Shown: in pieces, positions 1-64,000 of the stretch | How positions within the stretch are numbered: position 1 is the first letter of the stretch | How the letters are laid out: each line of letters opens with the position of its first letter | Source of the DNA: Bacteriovoracaceae bacterium UBA4573 | GTDB lineage: Bacteria; Bdellovibrionota; UBA1018; UBA923 | Reading direction: 5' to 3' | DNA: 64,000 nt | Assembly: GCA_002387735.1 (NCBI GenBank) | Contig: DGKJ01000108.1 | Location: 473-64,472, forward strand | The notes under the pieces: generated by a model | What the model was told of the DNA's origin: nothing | Seen by the model: the letters and a program-made list of their open reading frames with translations, nothing else | Database searches by the model: none | Made by a program: the position numbers and the translations under genes

Positions 1-893
1 CCTTCGAGTTCTTTTTTCCGTTCAGAGGCGTTCTCATCGCCGTCTTTAATGAGCTGGGCTTCAGCCGTATCGTAGGCTTTATCGTAAAGCCCGTATCGAT
101 CTTCTTTTTTCTGGGTAGCAAGCGCTTCGAGCACTAGAGGAAGCATGATCTTCTCGGCCGATTTCTTAAACGTATCTTCAACTTTTTTCGGTTCGAAAGT
201 TCGTTTCGTTTTGCCCACTTTTGATTTTAGTGACTCGATGATGTCGATCACAGGCTGCATAGCTTTTTGTCCAAAAAGAATGGCTTGTAACACTTCTTCT
301 TCTGGCACAACTCGCGCGCCGCCTTCGACCATCATAATGGCGCTCTTAGTGCTAGCTACGAAAATCTCCATGTCGGATTCTTCTTGCTGCGCAATCGTGG
401 GATTGCAGATCAATTGGCCATTAACGCGACCAACGCGACAAGCAGCCGTTGGACCCTGAAACGGAATCGAGGAAATCGCAAGTGCGGCCGAAGCGCCTAC
501 GCTCGCAACAACGTCCGGGTCATTTTCTTTATCGACACTCAGTACTGTTGCAATCACTTGCGTGTCATAGAAAAAGCCTTCTGGAAACAACGGGCGAATT
601 GGGCGATCAATGAGCCGTGCAGTCAATGTTGCGTCGGATGAAGGTCTCCCCTCGCGTTTAAAGAAGCCACCTGGAATTCTACCGGCAGCATAAAATTTTT
701 CTTGGTATTCTACAGTCAGCGGAAAAAAATCGATTCCGTCTTTCATGTCACTTTTGCTCACTGCGGTGACAAGCACCACAGTGTCGCCGTAAGTCACGAG
801 TACCGAACCATCTGCCTGTTTTGCCAAGCGGCCGGTTTCGATAGTGAGTTTGCGTCCGCCGAAATCGCAAGACACGGTTACTGGATTAAACAT
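1..893 (-). CDS. pnp: polynucleotide phosphorylase (PNPase), N-terminal part; C-terminus off window
   Basis: Reverse-strand translation from the ATG at 893 gives [47 protein letters not shown], which matches the PNPase N-terminus. It lies immediately downstream of rpsO, as in the conserved rpsO-pnp operon. It is absent from the ORF track because it runs off the window edge. Confidence 0.85.
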
Positions 894-1039
894 AATTGAT
901 CACTCCTTGTTTTTGTATGATGAGAGCGTAGGAGGGTTTATGAAACCTGAGTCGCGACCACTGTCTTGTGGTCGAACCACGAATCGGAAAAATAGATTTT
1001 TAGTTAAATCTTTTTTTCCAATTCGTGGTTTCTATCAAA

Positions 1040-1075
1040 CCCCTAAAAAAAAGGGCCCTTTCGGGCCCTCTCTCA
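1040..1075 (-). terminator. rpsO terminator / attenuator hairpin (GGGCCC-TTTC-GGGCCC followed by a T-tract on the minus strand)
   Basis: The plus strand reads aaaaaaaagggccctttcgggccctctc. Its reverse complement is a GC stem plus a U-run directly after the rpsO stop. This is the classic leaky terminator position between rpsO and pnp. Confidence 0.6.
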
Positions 1076-1078
1076 AAT

Positions 1079-1360
1079 TTATTTTCTTAATTCTAATGCG
1101 CCGATCAGCTTCAAGTAACGCTGAGGGCTTGCACCTTTCAAGTATTCAAGTACGCGCTTGCGACGACCTACTAATTTAAGAAGGCCAAGCTGCGAAGAAT
1201 AATCTTTTTTGTGGGTGCGAAGATGATCGGTAAGTTCATTGATACGACGGGTCATGAGCGCAACCTGCACCTCTGAAGAACCCGTGTCTGCCGTAGAAGT
1301 TTTATATTTTTCTACGACTGCTGCTTTTTCTTGTTTGTCTTGCGACGACTGATGCGCCAA
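1079..1360 (-). CDS. rpsO: 30S ribosomal protein S15
   Basis: The 93-aa product contains TGSSEVQVALMTRRINELTDHLRTHKKDYSSQLGLLKLVGRRKRVLEYLK, which closely matches S15 (TGSTEVQVALLT...HKKDHHSRRGLL...). Confidence 0.9.
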   Translation of the reverse strand: MAHQSSQDKQEKAAVVEKYKTSTADTGSSEVQVALMTRRINELTDHLRTHKKDYSSQLGLLKLVGRRKRVLEYLKGASPQRYLKLIGALELRK

Positions 1361-1500
1361 AGTAAATCTCCTTTTAATTAATCTTTTTAGATCCTCGGCT
1401 TATAGCCTGGGGAGCTCGGCCCGTCAATGCAGTCCTTAATACTTGACTATTATTGTTTAAAAATCAACTCTTTAGCCCTATTTACCGATTCGTTAACGAT

Positions 1501-4359
1501 ATGGTTTATTCTGCACGGCTCTTCAATATTCTAGCCCCTATTTTGGTGCTTTTGGCCTCGGCGCTGGGCCACGCCCAAGTGGAACGGGACCCCCCGCCCG
1601 AGGATTTATCCCCGCAGGCCAAGGTCTTATGGCGAGGTTACTTTTCGGACCCTCCGATTTACTCGGCAGACACCGTTTTTCTCGCACCAAAAACGTCCGC
1701 CATAAGTGAGCGGGAATTAAAAAAAATCGTAGAGGAACTTTACGCTCACCCTGAGTTTAAGGCTCGCCTGGATATTGGGACCGAGTTCGGAAAAAAACGC
1801 CAAGAACTAATTAAGGCGAGACTTAATCAAAGTTTGGTGCACTCGCCAAATCAGGTCCGATTAGAATATCGAAGTTTATTACAGAACAACGCAATCGAAA
1901 AACCCGCTTCACCAGACAAAATTGAACGAGCTGCGCGGGAGGATTTTCACAAAAGAACTGGCACGAACAAGGTCGAAGTACACCCTGCATTCAAAAAACT
2001 TTATCAGAAAATATACAACCGATTCGAAAATTCATTAACGGACCCTCGAACGGGGAGCTCCGACAAAGTCTTGTTTCAGGCTTTACTCGAAGATTTGAAC
2101 AAGAAACGAAATGAAACCATCGATAGCGCGATGCTTTTGCTTTATGAGGCCATTTCCGAAAAAGGCCTAAGCCCAGCACCCGACATTTTAGTTGGGTTTA
2201 GCGTTGGGTTTCGCACCGAAGGCGAATACCAGCTAAATCTTATAGAAACTGTGAATAGTCCCGAAAAAGCAAAACACCTTTTAAAAAAATTGCGTCAAAA
2301 AAATACTGAAATTTTCTCCATTGAAATTGGAACACCACAAGAAGAAATGATCGTTGCAATTCCTGAACGCGGTTCAATTTTGGCTGGTCTAAGATATGAT
2401 TCTGGCCCCAATGTAAGTATCTTAAGAGCCATCGACAGACTCGACGGTACTGAAATTCGAGAACAAGTAGATTTTATTCAACAACGGCTTCTCGCTTTTC
2501 AAAAGCTACGAGGTGAAATTCTAGATGCCATTAAAAATAATTACACGGCAGCCAAGTTAAATAACATCCTCGACTACCAAACGGGGGACCGCTCTCTAAA
2601 AGCAATTGCGGATAGCTATAAAGGGCTCTATGGCTGGGGCGAAAGTCGCAAACGCGGATTTTGGAACGATCGAATTCGGACCAGTGCCCACTTGCCGAAT
2701 ATCGGTACCGGCTTGGAAAATGCCGACGCGTTAGATCGTCGCCCCGCACCTCTAAAGAAAGGTTTTTTTTCTCGTGTATTGGATCGTGTGAGCCAAATAG
2801 AATCGAGATCGCGACGGAATAGATCGACGACCATCGATTCAACAATCGCGCCTGGTTTAATTACAAAAGGAGCCCCGGCCTCGAACACACCCAAGCAAAA
2901 CGCTGCCGATCATCCGGATTTGTTCGAGGTCCAGAATCTAGATTCGCATAGCGCCCCTCGCTATTTCTACGTGTCGAACGATATCGAAAATCGAAAAGAG
3001 TTTAATTTACCCAACAAAGCTCCTCGTTCGTCACTTCGCGTGACTTCGAGTACAGCATTGCCACATTCAACGAATGGCTTTTTAATAATTCCGCGTCCCC
3101 ATGGGCATGCAATTTCAAAACTATCCGTGCTTGGCCATGAAGGTAAAACTCTGGCCTACCGAAAAGACTATATTGTTCATGAGACGGGAGACGGACTTTC
3201 GTACTTAATCGAATTTCGTAAAAAACAACCTAACGGCGTTCGCCCTAGCGTCGAGTTCGTAAGACAACCAACAGGTCCCGGGATTAACTCCGAACTAAGT
3301 AGTCTCGATCTCGATGCGTTAGCAAAAATCAATGCTCGTCTAAATAAAGTAGGCTTTACCCAAATCGCCAATGCACTCGACCAACGTATCGCGTTCGCAC
3401 GAAAACAAGGGGCCTCTCTTTCTATGAGTGATCTTGAATCTATAGTCGCGCACGCGGGACTTTATTCGTACATAAAGGAATCTCAAATCGACCCACGTGC
3501 CATTGAACTCGACTCGACCTTTGGCCCCCATGCCAAGTTCTTGCACCAAGGGGTGCTCTGCGCACAATGCGACGGCGCGAACGCTTTTTTTGCCGATATT
3601 ATGCAAGAATACTTCAAGGCCGCGGGTAGCAAACTCGAAGTTTTCGACGCTTCGTCTTTAGTAAATCAAGCGGGCATCTTAAATGATGGTATTCGACACG
3701 CACAGATCGGTATTCGCGATCCTAACAGCTCTGATCGTATAGCTTCGTTTCTTATCTATGATGCTACAGCCAAAAGAAAGGACCCTCGTAATCCGAAATC
3801 CGTCGAGACTCCCCAGGGCGATCTCGACTCGCAACCCATTGCTCGAACTCGGTCTCGCGTAAAAGATACAATCAAAGAACTCGAAGCGAACGATACGAAT
3901 CTAAAAGCGACGTTCTCTAAATATAAACACCGTGTAATGAAATCCGCGAGTGACCCAATTGTTCGCACCACTCGATTAAACATGATTACTTCAGATTTGC
4001 TCGGAGGAAAAATCACTTTGCCCGACGCAACCGCACTTCTCAATGAAACATTGGGCCTAACGGGTGATGACGCTTTTGCTTCTTTTCAATCGATTGATGA
4101 AATGCTTTCGACAATTCAACAGCAAGCAAGAAAGACGCTGACTCTCATAGATCGACTAGACGAATCGAAATCGCTTCGGACCATTCAACTTCCCGTCCGG
4201 GATGCCGCAAGAACCACCCTTCGAACCATTGACGCAGAGTTGGAATCTATCAACAGCACCGATGTTTTCGATCACTGGACTGGACTCGACCGCATACCCG
4301 ACGTCGATGGCGCGGCCTGCTCTTTGTTGCTCATAATGCAACGCGCGAAATCCAATTAA
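1501..4359 (+). CDS. large secreted hypothetical protein (about 952 aa) with N-terminal signal peptide
   Basis: A long ORF. The ORF-track start at 1453 is a TTG. The ATG at 1501 gives MVYSARLFNILAPILVLLASALGHAQ, a good Sec signal peptide. No recognisable catalytic motif. Confidence 0.55.
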   Translation: MVYSARLFNILAPILVLLASALGHAQVERDPPPEDLSPQAKVLWRGYFSDPPIYSADTVFLAPKTSAISERELKKIVEELYAHPEFKARLDIGTEFGKKRQELIKARLNQSLVHSPNQVRLEYRSLLQNNAIEKPASPDKIERAAREDFHKRTGTNKVEVHPAFKKLYQKIYNRFENSLTDPRTGSSDKVLFQALLEDLNKKRNETIDSAMLLLYEAISEKGLSPAPDILVGFSVGFRTEGEYQLNLIETVNSPEKAKHLLKKLRQKNTEIFSIEIGTPQEEMIVAIPERGSILAGLRYDSGPNVSILRAIDRLDGTEIREQVDFIQQRLLAFQKLRGEILDAIKNNYTAAKLNNILDYQTGDRSLKAIADSYKGLYGWGESRKRGFWNDRIRTSAHLPNIGTGLENADALDRRPAPLKKGFFSRVLDRVSQIESRSRRNRSTTIDSTIAPGLITKGAPASNTPKQNAADHPDLFEVQNLDSHSAPRYFYVSNDIENRKEFNLPNKAPRSSLRVTSSTALPHSTNGFLIIPRPHGHAISKLSVLGHEGKTLAYRKDYIVHETGDGLSYLIEFRKKQPNGVRPSVEFVRQPTGPGINSELSSLDLDALAKINARLNKVGFTQIANALDQRIAFARKQGASLSMSDLESIVAHAGLYSYIKESQIDPRAIELDSTFGPHAKFLHQGVLCAQCDGANAFFADIMQEYFKAAGSKLEVFDASSLVNQAGILNDGIRHAQIGIRDPNSSDRIASFLIYDATAKRKDPRNPKSVETPQGDLDSQPIARTRSRVKDTIKELEANDTNLKATFSKYKHRVMKSASDPIVRTTRLNMITSDLLGGKITLPDATALLNETLGLTGDDAFASFQSIDEMLSTIQQQARKTLTLIDRLDESKSLRTIQLPVRDAARTTLRTIDAELESINSTDVFDHWTGLDRIPDVDGAACSLLLIMQRAKSN

Positions 4360-4363
4360 ATTA

Positions 4364-5476
4364 TTAACGAATATAGTCTTGGTAAAAGGCACGAAGTTTT
4401 TCGATAACCTTCGCTTCAATTTGACGGGCGCGTTCCCGGGTTAATCCAAACTGATCGGCCACCTCTTGCAACGTTTTGGGTTGGTCCGCCGCCAAACGTT
4501 CTTTAAAAATCGCCAGCTCTTTTTCTTTAAGAGTTTTAACAAAGTCTGAAAGATGTTCTTTCAATATTTTCTTAAGCTCTTGGCCCTCAAATTCATCATC
4601 AGCAGACTCACGCTCGTCGGCTAGCAAGTCTTGGTGGGTCGTCTGGCTATCATCTTCGCCACCCAACGGATTATTCAAACTCACGTCACCGGAGCCCGCT
4701 CCTAAGCGTTTTTCCATTTCAATGACGTCTTGTTCTCGCACGTTTAATTTTTCTGCCAGGAGCTTCGGCCCAGCCTCGAGCCCTTGCGCTTCAAGCCGTT
4801 CCTTTTCGCGCATAAGGTGAAAAAACAGTTTTTTCTGGGCTGCCGTGGTTCCAACGCGCACTTGGCGAAAGTTATCGAGAATGTATTTCAAAATATAGGA
4901 GCGAATCCACCAACTCGCGTAATAGCCCAGCCGCGCGCCTTTACTGGGATCATACTTGCTCACAGCCTTCATGAGCCCTACGTTGCCCTCTTGAACCAGA
5001 TCTAGAATGTTCTGATAAGCGGAGCGATACTCCATGGCAATCTTCACAACCAGCCTAAGATTAGCCTGCACCAGTCGTTTTGCCGCATCAATGTCCCCAG
5101 TATCGCGCAACTTCACCGCAAGCGCGAATTCGTCCTCGGGCGAAAGAAGTGGATATTTCGACACGTCACGAAGGTAATGTTTAAACGGATCTAAATGAGG
5201 AGGAAGCGCTGGCAACTGCTCGAGTTCAGCGGCCAAATCCGGCCCCGAAGCACCGGCTGGTACCGGAAATCCGGGATCCCCCACCAACTCGGCCTCAAGA
5301 ACCTCCCCTTCGTCGCCCTCTGCCCCTTCGGAATTGGCCGTTGATCGACCTTCGTCCTCGGCGAGCTCGCCTTCGAGTATCTCAGGGGTGACGACCTTCG
5401 GTACTTGTGCCCGAGTAGATTTGGCTTTTTTTGATTTTTTGGCTTCTGAGCGTTTCATCATGATCGGTGTCCCCAA
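4364..5476 (-). CDS. rpoH: RNA polymerase sigma-32-like factor (RpoH family) with about 90-aa Lys/acidic N-terminal extension
   Basis: Region 2 reads DLVQEGNVGLMKAVSKYDPSKGARLGYYASWWIRSYI. The RpoH box reads VRVGTTAAQKKLFFHLMREKERL (compare E. coli RpoH [24 protein letters not shown]). Region 4.2 reads TLQEVADQFGLTRERARQIEAKVIEKLR. Confidence 0.7.
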   Translation of the reverse strand: MGTPIMMKRSEAKKSKKAKSTRAQVPKVVTPEILEGELAEDEGRSTANSEGAEGDEGEVLEAELVGDPGFPVPAGASGPDLAAELEQLPALPPHLDPFKHYLRDVSKYPLLSPEDEFALAVKLRDTGDIDAAKRLVQANLRLVVKIAMEYRSAYQNILDLVQEGNVGLMKAVSKYDPSKGARLGYYASWWIRSYILKYILDNFRQVRVGTTAAQKKLFFHLMREKERLEAQGLEAGPKLLAEKLNVREQDVIEMEKRLGAGSGDVSLNNPLGGEDDSQTTHQDLLADERESADDEFEGQELKKILKEHLSDFVKTLKEKELAIFKERLAADQPKTLQEVADQFGLTRERARQIEAKVIEKLRAFYQDYIR

Positions 5477-5752
5477 CTCTATAATACGAACCCTTGATTT
5501 TCACGGACCTTTTCAAGTATAACGCGGTGCGATTTCGCCGAATGGTGCAAAGACGACTCGTTTGTTAGACATTTCTGTAAAAATTACAGGAATCCAAGGG
5601 TCTCAGATGTCCAAATTCTGAACAACCTTTGAGTGCTAAAACCTTGTTTTACTTCTGAAAAACGGGCTTTTTTCGCCATGAAATTCTGCTTGGTACACGG
5701 CTTGCTTTGTGCATCGGCGGACTTAAAGCTTTGTTTTTTTAACGGAGGTATC

Positions 5753-6670
5753 ATGAAAGGTCTTTTTACTCGGACTTCAGTAATCGGAGCAGTAGCTCTG
5801 TGGTCGGTAGCTGGTCTTGCAGCTTCGACTTCAACAACGGTTTCGAACGCTCCCGCTTCAAGCGGCGCTGTTTCAGAAACCAGCATTCAAGACGTGGCTG
5901 CTCAACCGAAAGCACTTCCAATCTCGGCCGCTGCTGTAAATGACTTTTACGGCCCAGCCCTGAACGATCTTGGTGCTCGCCAAACTGCAGATTCCGCAAA
6001 GGACGCAGTTCAACCACTAAACAGCCGTCACCAAATCGGCATTTCCTATGCGATTGATGAGTCAACTAAGTTTACTCCAACCCTCGACTTCAGCCTTAAC
6101 TACACGATTCCTAAAGGTGTAGAAAATGGTGAACGTAACTTCGCATGGAATGACAGTTACTTGAAGCTTAGCCGCGCTGGCTTGCTTGACGGCAAATTGG
6201 GCGGAAACGCTGTCGCTCTCGATGGCGACATTCGCTACATGCTTCCTACGAGCAAAGGTGCTCGTGACGCTGACTCGTACGGTGCAGTTCGTCTGTCGCT
6301 TTCTCCAAGCATGCAGATCGCGAATTCGAACTTTTCAATCGTAGCTACAAACTACGCGCGCATTCACATGTACCGCTCGGTTACAGAAAATCTTTCGGCT
6401 ACTCGCTGGAAGTTCTACACGGGCCCACAAGTGAATTACGCTGTGAACGACAAAGTTACTGCGTTTGTTCTTTTCGAAGCCGTAGCTGCTTTTGACAACC
6501 AGGGTTACTCCAACACCACGAACGATCAACTCTCGCTCGCGGACTTGGAACCAGGTGTTGAACTCAACTTGCACGAGCGCGTATCGCTCACGCCGTTTCT
6601 GAACTGGTACACGAACCAGCCAATCAGCACGACGTCGATCAACCTGAACGCTACGATCAAGATGCTCTAA
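5753..6670 (+). CDS. secreted beta-rich protein, putative outer-membrane porin-like protein
   Basis: The ORF track begins at 5633. The internal ATG at 5753 is preceded by GGAGG (5745-5749) and gives a signal peptide MKGLFTRTSVIGAVALWSVAGLAAS. Alternating hydrophobic patterning suggests beta-strands. Confidence 0.45.
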   Translation: MKGLFTRTSVIGAVALWSVAGLAASTSTTVSNAPASSGAVSETSIQDVAAQPKALPISAAAVNDFYGPALNDLGARQTADSAKDAVQPLNSRHQIGISYAIDESTKFTPTLDFSLNYTIPKGVENGERNFAWNDSYLKLSRAGLLDGKLGGNAVALDGDIRYMLPTSKGARDADSYGAVRLSLSPSMQIANSNFSIVATNYARIHMYRSVTENLSATRWKFYTGPQVNYAVNDKVTAFVLFEAVAAFDNQGYSNTTNDQLSLADLEPGVELNLHERVSLTPFLNWYTNQPISTTSINLNATIKML

Positions 6671-6713
6671 AACGGAGCACGATCTAAGAGTTCTAAGAAC
6701 TTAGAAATCAAAG

Positions 6714-6752
6714 CCCTCTCAAACTTCGGTTTGAGGGGGCTTTTTGTTTTTG
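6714..6752 (+). terminator. rho-independent terminator
   Basis: The sequence ccctctcaaac-ttcg-gtttgaggggg is followed by ctttttgttttt, 45 nt after the stop of the 5753..6670 gene. Confidence 0.6.
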
Positions 6753-6837
6753 CAGGCGCTACAAGTTTGATTTTGCCGGTCGGCAAAACCTTCTTCTGTT
6801 CCACCAACATCCCCGCCGATACAATATTGGTCGGGGA

Positions 6838-7989
6838 ATGGTGGGAATGGCTCAAGCTTCACTCTTTTTTGAACACGATGGCAAACTAGTTGGCCCATAC
6901 AGCGTCGACGAGATTGCCCAACAATTGCACGCCGGCTCACTTCGAGTTTCCGCTCGCCTGTTCGACGCCGACAATGACCGCTGGACCACTGCGGCAGATG
7001 TAATTCCCAATCTCAATTTTGAGTCCCCTCGCGACTGGCGCCCACCGGCTCGACCGGTAGATCTTAGCAATGTGCACGTGGCGAAACTTAATCGTGAACG
7101 CACCGAAGGAATCGATTATTTCGCATTAATTTCCGAAAGAAAAAAAGAAATTCATCGAGAAAAGTCCAATGCCAAACCCCAGACGCTGCCAAATGCCAAG
7201 ACTAATTGGGCTGCACCGAAAATTTTTTCGCAAGGTGCCGCTGAAATTACCAAAACATTGAAACGTTATTTTAAACGCCCGAGCAAAACCACGGGCGAAC
7301 GCGCGGCCTCAACCGGCAAAGTTCTGGACTTTGCTCAAAGGTCTCGACACATTCTTCGCGAGAATTTGCGAGAGTTCGCAGTAGCGGCGTCGCTAGCCTT
7401 GGTATTTACTGGTACCTATGCGTTGGTCAAAACATTTTCAAACGAACAAACCCAACGTCAGCCCGCGGCAACCGGTGCCACGCCAAAAAGTAAACCGGTA
7501 ACGTCGTCAAAACCGTTTGCGGCAGAGCAGGCCGAAGAAATCGGCAAAGGAAGCGCGCCGATCCAAAGACCCCGAGGATCGGCGGGAGCTAAAAAACCCA
7601 CCTCAGTTCTTAACGAAATCGCACCGCTTGCGGCACCGGCTCCGACCGAGCCGCCGGCCAATGCCGTGAATCAAAACACCGACAATCAGGGCTCAGGTCC
7701 CCTCTACTACAGTACGTCTGAAGATTACCCGCAAGAACAAGTCGTAACCGATGATACTCAGACCACGCCCGGCGAGGCCGCGTATCCCGGTCCGAACTCG
7801 GCTTATTCTGGCACCGACCCAACGTCTTCGGATCCGGCGGCCATGCAAGCAGTCACCGGCAACCGTAGTGCTTACCCTGATCCACCGATCCCAGAGGGCG
7901 TGCCTCCTCCCGTCGGGGACGACGCCTACCGCACTCCAACCTCGGACGGCACCACCGATGGAACCAACGGTCAGTCCGAAGACTACTAA
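6838..7989 (+). CDS. membrane protein with N-terminal GYF-like (DUF4339-type) domain and Pro/Thr-rich C-terminal tail
   Basis: The N-terminus FEHDGKLVGPYSVDEIAQQLHAGSL resembles GYF_2/DUF4339. A single TM segment FAVAASLALVFTGTYALV follows. The C-terminal half is low-complexity (P, T, G, D rich). Confidence 0.45.
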   Translation: MVGMAQASLFFEHDGKLVGPYSVDEIAQQLHAGSLRVSARLFDADNDRWTTAADVIPNLNFESPRDWRPPARPVDLSNVHVAKLNRERTEGIDYFALISERKKEIHREKSNAKPQTLPNAKTNWAAPKIFSQGAAEITKTLKRYFKRPSKTTGERAASTGKVLDFAQRSRHILRENLREFAVAASLALVFTGTYALVKTFSNEQTQRQPAATGATPKSKPVTSSKPFAAEQAEEIGKGSAPIQRPRGSAGAKKPTSVLNEIAPLAAPAPTEPPANAVNQNTDNQGSGPLYYSTSEDYPQEQVVTDDTQTTPGEAAYPGPNSAYSGTDPTSSDPAAMQAVTGNRSAYPDPPIPEGVPPPVGDDAYRTPTSDGTTDGTNGQSEDY

Positions 7990-8071
7990 AACGACCTGAA
8001 TCGATCGCCCTTTCGGTCCGTCGGTTGACGGGTTAAACCCCCTCGCGCTAGTCTCGGCACTCAATACGATC

Positions 8072-8731
8072 ATGAAACGACATCGCAAAGTCCCCCAAAA
8101 AGCGTCCGGCCGTTTTATTGTAATTGAAGGCGGCGACGGCACCGGAAAGTCCACTCTGCTAAACAAGATCGAGCACGCGTTAAAAGCACGTGCGATTCAG
8201 TGTGTACGAACGCGAGAACCTGGCGGCACACCACTCGCGGAAGAAATTCGCGAGCTTATTCTTGCTCACCAGCGTCCGGGCTATGAGATCGATGCCAAAA
8301 CAGAGTTACTGTTATACGAGGCCGCACGCGCACACCATGTGCGAAATGTTATTCGCCCGCACCTAGCAGCGGGAACCACTGTGCTCTGTGATCGTTTCAC
8401 CTACTCGTCGATTGCCTATCAAGGCGCGGCTCGAGGTTTGGGAGAAAAAACCGTGGCTATCTTAAACTCGATTGCCACAGAGGGCCTTGAACCCGACCTT
8501 GTTATCGTGTTGGATCTCGCCACCAAGCAAGCCAAAGCCCGCCGCAGTCTGCGGGGCGCCGCAAATCGACTAGACATTGAGCCCGATAGTTTTCATGAAA
8601 AAGTGCGCCGCGCTTTTTTAAAACTCGCGAAAGCAAACCCGCGCAGGTGTGTCGTACTCGACGCCAGTCTTGACCCCGACACCGTGTTTGCAAGGTTGCT
8701 CGCACTCAAACCCTGGAAGAGGTTATTTTGA
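8072..8731 (+). CDS. tmk: thymidylate kinase
   Basis: P-loop IVIEGGDGTGKST and the DRFTYSSIAYQG motif. The length of 219 aa fits Tmk. Confidence 0.85.
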   Translation: MKRHRKVPQKASGRFIVIEGGDGTGKSTLLNKIEHALKARAIQCVRTREPGGTPLAEEIRELILAHQRPGYEIDAKTELLLYEAARAHHVRNVIRPHLAAGTTVLCDRFTYSSIAYQGAARGLGEKTVAILNSIATEGLEPDLVIVLDLATKQAKARRSLRGAANRLDIEPDSFHEKVRRAFLKLAKANPRRCVVLDASLDPDTVFARLLALKPWKRLF

Positions 8732-9690
8732 ATCTCAAACCCCTCTTTCAAGATGACGCCTGGAACACCCTGCGCTCAATGGCGCACCCCGACCCTTTGC
8801 GGCTACCAGGGTCGATAATATTCCTCGGCCCAGAGGGGGTTGGAAAAAAACGAACCGCTCGCGCGCTATTTCAGTTGATCCACTGCCTGCAGCCTGCGGA
8901 ATTCGAGGCCTGTGGCGCTTGCCGTACCTGTATGCTTGTGGCCAATGGCAATCACGTTGACCTAGTGGAGGTGGAACCGAAAGGTTCTACCATTCATGTA
9001 GAAGAACTACGCGAAGTGCTAAAATCAAACGCATTTCGACCTTACGAAGGTCGAATTCGGTTAATTCTAATCGACCAAGCACATCTACTCGGTGTTTCGG
9101 CTGCCAACGTACTGCTCAAGTCGCTCGAAGAACCACCCGAGTACGTGAAGTTCGTGCTCATCACTCACGAACGCACCCAACTGCTCCCAACTATTACCAG
9201 CCGCAGCCAATTCGTTTATTTTCGTCCGCTCGAAGAAGCGGCTATTTGGGAAATCGCCGAGCGCCAATCGCTTGCATTGCCCTCGGAATTAAAAGGAGTT
9301 TTTTCCGCACTGCTCGGTGGGGGGCTTGCCCGACTTCATACGCTCGCCCAGGCAGATTCACTCGAATTTCTAAAAAAGGCCCGTCAGTGGCTACAGTCCA
9401 GCGGACAAGGCGGACGCCGGAGTTGGCAAGAGACCGTACAGTTTGCCGACCAATTGAGCGCGCTGAGCGACGAACAATGGACCGCATTATTTGCGTTGGC
9501 CTCCTGCGAGTGTTTAAAAGCAGCAACCGATCGTGCGGCCGAAGGTCAACTCGCAATGGCCTATAACTGGGCCCAACGTGGACTTCGCTTTTCGCAATTC
9601 GAGCAAGGGTTTGAAGCCAATGCCAATAAAAAACTAGTCGCGTTGCTCGTTAGCCAAGCACTCAGCGGGGAACATGTGGCGGGCCCATGA
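8728..9690 (+). CDS. holB: DNA polymerase III subunit delta prime
   Basis: IFLGPEGVGKKRTA AAA+ P-loop and the CGACRTC zinc module. It follows tmk as in many bacteria. The TTG start overlaps the tmk TGA. Confidence 0.75.
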   Translation: MNLKPLFQDDAWNTLRSMAHPDPLRLPGSIIFLGPEGVGKKRTARALFQLIHCLQPAEFEACGACRTCMLVANGNHVDLVEVEPKGSTIHVEELREVLKSNAFRPYEGRIRLILIDQAHLLGVSAANVLLKSLEEPPEYVKFVLITHERTQLLPTITSRSQFVYFRPLEEAAIWEIAERQSLALPSELKGVFSALLGGGLARLHTLAQADSLEFLKKARQWLQSSGQGGRRSWQETVQFADQLSALSDEQWTALFALASCECLKAATDRAAEGQLAMAYNWAQRGLRFSQFEQGFEANANKKLVALLVSQALSGEHVAGP

Positions 9691-10466
9691 TTCACGTCAC
9701 TCATCTTTCTAAGTGGTTTCCAAATCAACCGGTACTTAATCGCGTTTCGTTTTCAGTCGACGAAGGCGAGAGTCTTGTCGTGCTCGGCCAAAGCGGAATA
9801 GGCAAATCGGTCCTTCTTAAAACACTTTCTCGACTAATCGAGCCCGACGAGGGATTCGCCGAAATTCGAACTCGCAACATTGGAATCGTTTTTCAGAAAA
9901 ATGCACTTTTCGATAGCTTAAGCGCCTACGAGAATCTCGATTTCGTAATGCGAGAACGTACACGCGAAACGGCTCCCGCACGTCGTAATAAAATCATGAA
10001 TTACCTCGAATGGGTGGGGCTCGCGGGCTCTGCTCATTTAATGCCCAATGAACTTTCGGGGGGTATGCAAAAACGTCTGGCCATCGCTCGCACCCTGATT
10101 GTCGAACCACAGGTGGTGCTCTATGACGAACCAACTGCCGGACTCGACCCCATTACTTCGCGCTTGATTGCCGAGCTCATATTGCGCCTAAAAAAAGAAG
10201 CTGGTTCCACGCTCGTGACGGTAACCAGCGACGTCCAGCGCGCATTTCAGCTGGGAACCAAAGTAGGCATTCTCGTGCGCACGGCCCTCGGAGCCGAGTT
10301 GTTAATGGCCGGCTCTCCCGAAGAAGCCCGAGCCTCAAGCGACGAACGCATTCAACAGTTTTTAAAAGGCGCCACAAGAGGCCCTCTCACTACCAAAATT
10401 ACGGCCAGCTCGGAGAGTCGCAACAATTTAGCAAATAAGGATTTCTGGGATGGCGATTTCTTTTAA
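9687..10466 (+). CDS. ABC transporter ATP-binding protein, MlaF-like (first of two)
   Basis: Walker A LGQSGIGKS, signature LSGGMQKRLAIARTL and Walker B VLYDEPTAGLDP. The start (ATGA) overlaps the holB stop. Confidence 0.85.
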   Translation: MIHVTHLSKWFPNQPVLNRVSFSVDEGESLVVLGQSGIGKSVLLKTLSRLIEPDEGFAEIRTRNIGIVFQKNALFDSLSAYENLDFVMRERTRETAPARRNKIMNYLEWVGLAGSAHLMPNELSGGMQKRLAIARTLIVEPQVVLYDEPTAGLDPITSRLIAELILRLKKEAGSTLVTVTSDVQRAFQLGTKVGILVRTALGAELLMAGSPEEARASSDERIQQFLKGATRGPLTTKITASSESRNNLANKDFWDGDFF

Positions 10467-11160
10467 GAATGTCGCAAAGGCGTTCGGCCAAAAGAAAGTA
10501 TTAGATGGCGTGAGTTTTTCGGTTGAGACCGGAGAAGTGCTTTTTATTCTTGGCAAGTCCGGTATGGGGAAATCGGTTACCTTAAAAACGACTATTGGCT
10601 TAATGAAACCCGATCGAGGCGAAATCTACGTTCACGGCGAAGCCGTGCACACAGCAAGTGAGCACACTCTCGCCCAAGTACGAAAAAAATGTGGCATGGT
10701 ATTCCAACATCCGGCGCTTCTAGATTCGCTGACTATTTTTGAAAACGTGGCCTTTGGACTCGAAACTAAAAATCGAGAACGGGTTATTGAATGCTTAAAG
10801 TTAGTGCACTTGGACGAAAGTATTTTAAATCGTAAACCCCAAGAAATTAGCTACGGCATGCAAAAAAGAGTCAGTCTTGCCCGCACTCTCGCTCCAGGCC
10901 CCCAGATTCTATTATTCGATGAACCTACGACTGGCCTGGATCCGATTACTACCAACGCAGTGAACGAACTTATCGCGGAACTTTCTGATCGATTGAACGT
11001 CACTAGCGTAGTGGTTTCGCACGACATGGGCTGCGCGCTTCGAATCGCAGATCGCATATTGGTCTTGGACCAGGGCAACATTCTCGCGCTCGATACTGTA
11101 GACCGGATCAAATCAAGTAGCGAACCTTTGATTCAAGACTTCCTACGGGAGGCACTCTAA
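10450..11160 (+). CDS. ABC transporter ATP-binding protein, MlaF-like (second of two)
   Basis: Walker A LGKSGMGKS, signature ISYGMQKRVSLARTL and Walker B LLFDEPTTGLDP. It overlaps the upstream ATPase by 17 nt. Confidence 0.85.
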   Translation: MAISFKNVAKAFGQKKVLDGVSFSVETGEVLFILGKSGMGKSVTLKTTIGLMKPDRGEIYVHGEAVHTASEHTLAQVRKKCGMVFQHPALLDSLTIFENVAFGLETKNRERVIECLKLVHLDESILNRKPQEISYGMQKRVSLARTLAPGPQILLFDEPTTGLDPITTNAVNELIAELSDRLNVTSVVVSHDMGCALRIADRILVLDQGNILALDTVDRIKSSSEPLIQDFLREAL

Positions 11161-11161
11161 A

Positions 11162-11950
11162 ATGCAGCTCGTATTAGGCTTCTTTGCAGATATTGGAGGA
11201 ATGGCGTTATTCTCGCTCGAGGTGGTTCGCACCTGGCTTCGCACGTTTGGCCAGAACGGTTCGCTCATTGTTGAACAAATCGCCCTCGTTGCCTATCGCT
11301 CGCTGGTGACGATCTTGTTTTCGGGTTTCTTTGTCGGTGCGATTTTGGTGATTCAATTTCACCTAATGTTGTCAAAGTACGACGCTGTTACGCTCTTGGG
11401 TGGCCTAAACACTTCGGCGACCATTCGCGAAGTGGGCCCGCTTATCATTTCGTTTCTTCTCGCTGGTAAGGTGGGCGCCTATACGGCTGCTGAACTGGGC
11501 ACCATGCGGGTGACGGAACAAATCGACGCAATACGTTGCCTTGGACGCGACCCCGTGCAGTATTTGATAGTGCCAAGATTTATCGCGATAGTGCTTTGCT
11601 CGCTCCTACTTTTGGTATTCGGGGTATTAGTTGGCGTAGCCGGTAGCATGGTAGTGGCCGTAGAACTCTACAACATGAATTTCCTACAATACATGGAGTC
11701 GATCCCACGGTTCACCGGCATTTGGACTATCATAGCCGGCGTTTTTAAATCCCTGGTGTACGGACTAATTGTTGCAGCCGTCAGTACCTACAAGGGTTAT
11801 TTCGCCTCTGGCGGCGCTCAAGGGGTTGGGCGCGCGGTCACAGAGTGCGCAGTTTATACCAATTTATTAATAGTTTTTGCCAATTCCTTCACTTCCTATT
11901 TTCTCGAAAACGTCCAACAGTTTGTGAACAACACGTTTGGGGGATTTTAG
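11162..11950 (+). CDS. ABC transporter permease, MlaE family (first of two)
   Basis: A 262-aa multi-TM protein. The EVGPLIISFLLAGKVGAYTAAELGTMRVTEQIDAIRCLG segment is typical of MlaE/YrbE permeases. Confidence 0.8.
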   Translation: MQLVLGFFADIGGMALFSLEVVRTWLRTFGQNGSLIVEQIALVAYRSLVTILFSGFFVGAILVIQFHLMLSKYDAVTLLGGLNTSATIREVGPLIISFLLAGKVGAYTAAELGTMRVTEQIDAIRCLGRDPVQYLIVPRFIAIVLCSLLLLVFGVLVGVAGSMVVAVELYNMNFLQYMESIPRFTGIWTIIAGVFKSLVYGLIVAAVSTYKGYFASGGAQGVGRAVTECAVYTNLLIVFANSFTSYFLENVQQFVNNTFGGF

Positions 11951-11952
11951 AG

Positions 11953-12717
11953 ATGAAGAAACAACTCTTTTATTTCGTAACCGCCGTTCATGACGTGTTC
12001 TTTATTTTCGGAAAAACTCTTCTTACTTGTTTGAAAGGGCCCCACCGCGCGAAAGAGATTTTTCATCACATTAATCAGATCGGAATAGGATCATTGCCGG
12101 TGATTTTACTTTCGACGGCATTCGCTGGATTCGTGATCACAGGAGAAATCGCTTTTCACATGGACGAGGCGTTGCATACGGTTGAAATGATTCCGGGGTT
12201 TTCCGCACAGTTTATCCTACGGGAAATCGGCGTGGTTATCCCAGCGCTTTTAATGGTTTCTAAGGCGGGAGCGGCAAATACCGCGGAAGTCGGTTCAATG
12301 AAGGTGACCGAACAAATCGACGCTTTACGTCTACTGCAAATCGACCCCATCGAATATTTGGTCTACCCTCGTTTCGTCGCCTCGATCGTGTCGCTTGCGT
12401 GTTTGACTCTAATCTCAATCTTCGTCACCCTAAGCTGTGCCACCGCAATCGCGGTGATTCGCTACCACTTTACCTGGCTAGAGTACGTGAATTCGCTACT
12501 GGTATTCGTAACACCGCGTGACCTTATCTCTGCACTATTGAAAGGGCTCGTATTCGGGGCGGTCATTCCGGTCATTTCCTGTTTTTATGGTTTTCGTTGC
12601 ACTGGTGGTGCCGAAGGAGTGGGATCGGCTACTACGAACTCTGTGGTTACTTCGACGATTTTGATCATACTTTTGGACTTTGTTCTCACATTTGCGTTTT
12701 CGGTTCTTCTATATTAA
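11953..12717 (+). CDS. ABC transporter permease, MlaE family (second of two)
   Basis: Paralogous motif AANTAEVGSMKVTEQIDALRLLQIDPIEYLV. The ATG at 11953 directly follows the upstream stop. The ORF-track start at 11845 would overlap the previous permease. Confidence 0.75.
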   Translation: MKKQLFYFVTAVHDVFFIFGKTLLTCLKGPHRAKEIFHHINQIGIGSLPVILLSTAFAGFVITGEIAFHMDEALHTVEMIPGFSAQFILREIGVVIPALLMVSKAGAANTAEVGSMKVTEQIDALRLLQIDPIEYLVYPRFVASIVSLACLTLISIFVTLSCATAIAVIRYHFTWLEYVNSLLVFVTPRDLISALLKGLVFGAVIPVISCFYGFRCTGGAEGVGSATTNSVVTSTILIILLDFVLTFAFSVLLY

Positions 12718-12743
12718 CCGTTTTTTACTGAGGTTACGGGCCT

Positions 12744-13550
12744 ATGAAATTTTCAAATGAAGCGAAAGTGGGCTTACTATTGTTTGCCACATTGGTGCTT
12801 ACACTAGTGTTCGCCTGGCTTTTGGGTGCGAATAATCCGTTTCGCCGTAATGTAGAGATATACGTAACCTATAACTTTGCGGGTGGCATTGATATCGGCA
12901 GTCCCGTTCGAGTGGCGGGAATTAAGGTCGGCAAAGTAGAAAAAATTGAATTTTTTGTACCCGATCAGACCTTCGACGCACCTGACACCAAACCCACAGA
13001 AGTACTCACGCCTCTAAAAATCAAACTTTCGGTCGCCAAAGAAGCTGCCGCAGGTGTGCGCAAAGACAGTCGCTTTTACATTAACTTGGCCGGCATCATC
13101 GGCGAGCGATATGTCGAAATCACTCCTGGGTCCGTGTCTTCGCCTAAGGTTGTTAGCGGTGACGTATTACGTGGCGTAGATCCGCCACGAATCGACCAAT
13201 TAATTTCACAGAGTTTTGATCTCGCAGGTAAAATCAAGGCGGTTATCGAAGAAAACGAAGGCGATATAACCAAATCGATTAAGCTTCTCTACGAGCTTTC
13301 ATCCAACATTAACAAGACCCTCACGAATATTGAACGATCGAAAATGTTCAAAGCCGACATTTCGCAGCTAATCAATAATCTGATTCAAATCACAGGCGAC
13401 GTAAAAGTGCTCACTGCCAAGACGGGCACTGAGGATGGCAAGAAGACGCTTGAGCTTATGCACAAGCTTTTGTGGCGACTTGAGCCACTCGATAAAGAAG
13501 CCATCCAGAAGTTCTTTCAAAAGGAAGGCATTCGCACTCGGCTGTTTTAA
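12744..13550 (+). CDS. MCE-domain protein (MlaD family) substrate-binding component
   Basis: N-terminal TM anchor VGLLLFATLVLTLVFAWLL followed by MCE-domain sequence VTYNFAGGIDIGSPVRVAGIKVGKVEKIEF. Confidence 0.75.
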   Translation: MKFSNEAKVGLLLFATLVLTLVFAWLLGANNPFRRNVEIYVTYNFAGGIDIGSPVRVAGIKVGKVEKIEFFVPDQTFDAPDTKPTEVLTPLKIKLSVAKEAAAGVRKDSRFYINLAGIIGERYVEITPGSVSSPKVVSGDVLRGVDPPRIDQLISQSFDLAGKIKAVIEENEGDITKSIKLLYELSSNINKTLTNIERSKMFKADISQLINNLIQITGDVKVLTAKTGTEDGKKTLELMHKLLWRLEPLDKEAIQKFFQKEGIRTRLF

Positions 13551-13564
13551 TTTGAGCAGCTCGA

Positions 13565-13966
13565 TCAAATGGATCGGCAAAAATGCTGTACGGCTAGCGC
13601 TTCGCTTTGCGATTCAAAACGGAACTGAATGAAGACTCGGTAGCGATATGCTTCGTCCGTGATCACGCGTGGATTCCAAGGCGACAAAGTACAAAACATA
13701 ACCTCGCCTTTGACGAATAGCTTTCTAGGATGTTCGATTACCAAAGCGATTTCAGTACCACGATCCAGCGGTTCAGTGGAAAACACCGCCACGCTTTCGG
13801 GTCTGAGATCAAATAAAAAAGTGCGTCCTGCAATTACCTTTTCTGCACCGTCGGGCCGAATTTCTACTGGTACCCGCGTGAATTGGGTGTACACGATCTC
13901 GGGTTTCTTTTTGGCGACATAGGGCGTGCGTTTGAGCATCTTTCGAAGTGCGTCTTGGCTAAACAT
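13565..13966 (-). CDS. hypothetical 133-aa protein (possibly degenerate PilZ-like)
   Basis: An ORF convergent on the mla operon. The weak RKMLKR ... DLRPESVAVFSTEPLDRGTEIAL pattern loosely resembles PilZ RxxxR/DxSxxG motifs. Confidence 0.35.
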   Translation of the reverse strand: MFSQDALRKMLKRTPYVAKKKPEIVYTQFTRVPVEIRPDGAEKVIAGRTFLFDLRPESVAVFSTEPLDRGTEIALVIEHPRKLFVKGEVMFCTLSPWNPRVITDEAYRYRVFIQFRFESQSEALAVQHFCRSI

Positions 13967-14031
13967 ATACTTCTATATCGGCCGCACTTCGTTTTGTACT
14001 TAGTAGGAAGAAAACTTCTAGGTGAGTAGTT

Positions 14032-15603
14032 TTACCACTGAAAAGCTCGCGCAATATGTTCGCGAGTTTGATTGGCTTGACCCGACATTGAGGTCTGATT
14101 CCAGGTTTTTGCACTAATGGATTGAATGCGCTCGATCACGTCTTTGGGAATTTTCTGCCCATGCATCCACAATGGTAGGCGCCGAAACACCACATCGTCT
14201 AAACACAAGGGAGCATGATGTTTGAGCTTCCACTCTACCCAGCCTTCGGTAAAACGGCCCCACAAGGGAGCGCCCGAAAAACGTTTAGCATAGTCGTCCG
14301 GAGTGGAAAGCGGCTGCCGCGATTCTTTGGCATCGCTTTTAGACCGGGGAAACGCAAAATCGGCGATTTCTTCAGATATCTTTCTAAACGTCGTGTATTT
14401 TCCGCCGGCCATGAACACTACGCCCTGTTCATTTTTCCAAATCTCGTGTTCACGCGAAGTTTTAGCTTCATTTTCGGCACCATCGTCGATCAGCGGTCGA
14501 ACTCCAGCGTAGGTCATTAAGACGTCGCTTTTCGCGAGTTTACTATTTGGAAAATATTCTTTTAACACGCCAAATAAATATTCCACATCGTCGCTCGTAG
14601 CTTCTACTTGATCGATGGCTCCATGTTCTGGAGCATCGGTGGTACCCACAATCGTCACGGCAGCTTCGTCGCCCAGGTCTTTACGTGGAATTGCAAAAAT
14701 TATTCGCCCGTCGGGCGCGTACATGACCAGACAGCGCTCGACCGGAAGTCGCGCCCAATCGAAAACTAAATGAACTCCGCGACTAGGGCGCAATTTCTTT
14801 TGAGCTCCCCCTGCAACTATTCCGCTGACTTCTTCGGTCCAAGGCCCCACACACATGATCACTTCTCGCGCTCGCACCTGCAGCGACTCACTCGCGCTCT
14901 GCTCGTTTGGGGGCGGAGAAACTGCCGGGTCGCAGGTTTCCAAGTGAATTCGATACAGACCGTCGCGATCCCGCGGATCCACTCTGGTGGCCGCGCAGTA
15001 ATTCAACGCACACGCGCCGCGTCGCACACTATCGAGCAACACTTCTAGTACCAACTCGTCGTCGAGCATCATGGCGTCGGCGTAATAATATCCCCCTCGC
15101 AGCCCCTGTGCGCGCACGCCAGGGAATAATCCCTTCAGAGTGTCGAGCGAATGGCGCCCGTGAAAAAACGGCGTTCGAAACAGGCTCAACGCATCGTAAA
15201 CCCAAAGCCCTAGCCCGAGTAACGCCGAACTCCGCGCACCGACGGGCGCTTCGCCTTTTTTATAAATTGGCAAGACGAACTCCATCGGGGAAACCAAGTG
15301 AGGGTGGGTCTTCAAAAGCCAGTGCCGCTCTGAAAGAGCTTCGAAGACGAGTCCGAAATCAAACATTTCGAGGTAGCGCAGCCCTCCATGCACCAACTTC
15401 GAGGACTTACTTGACGTCCCGCTGGCAAAATCCTTTTTTTCTACCAATAAAGCATTTACGCCACGAATGGCCAGCTCTCGAAGCAAACCCGCTCCCACGA
15501 TTCCACCGCCAATCACCACGGCGTCGTATACTGGCGCTGAACTTTGGCTAAGTTCGGCCAACTTTTGAACACGCGTGGCGCGGGAAAATTCGGGGTAGAC
15601 CAT
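14032..15603 (-). CDS. glpD: FAD-dependent glycerol-3-phosphate dehydrogenase
   Basis: N-terminal dinucleotide fold DAVVIGGGIVGAG and the GGKYTTFRKISEE motif typical of GlpD/GlpA. The length is 523 aa. Confidence 0.75.
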   Translation of the reverse strand: MVYPEFSRATRVQKLAELSQSSAPVYDAVVIGGGIVGAGLLRELAIRGVNALLVEKKDFASGTSSKSSKLVHGGLRYLEMFDFGLVFEALSERHWLLKTHPHLVSPMEFVLPIYKKGEAPVGARSSALLGLGLWVYDALSLFRTPFFHGRHSLDTLKGLFPGVRAQGLRGGYYYADAMMLDDELVLEVLLDSVRRGACALNYCAATRVDPRDRDGLYRIHLETCDPAVSPPPNEQSASESLQVRAREVIMCVGPWTEEVSGIVAGGAQKKLRPSRGVHLVFDWARLPVERCLVMYAPDGRIIFAIPRKDLGDEAAVTIVGTTDAPEHGAIDQVEATSDDVEYLFGVLKEYFPNSKLAKSDVLMTYAGVRPLIDDGAENEAKTSREHEIWKNEQGVVFMAGGKYTTFRKISEEIADFAFPRSKSDAKESRQPLSTPDDYAKRFSGAPLWGRFTEGWVEWKLKHHAPLCLDDVVFRRLPLWMHGQKIPKDVIERIQSISAKTWNQTSMSGQANQTREHIARAFQW

Positions 15604-15608
15604 GAAGT

Positions 15609-17408
15609 TTAGTGTTTCTCAGCTTTTTGCGGCAGTCGCAAACCAATGTGTAGTTCGGCCAATTGTTCGGGTGTGATCGACGACGGACTCTCCGACATCA
15701 AGCACGCACCTTTTTGAGTTTTCGGAAACGCAATTACTTCCCGTATGGCGTCGGTGCCGGTAAGAATCATCGTTAATCGATCCATACCAAAAGCAATCCC
15801 CCCGTGAGGTGGGGTGCCGTACTGCAGACCCTCGATAAAGAATCCAAATTTTTCTTGGGCTTCCTTTTCACTCAATCCCAATGCCCGAAACATCGCGGCC
15901 TGAGTTCGCTGATTAAATATCCGCAAACTACCACCGGCGACCTCTACGCCATTTAAAACCAAGTCATAGGCGGCAGCACGAATGGTGCCGAGATCTTTGC
16001 CCGACTCGAGTTTCGCGACATCTTCCATTACCGGTGAGGTGAAGGGGTGATGGCAAGCATACCAACGCCCGTCGCTTGGTTCGAATTGAAGTAATGGAAA
16101 GTCCGTTACCCAAAGAAAATTGAACTTCGTCTTATCAATGAGGCCAAGCTTTTCGCCAACTTGAAGACGCAGGCTTCCTAAAGCGTCGTTGGCCACACGT
16201 TCCTGATCGGCCACCACGAACAAAAGATCTCCAGTGGATAGGCCGCAAGCTTGTTTCAAATTTTCTAGTTCGTTTGGTTTAAAAAATTTCGTGGCCGGTC
16301 CACTGACACCGTCTGCGCCGAACTTAAACCAGAGTAATCCTTTAGCACCATAGGTACTGACGTACTTGGTGTATTCGTCTAGGTCTTTGCGGGACACTTT
16401 ATCGGCGGCCCCCGGGACAGGGAGCCCCTTCATGATTCCGCCCGCCTGAATGGTCTGCTTAAAAACGTTAAAATCAACGGAACTCAATACTGAAGTCAGA
16501 TCTTTTAATTTAAGATCAAAACGCACGTCGGGCTTATCGACTCCGTAATCTCGCATTGCGTCTGCGTACTTCATGCGTGCAAAAGGCGTGGGAATGTCTT
16601 TGTCCAAAATTTTCTTAAACAAAAGTTTCATCATTCCTTCAAAGATCGGAAACAATACTTCCTGATCGATGAACGACATTTCAATGTCGATTTGAGTGAA
16701 TTCCGGTTGGCGATCTGCCCGCAAATCTTCATCGCGAAAACAACGCGCGATTTGATAATATCGATCGTAGCCCGCAACCATCAACAATTGCTTCAAAGTT
16801 TGGGGTGACTGAGGAAGCGCGTAAAACGTGCCCGGATTTACCCGGGATGGAACCACGAAGTCTCGTGCTCCTTCAGGAGTGCTTTTATAGAGAATTGGCG
16901 TCTCGATTTCGAGAAACCCATTTTCGTCTAAGTAATTGCGCACCAACTGGCCAACGCGATGACGAGTGATCAGATTGTTCTGCAATGAGGGTCTGCGCAA
17001 ATCAAGATAACGATACTTCAAACGCAAAGTTTCAGACACTTCGCTTCCGTCTTCGATCGGAAAAGGTAGTGGCTTACTTTCACTTAAAATTTCACACTGC
17101 TCAACGTAAAGTTCAATTTCTCCAGTTGGTAGTTTGGAATTGGTCATGCCGGATGGACGCGCTCGCACCGAGCCACGCATGAACACGACGTATTCGTTAC
17201 GAACTTTTTCAGCCTCTTTGAGGGCCGCAGCGTTAGTAGGATCTACGACGGTCTGGGTAACACCATAACGATCGCGAAGATCAATAAATATCACTCCGCC
17301 GTGGTCTCGTCTTTTATGAGCCCATCCAACTAAGGTGACGGTACTTCCAATGTGTTTGGAAGTGAGTTCTCCACATGTGTGCGTTCGGACACGTCGGGTG
17401 CCAGACAT
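15609..17408 (-). CDS. aspS: aspartate--tRNA ligase
   Basis: Class II aaRS motifs FRDEDLRADRQPEFTQIDIEMSF, GGSLRIFNQRTQ and GTPPHGGIAFGMDRLTMIL. The start was moved to the ATG giving MSGTRRVRTHTCGELTSKHIGSTVTLVGW, which aligns with the E. coli AspRS N-terminus. Confidence 0.9.
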   Translation of the reverse strand: MSGTRRVRTHTCGELTSKHIGSTVTLVGWAHKRRDHGGVIFIDLRDRYGVTQTVVDPTNAAALKEAEKVRNEYVVFMRGSVRARPSGMTNSKLPTGEIELYVEQCEILSESKPLPFPIEDGSEVSETLRLKYRYLDLRRPSLQNNLITRHRVGQLVRNYLDENGFLEIETPILYKSTPEGARDFVVPSRVNPGTFYALPQSPQTLKQLLMVAGYDRYYQIARCFRDEDLRADRQPEFTQIDIEMSFIDQEVLFPIFEGMMKLLFKKILDKDIPTPFARMKYADAMRDYGVDKPDVRFDLKLKDLTSVLSSVDFNVFKQTIQAGGIMKGLPVPGAADKVSRKDLDEYTKYVSTYGAKGLLWFKFGADGVSGPATKFFKPNELENLKQACGLSTGDLLFVVADQERVANDALGSLRLQVGEKLGLIDKTKFNFLWVTDFPLLQFEPSDGRWYACHHPFTSPVMEDVAKLESGKDLGTIRAAAYDLVLNGVEVAGGSLRIFNQRTQAAMFRALGLSEKEAQEKFGFFIEGLQYGTPPHGGIAFGMDRLTMILTGTDAIREVIAFPKTQKGACLMSESPSSITPEQLAELHIGLRLPQKAEKH

Positions 17409-18565
17409 TTTAAAAACCCTTTCACTAACGGCTCCAGGCCGAATTGATCTGACAGCAGCCAAGCACCTAGAACGGGCTTTGCGGCCGAGTTCTCTGAACT
17501 ACCCTGCTTTGCTTTTCCACTCAATATCTCTTTCGATCGACCTGAATCTCGGGCGAATTCCTTGGCGAACATTCGCGGCTCAAAGGTCACGGCTTCTCGT
17601 TCAATGCTGTCCAAAAATCCGGGCAATGCGCGGTCAATCGCCCGCTTTGCATGTTTGATTTTCTTTAAAATCTCGTTATTGTCTTCGACTTCTTCGTCGG
17701 TCAAAAAACCGAACCAGACACTTTCCAGCCCTTGCGCGCCCTCTACGAATCGACCAACCACATGGGAGGCTTTGCCTTTTTCGGGGCTCACCGTGAGCGG
17801 AATAATGACGGTTTGGGAAAGCGGATTTGAATAATTTTTGTGGCGCAATCGCAGACCAAATCCTGGACGAATTGTGCGCCCTTTACTCGCGCCGGCCAAT
17901 ACCTCGGCATCATTCGAGTCTTGCACCAGCGAAGCAAAGTTTTCGTCGTAATCGGTCAGCACAAAGCGGCTCGCCGACACCCAAACTGGTTCGAGATCTC
18001 CCCCACCAATAGCGACCCGCATTAGGCGCCCGTCTTTGGTCTCCATCGCTTGCACTGGCCAGCGATGCAGCCGAACGAAAACCGGGTCCGAAAATAGCTC
18101 CACGGTCGAGGGGCCAGAAGGCAGTTCGCTCGTACTGTGAAAACCCTGGATCTGATTATTCCAACTCCAAAGGTCCATAGCCGGCTCAGTAGGTAACAAC
18201 GACTCAAAATAAGCGACCTCGTGCTCGCCCCACTCGAGCTTTACCTCTGAGAGCGAACGAAAACGTTTCGAAGACCGCGCGTCGTAATAGGCTAATTCGA
18301 AATTCGGAGTTTCTTTCTCGAGCGACATTAATTCTCGAAAGTCGTTGGCCGTCGATTCCGAGAGTCCCCAGTGCCAGGCATGAGAACAGAGCGAGCGCGC
18401 AGAAGTGTAAGCATCGTCGCTGCCAATCCACAGAACGCTACGCTTTGTACGCCAAGCATGGTGCGCCATCCAAAGGGCGGCGACACCGTTGCCGATGATG
18501 CAGAAATCCCAATGGGAGGGCCAACGATCGGTATCTAGACGAGGCTGATTTTTTTTGGATGCCAT
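17330..18565 (-). CDS. hypothetical protein with N-terminal FAD/NAD(P)-binding Rossmann motif
   Basis: DFCIIGNGVAALWMA is a GxGxxA dinucleotide-binding motif. The length is 411 aa. Its 3' end overlaps the aspS start by about 79 nt. Confidence 0.45.
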   Translation of the reverse strand: MASKKNQPRLDTDRWPSHWDFCIIGNGVAALWMAHHAWRTKRSVLWIGSDDAYTSARSLCSHAWHWGLSESTANDFRELMSLEKETPNFELAYYDARSSKRFRSLSEVKLEWGEHEVAYFESLLPTEPAMDLWSWNNQIQGFHSTSELPSGPSTVELFSDPVFVRLHRWPVQAMETKDGRLMRVAIGGGDLEPVWVSASRFVLTDYDENFASLVQDSNDAEVLAGASKGRTIRPGFGLRLRHKNYSNPLSQTVIIPLTVSPEKGKASHVVGRFVEGAQGLESVWFGFLTDEEVEDNNEILKKIKHAKRAIDRALPGFLDSIEREAVTFEPRMFAKEFARDSGRSKEILSGKAKQGSSENSAAKPVLGAWLLSDQFGLEPLVKGFLKCLAPDVSERTHVENSLPNTLEVPSP

Positions 18566-18653
18566 GAAGATTCCCTAATAGTCTCTGACGCCCATGACTT
18601 TAAGCGATCCAATGTGGATTGGTCAACTGAACGAAATAGGATCTATGAGGATA

Positions 18654-20267
18654 TTATTGAACCGACGTTCGCTGAACCGACGTCTCAGCGATTCGCCGCA
18701 GCTTCGGCTGTACCCGTGAATGGTGCCGTATTTCGGCCCGACTGCTATCCGCCTTACGCACTCGCTTGGCCCTTCGGCGACGTTTCCGCGAAGGAATGGG
18801 TTTTTCTTCGTACATACTGGCAATAACTCGTTTATAGCCGGTCGGAATAGGTAAATTAATGGTCTTGCCGACCGCCAATCCAGTGCCCGGACTGTTCACT
18901 TCGCGAATGGCATCGGTTTCGGTTTTAAATCGCCGCGCGATCGATTTCAGCGAATCGCCCCGTTGAACCTTATACTGGGTGTACGCCACTCTTCGATCAA
19001 AGCTCGCATCATTGTAGGTAGCCAAAAATCTTGATTTTACTGAAGCTGGCAATTTGATCCGGTAGGTTTTCGCGTAAGGCGGCGTGAGCCAGCGTAGCAC
19101 TTCGGGGTTGAGCAATTTGAGGCTAGAATAAGGCAATCCAGAGGCCTTTGAAATTGCAAATAGATCGGCTGGGCCTTTAACTTCGAATTCCAAAATTTGT
19201 TCATTCGGATTAGCGACCATATAAACCGAAGGGGTCATCACCGGATTCGGTCCGCTGGAGACCGCCGCGTGTTCTACGTCGTCGCTCTCGTCGCCGTCTT
19301 CGCTAGCTACTTCAGTGTCGACTTCTACATCGTTCACAGCAGGCGGTTCGGCCGGATCATCCGCCGTTTCTTCCGCCGCAGCGATAGGTTCCTCAAGTTC
19401 CTTGGGAGTTACCTCGTCTGCTTCCGCTACATCGGCATCTAACAGAATTGTCGGATTTCGCGATTTCCCATCTCGCGCAAAAGGATCTTCGAACCCAAAC
19501 TGTTCCGGATTTTTCGAAATTATTGCCGCAGCCATGATTTTCGGCACATAGTCCCGGGTTTCAGGCCTGAAAAAACGATGGCGTGCGATTTGCCAGAAAT
19601 CCGAGGTTTTGTATTTGGCGATCGCCCGCCGCACTTTGCCTTCCCCAGCATTGTACCCAGCAGCCGCCAATTCCCAGCTGCCAAATTCCTCATAGAGTTC
19701 TCTTAAATATTTGATAGCCGCCATGGTGCTTTTACGAGTGTCACGACGCTCGTCGAGCCAATAATCAATAGCCAAGCCGTAACGGCGACCCGTACCGCGT
19801 ATAAATTGCCAAGGACCAACCGCTTTTGCATGCGAACGCGCGGAGTTGTTAAACCCACTTTCAATCATCGCAAGATACACTAAGTCTTGCGGCATATTGG
19901 ACGCTCTTAGTACTTTGGCAATTTCGGGAATAAAATAACGACCTCGTTCGAGGTACTTGGTAAAGTACCGACGCCCTTTGCCTGTAAAATAGGAAATCCA
20001 GTGTTCAACCCTGGGATTCACAATAACCGGATAGTCGAAGGTGGTGTTCTTAATTTTTTGCCCCCACACCTCGAGCGGTTGGCCAGGCACTGAAGCAGCA
20101 CGAGCGTCGCGCTCCGCAGACGAAGGACGATCTGATTCGCGAATAACATGACCTATTGCGTCGTTATTAGTTCGAGGCCCAGAGGCACACCCGCTCAGAA
20201 CCCCTAACGAAAGGGCTCCCAGGACACTCAAAATAAACTTGCTGTAGATCAAAGGTGTTAATCGCAT
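18654..20267 (-). CDS. membrane-bound lytic murein transglycosylase D-like lipoprotein with C-terminal LysM
   Basis: Lipobox VLSGC. SLT catalytic region LVYLAMIESGFNNSARSHAKAVGPWQFIRGTGRRYGL. C-terminal LysM YKVQRGDSLKSIARRF. Confidence 0.75.
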   Translation of the reverse strand: MRLTPLIYSKFILSVLGALSLGVLSGCASGPRTNNDAIGHVIRESDRPSSAERDARAASVPGQPLEVWGQKIKNTTFDYPVIVNPRVEHWISYFTGKGRRYFTKYLERGRYFIPEIAKVLRASNMPQDLVYLAMIESGFNNSARSHAKAVGPWQFIRGTGRRYGLAIDYWLDERRDTRKSTMAAIKYLRELYEEFGSWELAAAGYNAGEGKVRRAIAKYKTSDFWQIARHRFFRPETRDYVPKIMAAAIISKNPEQFGFEDPFARDGKSRNPTILLDADVAEADEVTPKELEEPIAAAEETADDPAEPPAVNDVEVDTEVASEDGDESDDVEHAAVSSGPNPVMTPSVYMVANPNEQILEFEVKGPADLFAISKASGLPYSSLKLLNPEVLRWLTPPYAKTYRIKLPASVKSRFLATYNDASFDRRVAYTQYKVQRGDSLKSIARRFKTETDAIREVNSPGTGLAVGKTINLPIPTGYKRVIASMYEEKPIPSRKRRRRAKRVRKADSSRAEIRHHSRVQPKLRRIAETSVQRTSVQ

Positions 20268-20367
20268 TGTGTTGGTTTTATCCTTCCATCCATGGAAAAA
20301 GAGCCCGACTCTGTTTTACCTCGCTCGGCCAAGGTCTAAACAGTTTAAGGAAACTTAGTCGAACCTG

Positions 20368-21651
20368 TCAAAATTTTTCACGTCCGCGGTTCACTTCGGT
20401 AGGCGAAACTGGTTCAATCATTAGATTTTTTCCAGATTCGGGGTCTGACACGATAAACGGAGTGCCGGCATTGCCTCCGGATACGGAGCTCTGCTGCGTG
20501 CCCAGATCGGCCTGCAGACCACCGTGACTCGCTATTTTTCGTCGGGCCGCGTCGAATTGCTGGATAATAACTGCGGTCTCCGCATTTTCCGAAAGTTGCC
20601 CGTAGCCGTTGATAGTCCAAAATCGACCGCTGGCCTTTTCGGCAATTTCTGCCCGATAACCTAATTCCGAGTCTTTTGAAATTCCTCTTAAAAAATAGGA
20701 TGCGTCACTTGATGCCAGGTCTGACAAAGAATTCCAGTACGCCGATAAATCGCCTGATTCAAAAACGTAACCACCAGTGTGGTCGTGACTCATTCGTTCG
20801 CCGAGATACACGAGCTCTAGTTTTGCCCGAACTTCCTGCTCTATCCAATGTGTGGCACGATAGCGCTGCACCCATTGGAACAGATTCGGCGGTATAAGCT
20901 GGTCGCTTTCGTCGAGCGTAATAGTTTCTCCGCCAGTTGAGCCAGCCAATCCAACTGCCACCCACGCAAATTCACCCTCACTTTGCGCACGAGGGCGCCG
21001 CTCGTAACGAAAGTAACCTCCATACACACCTTCCCAAATTTTCAAGATGTCTGGTTTGGGCTCGGTCACTGCCTTTTCCCGCGCAAGTCTAAACAGCACT
21101 GTCTTGGCCAAAGTGCGAAGATACTCTTTTGGGGGGTCCGGCAACGGAAAGTTACTCTTTATCTCAAAGTTTTGATCAATAAAAAGGCGATCACCGGCAA
21201 CAGACTTAGTGTCGAACATTGTACGAAACCCCTGGCCCGTCGCCCGAATCAACAACTGGCTTGGAGATGCTTTGGCCACTTCGACGCGATAATTGAGCGT
21301 ACTCGATCCCAGAAGGTCGGGCACCCGACCTAACGCATTTGTGAAGGTTCCGAACTCTTTGTGCACAACACGCTCGGCTCGCACAAGCAAGTCCAACCCC
21401 AGAACCAACAAAAGTCGGTGGTCTTCAATATTGTAGCGGTCTTGATAACGGTGCTCGCCCGAGTCTCGGCCCGTTGGAGCGCTCAGTACCGCCGCCGAAG
21501 CACTCGGCCCCAAATACTGGAACACCGCTGCGCCCGCGTGGAACAGCCCGGGCAGAAGCGCAAAAACTACAAGCGCAAAAGGGGCAAATGGCCCTAATGT
21601 ACCGAGCTTATTCTTGGATTGGTGATTTTCGGATGAGGAACGGTCCCCCAT
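20368..21651 (-). CDS. hypothetical membrane-anchored protein (427 aa)
   Basis: A single N-terminal TM segment LGPFAPFALVVFALLPGLFHAGAAVF followed by a large soluble domain. No motif recognised. Confidence 0.45.
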   Translation of the reverse strand: MGDRSSSENHQSKNKLGTLGPFAPFALVVFALLPGLFHAGAAVFQYLGPSASAAVLSAPTGRDSGEHRYQDRYNIEDHRLLLVLGLDLLVRAERVVHKEFGTFTNALGRVPDLLGSSTLNYRVEVAKASPSQLLIRATGQGFRTMFDTKSVAGDRLFIDQNFEIKSNFPLPDPPKEYLRTLAKTVLFRLAREKAVTEPKPDILKIWEGVYGGYFRYERRPRAQSEGEFAWVAVGLAGSTGGETITLDESDQLIPPNLFQWVQRYRATHWIEQEVRAKLELVYLGERMSHDHTGGYVFESGDLSAYWNSLSDLASSDASYFLRGISKDSELGYRAEIAEKASGRFWTINGYGQLSENAETAVIIQQFDAARRKIASHGGLQADLGTQQSSVSGGNAGTPFIVSDPESGKNLMIEPVSPTEVNRGREKF

Positions 21652-21932
21652 GCAACACTACTCTTCCCTTGCTGACTCAGAACCCGCACCAAAAAGTGAT
21701 GCAAATACTAGACCTTTTTAGTTAACAATGTTCACTTTTCTTTCTCTTTGATTTTAAAGACCTTTTTTAAGATTCGGCGATTTCCCCGGGGATATTATTT
21801 CGAATTTACCGCCTAAGTTTTGGCCAGTGACAAGTTCTTAGACAGGAGCAAGAAGTTTTCGCTGAATTTGCACTCTGTGGCCAAAATCGATATATCCCCG
21901 AAGCGTTTTTATCCTTTGGGGAGGGGTGACTA

Positions 21933-22955
21933 ATGGCGAAGGTTCGCAGACGGCGAAATTGGTTTTTGGGGGTTCGATTCTTTTTTTTCGCCTACGTTCT
22001 TACGGTCTCCGGCACCCTCACGTTTGCGAGTTCATTGACTTCTCAAAACTGTGCCCCCCAAAAAAATCGCTACAGCTACTTTCATGAAGTCGAGTTACTA
22101 TTCCATTCCGAACTTTCTCGTTTTCGAATGAATGCCGAACGCCACGCACTTCAGCTTGAAAAGTTGTACACGAATTTGTTTGATCTGCTTAACGTCAACA
22201 AAAATTGGATCTATAAAAAAACCGCCTCTGGCCGGTTTCACCTAAATCAGGTGCAGCTCCAAAACATCGCCGCAGGAAAAAGCACTCTCGATCTTCCCGA
22301 TGAAAAAAAATTCCTAAAAAATATTCGTGAAATCGCTCGACCATTTTCCCGCTCTCTCAACAAACTTCTAGTCGGGCTATTCGGTGTGCAAACGAAATGC
22401 GTTTTTCAAGGAACCAACAGCGGATTATTTGATTACCAGATTTTGGAAGTCACGCCTCTCGGCGGACCAACACCACCATCATTGGGAAAAGACTTTTTTG
22501 CGTCCTCTATTGTACTGCCGTTTACTTGCGAAGTTGGGTTAGCTCCATCTGACGACGACGTAACCCCTACACTTGAAATAAACCTTACCCTCAGTGCCGC
22601 CCGCGATGAAGAACCCACCGTAGAAATCGCGAACGCTTACACAACGCCGATCCCGGGAATTACGATACTGACTGCGCCGAATACTAAAATCGGCAATCTT
22701 GAAGTCACGCTGAGCACTGAATTTGAATTTCCGCCCTATGGCTTAGATCCGGGGCCCGATCCACTTCGAAATTATGCCCCCGACTGGACCCCGCTAATGG
22801 ACATTTTCTGGAACCAAGAATTACAAGGCTCGATGTTTTATTCGATTTGGTCACCCACTCATCGTTCAATTGATATGGCGACTGTTCAGGAATTTAACTC
22901 TGACGTTTCCCAGATCGCGCAAAACCTTTTTAATGCACTGCCCACGTGTAAATAG
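21933..22955 (+). CDS. hypothetical secreted protein (340 aa)
   Basis: RBS GGGGAGGGG precedes the ATG. N-terminal hydrophobic segment FFFFAYVLTVSGTLTFASS. Confidence 0.45.
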   Translation: MAKVRRRRNWFLGVRFFFFAYVLTVSGTLTFASSLTSQNCAPQKNRYSYFHEVELLFHSELSRFRMNAERHALQLEKLYTNLFDLLNVNKNWIYKKTASGRFHLNQVQLQNIAAGKSTLDLPDEKKFLKNIREIARPFSRSLNKLLVGLFGVQTKCVFQGTNSGLFDYQILEVTPLGGPTPPSLGKDFFASSIVLPFTCEVGLAPSDDDVTPTLEINLTLSAARDEEPTVEIANAYTTPIPGITILTAPNTKIGNLEVTLSTEFEFPPYGLDPGPDPLRNYAPDWTPLMDIFWNQELQGSMFYSIWSPTHRSIDMATVQEFNSDVSQIAQNLFNALPTCK

Positions 22956-23112
22956 TTTATTTTCACCAATATTGTGAAAGTAATTTTTTTACGAATTTAC
23001 GCGATGAGTCCTATATTTTTTATAATTGCACAGCGTTATTAAAACCATTTTAATCAAAAACTAACTCATTGAAATTTAAAAACAAACGATTGACGACCTG
23101 CACATTTTTGAG

Positions 23113-23129
23113 CTGGCACTGCACTTGCG
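23113..23129 (+). promoter_or_regulatory. candidate sigma-54 (-24/-12) promoter element cTGGCACtgcacTTGCg
   Basis: TGGCAC-N5-TTGC with exact GG-N10-GC spacing, about 220 nt upstream of the M4 protease start. An AT-rich region lies upstream. Confidence 0.4.
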
Positions 23130-23348
23130 TACTCTTGTTTATGTCAATGATGACACTCTCCGCGGCTCTAGGGCCCGAAAAATGACAACATGGGGGTTGT
23201 CGGCTGCGGAGCGAAGCCGAAGGGGTTCGAAGAAATTTGAACACCTGAAGCAAAAAAGGGGGCGCTTCTTCTGACAAAGCCATTAGGGCGAGTGCAGAGG
23301 AAGCGCATGGAATAGCACTTTTTTCTTCTTCAACAAGGAGGTTGGTTC

Positions 23349-24953
23349 ATGGCTAAAGAACCAATGAGTGCCCGGTTAAGGATGACTTGGAAAAAGAGTT
23401 GTGTTGCAACTCTTGTTTCCGCGACCGCGACGCTCACCGTTTCGTCCGTTGCATCTGCTCAAATATCCACCATCATCGATCTGCCAAAAAACGCACCGCT
23501 CTCGGAGATGATCCGGCAAGCTGCGCGCTATTTGCAGTCGAACGATTCGTTTCATTCGGGGCGACTCATGGGTGGTGCTCAAATCGCTTCTGAGAAAAGC
23601 GACTTCGTCTTAAAGCGCGCCACTGGCGACGCAATTTCGACGACACTTCAATATGTGCCAGTATTTGGTGGCATCGAAGTACTTGGTCGCGCCACGCGTT
23701 TTCATTTCGATGCGCGCGGGAAAATGCGGTTTGTAAACGACGCTAAAGCAGTCAACGTGAATACGACTCCTGCGTTGTCTCAAAAAGACGTACTGGCTAC
23801 ATTACGCGATCGGTACAACACCAATCCAGTAATCGAAACAGGACCAACGCTTAAGATATTCCAAGACTTCAGTGGAACCCATCGCTTAATTTACGCGATC
23901 ACCACGAAAACCACCGAAGATCACCGCGGTCAGAAAATATATTTGGATGCACACACCGGTGCATTCATTATGGAAGCGCCGCGAACTTATGATCTGCACG
24001 CTGCCACCGACACTCGCACCTTTCGTAAAATGTTTGGCGATCTCGCGGCGGCCAATGCCCAAGTCACTGGCAAACACGTAGTGATGAGTGCCGACACTCA
24101 AAAAGCGCTCTCGAAAACTGGACGTGACGGCTATCCAAGCGGGTTTGATCTCGACTGGTACGACACCGTGTACACTGACGACAAAGGCTTTGACATGGAC
24201 ATCGCTGACCGTGCGGCAGTGAATGCGCTCGTCAATGCCCGTCGTGTTTACGAATACTACAAGTCAACGTTTGGTCGGAGTTCCTACAATAACAAGGACT
24301 CACTCATCACTAGCGTCGTACACGTGGGTCGCAACATGAACAACGCTATGTGGTCCGACGAAATCGGTTCAATGCTTTATGGTGACGGCGACGAGCGTTT
24401 GTTTCGCGACTTAACTATTGGGCTCGATGTTGCGGGACACGAAATGACTCACGGAGTGATTTCGACTAGCGCCAATCTCGAATACGCAGCCGAGTCGGGC
24501 GCACTAAACGAGTCGTTTGCCGATTTTTTCGGAAAGATGATCGACTATGTACCGGGAGACTGGGACATCGGCGCCACGATCATGGCCGAAGGATTTCGTC
24601 ACAAACGACGCGCCCTTCGTAACATGATTCACCCAGAAGAGTTCGACCAACCGGGCGACAATGACAGCAACCTACGTGAAAGCACACGTGGGCCGTGTTC
24701 ACCATTCAACGACATGTGCGGAGTCCACACTAACAGTGGCATTCCAAACAAAGCTTCGGCGCTGATGGTCGTTGCTCTCGGTAAGGAGAAGGTCGAAAAT
24801 CTTTATTACCAAGTTCTCACCAAGCACTTAACTGCGAGTTCTGATTTTTCAGACATGCGTAAGCAAACCGAACAGGCTTGCGACATCATGTATGGCAAAT
24901 CGTCTACTGAATGTGCTGCTGTGACAAAAGCCTTTGATACGGTGAAAATGTAA
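23349..24953 (+). CDS. secreted M4 family (thermolysin-like) zinc metalloprotease
   Basis: Signal peptide MAKEPMSARLRMTWKKSCVATLVSATATLTVSSVASAQ. Zinc site VAGHEMTHGV (HEXXH) plus downstream GALNESFADFFG (the third zinc ligand, Glu, in the NExxSD motif of M4). AAGGAGG RBS 7 nt upstream. Confidence 0.8.
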   Translation: MAKEPMSARLRMTWKKSCVATLVSATATLTVSSVASAQISTIIDLPKNAPLSEMIRQAARYLQSNDSFHSGRLMGGAQIASEKSDFVLKRATGDAISTTLQYVPVFGGIEVLGRATRFHFDARGKMRFVNDAKAVNVNTTPALSQKDVLATLRDRYNTNPVIETGPTLKIFQDFSGTHRLIYAITTKTTEDHRGQKIYLDAHTGAFIMEAPRTYDLHAATDTRTFRKMFGDLAAANAQVTGKHVVMSADTQKALSKTGRDGYPSGFDLDWYDTVYTDDKGFDMDIADRAAVNALVNARRVYEYYKSTFGRSSYNNKDSLITSVVHVGRNMNNAMWSDEIGSMLYGDGDERLFRDLTIGLDVAGHEMTHGVISTSANLEYAAESGALNESFADFFGKMIDYVPGDWDIGATIMAEGFRHKRRALRNMIHPEEFDQPGDNDSNLRESTRGPCSPFNDMCGVHTNSGIPNKASALMVVALGKEKVENLYYQVLTKHLTASSDFSDMRKQTEQACDIMYGKSSTECAAVTKAFDTVKM

Positions 24954-25025
24954 AAAAACACCGCATCAAAGTTTCTAGACGCGTTCCCCCAAAAGCGTGT
25001 TTAGAAACCCCAGACCCACATACAA

Positions 25026-25075
25026 CCCTCGCGCCTCCCCAAAAAGTTAGTACGGCGCGGGGGTTTTGTGTTTCT
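25026..25075 (+). terminator. rho-independent terminator after the M4 protease gene
   Basis: ccctcgcgcc ... ggcgcggggg stem followed by ttttgtgtttct. Confidence 0.5.
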
Positions 25076-25084
25076 AAGATGACT

Positions 25085-25543
25085 TCAACCTGCAATTTTG
25101 GATTCGTCGAAATTTTGGAGCGTGGACAGCACGACACCTGCGAGCGCTTCGTCTGACTCAAACACGTCGTCTACCAAGGTATTGTCGAACAAAAATTGAA
25201 CCACCGACTTGGAAGTATCACGCAAAGTGCCCTTCAAATAAAAACCCCGAATTGCGTTGTCTTCATAGCGACTGCGCAAAGCCCGTTTTTGACTCTGAAA
25301 GGCTTCGGTCTCAGTAAGATTTTGGTTTGCTAACGCGTCGGCACGACTAGCTACTTCGGTGCGCGCCTGAATGGTGAAATCTTCGTCGGTAAGAATCTTA
25401 GTTGCCAAGAACTGTTCGAAACTCAATTGGAGATCATTGCGAACCCGTGGGTTAAATTCGATCATTTTTTGATTCTCAAATTTTGACAACAAGACTTTTG
25501 CCAAAACTTTAAGTGAGTGCTTATTGGTGGTCTGAGTTTCCAT
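25085..25543 (-). CDS. hypothetical protein (152 aa)
   Basis: An ORF with an ATG start. It overlaps the murJ 3' end by 23 nt. No motif recognised. Confidence 0.4.
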   Translation of the reverse strand: METQTTNKHSLKVLAKVLLSKFENQKMIEFNPRVRNDLQLSFEQFLATKILTDEDFTIQARTEVASRADALANQNLTETEAFQSQKRALRSRYEDNAIRGFYLKGTLRDTSKSVVQFLFDNTLVDDVFESDEALAGVVLSTLQNFDESKIAG

Positions 25544-27152
25544 TTTTCCCCCTAAAACGCCGAACGACCACGTTCAAAGCGCGATCGATTTCTGAAATCC
25601 TAAACACCTTGCCAACGGCAAGCCAGGTTGCGATGGCCGCTAATAGAGCACAAACAACCTGCGAACTCCAAGTAAAAACCCCCGTATTTATTCCGATTTT
25701 TACCCAAAAAGTGGCCGCGCCGCTACTGGCGGCATAACTCGTGGCACCGACCGCGGCTGCCACAGCGCCATGTGCGAAAAGGCGCGAAAAAAATTGGGTA
25801 CCAAGTATTCCACCCATTTTTCTATTTAAAAAATACAGCAGTAATACGGCGTTGAGCGTGGCGACGATCGAAGTTGAGAGCGCCAACGCCCAGAACGGAA
25901 ACCCCCAGACTGCTGAAAATAAATGGTTGAGCACTAGGTTCAAACCTACCATGACAAAGCTAATCGTAACCGGTATGCGCGTGCGTTCGAGCGCGTAAAA
26001 CACAGGCACAAGAACTTTCACAACTGAGTACCCTGGCAGTCCTAATGCATACCAAAAAAGTGCCTGCGCGGTTTGTTGAGCGTCAAAAAGTTTAAATTGA
26101 CCGTGTTGAAAGATCATTTGCACGATCGGGAGTCCCACCACCATTAATCCAGCCGCCGCCGGACCATTTACCGCAAATACTAAATGCAACGAATTCGCCA
26201 CTTCGTCTGCCGCTTCTTTGGGTGAGCCCTTAGCAAGTTTTCGCGTGACTAGAGGCAGGGTTGCCACCGCCAAAGAAACTCCAAATATGCCGATAGGAAA
26301 CTGCAAAAACCTAAACGCGTAATTCAACCAGCTCACCGCGCCAGAGCCAAAATGGGTGGCATAAACCGAGTTGACCAATATATTAAGTTGGGTCGCCGCT
26401 AGCCCCACGGTACCGGGGACCAAAAGCAGAAGCACTTTCTTAGTTCCTGGGTCGGCAAAGGGTCGAGCAAAGTTCTTTGCAAATTCCAGGGGTCGGTACC
26501 CTTTTTTCCGAAGTTGCCACCACTGCACATAAAATTGGAGAAAACCACCGACCAAAACTCCGACCGCCATGCTGTAGATTGGCGGTAAAGAAGTATGATT
26601 CGCAAACAATGGAGTGAGAATAACCCCGCACAAAATCGACGCCACATTGAACAATACGGGGGCAAACGCTGGCAAAAAGAACGAACCCATGGCGTTTAGG
26701 GCGCCCATAAGTACCGCAGCGAGCGCGACCATGGGGAAGAATGGAAACATGACTTGGGTGAGTTGCGTTGCGAGTTCTAGTTTGCCTGGCACACTCGCAA
26801 ATGCGCTAGCATACAAACGAACGAGCGGTTCGCTCAAACAAATACCGACAAACGACAACGCACTCAACCCTACTACCAAAACAGCCACGACCGAAGATAG
26901 CAACCGAAACGCCGCCTTGGTGGTATTCAGGAGTGCTCTGGTAAAGTTAGGCACGAAAGCCGCACTCATGGCCCCTTCGGCAAAGAGATCTCGCAGTAAA
27001 TTTGGAATTCGAAAAGCTATATTAAACGCGTCGGCCGCGTCGGTGGCACCAAAATAAAAGGCAAAGACCTGCTCACGCACTAGCCCAAAAACGCGACTGC
27101 ACAGCGTGGCAAGGCCCATTTTTCCGGCAGACTTGGCAACAGAACTAGACAC
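25521..27152 (-). CDS. murJ: lipid II flippase MurJ (MviN)
   Basis: About 14 TM segments. The N-terminus LCSRVFGLVREQVFAFYFGATDAADAFNIAFRIPNLLRDLFAEGAMSAAFVP aligns with E. coli MurJ [46 protein letters not shown]. Confidence 0.85.
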   Translation of the reverse strand: MSSSVAKSAGKMGLATLCSRVFGLVREQVFAFYFGATDAADAFNIAFRIPNLLRDLFAEGAMSAAFVPNFTRALLNTTKAAFRLLSSVVAVLVVGLSALSFVGICLSEPLVRLYASAFASVPGKLELATQLTQVMFPFFPMVALAAVLMGALNAMGSFFLPAFAPVLFNVASILCGVILTPLFANHTSLPPIYSMAVGVLVGGFLQFYVQWWQLRKKGYRPLEFAKNFARPFADPGTKKVLLLLVPGTVGLAATQLNILVNSVYATHFGSGAVSWLNYAFRFLQFPIGIFGVSLAVATLPLVTRKLAKGSPKEAADEVANSLHLVFAVNGPAAAGLMVVGLPIVQMIFQHGQFKLFDAQQTAQALFWYALGLPGYSVVKVLVPVFYALERTRIPVTISFVMVGLNLVLNHLFSAVWGFPFWALALSTSIVATLNAVLLLYFLNRKMGGILGTQFFSRLFAHGAVAAAVGATSYAASSGAATFWVKIGINTGVFTWSSQVVCALLAAIATWLAVGKVFRISEIDRALNVVVRRFRGKNGNSDHQ

Positions 27153-27417
27153 TCGCGACCATTCTTCCGATCTTTTCTTCTATTTTTCCACGCATTGGCT
27201 TAAGTAAAAAATTCAAATCCAACTCCACCACCACTTTGCCATCTTTGCAGGCGATATTAGCCTTAAATCCGGGTCCGGTCGCCCTTGTGGTATGAGCCGC
27301 GTCGTCAAACGTCACCTCTTTGAGTTGTTCAAGTTTACCGGCGTTTCGGTAGTCCTCGAGCTTTTTTTTAAGTTTTAAGTAAATCTCTGCCGCACTGCCG
27401 TTTGCTGCGTATTCCAT
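27145..27417 (-). CDS. small protein resembling polyhydroxyalkanoate-system (PHA_gran_rgn-like) family
   Basis: The ATG at 27417 is preceded by GAGGAG. The C-terminal ELDLNFLLKPMRGKIEEKI resembles the conserved C-terminus of the roughly 90-aa PHA-system protein family. The stop overlaps the murJ start. Confidence 0.35.
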   Translation of the reverse strand: MEYAANGSAAEIYLKLKKKLEDYRNAGKLEQLKEVTFDDAAHTTRATGPGFKANIACKDGKVVVELDLNFLLKPMRGKIEEKIGRMVASV

Positions 27418-27519
27418 AGTGAGCTCCTCTGTTCCCAGGGTGGCAACTCTGATTTGCCACTTCACTAATCGATTTTACTAGGGCATGTTTTCGTTGTCAT
27501 AAATTTATAGGCAAATTCC

Positions 27520-28506
27520 ATGAAAACTTCGTTCACTGACCTCATTGGTTCAAAATATCCGATCATCGCAGGCCCAATGTTTTTGGTCAGTGATGAAACG
27601 CTCGTTACCGCAGCTTGCGACGCAGGTATCGTAGGGGCGTGTCCGTCGCTCAACTGGCGCACGACGGAACAGTTTCGTCAGGCCTTGAAAACCATCAAAC
27701 AGAGTGTGGGAACTAAACCGTTTGCTGTGAATATTATTGTAAACAAAAGTAATCTCCGGGCTGAGCCCGATCTTAAAGCCTGCCTTGATGAAGGGGTTCC
27801 TCTCTTCGTAACCAGTCTTGGCAGCCCTAAACAAGTCATCGCCGATGCCCACAAAAACGGTGCGAAGGTTTTTTGTGACGTTGTTAATGTAGAGTACGCC
27901 AAAAAAGTTCAAGACCTAGGGGCCGACGGCGTCATTGCGGTCTCCCAAGGTGCCGGTGGCCACGCTGGCCCGATTAGCAGCATGGTCCTCGTACCGTATT
28001 TAAAGAAACACTTGAGCATCCCAATTGTTGCGGCCGGGGGAATTGCTACCGGTCGCGGTCTCGCCGCGGCGCTCGCCCTGGGCGCCAGTGCCGTACAAAT
28101 AGGTACCAGATTTATTGCATCGACCGAGTGCCGCGTAAACGAATCCTATAAAAAAGCGATTGTTGCGGCCGAGCCTGAAGACATTGTACTTACTTCGCGA
28201 ATATCGGGCACCCCGGCCACAGTGATCAAGACTCCTTACATCGAAAAAGTAGGTCTTGATCTCAACCCGATCGAAAAGTGGCTCCTCAACACCAATCGCA
28301 CTAAAAAGTGGGCGAAACTGCTAGTTAATCTGCGCGGCATGAAGTGGCTCGAAGCGGCCGCTACCCGCACCACCTGGAAAGAAGTCTGGAGCGCCGGACA
28401 GGGTGTTGGTCTAATTGACCAGGTGGAACCAGTCGCAACCATTGTTCAACACTTGATTTCGGAGTATGAAGAAGCTGTGAATGGACTCCCGCATGCAAAA
28501 CCATAA
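27520..28506 (+). CDS. nitronate monooxygenase / 2-nitropropane dioxygenase family (FabK-like) FMN oxidoreductase
   Basis: GPMFLVSDETLVTAACDAGIVG and IVAAGGIATGRGLAAALALGASAVQIGTRF are typical of the NMO/NPD TIM-barrel family. Confidence 0.8.
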   Translation: MKTSFTDLIGSKYPIIAGPMFLVSDETLVTAACDAGIVGACPSLNWRTTEQFRQALKTIKQSVGTKPFAVNIIVNKSNLRAEPDLKACLDEGVPLFVTSLGSPKQVIADAHKNGAKVFCDVVNVEYAKKVQDLGADGVIAVSQGAGGHAGPISSMVLVPYLKKHLSIPIVAAGGIATGRGLAAALALGASAVQIGTRFIASTECRVNESYKKAIVAAEPEDIVLTSRISGTPATVIKTPYIEKVGLDLNPIEKWLLNTNRTKKWAKLLVNLRGMKWLEAAATRTTWKEVWSAGQGVGLIDQVEPVATIVQHLISEYEEAVNGLPHAKP

Positions 28507-29302
28507 CGAATCGCCGATTGTCAGTGTAGTGATCCCGGTTTTTAATCAAATCGAGTATACGAAAAAGTGTTTAGAAAGCTTGCTGCGCGATCGTGACCGA
28601 CCATCCTACGAAATTATCGTGATCGATAATGGATCGATAGATGGCACGAGGGAATACCTCGAGTCCATGACCGATTCACTTCGCGGAACTCGTGACGTTT
28701 TTAAACCCATCTTCAATGCGGAAAATGAAGGCGTGGCTCCAGCTTGGAACAAAGGCCTTAAAAACGCCAACGGCGAGTATATAGCCATTCTTAACAACGA
28801 CATCGTCGTATCGAATGGTTGGATGCGATCACTCCTTTGGGCCATGGAACAATTCAAGCTTGGATTAATTTCGCCGTTTGCCGAAGTCGGCGGACAAATT
28901 GGATATGATTTTGAAGCCAGAGCTGAACGCTTCACTCGTCGAAACTTTAGTAAATTATGGGCGGATTACGACTTTTGCGCGTTCGTGCTCACGCGCCGCA
29001 CGTTCGACAAAATTGGCTACTTCGACGAAGGCTATCGAGTCGGTGGCTATGAGGACACCGATTACGCACACCGCTTAAAGCGCGCGGGTGTTAGTTACGC
29101 CGTGAGCGGTGCAGCGTTCATTCACCACTTTGGCTCTCGCACGCTCGGTGAATTCAAAATGCGTGGCGATCAACACGCGCCACACAATCTTTCCTACTTC
29201 GTCGAAAAATGGGGTTTTGATCCACGCCACCAACAGGCCACGGCAAAGGCCAAAATTCGCCGTTCGATTCGACGCTTGAAACTGCACTGGGACTTAATGT
29301 AG
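28481..29302 (+). CDS. family 2 glycosyltransferase
   Basis: VSVVIPVFNQIEYTKKCLESL ... IIVIDNGSIDGT is a GT-A fold N-terminus. It overlaps the upstream gene. Confidence 0.75.
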   Translation: MDSRMQNHNESPIVSVVIPVFNQIEYTKKCLESLLRDRDRPSYEIIVIDNGSIDGTREYLESMTDSLRGTRDVFKPIFNAENEGVAPAWNKGLKNANGEYIAILNNDIVVSNGWMRSLLWAMEQFKLGLISPFAEVGGQIGYDFEARAERFTRRNFSKLWADYDFCAFVLTRRTFDKIGYFDEGYRVGGYEDTDYAHRLKRAGVSYAVSGAAFIHHFGSRTLGEFKMRGDQHAPHNLSYFVEKWGFDPRHQQATAKAKIRRSIRRLKLHWDLM

Positions 29303-29312
29303 CTCTCGGCTC

Positions 29313-30068
29313 ATGCGCTTTTTTTTCTTACTGCTCCTTTGTTTTGTTACCACCCTTCCCTATGGTTTCTCGGCTGGCAATCCGCCCACAGAACCGAACT
29401 GCCGCGGGGTCGTCGGCTCTAATGAACAAGAGTTTGATCTCCAAAAAGCCCTCGATGCCCACTACCTGCAATACCGCGGAGTCACGAGCACCGTGGTTCG
29501 CAATTCCAAGGCTTTTGTTTTCGTGACCGACCAAGTGGTCGCAGACCATTTGCCAAAAACTCATTTGGGGCACGAGGTCGAAATCGCAGTCGTTCCCGTC
29601 GATCTTAAAATTCGTTCTTCCGCCGGACAACTCACCACTGACTTCACCAAAGCCGTCGCGGCGGCAAACGCGCTAGGAGAAAAATTTGGCAATGAACCGT
29701 GGTGCATGGGCATAGGCGTCGAAGGCGAAAGCGACGCTTTCCTGGTAAACTTTAGAGTGTCCGACCTCGAGGCCGTCCCCTACGTCCTTGGAGAATGGGA
29801 AGGCGTTCGCGTTGATTCCGAAATTTCGGAAGTCGCCGACCAGGACCACCCTGCCAGAATCGAACTGGTTCGCGAACGCGCAGAATCGGCGCTCGTTGCA
29901 CTTCAAGAAAAAATTTCGAATTCTGATTGGTACATCAATAGTCAACTCAAAGAAGTGAACGGCGGTTACGTACTCAGCGTTTTTGTCACTGATTTCCAAG
30001 CAGCAGACCAAGATCGCACTCCGTTCGCGATCGAGGACATTCAAATCCTATACTCAAAACCAGAATAA
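29313..30068 (+). CDS. hypothetical secreted protein (251 aa)
   Basis: Signal peptide MRFFFLLLLCFVTTLPYGFSA. Confidence 0.45.
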   Translation: MRFFFLLLLCFVTTLPYGFSAGNPPTEPNCRGVVGSNEQEFDLQKALDAHYLQYRGVTSTVVRNSKAFVFVTDQVVADHLPKTHLGHEVEIAVVPVDLKIRSSAGQLTTDFTKAVAAANALGEKFGNEPWCMGIGVEGESDAFLVNFRVSDLEAVPYVLGEWEGVRVDSEISEVADQDHPARIELVRERAESALVALQEKISNSDWYINSQLKEVNGGYVLSVFVTDFQAADQDRTPFAIEDIQILYSKPE

Positions 30069-30134
30069 CCAAACCCAGTCGATCTCTTCGTGAGAGACTC
30101 CGGTTTTGGCGTCAAGCTGTACCCGAAGCCCACC

Positions 30135-30272
30135 TCACGTTTGTCCTACATAGTTGGAATGCAACAGCGCTAGAAAAGGCAAAAGTTTGGCTAAGACTAT
30201 GAGCAACCAGGTCTTTTGCTTAAGTTTTTCTAGCCGAATCCGATACGTTAAATACCTGGTGGTATTTTTCAT
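30135..30272 (-). CDS. candidate small hydrophobic protein (45 aa) with SD-sequestering 5' hairpin; type I toxin-like
   Basis: The minus strand reads GGAAGGAGGTGATCCCAT-ATG, then MKNTTRYLTYRIRLEKLKQKTWLLIVLAKLLPFLALLHSNYVGQT and a stop. It has a strong SD at ideal spacing and one predicted TM helix. It is below the ORF-track size cutoff. Confidence 0.3.
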   Translation of the reverse strand: MKNTTRYLTYRIRLEKLKQKTWLLIVLAKLLPFLALLHSNYVGQT

Positions 30273-30485
30273 ATGGGATCACCTCCTTCCTTACGAAAAG
30301 GAGGTAGATCCATCTACTCGCCTGAGTTTGGCGGGAAACACTTCAGCAAAAACGAAGCCATTGCAAACGCAACTAACGTGGCACGGGTATCCACATTTCC
30401 GGACCAGGATCTGAGTCTTCGGTCTATTTCCCTGACCAAATCTCAATACTTGACTTAAAAAATACAGCTCTATATAAGAACGCAG

Positions 30486-32258
30486 ATGTTTCGCCAGAGC
30501 TTCCTTCTCACCCCCATTCTCTCGGCCGCCCTGGCGGTTTTTGGTGGTTCTGCCTTTGGCACCACCTGCCGGTTCGTCATTGAATCACAAAATGAAACCT
30601 CTGGCGCCGTTGTGGACACGATTAGCGAAGACCCGATTCGATTTATAGAAATGGCGCGTTCGCGGGCGGCCGAAGCTAAGGCACAGGGTAAAACTGATTT
30701 TGAAGTTCCTGAATTATCCACTGTAACCAAAGAAATTCTCGTTTCCATCGCAAACGACCTGGACACTTCGCCACCCCTCGCCGACCAACTCATCGCGCTG
30801 CAAATTCGCGGCGAAAAAATTTTAGCGAACCACGTACCTTACCGCGAACTCGTTCGATTGGTGTTTCAGTGGTCCGAAACCGTCGACACGATCAATCGCG
30901 TGCAAGTACTGACCCGTCTGGGCACCGCGCGTGCTAAAACACTCATCGAAAAAGCAGCAACTATTTCGCATTACGAATTCGCCCGTGCGGCTCAAGAGAT
31001 TCTTTTTGATCTCGCCATCGAAACGCTCGAAGAGCTTAAAGACACACGACCAATCGAAGCCCAACGTTTGATCGAAATCGGCCACGCCCAAGCCCGCGGG
31101 GACGACACCGCCATGAAAGCCGCTCAATGGGTCGAAGCCAGCGTGAAGTTGGCAGCCACCACCGATCGCCGGTTTCCATTCGCGCCCAACGAATTTCTCA
31201 CCCTTTTCCACGAAAGCTACGGCCGCGCTCGCCTGGAAGAGCTGCTCGAAGAAGCCCCGAACGTTTTAATGGTCTTTATGTTTGGGACGACCTCCATTCG
31301 CACGATCAATCGCTTGCGTGCCTCTGGAGTACTGGTGCATGGACTTTCGCGCCACCCCCAATACATCGATAACTTCTACCTTTCTCCCGTCGAAATTCTT
31401 TTTCACGACGTGGGCCACAGCTGGCTGATGAAAAGCCAAGATCGCCGCTACGGTTTAGCGTCTACCCCCGAACGCTGGCTCCAATACCTAAACCTCGAAA
31501 GGCGCATTGATCACCTCGCCCAACACGACGAACTTTTAGCCAAGGTGGCGGAATATTATCTCTTCGAAGTCGACCACGAACGGGGCTACCCCTTCGATGT
31601 GTTCATCAACACCAACGAGATCAACACCGAAATGTGGGTCGATACGATTCTCAAAAAACTCCAAACCAAGTTTTGGGCCAAAAACCCGGTGCCGGATTCG
31701 ACCTTTGGCCGGTTGAACGAAGCCCGACTTTGGTTGCTCGAACAGTTTCGCGAACTGCTCGAAGAAGCCATCGAACGCCGCTTCCAAGCTGTCAAAGATC
31801 AACCTCACCGCGTAGCTGTGGTACCTCTCCAACGAAGCGAACGGGGGTTACCGGTCGGCGGAGTGATCGCTAAGAGTGGCACGATTTATATCGAAGCCAT
31901 TTCTAATAAGGGTGAAACTTTTCTCAGCGACATTTTTAATTTTTCGGTTTCTCAGGTGCCAGCCGAAATAGATGGGTTGCTCGATCAGCCGGAAACGCTC
32001 ACACTGATTCGTAAACACCTGGACCGCTTTATGCCGATGAAAGATGGCGAGAGGCACCTGACTTCGTACGAACTTTTCAAAATGCGCCAACTACGCCATG
32101 CCGAAAAAAAACATACACCGCTGCCGTTTTCTTATCGCGGGGTGGGTACCACCTATCAAGAACGCGGACTTGCGATTGAAGGCGCTCCTGGCCAAAAAAT
32201 GCTAGTACTCGAATCGGGGCGGCGGGTGCCGCTGCATTTGGTTTGCTTTCTGCCATAA
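30486..32258 (+). CDS. hypothetical secreted protein (590 aa)
   Basis: Signal peptide MFRQSFLLTPILSAALAVFGGSAFG. No recognisable domain. Confidence 0.5.
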   Translation: MFRQSFLLTPILSAALAVFGGSAFGTTCRFVIESQNETSGAVVDTISEDPIRFIEMARSRAAEAKAQGKTDFEVPELSTVTKEILVSIANDLDTSPPLADQLIALQIRGEKILANHVPYRELVRLVFQWSETVDTINRVQVLTRLGTARAKTLIEKAATISHYEFARAAQEILFDLAIETLEELKDTRPIEAQRLIEIGHAQARGDDTAMKAAQWVEASVKLAATTDRRFPFAPNEFLTLFHESYGRARLEELLEEAPNVLMVFMFGTTSIRTINRLRASGVLVHGLSRHPQYIDNFYLSPVEILFHDVGHSWLMKSQDRRYGLASTPERWLQYLNLERRIDHLAQHDELLAKVAEYYLFEVDHERGYPFDVFINTNEINTEMWVDTILKKLQTKFWAKNPVPDSTFGRLNEARLWLLEQFRELLEEAIERRFQAVKDQPHRVAVVPLQRSERGLPVGGVIAKSGTIYIEAISNKGETFLSDIFNFSVSQVPAEIDGLLDQPETLTLIRKHLDRFMPMKDGERHLTSYELFKMRQLRHAEKKHTPLPFSYRGVGTTYQERGLAIEGAPGQKMLVLESGRRVPLHLVCFLP

Positions 32259-32268
32259 AAAGAGAAAA

Positions 32269-32306
32269 GGGCTGAAGATCGTCCCTGATCTCCAGCCCCT
32301 TTTTTT
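32269..32306. terminator. bidirectional rho-independent terminator between convergent genes
   Basis: ggctgaagatc-gtccct-gatctccagcc hairpin, flanked by an A-run 5' and a T-run 3' (cccttttttttcttcttc). Confidence 0.5.
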
Positions 32307-32570
32307 CTTCTTCTTTGTCAGTGCTTCTATTAACCAGGAGGCTCTCCATCCCGTTTTTGGAGTTCCCCCAACCCACACGCCAATACAGTAAAGCAAACAG
32401 CGTACCACTTAATGAGTACACTTTCATTCTCCGGTCACGCTGTTTTTGAACTGCCGCAACTCGCTGAAGTATTTCGTGATTTTAAAATGACCAGCAGCGT
32501 TAACTTTGGCCAATTGCTCGACTCAATAGAACTTTCTCGCCGAGTGCAAAAGGACTCCGGTAGCAGTTTG

Positions 32571-33395
32571 TCACCAGAGTGGAATCAAAGTGACAATTTG
32601 ATTGAAGACTTCCCCGTTTGCTCCAATCAGGGACTTCCAACCTTTATCACCTTCAACGAACCGTCCACCGGCCCGTTCACCGCTACTAGTCCAGACGAGA
32701 TCTGCTGGGCGCAGTAGTTTTCTTTTGATCGTGCGATAGTACGCATATTTTCCCGACTCTTGTGCGATCAACGACCAGGCTTTGAGCTGACTTGCTCGCA
32801 CCGCAACAATCGAAGCTCGCTCGAGCAACGAGGTATCGTCCGCATCGCAACGATCTAAGAAATCATCGGTCATCACGTCAAACCGCAGAGTAGGCCAATG
32901 CTCCCAAGCAGGACCTTGTCGATCAAATCTTTGATAAAAGCTAAAAAGTTTGGGGTCGGTCTTGCGAAAAATTTGACCGGTAGAGAGCCGCGTATCTACT
33001 TCGGAATCCCAGGTCACTTGATCCAGCCTACAAAATGGACCGTATCGGCAAAGGTCACACAACCTCGACCAGTAGAGACTGCGCGAAGTAGGAACATCGT
33101 GCGCGAAAAAATTCCTACTTTGGGCTTCAAGGTCGAGTGCAGCAGCGGCGATCCAATAACCGATCGCCAATTCTAACGCTTCGGCACTTTCGCGGTCCTC
33201 GGCCGGCAAGGAATTTAAAACTTGGTTGCGCCAAATTTCTTTCTTCAATTTTCCTCGAACAACAGTCACCAACAGCGCATCGCGCCTCATGTTCAAGGAG
33301 GTCGGATTTTCAAGACTCGGAGGTGCACTCCATGTTAGGTTCGCACCGCAAAGACTCAAAACAAGGACCCATAGCCCACATTTAAATTTTTTCAT
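32571..33395 (-). CDS. hypothetical secreted protein (274 aa)
   Basis: Signal peptide [24 protein letters not shown]. Its start lies 15 bp from the divergent start at 33411. Confidence 0.45.
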
Positions 33396-33410
33396 TTTGG
33401 GGAAAACTCT

Positions 33411-35423
33411 ATGACAAGCTCAGAAAAAAAAGCAAACCGCCTTGCGGCAGAAACCAGCCCCTATTTGTTGCAACACGCACAAAATCCGGTGGATTGGCAC
33501 GCTTGGAACGACGAGTCTTTGCAACGCGCAAAAGCGGAAAATAAACCTATCTTGCTGTCTATTGGCTATTCCTCGTGCCACTGGTGCCACGTCATGGAAC
33601 ACGAGTCTTTTGAAAATGCGGCGATTGCCAAACTCATGAACGAAAATTTTATTAATATCAAAGTGGATCGCGAAGAACGCCCCGATATTGACCAAATTTA
33701 CCAAAACGTAGCGCAGCTCATGACTCGCAGCGGTGGATGGCCACTCACCGTTTTTCTGACTCCGGATCTTAAACCGTTTTTTGGGGGGACCTACTTTCCG
33801 CCGGAAGATCGTTACGGAAGGCCGGGCTTTCCTAGAGTACTAACGGCTCTCGCCGAAGCTTTTAAGAACGATCCGAATTCGGTTGCCGAAAACGCCAACC
33901 GTCTCACCGACGCAATTTCAAAACTTGAGTCCGTTTCAAACGAAATCAACACCAAGCCGGATTTGACTGAATTAAAAAAAATCGCCGACCAGCTCCTAGC
34001 CCATATTGATTGGCGCAACGGGGGGCTCGGCCATGCACCGAAGTTCCCCTCTCCGATGACTTTTTCGTTTCTGTGGCGCTGGGGAACTATCACTCAAACT
34101 GGCCAAGCCCAGGATGCCGTCGTGCTGACGCTTGAAAAAATGGCTCGCGGCGGAATTTACGATCAACTCGGTGGCGGATTTCACCGTTACAGTGTTGATG
34201 AGTCCTGGAGTGTGCCTCACTTTGAAAAAATGCTCTACGACAATGGATTGTTACTTAAACTTTATTCAGAAGTTTTACTTTCGCCACTGCCCCACTCTGT
34301 TTCAGAAAAAGAGCGCGCACTTTTTTTGAAGACCATTCAAGAAACCGTCGATTACGTTATGCGAGAAATGGCGGACCCCGAAACAGGGGCTTTCTACAGC
34401 GCGCAAGACGCAGATAGCGAAGGGCGAGAAGGCGCTTTTTTTGTTTGGAGTAAAAATAACTTTGTCGACATCTTAGTTAAAAATGGTTTCAGCGAGACTG
34501 ATTCCCTGGCTTTAGCCAACCACTTCGGAGTCACCGAGGCGGGTAACTTCGAACACACTAACGAAACGGTTCTATGGACAAGCCCCCAAGAGGCGCTGGA
34601 CCGCCACGACCTCGTCGCAAAGGCGCGCTCGGTGCTTTTTGCTGAACGTGAACGTCGCGAAAAACCCTTTCGCGATGAAAAATCTCTAACTGGCTGGAAC
34701 GCCCTCATGATTTCGGGTTTAGTCTGGGCATCACTTGCGCTCAAACGTCACGGCGACCCGGCCCGGGCCAACGAGGCTCACCAGGCCGCCCAACGCGCAT
34801 TTGATTTTCTGCGAACCACGCTTAGTCAAAGTTCCAATCATTTATGGGCCACCGCGAAAGATGGCAAAGCAAAAATCGAAGGCTTCCTCGATGATTATGC
34901 TTTTGCCACCACCGCCGCAATCGACATGGCGAGGTTGGGTCACCTCGACGCCATAGATTTGGCCGCACAATGGAACGAAACTATTTGGAAAGAATTCTTA
35001 GATGATACCGGAACGGGATTTTATTTTACCAGTTCCAGGCACGAACGATTGATTGCTCGGCCGAAAACAATTTACGATCAAGCGATTCCATCTGGCACCG
35101 CTACCACCTTGTGGAACTCGTTGCTGCTGGCAGAACTTCGGGCGGATTCGGCATTAGCCGCAAAAGCGGAAGATGTGCTTTTTCGTTTGTTTACGCCTTT
35201 ACTAAATAGCGCTCACGGGATGGCGGAACTCGCCAATGCATCCTTGTTGTGGCTCTGTTCACCGGGGGTCGTTAACTTTGAACTAAAAGAGTTGCACCCT
35301 TTTTGGCTGGTAAAAGGTAACGAGAGCGTCGATCAGAAAAAGACCGTCTGCCAACGCCAAAGTTGCGTGGCGGCGCCCGCTAATTTCTCACTTCAAGAGG
35401 CTCTTTTACGAAGTTTAAAATGA
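33411..35423 (+). CDS. thioredoxin-domain protein of the YyaL/DUF255 family (N-acylglucosamine-2-epimerase-like C-terminal domain)
   Basis: The N-terminal thioredoxin-like [15 protein letters not shown] (CxxC), a length of 670 aa and an alpha/alpha-toroid-type C-terminal region are typical of YyaL-family proteins. Confidence 0.75.
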
Positions 35424-36145
35424 AAATAAATTGCGACCACTAACACTGGAATACTAATGGCCTGGGAAGTCGACAAGTAATTGTCAACGATATGGCCGCG
35501 GATTGAGTCGCCTCGCCAAAATTCTAGCACGTAGCGACCGATGGCGTATGACCCTGCAAACCAGACGGCTAACTCGCCTTCGTAGGCTTTGCGGGTACGG
35601 CGCCACCAAAGAACACCAAACGTAACCATCAACAATGCAAATTCGTAAAGTTGCGTCGGGTGCAAGTGGCCAAGACTGGGTTCGTTGGCCATCACCACTC
35701 CCCACGGTAAATCGGTCGGCGTACCGAAACAGCAGCCGCCAAGCAAGCAGCCGAGGCGTCCGATTCCGAGTCCCATGCAAAGCCCCATGGTCATGCCATC
35801 AATACGCGGCCACACTGCGAGTTTGTTCCAAGCAAGGTAAGCTGCGAGATAAAGTGTGCCGATGATAAGACCACCGTAATAAACAAATCCTGCACGCGCG
35901 TTAAAGAGCACCGCCAAAATATCTACGCCCGGATCATTAATGCGGGTAAATACGTACACAATGCGGGCGCCGACCAAACCCATTAGAAAAGTAAAGACCA
36001 CCATGCGCGTGGTTTGATCGCGGTTCCATCCGGCGCGTTTGGCCTCGGAGTCCAAAACAACCAACGAAACAAGTACGCCGATCGCCATAGCAAGGCCGTA
36101 GGAAAACAACTCGAAGGTACCGATTCTAAAAAGTATGGGGTGCAT
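35393..36145 (-). CDS. lgt: prolipoprotein diacylglyceryl transferase
   Basis: Starting at the ATG at 36145, [25 protein letters not shown] aligns with the E. coli Lgt N-terminus. Conserved GARIVYVF and HPTQLYE motifs. The ORF-track start at 36181 is a TTG. Confidence 0.85.
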
Positions 36146-36195
36146 GCTTGCATCGTAGCAAACAATCGGCGAAAGTGACAACGAGGGTTTTAAAC

Positions 36196-36729
36196 ATGAC
36201 TATCGCGCGACACAATATCTTCGTTTTAATTTGTTTCACCGTATTGTCCGTTTTAATTGCCACTCCGGCGCAGGCCGCTCCCAAAGGCCAAAGCTTTGCC
36301 GGAGCGGGCGTGGGTTTTGAAGTACTCACCAACGGCGGCTCGGGCACTGGTTTCTACACGACCGCCCTAGGTGGCTACCAATTCAACGACACAAACTTCG
36401 GACTGGGTTTGCACGTCGGGTACTCCAATGTCGGCGGAGTCGGAATTAAAGTTCTCGATTTCGGGGCCTTTGCTCAATACTTAGACGACGTGAGTGGAAT
36501 GTATGGTCGACTATACGTCGATGGCATTCACGGTTCTACCGCGGACGGCAAGCGCCGAAACGGCGTCGACGGTCGGGAAACTACCGCAGCTGTCGGCACA
36601 GGACTTGGCCTTCTTATTCCTTCGGCGGGAAGTTTTCATCTTGTTCCCGAAGTCACCTATCGATTGGCTTTTTTCAAAGAACAGGTTCATTTGATCGCTG
36701 GCACGTTTGGCGTGCAATGGGACTTTTAA
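36196..36729 (+). CDS. small outer-membrane beta-barrel protein (OmpW/OmpA-like 8-strand family)
   Basis: Signal peptide MTIARHNIFVLICFTVLSVLIATPAQA. Gly/aromatic-rich beta-strand pattern. C-terminal FGVQWDF ending in Phe, the OMP signature. Confidence 0.6.
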   Translation: MTIARHNIFVLICFTVLSVLIATPAQAAPKGQSFAGAGVGFEVLTNGGSGTGFYTTALGGYQFNDTNFGLGLHVGYSNVGGVGIKVLDFGAFAQYLDDVSGMYGRLYVDGIHGSTADGKRRNGVDGRETTAAVGTGLGLLIPSAGSFHLVPEVTYRLAFFKEQVHLIAGTFGVQWDF

Positions 36730-37580
36730 ACTCTAATATAACCGCGCGCGTTCGCGCGCAGTACGAGCGGTATCCCTACCCCCACGTCCCGTGGTGGAAG
36801 TTGTTGTTTCTACCAGGCACCAAACAACTAGAGCGCCTGGCCGTACCCAACGCGCGAACTATACTCGTAGCGGGCTGCGGCACTTTGCAAGCAACCTTAG
36901 TGGCGCGCGCCAACCCACAATCACAAATTGTCGCCCTAGATTTAAGTGAAACCGCTCTTCGCAAAGCGCAGCGAATTGCAAAATTCTGCGGTGTCGGTCA
37001 GGCAATTCGATTTGAGCAAGGGGATCTGCACGAGCTGACTTATCCGGACGCCAGTTTTGATTACTTGGTATGCACCGGTGTGCTGCACCATTGTGAAAAA
37101 CCCCAAAGTGCACTTTCCGAACTTGCTCGCGTGTTGGCCGACCAAGGCACTCTTCGTCTCATGACCTATGCTCCCAAATCGCGTAGTCAAATTTACCAGC
37201 TTCAACGACTGGTCAAAGGTTTGAACTTATCCGAAGCCAAACGCACACTCGACTCACTTTCTCGAACCCATCAACTTCGCTATGCATATCGGAGCTACTC
37301 CGACGCACGCACGAAGGCTGGTTTCGTAGACGGTTTTCTCCACGCGCACGATCAACCAATAGCTTACTCTGATTTTGAAAAATGGTGTAGCTCGCTCGGT
37401 TTAGAAGTGCTTCGAGTCGATCTCCCGCCCGGCGAATCGTTAACCGAACTTGCTAGGGCCCTCGGCATTGATCAGCAAACGTTCTCGAACTACTCGACCT
37501 GGAAGCAACTAGAAATTGTCGACAACCTTAGTGGCTTTCGAATGAATCCAACGCTGGTACTTAAAAAAATTAGGGCGTGA
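36717..37580 (+). CDS. class I SAM-dependent methyltransferase
   Basis: Motif I ILVAGCGTLQATLVARA, motif II VALDLSE and the downstream LVCTGVLHH. Confidence 0.7.
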   Translation: MGLLNSNITARVRAQYERYPYPHVPWWKLLFLPGTKQLERLAVPNARTILVAGCGTLQATLVARANPQSQIVALDLSETALRKAQRIAKFCGVGQAIRFEQGDLHELTYPDASFDYLVCTGVLHHCEKPQSALSELARVLADQGTLRLMTYAPKSRSQIYQLQRLVKGLNLSEAKRTLDSLSRTHQLRYAYRSYSDARTKAGFVDGFLHAHDQPIAYSDFEKWCSSLGLEVLRVDLPPGESLTELARALGIDQQTFSNYSTWKQLEIVDNLSGFRMNPTLVLKKIRA

Positions 37581-38922
37581 TTTTTACAAGCTCTTTTTCG
37601 CGCTCGACTCGAGCCCGCTCAAGAGAGGCATTGACTCGTGCCACGCGATCAAGAAGCGCACCGGGCGGCAAATCACGAAAATACTGCAACTCGTTTAAAG
37701 CACTTCGAATCGGTACCATTCGAAGATCGTAACTTACGAAAACCGCCTGCCCTGAAAAGTTCTGATTCTCAACTTTTCGAGCCTGAGGTCGATTACTAAA
37801 CGCAAACTCTCGATGTCGCTCTAGTGCTTCTTTAAAAGTGAGCACTTCAATCGTTTCGATTTTCTTTAGTAAATCTAAGAGCAGCGGTTCATTTAGGTTA
37901 CGGCGCACGAGCCAAGCAATAAAAAGCGGCGCTTCGACGTATTCCAAAATTGATGGCAAGTGTTCGTTGAGGTGCGAATCTTTAAGGCCGCTGTCGAACA
38001 AGCGCATGATTTCTTTTTGGGCTAGTTCAGTCATCTCGTCATCAATGGGGTGTATCGCAAGTCGAAACAACGTCCGCAGGGCGGTGTACTGCCCCGATTG
38101 GGCGACCTCCCCTAGGCGGCGGGTTATCGAAGCTTGAAAATTCGAAAAAAAGTACGCGTTCGGCAGATCTGCGACCAAACCTTTATCACTCGACGTCCAC
38201 TCTCCAAACGTCGATCCTTGGTCCAATACTTTAATCGCCGCGGCTACCCGTCGATGATCGTCGAGTGCTTCGGCAAGATTCGCAAAACCCGTGTCAATGG
38301 CAACGTACTCAAGCAGAGGAATTTCGCTTTCGTAGGGTTCCCGAGCCGCTTGTTCGAAGAGCTGCCAACGAATTTGGGGAGCAGCAGAAAAATGTAAATA
38401 CAACGCCATTCGATCTTCTGTCGGAAGCACGCGAGAGAGTACAAAACGCGAGGCCCAACGTGGCGGTAATGCTAGTGAAGCGAGCGCGTCTAAATTGGCC
38501 TCGTGAGTGCGTTCAAGAATCGATACCTGATTTCGTGCTCCTGTGTGAAGTCCCACCAACAGAAAGCGAAAAAGTAGCTCTTGAAGATCGGAACCACTTA
38601 CTGAGCGTAACGAAACAGCCGTGTTGCGCAAGACTTCTACGGCCTTCACCCGCGTGGTTTCGTTCAACGCTGGTGAAACTGCAATGGCTTCTAGCTTTCG
38701 AAGTAAACCTCGGATTGGTTTTTCGTCGGTAGAGTCTATGGATTTTTGTGTGAGCGTTTCTAGTTCGCGAGTTAAGTTGGTAAGTTCGCGACGCTGCGAT
38801 AAATCGTTATCGGTTAATCGCCCTACTAGTTCTTTACAGCTTTCCGCAAGGACCACCCCCGGTGTGAGCGTAACCAAAAGAAGTGCCCCGGCGAAAGTAA
38901 CCCCAATTCCCCTTACCTTCAT
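37570..38922 (-). CDS. hypothetical secreted protein (about 450 aa)
   Basis: The ATG at 38922 gives signal peptide MKVRGIGVTFAGALLLVTLTPGVVLA. The ORF-track start at 38949 is a TTG. Confidence 0.45.
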   Translation of the reverse strand: MKVRGIGVTFAGALLLVTLTPGVVLAESCKELVGRLTDNDLSQRRELTNLTRELETLTQKSIDSTDEKPIRGLLRKLEAIAVSPALNETTRVKAVEVLRNTAVSLRSVSGSDLQELLFRFLLVGLHTGARNQVSILERTHEANLDALASLALPPRWASRFVLSRVLPTEDRMALYLHFSAAPQIRWQLFEQAAREPYESEIPLLEYVAIDTGFANLAEALDDHRRVAAAIKVLDQGSTFGEWTSSDKGLVADLPNAYFFSNFQASITRRLGEVAQSGQYTALRTLFRLAIHPIDDEMTELAQKEIMRLFDSGLKDSHLNEHLPSILEYVEAPLFIAWLVRRNLNEPLLLDLLKKIETIEVLTFKEALERHREFAFSNRPQARKVENQNFSGQAVFVSYDLRMVPIRSALNELQYFRDLPPGALLDRVARVNASLERARVEREKELVKITP

Positions 38923-38942
38923 GGCTGTGGCTTGTACTAATG

Positions 38943-38972
38943 TTGACAATAAAAATCAATGATCGGTATACT
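38943..38972 (+). promoter_or_regulatory. sigma-70-like promoter (TTGACA-N18-TATACT) for the FKBP gene
   Basis: TTGACAataaaaatcaatgatcggTATACT lies 30-60 nt upstream of the ATG at 39001. Confidence 0.4.
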
Positions 38973-39000
38973 TTTCACAAACGTAGGAAAGGGAAACGCA

Positions 39001-39465
39001 ATGAGTACACCGTCGAAATTACATCGTTTTTTGAACCTTGCCGTTCTCGCCATGCTTGCGCTAAGCCTGGCATTCGTGGCCTGCACCAAAAAGGCGGCCG
39101 AAACTCAAAACTCCCAGGAGGCTACTAACATGAGCGCAATGACTCCCCTTAAGATTGAAGATTCCAAGGTAGGCGACGGCACCGAGGCGAAGGCCGGCAA
39201 CATGGTTACCGTGCATTATACGGGCTGGTTAACCGACGGCAAAAAGTTCGACTCTTCGCTCGATCGTAATAATCCGTTCTCGTTCAAACTTGGCGCGGGT
39301 CAAGTGATTCGCGGTTGGGATGAGGGAGTGGCCGGCATGAAGATCGGCGGCAAACGTAAGCTCACCATTCCACCAGAAATGGGCTACGGCGCAGCCGGTG
39401 CCGGTGGCGTGATTCCGCCTAACGCGACGCTCGTGTTTGAAGTCGAACTCTTGGGCGTGAAATAA
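39001..39465 (+). CDS. FKBP-type peptidyl-prolyl cis-trans isomerase lipoprotein
   Basis: [62 protein letters not shown] is the canonical FKBP domain. Signal and lipobox LSLAFVAC. The start was moved to the ATG with RBS aaagggaaa. Confidence 0.85.
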
Positions 39466-39486
39466 GACTTCACACAAAAATTTGAA

Positions 39487-41388
39487 TTAATCTTCGCTTG
39501 GATCAAAACAAGAACTCGCACTCACGTTGGGTGTGCCACGCGAGAGTTGTTTGATGCCTTGCGCGGGGTTGCCCACGTCTTGCGGGGGCGAGAACGCCGC
39601 GTTTCGGCCAGCAGGAGTTGTACCGCCACCCACGGCAGAACAATCGGTTCCCGAACACACCTGGCAACATCCAGCTTGAGGTGTTTTTCGAACCGCATTG
39701 ATTGGGTTGTAGCTTAGTTGGCACGCGTACGTTGTATCGGTTTTCACGGCAGCCGCTGAATCTGCTAGCGAACACTCCCCGGGCGCACGGTTCAGTGGGT
39801 TCGGGTCGGCTGGTGGATAATGTTTGGCACACCAAAAGTCGTAAGGGCCAACCGGCGCAGGGAAGATCGTCGAATCAGTCGAAAGCACGATTTCTGGATC
39901 GACTGGCGTGGAAGACTGAAATGCGCACCCCTCGAACGTTGTGTCTTCTAAGTAGCGTGGCACGAACGCCTGGTAAGGACGCACCACAACGGTGCCGTCT
40001 GTTTTCTGAACTTCATTTGGCACCGGCGGAAACACCGGGCACTTTGGATTGCCGTCGATCTGATCGCCATCGATGCTCCACCCTGTGAGCGAGGCGTCGC
40101 TCATGCAGCGCTGGCCAAACTGCGCAGTTCGAAAACTAAACGGACATGGTTTGGGCCCCAATCGCGTGATTGGTTTTAACGGGTCGACGGTTGCTTTGTT
40201 GACCGGACGGTCCATTACGTAGAGCGTGTTGATTTGTTGTGACTGATCGAGCGGGTCGCCGTCGGCGTTGTAGCGCAAAGGATAAGCTGCTGAATATTTT
40301 CGCAGCCGAAACGTGCGGCGAATCTGGCCGTTGCTATCGGCGAAACTTGGACACGAGCCATCAGACTGCGGTTTGGCGGCATAGCCGATGGTTCCAATAA
40401 TACTCTGACTTGTTCCGATCGGAACAACCGTGAGCGAGTTTACTTGCACGGGAAAATCTTTGCTCGAATTGAGCGCCAGCGCAAAGGTGGTGTCCATCGG
40501 GTAAAAACTTTGAACTCCAGCTATGTTGGTGGTCGGGCACACAAAACCATTGGCAGAAGAGTTCGGACTGCCCAGTTCGGAGTTTCGAATATAAAAATCG
40601 TAGTAGTAGCTTTGGCCAGTGAACGCCCCCGCGCCCAATACGAAGTCGTTGGCCACCGGTACCGTGTTAGTAGTGGTGCCATTGCTCACGTTTTGAAGAT
40701 TGCGAAAAATGCCCTGGTTCTTTTGCGCACGATCGTAACAAACGTAGTGATAAATGTTCTTGTAAGAGCGCCCTTCGATGTCGCGAAAGTCACCCTGCGA
40801 CGTCACGGTAGTTTTGGTGACAAGTACCGTGTTAGTCGCAAAACTTTGAGTACTGCCAGCCGCTGAATTTGGAATAATACTCACGCGCACCTGAGTGTTG
40901 TCGAGAATTTCGCTATTGGTCCAAGCTGGCGGGAGCGCGCAGCGCATTTGAAAACTCGTGATTTGGTCGGGCTCGGCGTCGGCGGTGCGAGTAATAGTAG
41001 TGGAATCACTCGAATTGGTTTCCGACCAGCTGTAGCGGCAGCTACAGGCTTTACCCGTGTCGGCGCCTCCGCCCGACTGCACTACGCAAACTGAGTTAAG
41101 GGTGGCAGTGGCACCCGCATTTAAATAGAGGTTTAAATGAGTTGCCGGTGCACCGGTGGCGCCACTTGCACCGCTCGGCCCGACTGCTTCGAAAGTGGCG
41201 TTGTAGATATTAAACGTCGGCCCGGCGCTGCTGCTGCTCGTGCCTGAAGTACTCGCAGCGTTTTTTCGTACAATCGAAGACGTATCGCCGCCGGTATTCA
41301 CGCACCCCGAAAGCGCGCCAAACGAAAGCGTGGCCACCGCGAATAACGCGGCGAAGAGGATGTGGGTGTTATTCATTTTGGTTTTCAT
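39487..41388 (-). CDS. Cys-rich secreted lipoprotein, paralog A (about 634 aa), function unknown
   Basis: AGGAGG RBS plus ATG. Lipoprotein signal MKTKMNNTHILFAALFAVATLSFGALSGC. About 20 Cys in motifs such as KACSCRYSWSE, QMRCAL and AGCCQVCSGTDC. Acidic C-terminus DPSED. Confidence 0.55.
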   Translation of the reverse strand: MKTKMNNTHILFAALFAVATLSFGALSGCVNTGGDTSSIVRKNAASTSGTSSSSAGPTFNIYNATFEAVGPSGASGATGAPATHLNLYLNAGATATLNSVCVVQSGGGADTGKACSCRYSWSETNSSDSTTITRTADAEPDQITSFQMRCALPPAWTNSEILDNTQVRVSIIPNSAAGSTQSFATNTVLVTKTTVTSQGDFRDIEGRSYKNIYHYVCYDRAQKNQGIFRNLQNVSNGTTTNTVPVANDFVLGAGAFTGQSYYYDFYIRNSELGSPNSSANGFVCPTTNIAGVQSFYPMDTTFALALNSSKDFPVQVNSLTVVPIGTSQSIIGTIGYAAKPQSDGSCPSFADSNGQIRRTFRLRKYSAAYPLRYNADGDPLDQSQQINTLYVMDRPVNKATVDPLKPITRLGPKPCPFSFRTAQFGQRCMSDASLTGWSIDGDQIDGNPKCPVFPPVPNEVQKTDGTVVVRPYQAFVPRYLEDTTFEGCAFQSSTPVDPEIVLSTDSTIFPAPVGPYDFWCAKHYPPADPNPLNRAPGECSLADSAAAVKTDTTYACQLSYNPINAVRKTPQAGCCQVCSGTDCSAVGGGTTPAGRNAAFSPPQDVGNPAQGIKQLSRGTPNVSASSCFDPSED

Positions 41389-41399
41389 CTCGCCCCTCC

Positions 41400-43391
41400 T
41401 CATTCGCTGTCCTGTAATACGCATAGTGGAAACTTCACCAGTCGTTCAAACTGCGTGGCGGTATTTTCAGAACCCAATGAAATTCCGTAGTGAATATTAT
41501 TGTTGTTGCGATCTTTGCGGTACGGCTTGAATTTACGCGCACTGGTGGAATTGGGATCGGTCATGTCTTCCATGCGCACGCTAGCGGGTGTAACTACGTA
41601 TAGATAATCAAACGTTGAACTGGCATCGATGTCGATCGACGATCTGCGATACGGGTCGGGCCCAATAATGCCGTTGAAAAACAAACGCCCGGCCGCGTCG
41701 GTGTCGGCCTCGATACAAGCGGTGCTATTGCTACCCATGAGCCACACATTTTCGCCGCCGATTGCTGGCAAGTCCCATAATCCCGTAAGGCCAGGCGTAC
41801 AGTAATTTCCGCCTTGGGTGTAATTCGCCGCCACTCTTCCGGCGCCAGTAGCACCGTAGTCGTAACAACAAGACCCCCCGCCATTTACGGCCTGCACTGC
41901 GGCTGAGGAACAAGCATTTCCAGCATTTAAGTAGCCACCTCCAGGTGCCCAATTATCGCCAATCACGCCACTCGTACTGCAGTTGCCGAAATAGGTGCCT
42001 CCAGCGCCCGACGGTACCATTGGCCGTGGTCCTATGATTCCCGGTGTGGTTCCTGATCCTTGAGGATCTGCATCCCAACAAGCCGAGTTTTGGTCCGCCG
42101 TTGGTTCCGAACACTCCTGATTCTGGGTCGTGCAGTAGAGATAACCAATTTGTCCTGAATTACTCGCCGATTCCATGGTGCGTTTTTCTAAACTTGCACG
42201 AAAGCGCCAGAGTTTTGCCCATTTCTTGCCAGCAGGTAAATTGACCACGCTGGTGTTAGGACATTCTTGATTCGCATTCGGCAGTGCCGCAAAACCGATA
42301 ATGTCTTTACCCACCGATGAGGCCGTTGTTTTCGCAAGCGTCACCGGCGCAGAAATTCCGGTGGTAGTGCAAGAGAGCGACGGGTTCACCATGTTTGCCG
42401 GCGTGTGCAACGTGCACACTGGTTGTTTGAACGTGCCGTCCTGAAATTTCGCGAGTGCGAAATCGTGACGATTTACTAAAAACTTTTCGCAATCCGCCTC
42501 AGTACCAGTCGGACAGTCGGGGTCGATTCCCACTTTGTCGTCGGGCGGGTAAATGGTGTTGTCGTTTGTTGCGCTACCGCCGTAATCTGAAAACGAAAGT
42601 GGATCTACGCTATAAACTTCGTAACGAATCGAAGCATCGAACGTTGAATCGTTCGGCACGGGCGGGCACTCAAAACCCGGCGTGTTTTCTACACTCTCTC
42701 CTATCGCCACCGCATGGGCGCCGTAATCGAGCCCCAGTGACGTCGTGTAAAAATTGTAGGCCTGACTCAAGAGCCAGGCTTTTGGATCTTGTAGATTTTG
42801 ACCGTAAAAATTAGTAGCCGACCGTGATTTGCGAATCACGTCGCGACACATGTAGCGGCTGGTTTCAACGTAATTTGCCGCCACGCTCGGATCCAGTGAT
42901 GGACTTATTGAATTCATGAACACTCGCGTTTTATTAGAATTCGCGTTGGCCGAATTGATGAAAATCGAAACATCGTAGTAACCCGCGTTCGATGAAACTT
43001 GAGTGTAGAGACAACGGGCCATGTTCACTTCTACATAAGAAAGTGCCTGAAACCGTTGGGCAGGAACTCCACCAGATTCGGTAAAATCAAATTGGCACTG
43101 GCAAGCATCGGCCGTTGGGCAGTAAGTGGCCAACTGACCATTCGAACCAATGAGCTCAATGGTAGTATCGGGGTTCAAGTTCGACCGGACCACTTTTGAG
43201 ATTGTAATAAAATTCGCGCTCGCAGTTGTGGTCGCACTCGAACTATTCGAGGCCACTTTAGAAGCCGCGGTCGATAGACCGTTGGCTCCCGTGTTCAAGC
43301 AGCCCGTGAGCGAAAATGAAATAAAGGTAATGAAAAATCCGCACAGGATTTCTAAAAAAAGCGTCTGCTTTTTTTCCCAACTACTCCCCAC
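41400..43391 (-). CDS. Cys-rich secreted lipoprotein, paralog B (about 663 aa), function unknown
   Basis: A GTG start at 43391 gives (M)GSSWEKKQTLFLEILCGFFITFISFSLTGC. Shares collinear motifs with paralog A (ACQCQFDFTE vs ACSCRYSWSE; NMARCLY vs QMRCAL; GGSCCYDY vs AGCCQVC). The ORF track extends to a GTG at 43472. Confidence 0.5.
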   Translation of the reverse strand: MGSSWEKKQTLFLEILCGFFITFISFSLTGCLNTGANGLSTAASKVASNSSSATTTASANFITISKVVRSNLNPDTTIELIGSNGQLATYCPTADACQCQFDFTESGGVPAQRFQALSYVEVNMARCLYTQVSSNAGYYDVSIFINSANANSNKTRVFMNSISPSLDPSVAANYVETSRYMCRDVIRKSRSATNFYGQNLQDPKAWLLSQAYNFYTTSLGLDYGAHAVAIGESVENTPGFECPPVPNDSTFDASIRYEVYSVDPLSFSDYGGSATNDNTIYPPDDKVGIDPDCPTGTEADCEKFLVNRHDFALAKFQDGTFKQPVCTLHTPANMVNPSLSCTTTGISAPVTLAKTTASSVGKDIIGFAALPNANQECPNTSVVNLPAGKKWAKLWRFRASLEKRTMESASNSGQIGYLYCTTQNQECSEPTADQNSACWDADPQGSGTTPGIIGPRPMVPSGAGGTYFGNCSTSGVIGDNWAPGGGYLNAGNACSSAAVQAVNGGGSCCYDYGATGAGRVAANYTQGGNYCTPGLTGLWDLPAIGGENVWLMGSNSTACIEADTDAAGRLFFNGIIGPDPYRRSSIDIDASSTFDYLYVVTPASVRMEDMTDPNSTSARKFKPYRKDRNNNNIHYGISLGSENTATQFERLVKFPLCVLQDSE

Positions 43392-43630
43392 GTTTTGTTC
43401 CCCCACTGTTCTTTTCGTGCAAGAAGCGCGCAAAGTTGAGTTAAGGGTGCAAAACGAAGGGGGTTTTCGCACTCCACTCGGCAGGAAGGTTCGGCAAACC
43501 CCGCTAAGTGGGCGATTCCTGCCCGCCGCGCTGTCGAACTTTTAGGCGAAAACCCCGGGAAACCTAGCAATTTTTGCCTATAACCCATTGTTATTATTCA
43601 GAAAATACGAAAAAATGATACTTAACTAAC

Positions 43631-44857
43631 ATGCGCTCCTTTAAGGCCCTTCTCGAGAAGCCTTTTTTGATCTGGTTTATTGCATCGATGCTCTATGGCG
43701 GAGCTTTCTGGTGGAAAGCTCGTTTCGCAGAACCAAGCTTAGGGGAAACGAAATCAATTCAAATATTGGCGGAATTTTCGCAGAGCACCTTTCCTCCGAA
43801 AATCGACCTCGTGCGTTCGCTCGACGATTACGGCGGCCATCTCGCCTATTACGCTCTCATGGGGCGCGTACACCAGCTTGCCGGGGGCGACTTACTCACA
43901 ATGCGCACAATTCATTTATGCGTGGTTTTAGCTGCATTGTTTGTATTTACTCTCCTCGGTTTTCACTACACCTACCGCAATCGGCTTAACCCGCTTTGGA
44001 TCAGCCTCGGCACTCTTTTGTTAGCAGCAAACCCCTATCTCTTCGAAGCGGCGATGCGGGTGGGTTATATTGGTTTTTTTCTATTCGTTTTGCTCGCCTC
44101 GCTCTGGGCCCTCGAGAAGGAACGCACGGCCTGGGCAACTTTGTTGTTGAGCTTGGGTGTCCTCGTCGATTGGCGTGCAGTGATTTTAGTGCTCGTCACC
44201 TTGTGGACCCGCACCACTGGCGAAACCGGACGCTTCGTACGAATTGAAAAAATTTTATTGCTGGCCCTGCCGCTGGTTTTTGCCTCTTTGCCGCTTTTTG
44301 CGTGGAAAGGCATTGTTCCAACCGGCGAAACGCGCGAATGGTGGACCTTCATACTGGAACATCGCAATCTCGTACGTCTGGACTTGTGGTTTTACTCAAT
44401 CGCGCTTCTGCCAATCTACAGCTTATTTTTTTCATGGAGCTGGGGATTCCGGGCTCGCGCCCGATCGATGAGTTTGGGTGCCGTGGCTGCCGCTCTTTTA
44501 ATTCCCATGTATTTTATATTTCCAGTCGTGCCTCAACCTGAACCTTGGGCCGCCCCAGGAAGTGGCAACGCGGTGCCGCTTGGATTGGTCGATTGGGCAT
44601 TAACAGAAGTTGCCGGACCGTATAAAAATCTGGTACTTTTTGTGCCGTGGATAGTGGGTGCGTTTCTTTTTGCGCAAGCGATCTTGCTCGATATTCTTGA
44701 GCGTTCGCGGGTGCTCCGCGCCTTCATTCTATTTTTCTTCCTGGTCGCACCCGTTTCGTTCGGGGTGGTTGATCAAGGGTTTTTAATCGTGCTTCCGTTC
44801 GTGCTGCTCTTCGGTTTGTCCGAGGCACTCGTAGGAGACGAAGGCAAAATCGTCTAA
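43631..44857 (+). CDS. polytopic integral membrane protein (about 10 TM), possibly a glycosyltransferase-C-like or DUF2029-type protein
   Basis: 408 aa with many hydrophobic segments. No catalytic motif recognised. Confidence 0.45.
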   Translation: MRSFKALLEKPFLIWFIASMLYGGAFWWKARFAEPSLGETKSIQILAEFSQSTFPPKIDLVRSLDDYGGHLAYYALMGRVHQLAGGDLLTMRTIHLCVVLAALFVFTLLGFHYTYRNRLNPLWISLGTLLLAANPYLFEAAMRVGYIGFFLFVLLASLWALEKERTAWATLLLSLGVLVDWRAVILVLVTLWTRTTGETGRFVRIEKILLLALPLVFASLPLFAWKGIVPTGETREWWTFILEHRNLVRLDLWFYSIALLPIYSLFFSWSWGFRARARSMSLGAVAAALLIPMYFIFPVVPQPEPWAAPGSGNAVPLGLVDWALTEVAGPYKNLVLFVPWIVGAFLFAQAILLDILERSRVLRAFILFFFLVAPVSFGVVDQGFLIVLPFVLLFGLSEALVGDEGKIV

Positions 44858-44899
44858 AGCACTTCGCAACGAACGTTTAAACTTCCAACAGGGGGAATC

Positions 44900-46042
44900 G
44901 TGATTTCATTCGAATTGTCCGACGAACAAAAAGAGCTGCAGCGCTTGGCGCGAGAGTTTACCGCAAAAGAAATCGTTCCCAAAGCCGCTCACCACGACGA
45001 AAAAGGCGAATTCCCTATGGAGATCGCAAAAAAAGCGTGGGAGTTGGGCCTCATGAACACTCACGTACCGCAAGACTGCGGCGGCATGGGCCTAGGAGTT
45101 CTCGACGGCTCGATTGTCACCGAGGAACTGGCCTACGGTTGCACCGGAATCTGCACTGCAATGGAAGCCAATCACCTTGCGACTGCGCCGGTGCTCGTCG
45201 CCGGAAGTGATGAACAAAAGAAAAAATATTTAGGAAAATTAGTTTCTGATTTTACTTTCGCGGCCTATTGCGTGACCGAACCCAATGCCGGTTCCGATGT
45301 CGCAGCCATTCGCACCACCGCTAAAAAAGTTGGCAACGAATACGTAATCAACGGTTCTAAAATGTGGATCACTAATGGCTCGGTGGCCGATTGGTATTTC
45401 GTACTCGCCGTAACGGACCCCGCCGCAAAACACAAAGGACTCACTGGGTTTATCGTCGACGCCAAATCACCAGGTATCACGGTTGGCAAAAAAGAATGGA
45501 ACATGGGCCAACGCGCAAGTGACACTCGCGGGATCACGTTTGAAGACGTCAAAGTCCCCGCTACCAATTTGTTGGGAAAAGAAGGTGACGGATTTAAAAT
45601 CGCAATGGGCGCATTCGATCACACCCGACCCAGCGTCGCAGCAGGTGCGGTGGGACTCGCTCGCCGCGCCATGGATGAAGCCATTAACTATTCCCAAACA
45701 AGAAAGACTTTCGGCCAACCAATCGCCGCTTACCAAGGCGTGAGCTTCATGATTGCCGATATGGCCAAAGACATTGAAGCCGCCCGCATGCTGGTCTGGC
45801 GTGCTGCTTGGGAAATCGACCAAGGCCGCCGCAACACCAAATTTGCCGCTTTTGCAAAAGCCTTCGCGGCCGACATGGCCATGCGGGTTGCCACCGATGC
45901 CGTGCAAGTGCACGGAGGGTACGGCTATTCGAGTGAGTACCCTGTTGAAAAGCTCATGCGAGACGCCAAGATTTACCAGATTTACGAGGGCACATCGCAG
46001 ATTCAGCGTTTGATTATTGCGAAAGAAATTTTCGAACGCTAG
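44900..46042 (+). CDS. acyl-CoA dehydrogenase
   Basis: [19 protein letters not shown] (ACAD signature 1), [16 protein letters not shown] at the C-terminus. GTG start with GGGGGAA RBS. Confidence 0.85.
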
Positions 46043-46064
46043 CAGCCAAGCGCAGCGAACAGAA

Positions 46065-46502
46065 TTAATCTACCGTTTTCACCGCATCGTCGCTTGCATC
46101 ACTCGCTGGTCTCAGCGTTTTGGGCTCAGGTGTCGGTCGGCCGGAGCTAATTAGTTTTGCGCCGTTGCCGGTTAATTGGAATTGAAAAACATAGCTAACT
46201 TCCCGCTGGGTTTTGTAACACTCGACCCAATAGTAATTGCCTCGTCGTATATATTCTGGATTCGTTTTCGGCGGACAAGCGTAAGGTAGTTTTTCGGTTT
46301 TAGCTATTCCGGATTTGCGACCACACACCAGGTAAAGAGTCGGCCCTCGCTCGGAGTTTTCGCCATCTTGTTTCGCGGCGATTCTTATACTTTTCGCTAA
46401 TGTATCGCTCGGACATTCCGCTGCCGGCAAAGGTGAAATCCCCACTCCTAAAAGGAGCGCCATTATTAAAGCCTCAGCGAGGAACTTATTTTTCCGTTTC
46501 AT
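46065..46502 (-). CDS. small hypothetical lipoprotein (145 aa)
   Basis: MKRKNKFLAEALIMALLLGVGISPLPAAEC with a possible lipobox. Confidence 0.4.
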   Translation of the reverse strand: MKRKNKFLAEALIMALLLGVGISPLPAAECPSDTLAKSIRIAAKQDGENSERGPTLYLVCGRKSGIAKTEKLPYACPPKTNPEYIRRGNYYWVECYKTQREVSYVFQFQLTGNGAKLISSGRPTPEPKTLRPASDASDDAVKTVD

Positions 46503-46691
46503 ACAAAGATTTTAGAAGAAACCGCTTAAAATGAAATTCAATCAACCACATCACTCGGCAAGTCCTGCCTATTCCATTGGGAGTCCCCGCTGCTTTTGCC
46601 GAGTGACCACGAAATAGTAGCTGTTTTCAAAAAACACCTAATAAAAAATCCCGAAAAAATCGATGAGATTCCCAAGAGAGGTGCGTCGCAC

Positions 46692-47561
46692 GTGTCAATC
46701 GTCGGAGTCATCGTAGTTTTTGGAGCTGTGATCGGCGGTTTCGCTATGGCGGGCGGAAACCTCATGGTCCTCTTCCAACCAGTCGAGTTGCTAATTATCG
46801 GCGGGTCGGCTGCGGGTTCTCTCTTAATTTCATGCTCCACTAGTCAATTGAAACGAATCATTCACGCCATCACCGGTGTGTTTACTGGTGGCGGAATATC
46901 GAAAGACGCGTACCTAGAGCTTTTAAAACTACTGTTCGAAATCACCAAAACTGCCAAAGCAAATCCACTCTCTATTGAAGCTCACGTCGACAACCCAGAG
47001 GGCAGTGAAATTTTCAAAAAATATCCGGGTGTGCTTAAAAACCACCACGCGCTAGGATTCCTGTGTGACACTTTAAAAGTACAACTGAGCGGTTCAATGT
47101 CGCCCTACGATCTCGAAGATTTAATGGACGCCGACATGGCCGCCGCGCACGCCGAGGAATTTCAAGTTCCATCCACCGTATCGCGAATCGGTGACGCCAT
47201 GCCTGGTCTCGGAATCGTGGCCGCGGTTCTAGGTGTGGTACTCACGATGGGAAAACTGACTCAAGGTAAAGAAGTAATCGGTCATAGTGTGGCCGCCGCA
47301 CTCGTGGGAACTTTCATCGGGATTCTTTTGTCCTACGGATTGTTCCAACCGATTTCCGCAAAAATCGAAGGTAATCTCAATGCCGAAGGTGATTACATAA
47401 AATGCATCAAAGCCTGTCTGCTGGCTTTTGCAAAAAACTGCGGTCCCAAAGTTTGCGTAGAGTTTTCACGACGTACGATTCCACCCGAAGTTCGTCCGAC
47501 CTTTCAGGAAGTCGACGCAGCAACTAGTTCTGGTGGCGGCAAAGAAGCAAAGGCGGCATAG
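46692..47561 (+). CDS. motA: flagellar motor stator protein MotA
   Basis: SIVGVIVVFGAVIGGFAMAGGNLMVLFQPVELLIIGGSAAGSLL aligns with the E. coli MotA N-terminus (MLILLGYLVVLGTVFGGYLMTGGSLGALYQPAELVIIAGAG). A GTG start at 46692 with an upstream AGAGAGG was chosen. The ORF-track ATG at 46596 would add 32 non-homologous residues. Confidence 0.7.
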   Translation: MSIVGVIVVFGAVIGGFAMAGGNLMVLFQPVELLIIGGSAAGSLLISCSTSQLKRIIHAITGVFTGGGISKDAYLELLKLLFEITKTAKANPLSIEAHVDNPEGSEIFKKYPGVLKNHHALGFLCDTLKVQLSGSMSPYDLEDLMDADMAAAHAEEFQVPSTVSRIGDAMPGLGIVAAVLGVVLTMGKLTQGKEVIGHSVAAALVGTFIGILLSYGLFQPISAKIEGNLNAEGDYIKCIKACLLAFAKNCGPKVCVEFSRRTIPPEVRPTFQEVDAATSSGGGKEAKAA

Positions 47562-47564
47562 CCC

Positions 47565-48359
47565 ATGGCTGGCGGCGGCGAAATCATTGTCATAAAAAAG
47601 AAAAAAGCCGCAGGTCACGGTGGCGCCCACGGGGGTGCTTGGAAGGTGGCTTACGCCGACTTCGTTACTGCTATGATGGCATTTTTCCTTGTGATGTGGC
47701 TCATGGGTGCCGACGAAGAAACCAAACAAGCCGTGTCTCATTATTTCAACCATCCAAATACGCCCTACAAACAGGGCGGAGACCCTCAGTCTAACGCAGC
47801 CCATCCGATGGGCGAAAGCGAAGGACACGGCGACAATGTTCTGGCAGGCGCTTCGGGATTGTTTCCTGAAGATTTAATTGATCGTCCTATTCCGCATCGT
47901 GATCTGATGAAAGAAAACGTCACGATCAGTAAAATGATTGAAGACTTACTCGAAGGAAATGTTTTCGGAATGGACGTGACTGAAAATCAAATCAAGTTTT
48001 CGCTGCCCGAACACGTGTTGTTCGATGCCGGCAGCGCGACCCTGCACCCCAACGTCGACAAGTACATGGCGTTATTGGGTAACGTCTTAAAGAGCTTCAA
48101 AGGCTACGTAAGAATCGAAGGTCACAGCGACGATACCCCTACGAACGGCACACGTTTCGCCAACAATTACGAACTTTCCATGGCTCGCGCCGTTTCTGTA
48201 ATGCAATATCTCGTGAAAAATCACGGTATGGGCGAAGATCGGGTGATTCCAACCGGCGCCGGCGCCCGAGAACCTTTAGTTCCGAACACCTCCGTCGAAA
48301 ACAGAGCAAAAAACCGACGCGTGGAGCTCACCTTAATGTACGAATACCCATCCAACTAG
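47565..48359 (+). CDS. motB: flagellar motor stator protein MotB (OmpA-like C-terminal domain)
   Basis: AGHGGAHGGAWKVAYADFVTAMMAFFLVMWLM closely matches the MotB N-terminus and plug/TM. The C-terminal OmpA-like RVELTL. Confidence 0.85.
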   Translation: MAGGGEIIVIKKKKAAGHGGAHGGAWKVAYADFVTAMMAFFLVMWLMGADEETKQAVSHYFNHPNTPYKQGGDPQSNAAHPMGESEGHGDNVLAGASGLFPEDLIDRPIPHRDLMKENVTISKMIEDLLEGNVFGMDVTENQIKFSLPEHVLFDAGSATLHPNVDKYMALLGNVLKSFKGYVRIEGHSDDTPTNGTRFANNYELSMARAVSVMQYLVKNHGMGEDRVIPTGAGAREPLVPNTSVENRAKNRRVELTLMYEYPSN

Positions 48360-48413
48360 TTATTCGAAGCGCTCTATTGACTGACTGCGTTACTATGGTA
48401 AAGACCCGCGCCT

Positions 48414-49175
48414 ATGGGCAACCCAAGCATTTTTCGGACCTTGGTTTTCGTGATCGTTTCATTGGTATGGAACTCACCCACCTCCCACGCCATGAATTCT
48501 AGAACTAAACTCTGTGCCGCCGTTATTTCGGCCGCGCTATGCGGGGGTACCGCACATTGTGCGTACCACGACTTGCACACCCCACCCGAGCGCTCGAGTG
48601 ATTTCGTTAAAACCACCGAGCGTGGCACACTAATCAAACTTCCGGAATATTTTACAGTTCGCAACCAGTGGCTCGCAGCGGAAAAAAACCTCGTTGTTGA
48701 AGACGCCGACCATAGCTATGGCGAGATCACCACTTTTCTCCATCGCTACACTCATCACTACCGCCACAAACGCAAAAATGGCCGATTTCTTTCGGAGGCT
48801 ACCGTTAGGGGAATTCCCGGTTCCAACGGCGGTTACGAAATCGCGGTGCAGGTCAACGACGATCTGGTTCTCGGTCGCGTATTGGAACTACCCGTCAAAG
48901 GTAATTCCTCTTCACTCGTTCGTTACGAAATTCGGGCGAGCGATGGTTCGTTGGTCGCCGCCTCAAAAAAAATACCGCGATCAAGTGACCAGGTTGATTT
49001 TACGCTCCAAAACGGAAACGAATCTTTTACTATACGTCGCGTCGATGACGGCATCATCCGCGAGAGATGGTCGATAGAGCGTTTTACTCCCAAGATACAG
49101 GAGACCGTTGATTCCCGACTAGTCTTATTTTTTGTTGCGTACAAACAAGCGATGGATGAACCTGTAAGGGAATGA
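48414..49175 (+). CDS. hypothetical secreted protein or lipoprotein (253 aa)
   Basis: N-terminal hydrophobic segment. The alternative ATG at 48492 gives MNSRTKLCAAVISAALCGG. The stop overlaps the mltA start. Confidence 0.4.
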   Translation: MGNPSIFRTLVFVIVSLVWNSPTSHAMNSRTKLCAAVISAALCGGTAHCAYHDLHTPPERSSDFVKTTERGTLIKLPEYFTVRNQWLAAEKNLVVEDADHSYGEITTFLHRYTHHYRHKRKNGRFLSEATVRGIPGSNGGYEIAVQVNDDLVLGRVLELPVKGNSSSLVRYEIRASDGSLVAASKKIPRSSDQVDFTLQNGNESFTIRRVDDGIIRERWSIERFTPKIQETVDSRLVLFFVAYKQAMDEPVRE

Positions 49176-50416
49176 ACCTTCCCTCTTATTTTAATTCGCA
49201 ACTATTCATTCTTGCGGTCGCTCTAATATGCTCCGCCTGTGGACATAAACCCTTCGACAAAGCAGTGCGCGAGTTTAGTGATCCAAGAATTTTGGCACTG
49301 GAAAAAACTGCGCCACCTTCGCCCGAAGATTTTGCCGACGACTTAAACTACAAGAGCCTGCCTCGGGCTCTCGAATCAAGTATTCAAGTTCTAAAATCGC
49401 GGCCCGATGCCACATTGATGTTTGGCGATCGTGAGATTTCGGCACAACATTACGCCGAGGCCTTAAATAATTTTTCTACGTTTCTTCAAAACGCCGCGGA
49501 CGCCAATCTTTCTGAACAAACGGTTTACAAATATGTAATTGAAAATTTCGACTTCTATCAGGTTTACGGAGATCGTGCGCCCTCCCAAATCTTCATGACC
49601 TCTTATTTTGAACCCGTAATTGAAGGCAGCCTTCGACGTACCAAACGATTTTCGCAGCCTATTTATTCTCGTCCCGCCGATCTTTTAGAGCTAGACGTAG
49701 CGGCCTTCGACGAAGGGCTCGCCCCCCCTCGTAAGTATCGAGCTCGGGTAGAAAACGGCAAAGTAGTTCCGTACTATTCAAGGCGCGAAATTGACATCGA
49801 CATGGCTCTTGCTAAGAAAAAATTGGAACTTCTTTGGGTAGATCCGATTGATTCGTTCATTGCCCAAATTCAGGGTTCCGCCACCGTCGTATTACCCAGC
49901 GGCAAACAGGTGCGCATTAATTACGCAGAACGTAATGGTCACAAATACGAAGCACTCGGCAAATTTCTTAAAGCTCATATTCCGCCCGAAAAAATGTCGA
50001 TTCAAGCCATTGAAGCCCACCTGAGGTCTCTGCCAGAAAAAGAATTGCACGAAACTTTGGCGCTGAACCCTAGCTATATATTTTTCGTAATTAGCGATAA
50101 ACCTGCACTAACTACGATTGGAGTACCAGCGGTGGCTGGCCGATCCGTTGCGGTAGACGCAAAATTGTTTCCTAAAGGAGCACTAGCTTTTCTCCGCGGC
50201 CAGAAACCAATATTTCAAGACGACCAAGCTGTTTTTCCGGAGCGCTTTGAAGCTTTTTCGAGACTAGTAGTAGACCACGACACCGGAGGAGCCATCACTG
50301 GGCCCGCGCGGCTCGATTTATTTTGGGGTTCGGGAAAAGATGCTGCCCGCCACGCGGGAGTCATTCGCCACGAGGGTAATCTTTTTTACTTGGCACCGAA
50401 GGTTGCAAAACCGTGA
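49172..50416 (+). CDS. mltA: membrane-bound lytic murein transglycosylase A
   Basis: MltA-domain YFEPVIEGS ... GSATVVLPSGKQVRINYAERNGHKYEALGKFL and the C-terminal 3D domain DHDTGGAITGPARLDLFWGSG. Signal or lipobox LICSACG. Confidence 0.75.
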   Translation: MNLPSYFNSQLFILAVALICSACGHKPFDKAVREFSDPRILALEKTAPPSPEDFADDLNYKSLPRALESSIQVLKSRPDATLMFGDREISAQHYAEALNNFSTFLQNAADANLSEQTVYKYVIENFDFYQVYGDRAPSQIFMTSYFEPVIEGSLRRTKRFSQPIYSRPADLLELDVAAFDEGLAPPRKYRARVENGKVVPYYSRREIDIDMALAKKKLELLWVDPIDSFIAQIQGSATVVLPSGKQVRINYAERNGHKYEALGKFLKAHIPPEKMSIQAIEAHLRSLPEKELHETLALNPSYIFFVISDKPALTTIGVPAVAGRSVAVDAKLFPKGALAFLRGQKPIFQDDQAVFPERFEAFSRLVVDHDTGGAITGPARLDLFWGSGKDAARHAGVIRHEGNLFYLAPKVAKP

Positions 50417-51444
50417 AGGAATACAAGAACTGGTCGTTTGTCAGTGACTCATCCAAAACCATTGAAGTAGAAAAGTTCTTACGCGACCACTGCGGACTGC
50501 AACCCAGAGCCATTTTAAAACGCAAGTTGCGTGAGAAGTTCGTTTTGGTGAATGGGCGCATTGCGGATCGTCTGACTCTCGTTCGCCCGAAGGACCGAGT
50601 CGACGTGCTTCGGGGCGACGATTTGTACATCGCTGCCGAAGGCCAAAAAATAAAACCCAACCCTAAAATCGACTGTGATGTAATTTACGAGTGCAGCGAC
50701 TACGTGGTTGTTAACAAAACGGCCGGTCAACACTCGCACCCGATACGGACTTCCGAAACCGACACACTTCTCAACGCTTTAGTGGCTCGCTATCCCGAAT
50801 GTGCCGAAGAAGGGCGCATCGGACGGCCCCTTGAAGGCTTACTTGTCCACAGATTAGACGAAGGCACCTCCGGACTCATCGTATGCGCGCGCACCAAGTC
50901 GGCGTTTAAACAGTTACAAACACTTTGGGCCGCTCGATCGGTTACCAAAATTTACACCGCATGGTTGCGCGGAACAATTGTAACTGCTGGCACAGTAGAA
51001 CTTAAACTTGAACACGATCCTAAATCAAAAAAACGCATGCGAGTGGCGAGAGCTAGTTCGAAAGACGGATGGACCACCTCGACTAGCATCTATCCGATTG
51101 CTCACGAAAATGATCACACTCTTGTACTTCTTCAAATTCACACCGGAGTCACCCACCAAATTCGCGCAACTATGGCCCATTTAGGCGTTCCGGTTGCGGG
51201 CGATCCGATCTACGGGGAACCCCAGTCCAAAGCTACTCGCTCGGCGACTGTAAAAATTCGGGGACTACCGCACGAGGAATTGCACCGATTCCATTTGCTT
51301 AAAAATCAATTAAAACCTAGTCGATGGCGCAGCCCCAAGCGCACCAGTAAAAACCGCGGATTCAGTCTCCACGCAACCTTTCTGGCGCTTCCGCTGCCCT
51401 ATGACCAGCAGTGGTTCTGTCCGCCGATTCACTGGGACCATTAA
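50413..51444 (+). CDS. RluA-family 23S rRNA pseudouridine synthase with N-terminal S4 domain
   Basis: Catalytic motif HRLDEGTSGLIVCARTK. S4-like KLREKFVLVNGRIADRL. The GTG start overlaps the mltA stop. Confidence 0.8.
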   Translation: MKEYKNWSFVSDSSKTIEVEKFLRDHCGLQPRAILKRKLREKFVLVNGRIADRLTLVRPKDRVDVLRGDDLYIAAEGQKIKPNPKIDCDVIYECSDYVVVNKTAGQHSHPIRTSETDTLLNALVARYPECAEEGRIGRPLEGLLVHRLDEGTSGLIVCARTKSAFKQLQTLWAARSVTKIYTAWLRGTIVTAGTVELKLEHDPKSKKRMRVARASSKDGWTTSTSIYPIAHENDHTLVLLQIHTGVTHQIRATMAHLGVPVAGDPIYGEPQSKATRSATVKIRGLPHEELHRFHLLKNQLKPSRWRSPKRTSKNRGFSLHATFLALPLPYDQQWFCPPIHWDH

Positions 51445-51524
51445 AACACCGGAAACATTTGCCGAGTTAAAAAACGCGCAAGATGAGATAAGGTACGGGC
51501 AAGCACCAGAAGATAAGGAGAACT

Positions 51525-52049
51525 ATGTCTTACAAATATTTATCTGCCGTGGCTCTACTCGCATTAACCGTTTTTGGTTCTCGCGCCGAAGGCGCCGGTC
51601 TCTGGCTGGGCGGCCAAGGCGGGATCGTCAAAGCTAACTCCAGCCAATTCACCGTATACGGTGCTACCGTAGGGGTCATGCCCACTCGTTCGTACTCGCT
51701 CGGCGCATTTTATTTAGTTTCCAATACAAAAACCGCATCGGTCGGACCAGTGACCGCAGAAACCAAACTAGCGTTTTATGGCGGAGATTTTTCCCTTCAC
51801 CTTGATCCGATGGGAGTAACTCGAATTGGAATTAAAGGTGGTTTAAGTAAGGTTGAAGGCAAAGCGCGAGTACTTGGAGTTTCGGTTGGAGCCTCTTCAA
51901 CCGATCTCGCCATTGGACCATCGATTGGTTTTGATTTGAAGCTTGGCTCCGGGCTCAGCATTGGCGCCGAAGGCGCGTATTTGCGGGTCATGGCCGACGA
52001 TTCGTACTCGGCTTTACTCGCACTTGGAGCCCTTAAACTCTGGTTCTAG
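51525..52049 (+). CDS. small outer-membrane beta-barrel protein (paralog of 36196..36729)
   Basis: AAGGAG RBS. Signal peptide MSYKYLSAVALLALTVFGSRAEGA. C-terminal ALKLWF ending in Phe. Confidence 0.55.
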   Translation: MSYKYLSAVALLALTVFGSRAEGAGLWLGGQGGIVKANSSQFTVYGATVGVMPTRSYSLGAFYLVSNTKTASVGPVTAETKLAFYGGDFSLHLDPMGVTRIGIKGGLSKVEGKARVLGVSVGASSTDLAIGPSIGFDLKLGSGLSIGAEGAYLRVMADDSYSALLALGALKLWF

Positions 52050-52058
52050 CGCAAAATC

Positions 52059-53537
52059 TCAGAGAAATTTTTCGCTAAATTCACCGTTGGAATACATGAA
52101 CAATTTGCGTTGACCATCAACTTCAGTTTCTAAATTCACCGGCCGGCGCCACACTTCGGAAAGATTGCGCATGGTCTCGCGAGTATACCGCGAATCCAAA
52201 TCAACGCCCATGTGTTTGTGCAGCATGAGCAGTTCTCCTTTATTCAAGTAGTTACCATCGGCAACGTAAATGAAGGGCTGGCCCATATTGGTCAAACCGA
52301 AGAGGGTTTTTTCTTTTATCTTCTTAAAATCGCGATCAGCTATTTCATACTGATTGGTGCGGCGATTGAATTGATAGGTATACAATTTGAAGCGCTCACA
52401 AAACTCGGGCGTTAAGTACTCGTCGATAAATGTCACGTCATTACAAACGCGCCGTACTTCGAAGATCTTTTCTTTACCTAGTCCAAGCTTCTTGTCCCAC
52501 TGGCGCTTAGCTACGATATCGTCGCACTGTTCGTAGTCTTTACCGAACTTCCCACGATTCCATCGATCTTCTACGTCGCGCAGCAACTCAATACCAATCT
52601 TGTACGGATTAATACGACCTGGTTGCATGGCCATGGTACCGGAATGATGGTCAGCGTAATCAATAACTTCCGAATCACGTAGCGCTTTTTCGGTAAGTAT
52701 TCTTGAATGCCAAAACGAAGCCCAACCTTCATTTAATATCTTTGTTTGCCACTGAGGAGCATAATAATACGCTTCATCCCGAATCATGGCGAGCACATCG
52801 TGCTCCCAAGTTTCTAGAGGTGCGTTATCGAGCAGAAAGGCTAGAACGTCTTTTTGGGGTTCACTTGGATTACGTTTTGATTTTACTTCCTGCTGCGCAA
52901 GTTTTCGTTTTTGATCTTCGATAAAATCTGGCGGATTAATAAACGTATCCATGTATCCGCGCTGGACTTTGATGCGGCCAGGAATATTTCCCGAGTCATC
53001 GTTGTCTTCTTTATTTTTAGCGTTGGGCTTGGGCGTGAAAGGCAAAAACGGATCAATCAAATTCTCCAACGAAAGACAGCGATCAATAAAATTTTCCACC
53101 CGGTCAACGCCATGTCGATCCATAAACTCCCGGATTCGCGCGGCATTATTGGCCATGGTGTCGATCATTTTGCGATTAGTTTTAGAAAACCACGTATTGT
53201 TTTTAAAAAAATCGACATGCCCGTAGACATGCGCCATGACCAACTTCTGATCGATCATCGCGTTCGATTTCATTAAATAGGCGTAGGAGGGGTCGTTATT
53301 GATTACGAGTTCATATATTTTCTGCAACCCATAGGTATAGGTTTTAGAAAGTTGGTCGTATTCCATTCCGAAACGCCAGTGAGGATAGCGCACAGGAAAC
53401 CCACCGAGTGCCGCCACTGCGTTGAGTTGGTCGTGCTCCAGCAATTCGAAAACCGTCTCAAAAAAATCGAGACCGTAGGAAACCGCATATCCCCGAATTT
53501 CGTCACGCAATTTAGCAAGTTCGAGAGGTAAACCCAT
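52059..53537 (-). CDS. spoVR: SpoVR/YcgB-family protein
   Basis: 492 aa, homologous over its length to the SpoVR family (MGLPLELAKLRDEIRGYAVSYGLDFFETVFELLEHDQLN ...). It sits 3' of yeaH as in the conserved prkA-yeaH-spoVR operon. Confidence 0.8.
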   Translation of the reverse strand: MGLPLELAKLRDEIRGYAVSYGLDFFETVFELLEHDQLNAVAALGGFPVRYPHWRFGMEYDQLSKTYTYGLQKIYELVINNDPSYAYLMKSNAMIDQKLVMAHVYGHVDFFKNNTWFSKTNRKMIDTMANNAARIREFMDRHGVDRVENFIDRCLSLENLIDPFLPFTPKPNAKNKEDNDDSGNIPGRIKVQRGYMDTFINPPDFIEDQKRKLAQQEVKSKRNPSEPQKDVLAFLLDNAPLETWEHDVLAMIRDEAYYYAPQWQTKILNEGWASFWHSRILTEKALRDSEVIDYADHHSGTMAMQPGRINPYKIGIELLRDVEDRWNRGKFGKDYEQCDDIVAKRQWDKKLGLGKEKIFEVRRVCNDVTFIDEYLTPEFCERFKLYTYQFNRRTNQYEIADRDFKKIKEKTLFGLTNMGQPFIYVADGNYLNKGELLMLHKHMGVDLDSRYTRETMRNLSEVWRRPVNLETEVDGQRKLFMYSNGEFSEKFL

Positions 53538-53541
53538 GTGG

Positions 53542-54657
53542 TTATTTTCCCTTCCCTAAAAATTCTTTAATGCTTTGAATGATGCCTTCTTTATTTTCAA
53601 TTTTGGAAAGTATCACTCGGTCGTCAGACTCTTCAAACTCTTCACGCAGGTCTTTAAAAAACTGCCCGCTGCCGTAACGACTTTCCACTTGGCCGTAACA
53701 AAACACGTTCACCCGCGGCAGGATGTCGTTATTCAAAAGATCCATGCATACTTTCGTATCTTCACCCGACCAATTGTCACCGTCTGAGAAATGAAACGGA
53801 TAAATGTTCCACTCACTCGGGGCGTAATCTGTTTCAATCATTTTTTGACAAAGTTTGTAGGCGCTAGAAATCAGGGTGCCGCCACTTTCACGAGTCTTGT
53901 AAAATGTGTCTTCGTCCACTTCTTTGGCGGTAGCGTCGTGGATAATATAACGCGTTTCGATGTCGTGATACTGACTGCGTAGCCATGTATCGATCCAAAA
54001 CGCCTCGGTTCGCACGATCTCTTTTTGTTCGTCGCCCATCGATCCCGACACGTCCATCATGTAAATAATCACTGCGTTATTTTCGTGTTCAACGACCGAG
54101 CGCCAGCTGCGATATCGTAGATCTCTTCGAATGGGCACAATCACCGGAGACTTCGAATCGTACTGGCCCAATGAGATCTGCCGTTTGAGCGCTTCTTTGA
54201 AGGACCGTTTGAAATGGCGCAAGCTGTCGGGGCCAACCCGTGCAATGCCGGTGTATTTGTCTTTGACCACTTTTACCGTTTTGTGCCCGCGGGGTTCAAT
54301 TTTTGGAAGCTGCAATTCTTCGCCCAGAATTTCTGCGAGTTCTTGAATCGACACATCTACTTCTAGACTGTGTTCTCCAGCATTCTGGCCGGCTTTTCCT
54401 TCTCCGTCGCCTTCTTGGGGCTCGCCTTGCCCGATTGCGTCGCCCGGTTTGCCATCGCCCTGCCCCACACCACCAGCCTCTTTATCGCCGTAGCGAAAAT
54501 GCGGAATGTCTATTTGGGGCAGAGGAATGGTAACCATGTCCTTGCCTTTACGACCGATCATTTCGCCATGCGAAATGTACTTTTTAAGATCCTGTTTGAT
54601 CTTACCTTTGACGATATTGCGAAACCGAGCGTGGTCGCGTTTGATCGAATAGATCAT
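53542..54657 (-). CDS. yeaH: YeaH/YhbH (DUF444, UPF0229) protein
   Basis: The N-terminus [27 protein letters not shown] and the Gly/Gln/Asp-rich linker are hallmarks of YeaH. A vWA-like C-terminus. RBS GGGGGAT. Confidence 0.8.
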
Positions 54658-54760
54658 GCAGATCCCCCGACTTGAATTCTAACGATTCGATTTAAAAAAA
54701 GCAAAGGTCCACGCGTACTTGCGTTAGGAAGCGCTAGATTCACAAGACCCACTCACATTT

Positions 54761-57700
54761 TTACGGCGCTGCGCGCGAGTCAGATTCAATAGGGGCAAGG
54801 CGCGCGGGTTGCCCAGCCTTCACGCAATGGGGGTACCAACGCGCCTTGTAGCGAGCCAGTGAATCGAGATGCAGCGCACTAAGGTTTTGTTTTAACTGCT
54901 CTTCAAATTGGCGATCTACCGATTTTGGTTCGCTCTGGTCGTGGGAACTCACCTCGTACTCAAAGTTAACCCCCAGATGAAGATTGTACTCTACGCGCGC
55001 GTCAGTCTTTCGGTAACTCTCGCTTTTCTCTGAACAGCTATCGCTGCCTTCTGAAAAGAAATCGAACCCGTCATCATTCGAAGGTTCGAAAGTTATGATG
55101 GTGTGAAGGTCCTCAACTATGCTTTCGGCTACGTTCTCAAATTGCCACCAATTGGACTGGGCATTCGCGCATAAATAATTGGTCGCCGACTCGAAATTAG
55201 TGCCTACTCTTTTTTGAAACGCTTTCATCGCTGAACTAGGGTGGCTCCGGTAAATTTTTCGCAAATTTGGCTGACACACCTTAAACATCATCGTTTCTTT
55301 TAGTTCTTGGGGCCATTCACCAATGAACTTTAAAGCCTCCGCGCGACATTCTTTTTCACTCTTACTTTTGGCCATGGCCTTGAGTCTCTTGCGATCCTCG
55401 GCAAGACTTGCTTTGCGGGAAACGAATATTGGTTTAAACAGTTCAGTGAGAAATTTTTGAACCCCCGTTCGATTCTTTTGAAACTCTTTTTCAATTTTTT
55501 GTTCGACGACCGCACAATCACGCGTGCTTCGCCGATGCTGAACCTGCCTCCAATGAGCGCGTACCAAGTCTCGATATGCTGACTTAAACATTAAATTGAA
55601 CGTCGCATTTTTTTCGTTCTTCTCGCGATAACCACAGTCGGAGGGAAAAGTTTTTTCATTTTTAGAAGTAAGATTCCGTGAGCAATCACCAAAGTATTCC
55701 AATAAACCATCTGAGCCCAAACCCACGTCACGGTCGTAGTTTGCCCCTAGCTGTTCTAACATAGTCAGTCCGCGCAAAAGTTCTTCTAGATGATCGAATT
55801 GAAACGAACCTCCATATAGATTTTTTTTGAACTTTACGATCAATTCGTCAACGACTCGGTCGGCTAGTTTTTGATCTGCGCAGCTCGGCAGTTTAATGCG
55901 ATTGCTGAGGAGCCAATTGGCCAGGCCGTCAAACGACCCGTTCGTGAGTTGATTCCATAGTCGTTGGCAGGCCCGAGCAGTTTGTTCTGGATTAAGCGGC
56001 GGGAACCATTCGTATCGGGGGCGAATGGCTAAATCCGAAGCCATCGGATCGTCGACAATGGCGCGGACTACTACGTTCTCGGTGCGTGGATCACAATTAC
56101 TTTTATCTTTAAAACAAACCCCGATGCCTTCCAATTCGTAAGGACTCGGTAAATCTTCGTCTTCGACTAACGTAAAATCCACGCCAGCCTTTATTCCGCG
56201 TTCAATCCATTTTCCATTCGGTAAAGCAATGCCCGCAAGTACTGTTGCATTAGCGAAGTCCGTATTCGATTTCCTCGCAAGCAACCACTCGACCGACGGG
56301 TCACCCGCATTTAACAGATCATAGAACGTATTTTTCAAAACCCTTAAACGTTGGCGGCCCGAATTTTTAGGGCCATCATAGCCCCAACTTTGAATTAATT
56401 TTTCAAGCTCGTGAGAAACCCCAAGCCCCATAAAGTCTCGCGGATTATAAGGGCGTGAATCAGCGATCGAAGTACTAAATCCTGCTTTTTTTAATTGTTT
56501 TACAAGACTCACATTGCGATCGAGAATCGCTAAATCTAAGAGGGTCCATGGGACCTTGCCATTGTTCATTGCATTTTTCGCCAGTTTGGAACCACCAAGC
56601 AGCTTTATTGCCGCCGCTTTTTTTCCACTTTTATATAGTTCGTAGGCCTTGGCCAAAGTCGCGAAACTTACTGCATGTCCATCTTTTGGGTAGCTAAAAG
56701 CGATCGGGGTACCTTTTTGTTCCGACTCCTCCTTGATTTGTTGCTCATAGGCTATCAGGGCTTTTTCGATTTTTTTCCAGGTTCGTACGATTTGAGGGTC
56801 ACTCTGTTTTTTCAGATCCAGCAATAATCTACTTAACTCAAGCGGGGTGACTCCTGCGTTCTCAAGATTATATTCCCTTTTTTCATTCTTTTTCCCCAAG
56901 CTAGTTTCTAGCGTCTCGATCGACTGGGGCAAACTCCTCAGCGTGGGGTCGGGCCGGTGTTTTAAAACCCAATCCAGCATTTTGTCGTCGCCTAGTTCGA
57001 TGGCGGTGGCTAAAACACTGCGCCCCCAAGCATCGCGCCGATTTATTAGTGTTGGATCGCGCGCAATCAACTGGTCCGCCAAATCAAACTCATTCATTCG
57101 CAGCGCTAACTCGAAAGCGGTTAACCCTGAAGCATCCCGCGAGTGAGCCCATACTCCATTGGCAAAAGCGAACTCTAATAGCTCGGCACTTTGCCATTCA
57201 ACTGCGAGGTGCAACAACGTGCGGCCAATATCGTTTCGGAAATTTCGAATTTTTTCGACGTCTTCGTTAAAAATTGATTTAATCAAAAAAATAGTCCGAT
57301 CAGAACTCCCAACCGGACTGTTGGCTAGAATCCAGTCGATTGGATTTTTCTTACCCACCACTGCGTATTTAAGTGGTACGTCGGCCCGCGCAAACTCTTT
57401 TAAGACAAAGCCATTATGAGCCTTAACCGCTAAACCGAAAGCCGTAATATTTGATTCGTCGTTAAGCCCAACCATTGAAACATTGCATTTGCCCGACTTC
57501 AACAACACGCGCACCACTTGCTCATTACCCGCGGCGGCTGCTGCCATTAAAGAGGTTCTACTGTTTGTTCCAAAGCGAGCGTCGCAATCGGCCCCGTTCT
57601 TAAGCAGAACCGAAGTCAGGTCTTTGTGACCTTTACCGACTGCCTCAAACAAATATTTATCGATCTGAAATACAAGTTTTCGTTTTTTTAGAAGCTTCAA

Positions 57701-57952
57701 AAGCGCATCAACATGCGAAGACTTATTTTTCTCAAACGCTTTCTCAAACTCTTCGGTCCAGCGTTCAAAAAATTTATCGTCGTCTTTAATGCGTTTTAAC
57801 CCACGATAGGTGTATTCGATTTCGTGGGCCAGGTTCTCGGCTTTGCTATACTGGACTTTCCATTCGTCGTCGGAAAAATCCTGCGCGATCGCGTGCGACC
57901 CCACAAACACTGAGGTCACACACGCTAACAGTGTTCTAAAGCTACGCCGCAT
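54761..57952 (-). CDS. secreted ankyrin-repeat protein (about 1064 aa) with large C-terminal domain of unknown function
   Basis: Signal peptide MRRSFRTLLACVTSVFVGSHAIAQ. Multiple ANK repeats (GRTLLHLAVEWQSAELLEFAFANGVWAHSRDASGLTAFELALRMNEFDLADQLI; SLMAAAAAGNEQVVRVLLKSGKC ...). It starts 11 nt after the prkA stop. Confidence 0.7.
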   Translation of the reverse strand: MRRSFRTLLACVTSVFVGSHAIAQDFSDDEWKVQYSKAENLAHEIEYTYRGLKRIKDDDKFFERWTEEFEKAFEKNKSSHVDALLKLLKKRKLVFQIDKYLFEAVGKGHKDLTSVLLKNGADCDARFGTNSRTSLMAAAAAGNEQVVRVLLKSGKCNVSMVGLNDESNITAFGLAVKAHNGFVLKEFARADVPLKYAVVGKKNPIDWILANSPVGSSDRTIFLIKSIFNEDVEKIRNFRNDIGRTLLHLAVEWQSAELLEFAFANGVWAHSRDASGLTAFELALRMNEFDLADQLIARDPTLINRRDAWGRSVLATAIELGDDKMLDWVLKHRPDPTLRSLPQSIETLETSLGKKNEKREYNLENAGVTPLELSRLLLDLKKQSDPQIVRTWKKIEKALIAYEQQIKEESEQKGTPIAFSYPKDGHAVSFATLAKAYELYKSGKKAAAIKLLGGSKLAKNAMNNGKVPWTLLDLAILDRNVSLVKQLKKAGFSTSIADSRPYNPRDFMGLGVSHELEKLIQSWGYDGPKNSGRQRLRVLKNTFYDLLNAGDPSVEWLLARKSNTDFANATVLAGIALPNGKWIERGIKAGVDFTLVEDEDLPSPYELEGIGVCFKDKSNCDPRTENVVVRAIVDDPMASDLAIRPRYEWFPPLNPEQTARACQRLWNQLTNGSFDGLANWLLSNRIKLPSCADQKLADRVVDELIVKFKKNLYGGSFQFDHLEELLRGLTMLEQLGANYDRDVGLGSDGLLEYFGDCSRNLTSKNEKTFPSDCGYREKNEKNATFNLMFKSAYRDLVRAHWRQVQHRRSTRDCAVVEQKIEKEFQKNRTGVQKFLTELFKPIFVSRKASLAEDRKRLKAMAKSKSEKECRAEALKFIGEWPQELKETMMFKVCQPNLRKIYRSHPSSAMKAFQKRVGTNFESATNYLCANAQSNWWQFENVAESIVEDLHTIITFEPSNDDGFDFFSEGSDSCSEKSESYRKTDARVEYNLHLGVNFEYEVSSHDQSEPKSVDRQFEEQLKQNLSALHLDSLARYKARWYPHCVKAGQPARLAPIESDSRAAP

Positions 57953-57962
57953 AAGCTTCGCT

Positions 57963-60038
57963 TTAGGTGCGCTTCTTAACGTCTCCGCGCGCGAAGATTG
58001 AAGCAACGTAGTTGAGCACGTCAGTCGAGCAGATTTCGCAATAACCGTAATTCTTGATCATGCGGCTCTTCACGACGTCGATTTTTTCTTGAGTGGCGCG
58101 GTCGACGACATTTGAAACCAGGCTCGTTAGTTTGATCGAATCCTTTTGGTCCTCGAACAATTTAAGTTCAAGCGCCTTGTGCAAACGTTCGTTGGTTTTG
58201 TAATCGAACTGCCGGCCTTCAATCGCTAGTGCGCCGATGTAATTCATAATCTCGCGGCGAAAATCATCTTTACGAGACTCCGGAATGTCGATCTTCTCTT
58301 CGATCGACCGCATGAGCCTTTCATCTGGTTCTTCGTCTTGACCGGTGTATTTATTCTTTACCTTTTCACGTTGAGTGTAGGCTTTTACGTTATCAATGTA
58401 GTTGCCGCACAACTTAGCAATGGCGTCCTCGTCGGCCGAAATTGCACGTTGAACTTCATTTTTCACGATGTCTTCGTACTCTTGCTTCACCATCGAGAGC
58501 ATTTCTTTGTACTCCCGACGTTTTTCATCGTTCGAAATCAACGCGTGGTGTTTTAATCCTCCGTCGAGTTCGTTGAGCACCATGAAAGGGTTCACGCAGC
58601 CAATGTCGCCGTTTTTGTCATTCACTAGCGCGTTTGAGATTTTGTCTTGAATATAGCGCGGGCTAATACCTTCTAGACCTTCTCGAACCGCTTCCTTACG
58701 CAACTCCTTGACGTTGTCTTCGGTATAACCGGCAAGAGTTTTTCCGTCGTAGAGTTTTAGTTTTTGCATGAGCGTGAGATTGGCTTTTTTCGGAGTCTCA
58801 AGCCGCGTGAGAATAGCCCACATCCCCGCCATTTCAATAGTATGAGGGGCAATGTGTTTTCCACGAATGCGGTTGGCGTTAAAATCCTTTTCGTAAATAC
58901 GCGTTTCGTCTTTTAAACGCGTAATATACGGCACGTCGATCTTCACGGTTCGGTCACGAAGTGCTTCCATAAATTCATTATTCTGAAGTTTCTTAAACTC
59001 AGGTTCATTGGTGTGACCAATGATCACTTCATCTATATCGGTCTGTGGAAATTTTTTCGGTTTGATCTTGTGCTCTTGAGAGGCGCCCAAAAGATCGTAC
59101 AAAAACGCCACATCAAGCTTCAAGACCTCGATAAACTCCACCACACCGCGATTGGCCACATTGAATTCACCGTCGAAATTAAACGCGCGCGGATCAGAGT
59201 CCGAACCGTATTCAGCAATTTTTCGATAGTTCACGTCGCCAGTAAGTTCGGTACTGTCCTGGTTTTTTTCGTCTTTCGGCTGAAATGTACCAATGCCTAT
59301 GCGGTCACGCTCACTCAGTATCAAACGAGTCACGCGCACGTGTTTCATCACCGAAGCCCAGTCACCGTTGTAATGTTTCATGAGCTCGCGATAAATCAAA
59401 CGACTCGGCGGGCACAGACCGCCCAAAATATTCACGCGATAAGGGCCCTTGTTGCCGCGATTTAGCTCGTCAAGCACAGCTTCGCGCGCTTCATCTGGCA
59501 AAAGTTTTAAGGGCTCGTCGTGCATAGGATCGGGATATTCAACAACGTTGCCAATAATGTGTTGAACTTTTCTTTCAGGATCGACCCATTTAAAGGTGTA
59601 TAGTTTACCCTCGTCGGTGCGCGAATAGCGCTCCAATCCTTTTTTCAATAGGCGCGCAATGGTGGACTTCGAACTGCCCACCGGCCCGTGCAACAGCAGC
59701 ACTCGTTTTTCGGTGCCGTAGTTGTAAGCCGCGCTCTTAAAAAAATGAACAAGCTTCATGAGCGGAATATCGAGGCCGTATATGGCGTCTTTTCCGTTAT
59801 CGATAGGGTCCGTGAAGAACTTATACCGCGCGACGTTCTTTTTGAAATCGACGTAACTTTCAACGCCATACGATAAAATCATGTCGTACATTCGTTGAAA
59901 CGAATTGCGCGTGATGAGCGGATTCTTTTTCACGAGATCTACGTACTCTTGAAATGAACCTTCCCAGTGAAACTCTTTGTAGTTTTCAGTCGATTGATGT
60001 TTGCCGACTAAACTCACGATGTCGAATTCACGTGCCAT
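57963..60038 (-). CDS. prkA: PrkA-family serine protein kinase (AAA+ N-domain)
   Basis: 691 aa. Walker [19 protein letters not shown]. Overall architecture of PrkA/YeaG. RBS AGGGGGACACC plus ATG. Confidence 0.85.
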
Positions 60039-60070
60039 GGTGTCCCCCTATGATCCCGACTCCATTCTAT

Positions 60071-60094
60071 CTTTACATCAGTGCGAATGTAAAG
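60071..60094. promoter_or_regulatory. inverted repeat CTTTACAT-N8-ATGTAAAG in the divergent prkA/tldD promoter region
   Basis: A perfect 8-bp inverted repeat within the roughly 70-bp divergent intergenic region. An adjacent 12-bp palindrome TTGCATATGCAA (60105..60116) overlaps the tldD-like start. Confidence 0.3.
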
Positions 60095-60110
60095 TTACGC
60101 TGCCTTGCAT

Positions 60111-61472
60111 ATGCAAACTCTGAATATGGCGTTCGATAAACTCCACCAATTTAAAACCAAAGGCACTATTGACGCGTTTGAGATTCTTTTTCAACGCAGC
60201 TCGCAACTCGGCATTGAAGTGCAGGGTGGAAAAGTAGATCATCTTTCCCGCGCAACCGACCAGGGCATGGCGTTTCGCGTACTAAAAGACCAACGAATGG
60301 GGTTTTCCTACACCTTCGACTTAAGTGAAAACGCCGTGAACGTCGCACTACGCACGGCCATCGATATCGCAGCTCTCATGCCCCAGGACCCGCTCCTCAG
60401 TCTCGTCACCTTTCGCGATCAAAAATACACCACGATCGACTCAAAAAGCGGCCACGATGTCTATGATCTCCAGGGGATCGAACGTAATATTGAAGAAAAA
60501 ATTGAACTCGCCCGAGAAGTTGAACGCGCCGCGCGATCGGTCGATCAACGCATCACGCGGGTACGAAAAGCTGGGTACGATGAATCAATCGGTGAAATCG
60601 TCATTGTCGACACTGATGGAACACGCTTAAGCCATCACGGTACAACTTTTTCGACCGAAATACTCTGCGTGGCGGAAGACGGCCAATCTGCGGAAACCGG
60701 CTATGAATCGATTTCCTCCCCACTCAGCAAAAACCTCAAGGCCACCTGGGTTGGCGAAATGGGTGGCCGCAACGCGCTCGAGCTACTGCATGCCACTCCG
60801 GCCCCCACTCGAAAGTGTCCGGCAATATTTCGCAATTCGGTGGTGGCCGAGCTCATTGGTTTTCTCTCTGGTTCTTTTTCCGCAGAAAATATCGACAAGA
60901 ATTTTTCGCTCTTATCGCTCAATAAAATCGGCCAACAAGTTTTTTCAAAAGAACTAAATATATATGATGACGGACTATTACCCGGGGGCCTAGCCACCGG
61001 TGCGTTCGACGGAGAGGGCATGCCGCAGTCACGCACCACTCTGTTGAAGGCAGGGGTCGTAGAATCCATTTTGGCGGATCAGTATTACGCTCGCAAAATG
61101 AAAATCAAGGCCACCGGCAATTGTTCTCGTGGCATTAAAACACCTCCTTCGATCGGAACCACGAATTTGTATTTGGAAAAAGGTCCTCATAGTTTCGAAG
61201 CGCTTCTTAAACAGGCGCACAACGGCGTCGTGATCACCGAAGTCATGGGCCTTCACACCGCAAATCCGGTAACCGGTGAGTTTTCGGTGGGTGCTAGTGG
61301 CCTTCTTATAGAAAACGGCCAAATCACCAAACCGGTGAAGGGGTTCGCCATTGCTGGCAACTTGACAGACCTTTTATCAAAAGTAACTGCAGTAGGTAAC
61401 GATCACCGTTTTTGGGGCACCACGGGAGCGTCTAGTTTTATGGTGTCTGAGCTAAACATTGGCGGATCCTAA
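60111..61472 (+). CDS. TldD/PmbA-family metalloprotease
   Basis: About 450 aa with PmbA_TldD-family architecture. The ORF-track start at 60105 is a TTG and the first ATG is at 60111. Divergent from prkA. Confidence 0.7.
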   Translation: MQTLNMAFDKLHQFKTKGTIDAFEILFQRSSQLGIEVQGGKVDHLSRATDQGMAFRVLKDQRMGFSYTFDLSENAVNVALRTAIDIAALMPQDPLLSLVTFRDQKYTTIDSKSGHDVYDLQGIERNIEEKIELAREVERAARSVDQRITRVRKAGYDESIGEIVIVDTDGTRLSHHGTTFSTEILCVAEDGQSAETGYESISSPLSKNLKATWVGEMGGRNALELLHATPAPTRKCPAIFRNSVVAELIGFLSGSFSAENIDKNFSLLSLNKIGQQVFSKELNIYDDGLLPGGLATGAFDGEGMPQSRTTLLKAGVVESILADQYYARKMKIKATGNCSRGIKTPPSIGTTNLYLEKGPHSFEALLKQAHNGVVITEVMGLHTANPVTGEFSVGASGLLIENGQITKPVKGFAIAGNLTDLLSKVTAVGNDHRFWGTTGASSFMVSELNIGGS

Positions 61473-61533
61473 ACCTTCACAATGTTTAAAGTTTACGCCT
61501 CCGACTTCGCGGTTTACTATGGAACCACCAGCT

Positions 61534-62283
61534 ATGATGCAACTCAAAGCAGCAGGACTTTCTCACGTCGGAATGAAGCGCAACCAAAACCAGGACAGCT
61601 TCATGCTCGCCCCCGAGCTCGGACTTTTTATTGTTGCCGACGGCATGGGGGGCCACAAGGGTGGCCAAATTGCCTCACTCATGGCGGTCACCACTATTAT
61701 CGACTTTTTGCGCGACCACGTTTCTAAAAACGGCGGCATCGCCGATGCCCGGGCGACGCTCACTCAAGCGCTCGAGCACGCAAACCAAGCCATTCAAAAA
61801 AAGGGGCAGACCGAAGTGGATCTAGCCGGAATGGGCACCACAGCCACCGCCCTACTTTTTCACGGTGGAAAGCTTTTTATCGCACACGTGGGCGACAGCA
61901 GAAGTTATTTGGTGCACCCAAATCGCATTTGGCAAATCACGCGCGACCACTCACTTGTGCAAGAAAAATTGCGCGCGGGCTTAATTACCCGCGAACAAAT
62001 GAAGAGCGACCAAAACAAAAACGTTATTACGCGATCAGTAGGCTTCGAGCCCGAGGTCGATGTCGATCTCTACGAAATCGACCCCCACCCGGGTGATGTT
62101 TTCGTCGTATGTAGCGACGGACTGAGCGGCATGATTTCGGACTCAATTATTCGCGAAGTGGTCGAAAAACGTGTTTTCAGCCAAAACTCGGTGGAAAAAG
62201 CCGCCAAAGAGCTGATCGAAAAAGCAAACCTACAAGGCGGCGATGACAATGTTACCGCCGTCGTCATTCAATTACACGAGTAA
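61534..62283 (+). CDS. PP2C-family Ser/Thr protein phosphatase
   Basis: MMQLKAAGLSHVGMKRNQNQDSF ... FIVADGMGGHKGGQIAS ... VVCSDGLSGM are PP2C motifs. The ORF-track TTG at 61459 would add 25 aa. The ATG at 61534 gives a typical 250-aa PP2C. Confidence 0.8.
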   Translation: MMQLKAAGLSHVGMKRNQNQDSFMLAPELGLFIVADGMGGHKGGQIASLMAVTTIIDFLRDHVSKNGGIADARATLTQALEHANQAIQKKGQTEVDLAGMGTTATALLFHGGKLFIAHVGDSRSYLVHPNRIWQITRDHSLVQEKLRAGLITREQMKSDQNKNVITRSVGFEPEVDVDLYEIDPHPGDVFVVCSDGLSGMISDSIIREVVEKRVFSQNSVEKAAKELIEKANLQGGDDNVTAVVIQLHE

Positions 62284-62292
62284 AACAAAACG

Positions 62293-63504
62293 ATGGCAGC
62301 GAATAAATTTTTTACCATCATGGTGGTGCCCGAAAAAACTCAGAAAGTTCGCAAGATCATTATTCCGCACTATGTCTTTCACGGAATGATCATCGCGATC
62401 GCATTTGCGGCGGTCTTGGCCGTTGTCATGGTGCTCGACTACGCCAACGTCATGAATCAAATTAGCGAAAATAAAAAACTTAAAGTCGAAAACCGCCAAC
62501 TTCGGCAATCGGTTCAAGTTTTTAAAAACAAAATGTTCACTATCGAAAACACTCTGGACCGCGTAAAAACGTTTGCCACCAAACTTCGAATCATTACCAA
62601 CATCGAAGACTCGCCGATGTCGCCAAGCATTCCGGAGTCGATGCCGACGCTTCCGTCGCAACCCGCGTTGCCACCGTTTGCCCCGTCAGCTCCTCACAGT
62701 CAGGCACCGGGTCCTGCACCTCCCAATGTGACTCAACGCATTCCTACCCGCCCGGGGAACCACTTAGGTTCTCCCATCGAAGCAGACACCGATCTCGAAG
62801 ACACTCTCAATCCACTGGCCGACAAAATTATCGATCCCATGTACGCGCAAGAATCGGTCCCACGCTACGATGATCGCCGATCTGAGCGAAAAAATCTTTT
62901 AGCCTCATTAATGTCGGGGGCTCAAGAAATCACCATGGCTTTGAGTGACACTGAGGCTAGCCTTTATGTTCAAAGCGAGTTCGAGAAACTCGATCTGGCC
63001 TACGATGCCGTCAATTCGTTTGCTCTCGAAACCGAACAAGAGACTCAGTTTATTTTAGAAAAGCTCGGCGAAAAACGAACCTTACTTGCCAGCACTCCCA
63101 CTCGCCTGCCCACGCTCGGCTACGTAACCTCGGAGTACGGAGTTCGCATCTCGCCCATCGACGGCCGCCGCAAAATGCACGAAGGAATCGACATTGCCAA
63201 TCGCTACGGAGCCGACATCATTGCCCCTGCCGACGGTCTAGTGGTTTTTTCAGGAGTTAAACCGGCCTACGGTAAACTCGTCATTTTAGATCACGGCAAC
63301 GGAATCGAAACGCGGTTTGCTCACAACTCGAAAACCACAGTCAAAGTTGGTGACCGCGTCAAACGAGGTCAGCGCATCGCCAACGTCGGCAGCACCGGCC
63401 ATTCCACCGGGCCCCACTGCCACTATGAAGTTCACGCCGGCGGCATGCCGGTTGACCCCTGCTGGTACATTCTCGACCACCCGGCGATTTGCCGGTCGCG
63501 TTAA
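62293..63504 (+). CDS. M23 family peptidase (EnvC/NlpD-like) with N-terminal TM, coiled-coil and Pro-rich linker
   Basis: C-terminal HEGIDIANRYGADIIAPADGLVVFSG ... LDHGNGIETRFAHNS ... GSTGHSTGPHCHYEVH (HxxxD ... HxH zinc site of LytM/M23). Confidence 0.8.
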   Translation: MAANKFFTIMVVPEKTQKVRKIIIPHYVFHGMIIAIAFAAVLAVVMVLDYANVMNQISENKKLKVENRQLRQSVQVFKNKMFTIENTLDRVKTFATKLRIITNIEDSPMSPSIPESMPTLPSQPALPPFAPSAPHSQAPGPAPPNVTQRIPTRPGNHLGSPIEADTDLEDTLNPLADKIIDPMYAQESVPRYDDRRSERKNLLASLMSGAQEITMALSDTEASLYVQSEFEKLDLAYDAVNSFALETEQETQFILEKLGEKRTLLASTPTRLPTLGYVTSEYGVRISPIDGRRKMHEGIDIANRYGADIIAPADGLVVFSGVKPAYGKLVILDHGNGIETRFAHNSKTTVKVGDRVKRGQRIANVGSTGHSTGPHCHYEVHAGGMPVDPCWYILDHPAICRSR

Positions 63505-63581
63505 CTATTCTCTGAATTCCACCCAAACTTGATCAAATTCATTAAATATTATATACCCATCGCGTCAAAAGGGGTGGTTTC

Positions 63582-64000
63582 ATGATTCGATTTTTTACGA
63601 ATTTCCTGTTCGGAGTCCTGCTACTTTCCCATTCGGCGCTCGGTGCCGTGAATATTCAGGTCGTAGACTCGCGCAACGGAAGTGGTTGCGGCAATGTGCT
63701 ACGAGGCCTTGCCCCGGTAGATAGCGAAGTGATCGCAGAACTCAACCGCTCCAAAATCCCGCGCCTTCACGTTTTTGATATCCTTTATAGTCTGGGCGGA
63801 ACTCCTATTGAATTGCTGGCCATGTTCAACGGTGTACCGGTGATCGAGAGTGACACCGTGCGCGGCGAAGCGTCGCCAAATTCTATTTATCGAATTCGAG
63901 TAGCCGCTACGCCAGAACGACTACGCAAACTGCTCGAAGAAGCCGGGAGCGGTGTGCGCTGGGTGGGTTTTGAATGGAATTCAAGCGTTGTCACCCGAGC
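63582..64000 (+). CDS. hypothetical secreted protein, 5' part (continues off window)
   Basis: RBS aaaaggggtgg plus ATG. Signal peptide MIRFFTNFLFGVLLLSHSALGA. No stop within the window. Confidence 0.4.
   Translation, partial: MIRFFTNFLFGVLLLSHSALGAVNIQVVDSRNGSGCGNVLRGLAPVDSEVIAELNRSKIPRLHVFDILYSLGGTPIELLAMFNGVPVIESDTVRGEASPNSIYRIRVAATPERLRKLLEEAGSGVRWVGFEWNSSVVTR

Follow-up and report, generated by a model that had tools for sequence, protein, structure and literature searches.

In the type I toxin-antitoxin systems collected in T1TAdb, pairing of the Shine-Dalgarno (SD) sequence with an anti-SD and long-distance interactions between the 5′ and 3′ ends are key determinants of the toxin mRNAs (PMC8594479). 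Systems such as hok/Sok and AapA/IsoA combine a peptide of < 60 aa with one transmembrane (TM) helix, multi-copy chromosomal paralogues, an mRNA closed by covarying 5′-3′ pairing, a primary transcript in which the SD is inaccessible, and a structure that is highly conserved over the whole mRNA. In the tisB, zorO, dinQ and shoB class, a local stem-loop sequesters the SD and the mRNA is activated by 5′ processing (see also PMC8594479). The promoters of this class are SOS or constitutive, and its antitoxins are the sRNAs IstR-1, OrzO, AgrB and OhsC. RNAIII/delta-haemolysin, SgrS/SgrT and SR1/SR1P are structured RNAs with a fold conserved outside the ORF and a peptide of < 50 aa. The Qrr family consists of multi-copy sigma-54-dependent sRNAs; like GlmY, these are short stand-alone activator-dependent units with a −24/−12 promoter and several paralogues per genome, non-coding, about 100–200 nt long and either Hfq-dependent or acting as decoys. 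The literature searched describes no type I system in Bdellovibrio or Bdellovibrionota and holds no relevant report of sigma-54-dependent type I toxins or sigma-54 dual-function RNAs.

The locus described here lies on the minus strand of a 64,000-nucleotide stretch of a Bacteriovoracaceae contig (the window). In its predicted features it shares with hok/Sok and AapA/IsoA all the properties given above, and it differs from them in that no antisense RNA gene was detected, that a local upstream anti-SD arm locks the SD so that 3′ trimming is ineffective in silico, and that the promoter is of the sigma-54 type, with no sequence similarity to Hok or AapA. As in the tisB class, the 5′ arm has to be removed for the SD to open in silico; unlike in that class, the promoter is sigma-54-like, and neither a partner sRNA nor a processing or standby site was identified. 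The short stand-alone unit with its −24/−12 promoter and several paralogues per genome resembles Qrr and GlmY, but it contains an ORF that is under selection and preceded by a strong SD. It resembles RNAIII and its like in structure and peptide size, whereas here the ORF makes up half of the RNA and overlaps most helices. Our overall explanation, to which we assign a probability of roughly 0.7, is that the locus is a self-contained sigma-54-type unit making an SD-locked, folded membrane-peptide mRNA.

The ORF lies in an intergenic gap of 417 nt and encodes 45 aa (MKNTTRYLTYRIRLEKLKQKTWLLIVLAKLLPFLALLHSNYVGQT; 30272..30135 (-), stop codon included, ATG at 30272..30270); its translation is exactly the 45 aa quoted in a preliminary description of this DNA. 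The small membrane peptide with a basic N-terminus and one TM helix proposed there agrees with our predictions, since the N-terminal side carries a net charge of +6 and the C-terminal side one of 0, and hydropathy is maximal at residues ~23–37. The product is thus predicted to be a single-pass membrane peptide with its N-terminus inside. The family peptide (40–50 aa) is likewise predicted to consist of a basic juxtamembrane motif, YRIRLEKLKQKTW, followed by one TM helix with a conserved Arg/Lys. At 45 aa, and 38–50 aa across the family, these peptides have the size and make-up of type I toxins (< ~60 aa, hydrophobic, single TM). Purifying selection acts on the reading frame: dN/dS over the whole ORF is 0.29 versus 0.92 and 1.09 in the two other frames, and in the gap-free core 0.22 versus 0.61 and 1.58. 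In the homologue alignment, a set biased towards intact ORFs because most homologues were found via their peptides, the ORF frame holds 0 stop codons versus 24 and 17 in the other frames. Codon positions vary in the order 3 > 1 > 2, and substitutions keep the hydrophobic class. Such selection implies that the ORF is translated at some time, and a real, selected small membrane-peptide gene, rather than a chance ORF, is supported.

Searching with the single peptide returned six homologues and searching with a profile at least 148 homologous peptides of 38–50 aa. Among 1.84 billion representatives the family forms 83 clusters at 50% identity, nearly all of 38–50 aa, and its carriers are Oligoflexia/Bdellovibrionota genomes. 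A DNA-pattern search that is blind to ORF integrity added L017 and L019, both complete copies in which the ORF is intact, and one 3′-truncated copy. Orthologous loci were also sought through neighbouring proteins, which led to one relative only, at 41% identity; the peptide is the better handle. With a profile built from 14 homologues, nhmmer recovers 30332..30067 over its whole length (E = 6e-67) and no second copy within the window. Paralogous copies, for which the preliminary description had proposed a search of the same genome, are seen in another one, that of Bdellovibrionota FG-1 (GCA_051382295.1), where three copies lie within 4 kb and more on other contigs. Gene neighbourhoods are unrelated between genomes, with no conserved neighbouring gene in the loci compared, and the plasmid, phage and IMG/VR collections contain no family match. 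In Rfam there is no gathering-score match in the 64-kb window, and the only match of the region at permissive E-values is noise (E = 7.3). Judged from these comparisons, the family is a previously undescribed, chromosomal and multi-copy one in Oligoflexia/Bdellovibrionota, each unit of which is a putative self-contained transcription unit. A tandem-array look-alike, P0129 (1981 aa, 11 matched stretches), was discarded as a false positive, being a galectin-like repeat protein.

The coordinates of the unit are collected in Table 1. Upstream of the ORF, the minus strand reads 5′-GGAUCUACCUCCUUUU-cguaa-GGAAGGAGGUGAUCC-cau-AUG, with GGAGG at 30286..30282; the plus strand reads GGGATCACCTCCTT, as had been quoted. 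The SD is complementary to the 16S tail over up to 13 nt, and the anti-SD arm closely resembles the 16S 3′ tail. A 12-bp stem with one bulge had been described; both stem and bulge are there, in a slightly longer helix of 13–15 bp. This helix, P2, is made up of 5 bp, a bulged U and 10 bp (8 Watson-Crick and 2 G.U), with a predicted energy of −20.9 kcal/mol at 37 °C in the window, and its SD arm AAGGAGGUGAUCC ends 3 nt upstream of the ATG rather than the 5 nt first given. The 12-mer GATCACCTCCTT alone is not significant, as 17% of shuffles contain a match with ≤1 mismatch. The hairpin is more than chance because hairpin, SD, ATG and ORF occur together in all 16 distinct homologous copies from other genomes, which also establishes the hairpin and minus-strand ORF of the preliminary description as real. 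P2 forms in all copies (−13.6 to −21.5 kcal/mol, 83% paired, three covarying pairs), and the distance from GGAGG to ATG is always 6–9 nt.

Occlusion of the SD by the anti-SD arm, which had been read from the window, is conserved in every homologue, the computed probability of an unpaired SD being ≤0.05 in 14/14. Trimming the 3′ end by 20, 40 or 80 nt leaves the SD paired in silico, which speaks against a hok-like activation by 3′ trimming, whereas removal of the anti-SD arm raises the probability of an unpaired SD to 0.29–0.56 and is the only removal that frees it in silico. An SD occluded in a local hairpin that immediately precedes the ATG could also be that of an RNA thermometer, melting with heat to allow translation, as had been suggested. 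Known RNA thermometers, however, use weak, mismatched helices, and the hairpins here are long, GC-rich and nearly perfect (−13.6 to −21.5 kcal/mol); that of the window keeps the same structure in silico at 75 °C (−6.0 kcal/mol). We rejected a thermometer on this stability and regard it as very improbable. That the locus is a real, translated, SD-locked small-peptide mRNA we consider highly probable.

Table 1. Positions of the predicted features of the locus within the window.
Feature	Position	Strand	Remarks
Possible enhancer (activator-binding) dyad GTCCGGAAATGTGGAT	30389..30404	-	~72 nt upstream of RNA start; tentative
Sigma-54-type promoter TGGCTTCGTTTTTGCT	30345..30360	-	−24 GG at 30359-30358, −12 GC at 30347-30346
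Whole conserved transcript, ~266 nt	30067..30332	-	P1 5′ strand to P1 3′ strand; predicted
P1 5′ strand GCCAAACUCAGGCGA	30318..30332	-	Pairs with 30082..30068
Junction GUAGAUGG between P1 and P2	30310..30317	-	G16, T17, A20, G22, G23 and A24 invariant in 14 sequences
P2, SD-sequestering hairpin	30276..30311	-	Anti-SD arm 30311..30296, loop 30295..30291, SD arm 30290..30276
P3, hairpin with start codon and N-terminal codons	30243..30274	-	In the MFE fold of every homologue
P4, long hairpin within ORF (GCUAGAAAA...UUUUCUAGC and inner stems)	30169..30234	-	Encodes LEKLKQKTW and TM segment
Pseudoknot 5′ side, P4 apical loop UAGUCUU	30193..30199	-	Pairs with 30147..30141
Pseudoknot 3′ side, AGGACAA	30141..30147	-	Just before stop codon
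P5, 3′-UTR domain (GUGAG/CUCAC and UCGG/CCGA stems)	30089..30139	-	Invariant loop GGGUACAGC at 30124..30116
P1 3′ strand UCGACUGGGUUUGGU	30068..30082	-	Abuts stop codon of convergent 251-aa gene

The unit had been placed at 30105..30320, which overlaps it and covers only a part: the whole extends from 30360, in the promoter, to ~30067, where the RNA would end, and sequence conservation stops at both ends of this promoter-to-P1 unit. A 236-nt region folds with z = −3.2. Over 14 sequences, aligned by MAFFT/nhmmer and with helix support taken from explicit pair counting, 81% of the whole structure model is paired versus 38–54% in slid controls, a measure that is inflated relative to these controls as the model was derived from the window sequence itself. 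The covariation of the whole model is reached by 0/500 shuffles. The closing helix P1 is 96% paired across homologues, with compensatory double changes in 7/12 pairs, and this covarying helix provides the 5′-3′ long-distance interaction typical of type I mRNAs. The arms of P3 vary in sequence (AAAUACC/GGUAUUU in the window, GAAUAACA/UGUUAUUC in copy L006, GCAACAC/GUGUUGC in L008), and double changes are found at six pairs despite imperfect alignment. P4 (helices 6–9) is 69–89% paired with double changes at seven pairs, and P5 (helices 10–12) is 65–82% paired with double changes at six; G209-G211, T212, C214 and G216 of P5 are invariant. The pseudoknot is 92% paired versus 28–52% in slid controls, and 4/7 of its pairs show compensatory changes. 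Its AGGACAA block is also conserved in L006, whose ORF ends earlier, and in L009, where the block is part of the 3′ UTR.

G.U exceed A.C cells by 128:60 over all helices and by 25:2 in P1, which indicates that folding takes place in the ORF strand. This asymmetry also bears on whether the locus is a chance ORF with a hairpin, or else a mobile element of the miniature inverted-repeat kind, with terminal repeats that mimic P1. Such an element would explain the multiple copies of ~265 bp, the 14-bp terminal inverted repeats and the variable intergenic positions. Unlike DNA repeats, however, P1 tolerates G.U and not A.C, as RNA does, and in each copy the conserved promoter is situated beyond the "repeats"; these two observations rule out the mobile-element reading of P1. 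Coding selection on the ORF speaks against both versions, and the window holds one copy only, the plasmid, phage and IMG/VR collections none, with no transposase consistently near the family copies. We therefore give this explanation very little credence.

Translation control would not require so elaborate a fold, with its pseudoknot, an invariant 3′-UTR loop (GGGUACAGC) and an invariant GUAGA.GGA junction, and thus the RNA may have a function of its own. The RNA could then be a dual-function or primarily regulatory one (a base-pairing sRNA, a protein sponge or a sensor), with the ORF secondary or one of two functions, as in RNAIII/hld or SgrS/SgrT. The conserved fold reaching far beyond the initiation region (pseudoknot, P5, unpaired GGGUACAGC and junction), the nucleotide blocks around the stop codon that are conserved even outside the ORF (L006, L009), and the precedent of multi-copy sigma-54-dependent sRNAs in the Qrr family would fit this, and the "NN..YY" pattern at the peptide N-terminus is explicable by hairpin complementarity (AAUAAU versus AUUAUU). 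On the other hand, purifying selection is specific to the frame, substitutions stay within the hydrophobic class, and every copy has an ATG at the canonical distance from its SD. No target or partner was identified; within the window, GGGUACAGC has one extra exact complement, inside a 537-aa ORF, which is the chance level. We judge a primarily regulatory or dual-function RNA unlikely.

Transcription of the small-peptide mRNA is likely sigma-54 dependent. Promoter elements of the form GG-N10-GC precede the closing helix in 16/16 homologous copies, 13 ± 1 nt ahead of its first base, and the family consensus nGGCAy-N5-TTGCT agrees with the sigma-54 consensus TGGCAC-N5-TTGCW situated ~12 nt upstream of the start. 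On the sense strand of the window and of 14 homologous units, scans found no sigma-70-like promoter and no canonical intrinsic terminator after P1. Upstream, a GTCCG-N4-6-CGGAC-like dyad with ≤2 mismatches occurs at −72 to −126 in 7/14 independent regions, a suggestive candidate for an activator-binding site; the motif was defined post hoc, with a null mean of 2.0 and 0/300 shuffles reaching 7. Neither an rpoN gene nor a GAFTGA-type activator or RpoN box is found in the window or in the homologous loci examined.

The preliminary description had likened the locus to type I toxin-antitoxin loci. On comparison the unit appears to match a type I toxin mRNA in architecture, with SD lock, 5′-3′ helix and multiple copies, while its promoter type is unusual for such toxins, and neither a match to known toxin families nor an antitoxin was found. 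A complete module would pair a membrane toxin with an sRNA antitoxin, either cis-antisense or encoded nearby, that acts on the toxin mRNA. The predicted small one-TM peptide, the SD/anti-SD sequestration and 5′-3′ helix as recognition determinants (PMC8594479), and the clustered paralogues at variable intergenic positions are all consistent with it, as are weak −10-like CATAAT hexamers antisense to the YY codons in L024a/b only. Sigma-70-type consensus and sequence conservation were examined on the antisense strand of 14 copies, where no positionally conserved sigma-70-like promoter or intrinsic terminator was found, so that the search for an antisense sRNA promoter proposed earlier gave nothing conserved in position. 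Outside the promoter-to-P1 unit nothing is conserved that could be a divergent or otherwise flanking sRNA, and the excess of G.U over A.C assigns the conserved helices to the sense RNA. In Pfam, NCBIfam and PADLOC, at E-values up to 10, the peptide yields only noise and no match to Hok/Gef, Ldr, TisB, Ibs, ShoB, Fst, TxpA or other toxin families. Nor does 3′ trimming activate the RNA in silico, unlike in hok. Sigma-54 promoters are silent without their activator, and such silence could make an antitoxin unnecessary. We find the existence of a dedicated RNA antitoxin doubtful and a complete type I module rather unlikely. That the peptide itself is a toxin of the membrane, as type I toxins are, is a tentative proposition which we favor less than its opposite.

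Instead of a toxin, the peptide could be a small regulatory membrane protein that binds a membrane partner, as MgrB, AcrZ, MgtS and Prli42 do, with the mRNA lock delaying or gating its synthesis. Across the 83 clusters, the polar juxtamembrane motif YRIRLEKLKQKTW, 13 residues long, hardly varies, and such strong motif conservation is unusual for pore-type toxins; near-invariance of a polar motif is as compatible with a specific protein partner as with a toxin, and the apparent activator-dependent promoter suggests a dedicated response. However, part of this invariance is also demanded by P4, in which GAAAAACUUAA pairs with UUUUC, no conserved neighbour gene presents itself as a possible partner in the loci compared, and multi-copy paralogues are more typical of toxins. 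A regulatory membrane protein is therefore possible and, in our estimation, somewhat improbable.

For the SD-locked membrane-peptide mRNA, these observations suggest the following course of events. Transcription would start 1–2 nt before P1 from the sigma-54-type promoter, probably fired by an enhancer-binding activator, and P1 would later clamp the 5′ end of the RNA to its 3′ end. The anti-SD arm would be made ~10–30 nt before the SD, so that the SD would be locked on emergence in a hairpin of ~−20 kcal/mol, and the AUG would be buried in the hairpin next to it, a pairing based on comparative analysis and thermodynamic prediction. The finished RNA of ~265 nt would be compact (P1–P5 plus the loop pseudoknot) with both ends paired, and may form a stable, translationally silent pool. 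Purifying selection on the reading frame implies that it is translated at some time, presumably to give a peptide of 40–50 aa that is predicted to have its N-terminus inside and one TM helix. Unlocking would require the removal of, or competition with, the anti-SD arm, by 5′ processing or by a trans-acting RNA or protein. A more far-reaching, speculative and unlikely extension is that these units are a new class of activator-gated, self-locked "stored" mRNAs. They would form a sigma-54 regulon of paralogous ~265-nt RNAs in which the fold itself (5′-3′ clamp, anti-SD mimicking the 16S tail, pseudoknot and GGGUACAGC loop) would be the regulatory device, a sensor or processing-dependent switch releasing a membrane-active peptide without an antisense antitoxin, with the same nucleotides doubly constrained for peptide and switch.

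If the proposed mRNA is confirmed, it would be the first candidate family of toxin-like small-peptide mRNAs in Bdellovibrionota/Oligoflexia, where we found none described. With it, the architecture would become tied to sigma-54/enhancer control, as another way to silence a dangerous or tightly timed peptide. The overlapping constraints are unusually clear, as purifying selection acts on the very reading frame that contains almost every helix, and base-pairing would dictate part of the peptide "conservation" (NN..YY, LEKLK). A family with no Pfam or Rfam entry shows what ORF cut-offs of 60 aa miss, and its strong comparative signal makes it directly testable. Most of its members are at present unnamed or labelled only "hypothetical protein".

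On the minus strand the sequence from the hairpin to the start codon is 5'-GGAUCUACCUCCUUUU-CGUAA-GGAAGGAGGUGAUCC-CAU-AUG, predicted to fold into 5 bp, one bulged U and 10 bp (-20.9 kcal/mol). This reading and the fold confirm the SD/anti-SD hairpin reported in the preliminary description upstream of a small ORF; the 45-aa peptide quoted there is the exact translation of the ORF, and the plus strand does read GGGATCACCTCCTT, the canonical 16S 3' tail sequence (the host tail was taken as canonical; the window contains no rRNA gene). By itself the 12-mer anti-SD match is not significant. The region is more stable than its shuffles on either strand (z = -3.2), and Rfam, tRNA-type families and Pfam gave no match at the hairpin and ORF.

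Used as a protein query, the peptide retrieved five other ORFs of 43-50 aa (58%-80% identity), and a profile from these peptides at least 148 proteins. When 1.84 billion cluster representatives were searched exhaustively with an HMM, 83 clusters matched, nearly all of 38-50 aa; the single long match was a false positive. Named sources are Oligoflexia and Bdellovibrionota, as MAGs or isolates, and the shared pattern is M-(polar, N/K-rich)-YYSYRIRLEKLKQKTW-xLVVLA(R/K)-hydrophobic-YYLRR. Neighboring genes differ among copies and are unrelated (DksA/GT2, fmt, GcvT, LolA-SMC and others). The ORF with its hairpin therefore belongs to a family and is no accident; the family of these units, new and well supported, lacks an Rfam, Pfam or NCBIfam entry. 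Nothing similar was found in plasmid, phage and IMG/VR collections. The genome of Bdellovibrionota bacterium FG-1 carries three copies in a 4-kb stretch and has others on separate contigs. The window holds one. A second type, peptide P0002 (80% identical), turns up in those samples that contain the window's type and is possibly a paralogue in the same organism. Gene calls of six homologous peptides (P0014, P0026, P0037, P0081, P0084, P0115) run upstream through the SD hairpin, and N-terminal extensions such as 'ELPPFPLREKGGDP' are an artefact of translating it in frame.

The conserved unit is, judged from a DNA alignment of 14 full copies, larger than the ORF: conservation begins at the promoter and stops about 265 nt on, with unrelated sequence beyond. 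All 16 copies carry, upstream, GG-N10-GC (consensus nGGCAy-N5-TTGCT), its GC 13 ± 1 nt ahead of the first base of the closing helix P1. The motif matches the sigma-54 -24/-12 signature, and its position would set the RNA start 1-2 nt before 30332. Consensus scans of the window and 14 homologous units found no sigma-70-like promoter for the unit. A GTCCG-N5-CGGAC-like dyad, a motif defined post hoc, lies at -72..-126 in 7 of 14 copies and may be an activator site; no rpoN or activator gene was found near the unit in the window or the compared loci.

Features of the unit in window coordinates
Feature	Position	Strand	Remarks
GTCCG-N5-CGGAC-like dyad	30404..30389		putative activator site
Sigma-54-type promoter (predicted)	30360..30345	minus	TGGCTTCGTTTTTGCT
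P1 (5'-3' closing helix)	30332..30318 with 30082..30068		96% paired; compensatory double changes in 7/12 pairs
P2 (SD hairpin)	30311..30276		83% paired; CCUCC/GGAGG core invariant except in locus L009
Anti-SD arm	30311..30296	minus	
SD arm	30290..30276	minus	GGAGG at 30286..30282
ATG; ORF	30272; 30272..30135	minus	45 aa
P3	30274..30243		AUG inside; arms vary among homologues, pairing kept
P4	30234..30169		long hairpin, within ORF
Pseudoknot	P4 loop 30199..30193 with 30147..30141		92% paired vs 28-52% slid; 4/7 compensatory
P5	30139..30089		3'-UTR domain, invariant loop GGGUACAGC

Helices were assessed with RNAalifold and explicit pair counting. The whole model has 81% of cells paired vs 38%-54% with slid partners, and none of 500 shuffles reached the observed covariation; a caveat to these values is that the model came from the window's own MFE fold. 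In L009 both sides of the P2 core are altered, giving CCCCC/GGGGG. Since G.U cells exceed A.C cells (128:60 overall, 25:2 in P1), the helices act in RNA of the ORF strand and are neither inverted repeats of the DNA nor helices of an antisense RNA.

Selection measures indicate that the minus-strand ORF frame is coding. Nei-Gojobori dN/dS on the codon alignment is 0.29 in this frame vs 0.92 and 1.09 in the shifted frames, and variability follows codon positions 3 > 1 > 2. Across a gap-free, unambiguously aligned 84-nt core, with near-duplicate paralogues taken out, the values are 0.22 vs 0.61 and 1.58, with 0 stop codons vs 24 and 17. The ATG lies 6-9 nt past GGAGG in all copies, and the ORF is intact in both full copies that were located by DNA pattern rather than by way of a called ORF. 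Two plus-strand ORFs (86 and 61 aa; window 30154-30458) lie antisense to the unit, one beginning at the same CATATG palindrome; they are by-products of structured, stop-poor sequence, and the selection signal sits in the minus-strand frame. Several features show a double constraint of RNA pairing and peptide. Read by eye, one helix arm changes synonymously and the other shows matching conservative replacements; pairing of AAUAAU with AUUAUU is reflected in the 'NN..YY' pattern at the N-terminus; and the block UAGGAC..GUGAG is conserved as coding sequence in the window, partly coding in locus L006 and 3' UTR in L009.

In predicted folds the SD is paired with probability ≥0.95 in all 14 homologues, with the AUG, too, largely paired in the majority. 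In silico, loss of 20-80 nt at the 3' end leaves SD and AUG pairing unaltered, and the SD becomes more accessible (0.29-0.56) once the anti-SD arm is removed. An RNA thermometer, the other reading offered in the preliminary description, is excluded by hairpin stability: SD hairpins range from -13.6 to -21.5 kcal/mol across copies, and the window's keeps the same structure at 75 C in silico. We propose that an activator-dependent sigma-54 promoter would yield an RNA whose anti-SD is made ahead of the SD, an order that should prevent translation during transcription; because P1 hides both ends, the RNA would be expected to accumulate as a stable, silent pool. Release would need 5' processing, or a factor capturing either the anti-SD arm or the invariant junction between P1 and P2. 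The extended SD and 16S tail (assumed canonical) form a computed duplex of up to -25 kcal/mol, which would drive efficient initiation once the SD is freed. The predicted product is a peptide that spans the membrane once, N-terminus inside, and carries a juxtamembrane motif that is basic and conserved, plus Arg/Lys within the TM segment.

Determinants for recognizing type I toxin mRNAs include an SD/anti-SD stem-loop and a 5'-3' long-distance interaction (PMC8594479). The unit has both, together with a small TM peptide and multi-copy chromosomal loci. The type I toxin-antitoxin interpretation is partly supported: the SD-locked mRNA design and small TM peptide stand, but antisense promoter and terminator scans and flanking conservation in the window and 14 copies gave no RNA antitoxin, and the peptide matches no known toxin family. 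No report of a sigma-54-type promoter on type I toxins was found in the literature searched. The unit therefore appears to resemble a type I toxin mRNA in its translation control and is not classed as a type I system. A small membrane regulator binding a partner and a dual-function RNA are possible alternatives, both compatible with the SD-lock model. The regulatory design of the unit varies a known one; comparative support is strong, and the system lends itself to direct tests.

Individual copies vary. At L024:1336-5202 (FG-1, JBBCAW010000012.1) three paralogous units, near-identical also over the upstream ~150 nt, alternate with unrelated genes (DUF4423, acetyltransferase), and a HipA/HTH toxin-antitoxin pair is encoded 3-4 kb downstream of them. 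One metagenomic P0002-type variant (L005:3100-3125, relative to L002) has a 12-nt in-frame tandem duplication, GCCTTTTCTAGC, which adds a second 'PFLA' to the peptide (49 aa, P0003) and doubles the 3' strand of P4. Two copies are 3'-truncated and may be decaying or assembly chimeras: in L028:9912-10161 the promoter and SD hairpin persist, as does an intact ORF of 43 aa, and the 3' half of P5 and the 3' strand of P1 are missing at the point where a gene of 717 aa begins; L023:1385-1241 departs from the family immediately past the TW codons. The L006 copy is followed directly (L006:3200-3250) by a long palindrome, perfect and rich in GGATTCGGATTTCCGATCCGAAATCCGAATTC, that is similar to the GTCCGAAATCCGGAC dyad upstream of other copies.

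Neither gene flanking the unit in the window (29313-30068 (+), 251 aa; 30486-32258 (+), 590 aa) has a Pfam domain. The 590-aa protein has a single relative, at 41% identity, among representative genomes of 185,579 species. Its divergent gene is preceded by TTGACT-N17-TATAAG (window 30451-30488 (+)), a motif not called by the consensus scan, only about 7 nt from the ATG and with no SD, so that the mRNA may be leaderless or nearly so. The N-terminus of the 251-aa protein is signal-peptide-like.

What the first reader, a model, noticed from the sequence alone, without database searches (positions are those of the whole stretch)
39487..43391. Tandem pair of paralogous roughly 650-aa Cys-rich lipoproteins of unknown function
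Two adjacent same-strand genes both encode lipobox-bearing proteins (LSGC / LTGC), each with about 20 cysteines arranged in collinear motifs: ACSCRYSWSE vs ACQCQFDFTE; QMRCAL vs NMARCLY; AGCCQVCSGTDC vs GGSCCYDYGATG. Both have Ser/Thr/Asn-rich low-complexity N-terminal linkers and acidic C-termini. This looks like a tandem duplication of a disulfide-rich surface or periplasmic protein family with no recognisable catalytic motif. It could be adhesin-like, S-layer-like or prey-interaction proteins. They are divergently arranged from a polytopic membrane protein (43631..44857).
Basis: seen in the sequence. Interest (0 to 1): 0.5.

Follow-up and report, generated by a model that had tools for sequence, protein, structure and literature searches.

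The report
Paired cysteine-rich lipoproteins of Bdellovibrionota
Two neighbouring genes encode distantly related, disulfide-rich, lipid-anchored envelope proteins that always occur as a pair in uncultured Bdellovibrionota and fit no described family; their function is untested, but they most likely form a covalently linked, non-enzymatic envelope complex.

Summary
The genes are real. A is 39487-41388 on the minus strand (633 aa) and B is 41400-43391 on the minus strand (663 aa). Both have a lipobox, a Ser/Thr/Asn-rich tether and 19 or 21 conserved mature cysteines.

Direct BLASTP between them is not significant. Profile comparison shows true but ancient homology over the N-terminal ~330-380 residues only (hhalign E 9e-14; 4.6e-9 after trimming; shuffled controls E >= 0.08). 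The C-terminal Cys-rich halves are unrelated.

The B-then-A order holds in every one of 16 related loci, and the genes often overlap by 4 nt. The A superfamily has at least 190 clusters at 50% identity. Every named member comes from a Bdellovibrionota-type metagenome genome. There is no Pfam, NCBIfam or PDB match.

Both models place an IPT/TIG-like Ig domain behind the tether. The rest has no confident fold match.

The mature cysteine count is odd in 106 of 119 A-type and 13 of 13 B-type proteins. The odd cysteine lies in the shared N-module. Neighbouring lipoproteins have even counts.

Best reading (confidence about 0.4): a disulfide-linked B-A heterocomplex with a structural or binding role. 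The divergent membrane protein is weakly GT-C-like and is linked only in this sub-clade. Interest is moderate.

The parts
39487..41388 (-). Gene A: 633-aa Cys-rich lipoprotein (the 645-aa ORF from 41424 is a 5' over-extension)
   Evidence: ORF. ATG at 41388 lies 7 nt after AGGAGG. Called as 633 aa on public contigs. 35 homologues found. Superfamily of at least 190 clusters at 50% identity.
41400..43391 (-). Gene B: 663-aa Cys-rich lipoprotein, upstream partner of A; its stop lies 11 nt before the start of A
   Evidence: ORF. GTG start behind GGGGGA. An identical 663-aa product is called on 12 contigs. 17 homologues found.
41302..41388 (-). A signal peptide with lipobox L-S-G-C (Cys29 of the 633-aa protein; codon 41302-41304)
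   Evidence: Read from the sequence. The Cys is invariant in 26 of 26 family members. Asn at +3 occurs in 94 of 133 superfamily members.
43299..43391 (-). B signal peptide with lipobox L-T-G-C (Cys31; codon 43299-43301)
   Evidence: Read from the sequence. The Cys column is 88% conserved.
41227..41301 (-). A Ser/Thr/Asn/Gly-rich flexible tether following the lipid-anchored Cys
   Evidence: pLDDT is below 50 over residues 37-66 in 645-aa numbering. Composition is 0.61 S+T+N+G+A across the superfamily.
40267..41055 (-). A part of the N-terminal module shared with B (A residues ~124-386 in 645-aa numbering). It holds the CxC-[RQ]-[YF]-x-[WF]-x-E, RC, YxCxD, G[FY]xCP and IG[YF]AAxP..CP blocks. Its front part is an IPT/TIG-like Ig domain.
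42174..43112 (-). B part of the shared N-terminal module (B residues ~94-406), including the confidently modelled IPT/TIG-like domain (~60-160) and a 4-Cys insertion
39490..40194 (-). A family-specific C-terminal Cys-rich region (12 Cys, including the invariant GCC-x2-C-x4-C cluster and a Cys 6 residues from the end)
   Evidence: Invariant columns. No similarity to the B C-terminus. Low AF2 confidence.
41403..42155 (-). B family-specific C-terminal Cys-rich region (10 Cys, including an invariant CC pair and a Cys 6 residues from the end)
   Evidence: Invariant columns. No similarity to the A C-terminus. Low AF2 confidence except residues 590-663.
43631..44857 (+). Gene M: divergently transcribed 408-aa polytopic membrane protein (~11-12 TM, N-in, 63-aa first periplasmic loop), weakly GT-C-glycosyltransferase-like. 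It is linked to the pair only in this sub-clade.
   Evidence: 23 homologues on the same contigs as A and B. Found next to B in 8 loci and absent beside the pair in L011, L015, L016 and L017. Topology. Weak hits to GT87, PIG-U and NF046093.
43418..43433 (-). Conserved TTGCGCG-N4-TTGCA box 27 nt upstream of the B start codon. It has sigma-54-like -24/-12 spacing but TG in place of GG. It is a candidate promoter or operator of the B-A operon.
   Evidence: One match in the window against 0.23 expected. The same box sits upstream of B in L004, L006 and L007.

Best explanation
B and A are co-transcribed, anciently diverged paralogues that are exported and lipid-anchored. They work together as a disulfide-stabilised heteromeric envelope complex with a structural or binding role, not a catalytic one.

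Proposed sequence of events:
1. Sec export, then diacylglyceryl modification and signal-peptidase-II cleavage at the lipobox Cys. This is inferred from the sequence.
2. A 25-45-residue Ser/Thr/Asn-rich tether holds an IPT/TIG-like Ig domain away from the membrane. The domain is shown at model level.
3. The shared beta-rich N-module and the family-specific C-module fold oxidatively, with about 9 intramolecular disulfides in A and about 10 in B. This is inferred from conserved Cys that are gained or lost in pairs.
4. Each protein keeps exactly one surplus Cys, located in the shared N-module. It most likely forms an intermolecular disulfide, B to A or to a further partner. This is inferred from Cys parity.

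In this sub-clade the divergent GT-C-like membrane protein M may glycosylate the tethers or make a glycopolymer that the pair handles. This step is weakly inferred.
For: Lipoprotein signals and tethers:
- Supported.

Homology and domains:
- The N-modules are homologous.

Pairing of the genes:
- B-then-A order and adjacency hold in all 16 loci examined, down to about 23-32% identity for A.
- A 4-nt stop/start overlap occurs in L003, L004, L005 and the P0199 locus.
- In the window the A ribosome-binding site directly follows the B stop.

Cysteine counts:
- All Cys are conserved.
- The mature Cys count is odd in 106 of 119 A-superfamily proteins and 13 of 13 B proteins. Counts of 19, 21, 23, 25 and 27 dominate.
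- The N-module count is odd and the C-module count is even in 82 of 93 A-type and 9 of 9 B-type proteins.
- The neighbouring lipoproteins X1, X2 and others in the same operons have even counts.

No sign of an enzyme:
- No His, Ser or Glu is invariant across the superfamily.
- No enzyme family was hit.

Protein M:
- M resembles GT87, PIG-U and the NF046093 'cell surface glycopolymer formation' family. 11 of 23 members match in one register.
- Its topology is GT-C-like, with invariant acidic residues in periplasmic loop 1.
Against: - There is no direct evidence that A and B interact. No multimer model or co-variation analysis could be run.
- The AF2 models are weak: A has mean pLDDT 62 and B has 47. 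The C-terminal halves are essentially unmodelled.
- The surplus Cys could be a free thiol, a metal or cofactor ligand, or a catalytic nucleophile.
- The parity counts depend on regex-defined lipoboxes and predicted gene starts. The sequences are related to one another, and 13 of 119 are even.
- Location is unknown: inner membrane, inner leaflet of the outer membrane, or cell surface.
- M is absent beside the pair in L011, L015, L016, L017 and L019. Its family matches are far below curated cut-offs, 15-24 bits against 150.
Confidence: 0.4

Rival explanations
1. A and B are independent, surface-exposed ligand-binding or adhesin lipoproteins. Their architecture resembles the Bacteroidota SusE/F and SGBP-B proteins: lipid anchor, tether, Ig-like stalk domain and a distal binding domain. 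They would be used for prey or substrate recognition. They sit next to each other because they are co-regulated, not because they bind each other.
For: - The different C-terminal modules in A and B could give different ligand specificities.
- The long S/T-rich tethers suit projection from a membrane.
Against: - There are no SusC/D-type or other uptake genes nearby.
- Independent binders would not be expected to show strict pairing, translational coupling and the shared odd-Cys rule.
- The family also occurs in the magnetotactic lineage of FG-1.
Confidence: 0.2
2. One or both are enzymes of a new fold that act on envelope polymers such as peptidoglycan, a glycopolymer or lipid. The surplus conserved cysteine would be the catalytic nucleophile, and M would supply or modify the substrate.
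For: - One Cys beyond an even number is conserved across more than 100 diverged homologues.
- A conserved acidic and polar block, GDFRD-EGRSY-NI-HYVCYD, is present in the close A family.
- A GT-C-like neighbour is present.
- MltA lies in the wider neighbourhood.
Against: - His226 and most polar residues of that block are not kept in distant A-type proteins or in B.
- No His, Ser or Glu is invariant across the superfamily.
- No match to any enzyme family or solved enzyme was found at E <= 1-10.
Confidence: 0.12
3. They are redox-active or metal-binding envelope proteins. The vicinal CC and CC-x2-C-x4-C clusters, or the CxC motif, would bind a metal or shuttle electrons or thiols.
For: - Invariant GCC-x2-C-x4-C in A, CC in B and CxC in both.
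- A DsbH-type thioredoxin gene lies about 4 kb away in the window and within the 8-kb flank in L004.
Against: - There are no CxxCH, CxxC-thioredoxin or known metal-site signatures, and no Pfam hit.
- Cys are gained and lost in pairs, as expected for structural disulfides.
- The thioredoxin gene is not consistently linked.
Confidence: 0.07
4. The two genes are unrelated, and the shared motifs are chance resemblances between Cys-rich, low-complexity secreted proteins.
For: BLASTP between the two proteins is not significant. The best E values are 0.057 and 0.12.
Against: - Profile-profile E is 9.3e-14, and 4.6e-9 after removing signal peptide and tether.
- A second, independent alignment of distant A-type proteins against B gives E 5e-11.
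- Reversed and shuffled controls give E >= 0.08.
- Reciprocal HMM hits are collinear in nearly all members.
- B and 22 distant A-type proteins have the identical Cys split of 11 in the N-module and 10 in the C-module.
Confidence: 0.02

Closest known systems
Chlamydial cysteine-rich outer-membrane complex proteins OmcA/OmcB (Pfam Chlam_OMP3 / Chlam_OMP6). The comparison rests on general knowledge, not on a tool result.
   Same: - Adjacent co-transcribed genes encode Cys-rich envelope proteins, at least one of them a lipoprotein.
- Both are built largely of beta-sandwich domains.
- The chlamydial proteins function through intermolecular disulfide cross-linking in a bacterium with a biphasic life cycle. 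This matches the mechanism proposed here from the odd-Cys rule.
   Different: - There is no sequence relationship: no Pfam hit at E <= 1.
- OmcA is tiny (about 9 kDa) and is not a paralogue of OmcB. Here both partners are about 650 aa and share an N-module.
- Cross-linking is only inferred here.
Bacteroidota surface lipoproteins of the SusE/SusF/SGBP-B type (e.g. PDB 5e7g, 7k44, 6e57, 3tc9)
   Same: - The architecture matches: lipobox Cys, flexible linker, N-terminal IPT/TIG-like Ig 'stalk' domain, then distal domains.
   Different: - There are no CBM-like distal domains, no polysaccharide-utilisation locus and no SusC/D neighbours.
- The Bacteroidota proteins are not Cys-rich and are not obligate pairs.
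Protein O-mannosyltransferase (GT39) with its Ser/Thr-rich lipoprotein substrates in Actinobacteria, and GT-C enzymes in general (GT87/PimE, PIG-U-like, NCBIfam NF046093 'AZOBR_p60025 family cell surface glycopolymer formation protein')
   Same: - M is a ~12-TM protein with an N-in topology and a long first periplasmic loop carrying invariant acidic residues.
- It sits beside genes for lipoproteins with Ser/Thr-rich tethers.
- Weak, register-consistent profile hits were found.
   Different: - The hits are far below family cut-offs (15-24 bits against 150; GT87 E 0.028).
- M has no match to any solved structure by sequence.
- M is missing beside the pair in several lineages.
- Glycosylation of A and B is not shown.

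Membership tests
Bacterial lipoproteins (Lgt/LspA substrates; PROSITE PS51257-type signal) | N-terminal basic n-region, hydrophobic h-region and a lipobox [LVI][ASTVI][GAS]C within about 15-35 residues of the start | tested here: met
   A reads MKTKMNNTHILFAALFAVATLSFGALSGC. B reads MGSSWEKKQTLFLEILCGFFITFISFSLTGC. The lipobox Cys is invariant in the A family and 88% conserved in B. A lipobox was found in most of the 190 superfamily representatives.
Bacterial lipoproteins (Lgt/LspA substrates; PROSITE PS51257-type signal) | Actual diacylglyceryl modification and signal-peptidase-II cleavage | not testable with these tools
   This needs palmitate labelling, globomycin sensitivity or mass spectrometry.
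Chlamydial Cys-rich OMPs (Pfam PF03504 Chlam_OMP6 / PF03503 Chlam_OMP3) | Significant match to the family profile | tested here: not met
   The Pfam scan of A and B returned no family at E <= 1. Longer relatives also returned none.
Chlamydial Cys-rich OMPs (Pfam PF03504 Chlam_OMP6 / PF03503 Chlam_OMP3) | Intermolecular disulfide cross-linking in the envelope | not testable with these tools
   There is only indirect support: an odd mature Cys count in 106 of 119 A-type and 13 of 13 B-type proteins.
IPT/TIG Ig-like domain (Pfam PF01833; E-set fold) | Sequence match to the TIG profile | tested here: not met
   No Pfam hit at E <= 1.
IPT/TIG Ig-like domain (Pfam PF01833; E-set fold) | Seven-stranded Ig-like beta-sandwich superposable on solved TIG domains | tested here: inconclusive
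   [not shown]
Bacteroidota SusE/F/SGBP-type surface glycan-binding lipoproteins | Encoded in a polysaccharide-utilisation locus next to SusC/SusD-like genes, with C-terminal carbohydrate-binding domains | tested here: not met
   No SusC/D or CBM families were found in any of the loci. A and B have no Pfam hits.
GT-C fold glycosyltransferases (for the neighbour M) | Polytopic membrane protein (8-13 TM), N-terminus in the cytoplasm, long first extracytoplasmic loop with conserved acidic residue(s) | tested here: met
   Alignment-averaged hydropathy gives ~11-12 TM, a basic N-terminus and a 63-aa loop 1. Loop 1 has invariant E39 and near-invariant D66 and H70. D180 is also invariant.
GT-C fold glycosyltransferases (for the neighbour M) | Significant profile or structural match to a recognised GT-C family | tested here: inconclusive
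   NF046093 is matched by 11 of 23 members in the same register, best E 7.6e-7, but at 15-24 bits against a cut-off of 150. GT87 gave E 0.028 and PIG-U gave E 7.6e-4, one member each. There is no PDB sequence match.
Sigma-54 (RpoN) promoters (for the box at 43418-43433) | GG at -25/-24 and GC at -13/-12 with fixed spacing (TGGCACG-N4-TTGCW) | tested here: not met
   The spacing and the TTGCA element are present, but the GG doublet reads TG in the window and in L004, L006 and L007.

The most novel reading that the evidence does not exclude
B and A are the building blocks of a covalently disulfide-cross-linked lipoprotein lattice in the Bdellovibrionota envelope. This would be a functional analogue of the chlamydial OmcA/OmcB complex that evolved independently. 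Each protomer would use its single surplus cysteine in the shared N-module to link to its partner. This would give the small, fast, osmotically challenged cell a redox-switchable exoskeleton. In this sub-clade a dedicated GT-C enzyme would glycosylate the tethers.
Probability: 0.1. Interest if true: 0.7.

Novelty: new variant of a known kind. Interest (0 to 1): 0.4.

Why it matters
Bdellovibrionota are studied as predators and possible 'living antibiotics', yet most of their envelope proteome is unannotated.

This pair defines a sizeable, lineage-restricted protein superfamily of at least 190 clusters at 50% identity. It has no curated family, no solved structure and no confident fold for two thirds of its length. 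It comes with a simple, testable rule: one surplus cysteine per protomer, always in the shared module.

If the pair proves to be a disulfide-linked envelope complex, that would point to a lineage-specific solution for envelope stability or surface display. It would also provide a phylum marker.

If not, the pair remains an ordinary lineage-specific set of hypothetical lipoproteins.

Tried and rejected
- Direct BLASTP of A against B was not significant, so profiles were needed.
- Scans of A, B, M and ten or more longer relatives against Pfam, NCBIfam, PADLOC and PHROGs found nothing for A or B.
- PDB sequence searches with profiles of A, B and M and with one M homologue found nothing meaningful.
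- Foldseek against the PDB found nothing at E <= 0.001. The afdb50 library was unavailable.
- Homology of the C-terminal halves was tested three ways and rejected.
- I looked for a fused B-A protein as interaction evidence. The A2-HMM hits inside A-type proteins overlap the A1 hits, so they reflect homology and not fusion.
- The X1 and X2 lipoproteins of the distant four-gene operon were searched for in the window and close loci and are absent.
- The Azospirillum plasmid record carrying AZOBR_p60025 is not in the collection. A tblastn of an M homologue against plasmids found no match.
- Literature searches for the family, for NF046093 and for Bdellovibrio Cys-rich lipoproteins found nothing relevant.
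- The Rfam and promoter/terminator scans of the locus gave nothing above background.
- A link to MotAB/ExbBD genes was considered. It was dropped because the linkage is seen in only 3 of about 9 loci.

Full report
**1. What is at the coordinates**

Two adjacent minus-strand ORFs fill 39487-43472.
- The downstream gene, A, has a 645-codon ORF. An AGGAGG box sits 7 nt before the ATG at 41388, and public gene calls give 633 aa. A is therefore 39487-41388.
- The upstream gene, B, starts at the GTG at 43391 behind GGGGGA. It is called as 663 aa on 12 public contigs.
- The B stop (41400-41402) lies 11 nt before the start of A, and the ribosome-binding site of A directly follows it. The two genes must be co-transcribed.
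- No terminator, promoter or Rfam element stands out inside the locus.
- GC content is uniform at about 0.50-0.53, so nothing suggests an island.

**2.

Several points hold.
- Both proteins start with a basic n-region, a hydrophobic core and a lipobox (LSGC in A, LTGC in B).
- Each then has a 25-45-residue Ser/Thr/Asn/Gly/Ala-rich stretch.
- A has 20 Cys, every one in a column conserved in at least 96% of 26 homologues. B has 23 Cys, of which 22 are conserved.
- Both end in an acidic tail a few residues after a conserved Cys.

The claimed paralogy fails the simplest test. BLASTP gives E 0.057 for the signal peptides and 0.12 for 25% identity over 130 residues. Profiles rescue it.
- Family alignments of 26 A and 16 B homologues match with hhalign probability 98.1%, E 9.3e-14, over 310 columns.
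- With signal peptide and tether removed, the match is 96%, E 4.6e-9, over 228 columns.
- A reversed and ten column-shuffled versions of the B alignment never score better than E 0.08.
- An independent alignment of 22 distant A-type proteins matches B at E 5e-11.
- HMM-to-sequence hits are reciprocal and collinear in almost all members.
They also include YxCxD, G[FY]xCP and IG[YF]AAxP...CP.

Homology stops at about residue 390-410. As a positive control, the C-terminal halves of distant and close A-type proteins match each other at E 4e-28.

**3. Distribution and gene context**

*Distribution.*
- Word-indexed searches found 35 relatives of A and 17 of B. All are unnamed or 'hypothetical'. Their source genomes are labelled Bdellovibrionota, Bacteriovoracia, Oligoflexia or 'Deltaproteobacteria' MAGs, and A and B relatives often lie on the same contigs.
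- An exhaustive HMM search of 1.84 billion cluster representatives found 190 A-type clusters, 171 of them at E <= 1e-10. Most are 650-950 aa, with lipoboxes and 20-28 Cys.
- None of the proteins checked has a Pfam domain.
- Named members are all MAGs. They include a Bdellovibrionia MAG and 'Bdellovibrionota bacterium FG-1'. FG-1 is a magnetotactic member of class UBA1018 (PMC13200544).
- A narrow-pattern scan of 185,579 species genomes found 10 loci.

*Order of the pair.*
- In every locus with sequence available the order is B then A on one strand.
- A 4-nt stop/start overlap occurs in L003, L004, L005 and the P0199 locus.
- In many loci an RluD-type pseudouridine synthase follows the pair.

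*Linkage of M.*
- The divergent 408-aa membrane gene M (43631-44857) accompanies the pair in eight loci of the close clade.
- M is absent beside the pair in L011, L015, L016 and L017, and no M-like gene is called beside it in L019.

*Distant clade.*
- There the pair is preceded by two further lipoprotein genes, X1 and X2, about 320-370 aa each. This makes a four-lipoprotein operon.
- X1 and X2 have no counterpart in the window.

**4. Structure**

- AlphaFold2 with the family alignments gave a moderate model for A: mean pLDDT 62, with values of 70-91 for the beta-rich residues 70-400 and poor values after 410.
- The model for B was poor: mean pLDDT 47. Only residues 60-160 and 590-663 are usable.
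- Foldseek against the PDB found nothing at E <= 0.001. The AFDB library was not available.
- What is shown: an IPT/TIG-like Ig domain directly after the tether in both proteins.
- What is not shown: any fold assignment for the middle and C-terminal parts.

**5. The cysteine arithmetic**

- After removing the lipid-modified Cys, the mature Cys count is odd in 106 of 119 full-length A-type proteins and in 13 of 13 B proteins. Counts of 19, 21, 23, 25 and 27 dominate, so cysteines are gained and lost in pairs while one remains in surplus.
- I split each protein at the end of the shared module. The N-module then holds an odd number (7 or 11) and the C-module an even number (8-16) in 82 of 93 A-type and 9 of 9 B-type proteins.
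- B and 22 distant A-type proteins share the same 11 + 10 split.
- In the same operons the other lipoproteins (X1, X2 and further neighbours) have even counts.
- Across the whole superfamily the invariant residues are 15 mature Cys plus Gly, Pro, Asp, Arg and Lys positions. No His, Ser or Glu is invariant.
- Asn at +3 after the lipobox Cys occurs in 94 of 133 A-type proteins. It may be a sorting determinant.

**6. The neighbour M**

- M has no Pfam or PDB sequence match.
- 11 of its 23 homologues match NCBIfam NF046093 ('AZOBR_p60025 family cell surface glycopolymer formation protein') in one register: M residues ~65-210 against model positions ~95-230. The best E is 7.6e-7, but scores are 15-24 bits against a cut-off of 150.
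- One member each hits GT87 (E 0.028, 180 residues) and PIG-U (E 7.6e-4).
- Hydropathy gives ~11-12 TM segments, a basic cytoplasmic N-terminus and a 63-residue first periplasmic loop. That loop has invariant E39 and near-invariant D66 and H70. D180 is also invariant.
- This layout fits a GT-C glycosyltransferase, but membership is not established.

**7. Interpretation**

*What is shown.*
- The window holds a conserved two-gene operon for two lipobox proteins.
- They share a homologous N-module that begins with an Ig-like domain.
- They have different C-modules with fully conserved Cys patterns, and each carries one surplus Cys in the shared module.

*What is inferred (confidence about 0.4).*
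- The proteins are exported, lipidated and oxidatively folded.
- They act as a heteromeric complex joined by an intermolecular disulfide, B to A or to a third partner.
- Their role is structural or binding, not catalytic.
- In this sub-clade M may glycosylate the Ser/Thr-rich tethers or build a glycopolymer that the pair handles. This last step is weak.

*Rivals.*
- Independent SGBP-like surface binders or adhesins (0.2).
- Enzymes of a new fold with the surplus Cys as nucleophile (0.12).
- Metal or redox proteins (0.07).
- Chance resemblance (0.02, refuted by the profile tests).

**8. Comparison with known systems and verdict**

- The closest functional analogue is the chlamydial OmcA/OmcB pair of Cys-rich, disulfide-cross-linked envelope proteins. 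This comparison rests on my own knowledge. Membership is excluded by sequence.
- The closest architectural analogue is the Bacteroidota SusE/F/SGBP-B type of lipoprotein with an Ig-like stalk. Membership is excluded by context and by the lack of binding domains.
- The family belongs to no curated family.
- I rate it a new variant of a known kind, namely tethered, disulfide-rich envelope lipoproteins. Interest is moderate at 0.4. It is a well-defined, lineage-wide piece of protein 'dark matter' with a clear, cheaply testable prediction, but with no functional evidence yet.

Noticed in passing
window 43418-43433 (minus strand); also L004:5761, L006:5773, L007:5882: A conserved box, TTGYNYG-N4-TTGCA, lies 25-60 nt upstream of the B start codon in four species. 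It has exactly the sigma-54 -24/-12 spacing and the TTGCA element, but TG where GG is expected. The window has one match against 0.23 expected by chance. It could be an atypical RpoN promoter or a direct-repeat operator.
   Followed up: partly
window 43533-43545 (minus strand); also L004 ~5693, L005, L007 ~5746: A second conserved box, CTAAAAGTTCGAC, lies in the M-B intergenic region 66-134 nt upstream of the sigma-54-like box. It may be an activator or repressor site, or part of the divergent M promoter.
   Followed up: no
window 33411-36181 and 38959-39465: Genes for lipoprotein maturation or envelope protein folding cluster near the pair. They are a DsbH-type thioredoxin (33411-35423, +), Lgt (35393-36181, -) and a lipobox-bearing FKBP prolyl isomerase (38959-39465, +). 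The FKBP stop codon lies only 21 nt from the stop of A on the opposite strand. Lgt and the thioredoxin are also near the pair in L004, and Lgt in L005. This is probably conserved gene order and not a functional unit.
   Followed up: partly
L016:2012-12517, L017:5812-12862, L019:5970-12559: In distant relatives the pair is the end of a four-lipoprotein operon, X1-X2-B-A, followed by rluD and a convergent class II ribonucleotide reductase gene. X1 and X2 are weak paralogues of each other. In L016, X2 has grown to 1514 aa through a Kelch/beta-propeller-like insertion.
   Followed up: partly
window 46596-48359 (+); L017:2448-4255; L019:2235-4012: Proton-channel motor genes lie within 3-6 kb of the pair in three diverged loci but not in six others. 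They are MotA/MotB in the window, MotA/MotB/FlbD in L017 and ExbB-ExbD-ExbD in L019. The linkage is too inconsistent to interpret.
   Followed up: partly
window 37570-38949 (minus strand): A 459-aa (450 aa as called) secreted protein with a signal peptide has no family match. Only a chance-level Pfam hit was found, at E 0.09. It lies between the FKBP gene and a SAM-methyltransferase gene.
   Followed up: no
window ~32392-32407 (minus strand; L001:20985): A near-canonical sigma-54 promoter sequence, TGGTACGCTGTTTGCT, is present. No same-strand gene is called immediately downstream of it, so it may be a chance match or may drive an unannotated transcript.
   Followed up: no
L010 (JBBRLF010000156.1): A clear B-A pair (A 50% identical) lies on a contig binned as 'candidate division WWE3'. 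This is almost certainly a binning error, because every other carrier is labelled as Bdellovibrionota-type.
   Followed up: no

Follow-up and report, generated by a model that had tools for sequence, protein, structure and literature searches.

A gene for a large, probably exported ankyrin-repeat protein lies between prkA and yeaH in one strain of the Bdellovibrio group

Introduction

The genes yeaG, yeaH, and ycgB (prkA, yhbH, and spoVR) follow one another in this order in most bacteria (bioRxiv 10.1101/072470). In the 64,000-nucleotide stretch of DNA analyzed here, referred to as the window, the module is split by a fourth gene, and yeaH has an apparent promoter of its own. The source organism is an uncultured member of the Bdellovibrio group from sludge. 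Why does a gene for a large ankyrin-repeat protein, hereafter ank, sit within this module? A sequence-only reading of the window had considered such an embedding unexpected and offered two explanations, a co-opted regulator of the PrkA pathway or a secreted effector carried along with it. We revisited both by examining the protein, its distribution, its expression signals, and the genes that occupy the same position elsewhere.

Results

A fourth gene in the prkA-yeaH-spoVR module

All four genes lie on the reverse strand. prkA (57963..60038) encodes a PrkA/YeaG-family AAA+ serine protein kinase of 691 residues (PF08298, E = 1e-85; PF06798, E = 8e-89), which is 70–90% identical to PrkA of Bdellovibrionota and Myxococcota. 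The DUF444 gene yeaH/yhbH (53542..54657; 371 residues) matches PF04285 (E = 7e-88) and NF003711 (629 bits; cut-off 388), and spoVR/ycgB (52059..53537; 492 residues), which starts 4 nt past the yeaH stop, matches PF04293 (E = 6e-136) and PF24755. The three are clear module members by family match, with PrkA and SpoVR scoring below the NCBIfam equivalog cut-offs. Between prkA and yeaH lies ank (54761..57952), encoding 1063 residues. Its ATG at 57952 comes 10 nt after the prkA TAA (57963–57965), and a 103-nt spacer separates it from yeaH. The coordinates and Pfam matches agree with the gene order given by the sequence-only reading and the insertion itself stands, with the protein one residue shorter than the 1064 stated and the gap 10 rather than 11 nt.

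An open frame of 1063 codons at 46.5% G+C would arise by chance with a probability of about e^-57, by an arithmetic estimate. The 1063-residue form is the version found in NCBI, JGI/IMG, ENA, Logan, and GEM; in one JGI gene call, translation begins 14 codons further on, at a GTG, so that the product has 1049 residues and lacks the signal peptide described below.

The N-terminus resembles a Sec signal peptide

Residues 1–23 (57884..57952, reverse strand) form a predicted Sec type-I signal peptide. The N-terminal sequence MRRSFRTLLACVTSVFVGSHAIA, followed by QD, divides into the n-region MRRSFR, the h-region TLLACVTSVFVG, and the c-region SHAIA, with predicted cleavage after A-I-A (A-x-A). On inspection, we found the positive n-region, the hydrophobic h-region of 7–15 residues, and the small residues at −3 and −1 that characterize such peptides. 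The h-region has a mean Kyte-Doolittle hydropathy of 2.06 and is the sole hydrophobic segment of the whole protein. The N-terminus is thus signal-peptide-like, in line with the earlier description, and the protein is probably exported via Sec. Read by eye, the N-termini of PrkA, YeaH, and SpoVR showed no signal peptide, in contrast to that of the ank protein. We also considered LLAC (residues 8–11) as a lipoprotein signal and rejected it on inspection: the Cys lies too near the N-terminus, and the preceding h-region would comprise only four residues.

Ankyrin repeats precede a region without relatives

Ankyrin repeats occupy residues 98–345 (56918..57661, reverse strand) in two blocks of about three repeats each, according to Pfam, a per-fragment scan, and the PDB. 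Five models of the Pfam Ank clan exceeded their curated gathering scores (given in parentheses, in bits): Ank_2 (PF12796) 63 (27.3), Ank_3 (PF13606) 55 (22.3), Ank (PF00023) 44.4 (21.1), Ank_4 (PF13637) 43.9 (22.7), and Ank_5 (PF13857) 41.4 (27). Individual repeats can be discerned at about 101–130, 132–160, 243–270, and 310–337, and the fragments 95–132, 128–168, 236–272, and 305–345 each matched an Ank model. DARPin and ankyrin structures in the PDB matched residues 71–222 and 239–336 with E-values down to 6e-28. The ankyrin repeats proposed from the sequence are therefore real. Among the NCBIfam equivalogs of Dot/Icm ankyrin effectors (AnkX, AnkC, AnkY, AnkH, and AnkG), AnkX scored highest, at 35.5 bits (cut-off 1400), and the matches lay within the repeats only. 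PADLOC defence models likewise matched at the repeat level only (PDC-M72A at residues 101–155; 'Ankyrin'), and PrkA, YeaH, and SpoVR had no PADLOC match.

Residues 346–600 (56153..56917, reverse strand) form a helical, basic region (pI 9.3) that lacks Cys and has no family match. It may contain degenerate ankyrin-like helix pairs, for example at 467–495: helix pairs appear in the DSSP assignment of a low-confidence model, and 470–492 weakly matches the repeat consensus. The remaining residues 601–1063 (54764..56152, reverse strand) form a mostly helical orphan region whose 12 Cys fall within residues 613–1043; the Cys count of the mature protein is 14, an even number. The roughly 700 residues after the repeats had no match in Pfam, NCBIfam, PHROG, or the PDB at permissive E-values, nor in PADLOC, in line with the earlier description of an unrecognizable Cys-containing C-terminal region. 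An exhaustive phmmer search with the C-terminal 719 residues (345–1063) against 1.84e9 representative proteins retrieved the query protein only. A word-indexed search (E <= 10) returned no match and carries no weight, as it also missed the protein's own cluster. In the non-ankyrin part, a scan for catalytic and other short motifs (HExxH, GxSxG, CxxC, Walker A, and others) found nothing, and self-BLAST found no internal repeats. AlphaFold2, run without an alignment because the protein has no homologues, gave a pLDDT of 42.5 for the mature protein and 39.7 for residues 640–1063, too poor to confirm a fold; the structure prediction advocated by the sequence-only reading was thus carried out and yielded no usable model of the C-terminal region.

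ank is confined to one strain

We compared 153 related prkA-yeaH loci, taken from the roughly 600 pattern matches listed for genomes and metagenomes, and eight nearest relatives (PrkA 86–90% identical), which were not among the 153 and were recovered through a protein search, giving 161 loci. The tight unit assumed by the sequence-only reading is indeed the rule: among the 153 related loci listed, prkA and yeaH lie a median of 19 nt apart, 31 loci have overlapping or abutting genes, and the operon is compact in nearly all. No ank homologue was present in any of the 153 related loci listed or of the eight nearest relatives, most of which retain the synteny SecA-M23-PP2C-PmbA next to prkA. Nowhere else among the loci listed does ank co-occur with the module. 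Sixteen contigs carry ank in DNA identical to the window and encode the identical protein (P0011), and the sole variant is one non-synonymous SNP, T624P, in the bioreactor sludge contigs L175 and L176. The ank gene is known from one strain only. The neighborhood comparison (0 of 161 other loci, among those listed and the eight nearest) makes the insertion lineage-specific; since the repeats are also real, the earlier view of the locus as an unusual ankyrin insertion holds.

Selection on ank cannot be shown because the 16 contigs are identical and the sole variant is a single SNP. The codon-usage score of ank, 0.018, is the lowest in the window (others 0.024–0.136), which fits low expression or recent arrival and equally a gene of little importance. 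Its G+C content (0.465) does not deviate from its neighbors (prkA, 0.466), and we found no notable flanking direct or inverted repeats and no mobile-element traces at ank, which argues against a very recent foreign arrival.

Expression signals around the insertion

A promoter scan placed the likely prkA promoter at 60064..60094 (reverse strand), with a −35 element TTTACA (60088–60093), an 18-nt spacer, and a −10 element TAGAAT (60064–60069), matching at 10 of 12 positions. It is overlapped by the inverted repeat CTTTACA (60088–60094)/TGTAAAG (60071–60077), and the arrangement GTAACTTTACA-N10/11-TGTAAAG-N-TAnAAT also occurs 5' of prkA in L167–L170 and L173 and, partly degenerate, in L008 and L013. 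A second promoter-like element lies in the ank-yeaH spacer (54676..54705, reverse strand): TTTGCT (54700–54705), 18 nt, and TAGAAT (54676–54681), followed by AGTCGGGGGA, the likely Shine-Dalgarno sequence of yeaH. In L168, the sole near relative with an insert, CTTTGCTTTTT...TTAGAAT is kept at equal distance 5' of yeaH. The pattern TAGAAT-N2-3-AGTCGGG, picked post hoc, has two sites in the window, 5' of prkA and of yeaH. It appears from these sequences that yeaH has a promoter of its own, an argument drawn from two sequences, the window and L168.

Unlike prkA and yeaH, ank has no GGGGGA-type Shine-Dalgarno sequence. No terminator-like site was called in the prkA-ank gap. A run of T downstream of the ank stop may act as a weak terminator, which makes read-through into yeaH uncertain. 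Folding of the ank-yeaH spacer was no better than that of shuffled sequences (z = +1.4), and an Rfam search over 51400–60400 gave nothing beyond one sub-threshold chance match. A 9-nt match, AAGCGAAGC, between the sequence just before the ank ATG and the prkA-yeaH spacer of L169 was rejected as a trace of the ancestral spacer since it is too short.

The prkA-yeaH junction holds other genes elsewhere

In other lineages, the same junction carries at least seven unrelated inserts: those of L168 and L040, a gene for a 132-residue protein (L083), a family of 145 residues (L027, L032, and L121), a gene of 70–78 codons in Myxococcota-labelled loci, Zn-ribbon genes, and a toxin-antitoxin pair (L155). 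Homology of the ank protein to any of them was rejected on comparison. The junction is thus a recurrent cargo slot, and the insertion into a kinase/stress module, real as it is, becomes less surprising than the sequence-only reading had proposed. With unrelated genes at the same slot, including a toxin-antitoxin pair, position alone does not imply pathway membership.

Discussion

On balance, we favor the explanation that ank is a lineage-specific accessory cargo gene, whose product is exported and protein-binding, co-transcribed with prkA, and without a direct role in the cytoplasmic pathway. ank would have landed in the spacer between prkA and the promoter-like element 5' of yeaH. As it has neither a promoter of its own nor a strong ribosome-binding site, the conserved prkA promoter probably drives its transcription, and its translation is probably coupled to that of prkA across the 10-nt gap; yeaH-spoVR would additionally be driven from the internal promoter. 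The protein would thus be made whenever the PrkA module is made. Its almost all-helical chain would present an N-terminal ankyrin scaffold binding another protein, and the 12-Cys C-terminal region would probably be stabilized by disulfides outside the cytoplasm. The target would be another protein, in the periplasm or outside the cell, rather than PrkA, YeaH, or SpoVR in the cytoplasm. Bdellovibrio offers a precedent in Bd3460, an ankyrin protein that carries a signal peptide and resides in the periplasm (PMC4686830). In B. bacteriovorus, the orthologous operon bd0228-bd0231 belongs to the attack-phase core gene set, a starvation-like phase (PMC5430801); a predatory lifestyle of the source organism is assumed here from taxonomy.

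Could the protein instead stay in the cytoplasm and serve the PrkA pathway as an adaptor or regulator, started at the downstream GTG or retaining an uncleaved N-terminus, with its repeats docking PrkA, YeaH, or SpoVR or bringing substrates to them? The close coupling to prkA within the operon, the generic protein-protein nature of ankyrin repeats, and the 1049-residue JGI call lacking the signal peptide would suit such a role, and yeaG, yeaH, and ycgB act as one pathway with partners still to be named (bioRxiv 10.1101/072470). Yet a full n/h/c signal peptide follows an ATG in frame, the slot holds unrelated genes elsewhere, toxin-antitoxin pair included, and ank is missing from all 161 other loci listed, even from relatives with 86–90% identical PrkA, so that the pathway clearly works without it. 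We therefore regard an adaptor as improbable. Of the two explanations offered by the sequence-only reading, a co-opted regulator finds no support in a gene that is so restricted and whose product, unlike its three neighbors, looks exported, whereas a gene carried along fits better.

A slightly less probable proposal is periplasmic self-protection, in which the repeats bind and block the cell's own secreted hydrolase in transit. The model would again be Bd3460, which protects Bdellovibrio against the DD-endopeptidases that it makes itself (PMC4686830). By description, the two proteins come from the same phylum, combine a signal peptide with ankyrin repeats, and are encoded within an operon beside an accompanied gene. 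Bd3460 binds its protein target outside the cytoplasm, a role that the ank protein may share, and the window also encodes secreted-type wall and protein hydrolases (M23, MltA, SLT-LysM, and M4 thermolysin). However, Bd3460 is a 23-kDa protein of six repeats only, and its gene adjoins that of its DD-endopeptidase target. The ank protein is five times larger, has a 700-residue orphan region, and is flanked by genes for cytoplasmic proteins; it does not belong to the type of small all-ankyrin protein encoded beside the hydrolase it inhibits. The nearest hydrolase gene (M23) is three genes off on the far side of prkA, in the opposite orientation, and is kept in relatives without ank.

Equally doubtful is a neutral or decaying insertion, functionless now, whose frame is intact only through recent arrival. 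ank is a singleton across all public data searched, scores lower in codon usage than any other gene of the window, has no strong Shine-Dalgarno sequence, and offers no polymorphism that could reveal purifying selection. Against this stand a frame open over 3.2 kb, recognizable repeats, a well-formed signal peptide, neighbor-like G+C, and the lack of flanking repeats or mobile-element traces.

An effector acting on eukaryotic targets would be pure conjecture. The Dot/Icm ankyrin effectors of Legionella and Coxiella (AnkX, AnkC, AnkY; NF043028 and related) also join repeats to a variable, often unique effector region, but their matches to ank are confined to the repeats, far under the cut-offs, and their targets are eukaryotic hosts. 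These effectors use a type IV secretion signal, not a Sec signal peptide. A further parallel is AnkB of Pseudomonas aeruginosa (katB-ankB operon), an ankyrin protein whose N-terminus carries an export or anchor signal and whose gene directly follows a stress gene, with which it is co-transcribed. AnkB is small and conserved together with katB, whereas the ank protein is a large orphan found in a single strain.

The biochemistry of PrkA, YeaH, and SpoVR is an old question to which a conserved fourth operon gene could be a clue. ank is not such a gene: being confined to a single strain and probably exported, it says little about the PrkA pathway. A better lead to the pathway is the gene of 70–78 codons that Myxococcota-labelled loci conserve at the prkA-yeaH junction. 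The ank protein, a large, predicted exported ankyrin protein with a domain without a relative in 15 billion predicted proteins, would be a structure candidate if the organism is a predator.

The locus offers a clean case of an operon-internal spacer into which unrelated genes have landed repeatedly, with an internal promoter apparently making up for the interruption. In a bolder and rather unlikely scenario, an ankyrin targeting scaffold would deliver the orphan region of 700 residues as a new effector or toxin domain that works outside the cytoplasm. The prkA-yeaH junction of Bdellovibrionota would then be a general slot in which exported proteins specific to a lineage come to follow the starvation/attack-phase regulation of the prkA promoter. 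The examples proposed for such a slot are ank, the 132-residue protein, and the 145-residue family. If this were true, the prkA operon would both report on predation-phase secretion and offer a way to manipulate it.

Results

The four co-directional ORFs of the locus, all on the minus strand, are prkA (57963-60038, 691 aa), the inserted ORF (54761-57952, 1063 aa counted from its ATG), yeaH (53542-54657, 371 aa) and spoVR (52059-53537, 492 aa). PrkA matched the Pfam families AAA_PrkA (1e-85) and PrkA C-terminal domain (8e-89), YeaH matched DUF444 (7e-88) and SpoVR matched its family at 6e-136; NCBIfam gave the same families, with the PrkA and SpoVR scores below the equivalog cut-offs. ORF order and Pfam families confirmed the placement of an ankyrin gene between prkA and yeaH in a prkA-yeaH-spoVR module, as the sequence-only reading had it. 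The prkA stop codon (TAA, 57963-57965) is followed 10 nt further on by the ATG of the inserted gene, and the arrangement first described stands, with the gap corrected from 11 nt and the length from 1064 aa. A 103-nt spacer separates the inserted gene from yeaH, and the gap from yeaH to the spoVR start is 4 nt. The genes yeaG, yeaH and ycgB are strongly cofit in six bacteria, and in most bacteria they make up a single operon (bioRxiv 10.1101/072470). The orthologous operon of Bdellovibrio bacteriovorus, bd0228-bd0231, is part of the core of attack-phase genes that Bdellovibrio-like predators share (PMC5430801).

A 174-aa ORF (51525-52049, plus strand; no NCBIfam match, no Pfam hit on record) converges on spoVR with only 9 nt between the two stops, leaving no room for separate terminators. 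Just upstream of prkA, and divergent from it, lie genes for a PP2C-family Ser/Thr phosphatase (61459-62283) and an M23 peptidase (62293-63504). Both are kept beside prkA across Bdellovibrionota (among the related loci compared, for example, L002-L013, L049, L060 and L167-L173), down to PrkA about 71% identical, and the phosphatase is a plausible candidate partner of the PrkA kinase.

The inserted protein begins with a predicted signal peptide (residues 1-23, MRRSFRTLLACVTSVFVGSHAIA before QD), comprising an n-region of charge +3, a 12-residue h-region and an A-I-A cleavage motif, features that agree with the signal-peptide-bearing N-terminus proposed earlier. The h-region (mean hydropathy 2.06) is the sole hydrophobic stretch of the whole protein, which therefore has no membrane anchor outside residues 1-23. 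Ankyrin repeats occupy residues about 98-345 according to Pfam, a fragment scan and PDB matches: five Pfam Ank models exceeded the curated cut-offs, single fragments each scored independently, and the best match among PDB ankyrins and DARPins reached 6e-28, bearing out the several repeats noticed at first. Residues 346-600 are basic and Cys-free, where a low-confidence model placed additional helix pairs and residues 470-492 gave one weak ankyrin-like match. The Cys-containing C-terminal region, described as lacking a recognisable motif, is indeed so: residues 601-1063 hold 12 Cys, matched nothing in Pfam, NCBIfam, PHROGs, PADLOC or PDB, and gave no simple catalytic motif on a motif scan. The mature protein, after removal of the predicted signal peptide, has 14 Cys, and this even count is weakly consistent with disulfide bonds outside the cytoplasm.

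Because a full-length search was flooded by generic ankyrin matches, we searched residues 345-1063 separately and exhaustively with phmmer in a set of 1.84 billion representative sequences, which stand for about 15 billion proteins; the protein itself was the sole match. Its 90% cluster has four members, namely the 1063-aa form, a 1049-aa form that is a JGI gene call with a GTG start, and two fragments. The 1063-aa form is present in NCBI, JGI/IMG, ENA, Logan and GEM and is carried by 16 contigs; at the DNA level, the loci retrieved show 100% identity with the window. The sole variant, which differs by one non-synonymous SNP, was found in bioreactor sludge and in a MAG labelled 'Oligoflexia bacterium'. 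This near-total identity implies that one strain was repeatedly sampled. Among the ten largest other ORFs scanned in the window, four had no Pfam domain at E <= 1e-5 (1453-4359, 30486-32258, 39487-41424 and 41400-43472; 968, 590, 645 and 690 aa, respectively); large orphan proteins are common in the source genome.

Scans with PrkA found at least 160 loci in GTDB species genomes and JGI metagenomes. Most of these loci carry a Bdellovibrionota or Myxococcota label, their PrkA identities are 70-83%, and the nearest relatives are not among them. None of the at least 160 loci encoded a relative of the inserted protein among the matches listed. The spacer between prkA and yeaH had a median of 19 nt in the at least 153 loci with both genes, measuring 0 nt or less in 31, 1-50 nt in 78, 51-120 nt in 20, 121-300 nt in 17, 301-1000 nt in five and more than 1000 nt in two. 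Eight contigs found by protein search represent the nearest relatives (PrkA 86-90% identical). The ankyrin gene is missing from all eight; yeaH starts 0-98 nt after prkA in seven, and most retain the upstream order of SecA, M23, PP2C and PmbA, then the divergent prkA. Since the ankyrin gene is missing from all relatives compared, the insertion is specific to the species-level lineage of the window, which answers the question for which a neighbourhood comparison had been suggested. In a Bdellovibrionota MAG (L061, 10001-22064), neither yeaH nor spoVR was found within 10 kb downstream of prkA, and an ORF that is YceI-like by eye takes the place of yeaH.

The junction between prkA and yeaH is a recurrent slot, often filled by accessory genes. 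In the eighth near relative (L168, PrkA 89% identical), it holds an unrelated ORF of 156 aa (10193-10663), whose coiled-coil product has DARFxxxD heptad-like repeats in tandem. A 132-aa protein with a signal-peptide-like N-terminus is encoded on an unlabelled metagenome contig with PrkA 82% identical (L083, 2146-2544), and a 145-aa family with signal-peptide-like N-termini and two Cys occurs in two loci labelled Bdellovibrionota (L027, 12070-12507; L032, 7791-8231) and on an unlabelled metagenome contig (L121, about 2019-2390). At least 13 loci, Myxococcota where labelled, carry a gene of 70-78 aa at the junction (L022, 7474-7701; L025, 11129-11350; L034, 12052-12288; also L045, L100, L104, L105, L109, L111, L113, L119, L125 and L128), with divergent forms in a Myxococcales MAG (L024, 12054-12269) and an unlabelled metagenome contig (L099, 8056-8268). 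Its product, exemplified by MDRTTLEALPTVNVEVNGQAAALLIKLMGDLKTEQP..., has no Pfam match and by eye an apparent strand-helix-helix arrangement; the gene is a candidate fourth operon member in Myxococcota. After the divergent small genes, and still before yeaH, come Cys-rich Zn-ribbon repeat proteins with CPxC...CxxCG units and a weak Zn_ribbon_13 match (L024, 12274-14044; L099, 8265-8555). Other inserts are a 227-aa ORF (L040) and a DUF4258 toxin-like gene with an MqsA-like zinc-finger antitoxin gene (L155, 8667-9241). None of the junction inserts compared resembles the ankyrin protein. As unrelated genes share the slot, position there is by itself no proof of pathway membership.

Upstream of prkA, a probable promoter at 60064-60094 (minus strand; TTTACA-18-TAGAAT) matches 10 of 12 positions, and a 7-bp inverted repeat, CTTTACA/TGTAAAG, spans its -35 hexamer and spacer. 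The element GTAACTTTACA-N10/11-TGTAAAG-N-TAnAAT is kept in five near relatives (L167-L170 and L173) and is partly degenerate in two more distant loci (L008 and L013). It is very likely a real promoter with an operator, and the repeat looks like a putative operator for a regulator of the PrkA operon in the window's clade. A GGGGGA Shine-Dalgarno sequence precedes both prkA and yeaH and is lacking before the ankyrin gene; neither a promoter nor a terminator was called between prkA and the ankyrin gene, which is probably expressed via the prkA transcript and translational coupling.

The spacer after the ankyrin gene, which gave no significant fold and no Rfam match, contains a promoter-like element at 54676-54705 (minus strand; TTTGCT-18-TAGAAT, then AGTCGGGGGA). 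Its hexamers and 18-nt spacing, not the spacer sequence, are kept upstream of yeaH in L168 (about 10755-10785); they are common only to the window and L168, the two close relatives with a gene inserted at the junction. The pattern TAGAAT-N2-3-AGTCGGG, chosen post hoc, has just two occurrences in the window, one before prkA and one before yeaH. From these two sequences, we read the internal element as a possible promoter keeping yeaH-spoVR on behind the cargo. Within the ankyrin coding region, there is a terminator-like hairpin (57293-57319, minus strand) of 12 pairs followed by ATTTTTTT; terminator-like sites in the region are at chance level (11 found, 12 expected).

The G+C content of the inserted gene (0.465) matches that of prkA (0.466), and no flanking repeats were found. 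No other gene in the window has so low a synonymous-codon score (0.018, against 0.024-0.136), but the value lies just at the edge of the range. This composition speaks against a fresh arrival of the gene from a foreign source, and its expression is probably weak.

Discussion

We propose with moderate confidence that the product of the inserted gene is exported, combines an ankyrin scaffold with an orphan domain, is expressed along with prkA and binds an extracytoplasmic protein target. The gene might have been acquired or assembled within the window's lineage and parked in the permissive spacer between prkA and yeaH, where it would be expressed together with prkA. The orphan domain would probably be disulfide-bonded, and the target of the ankyrin protein would be a protein outside the cytoplasm.

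Alternatively, the inserted gene could encode a cytoplasmic adaptor of the PrkA pathway. We consider this unlikely because every relative compared has the module without the ankyrin gene and because the inserted protein carries a predicted signal peptide. About as unlikely is an immunity role like that of Bd3460, a 23-kDa signal-peptide ankyrin protein that guards the predator's own wall against its secreted DD-endopeptidases (PMC4686830). That the insertion has no function at all seems similarly improbable.

The inserted protein would be of a known kind, the bacterial exported ankyrin-repeat protein, and what is unique here is the appended region. The inserted gene is a single-strain accessory gene, not an addition to the PrkA module itself.
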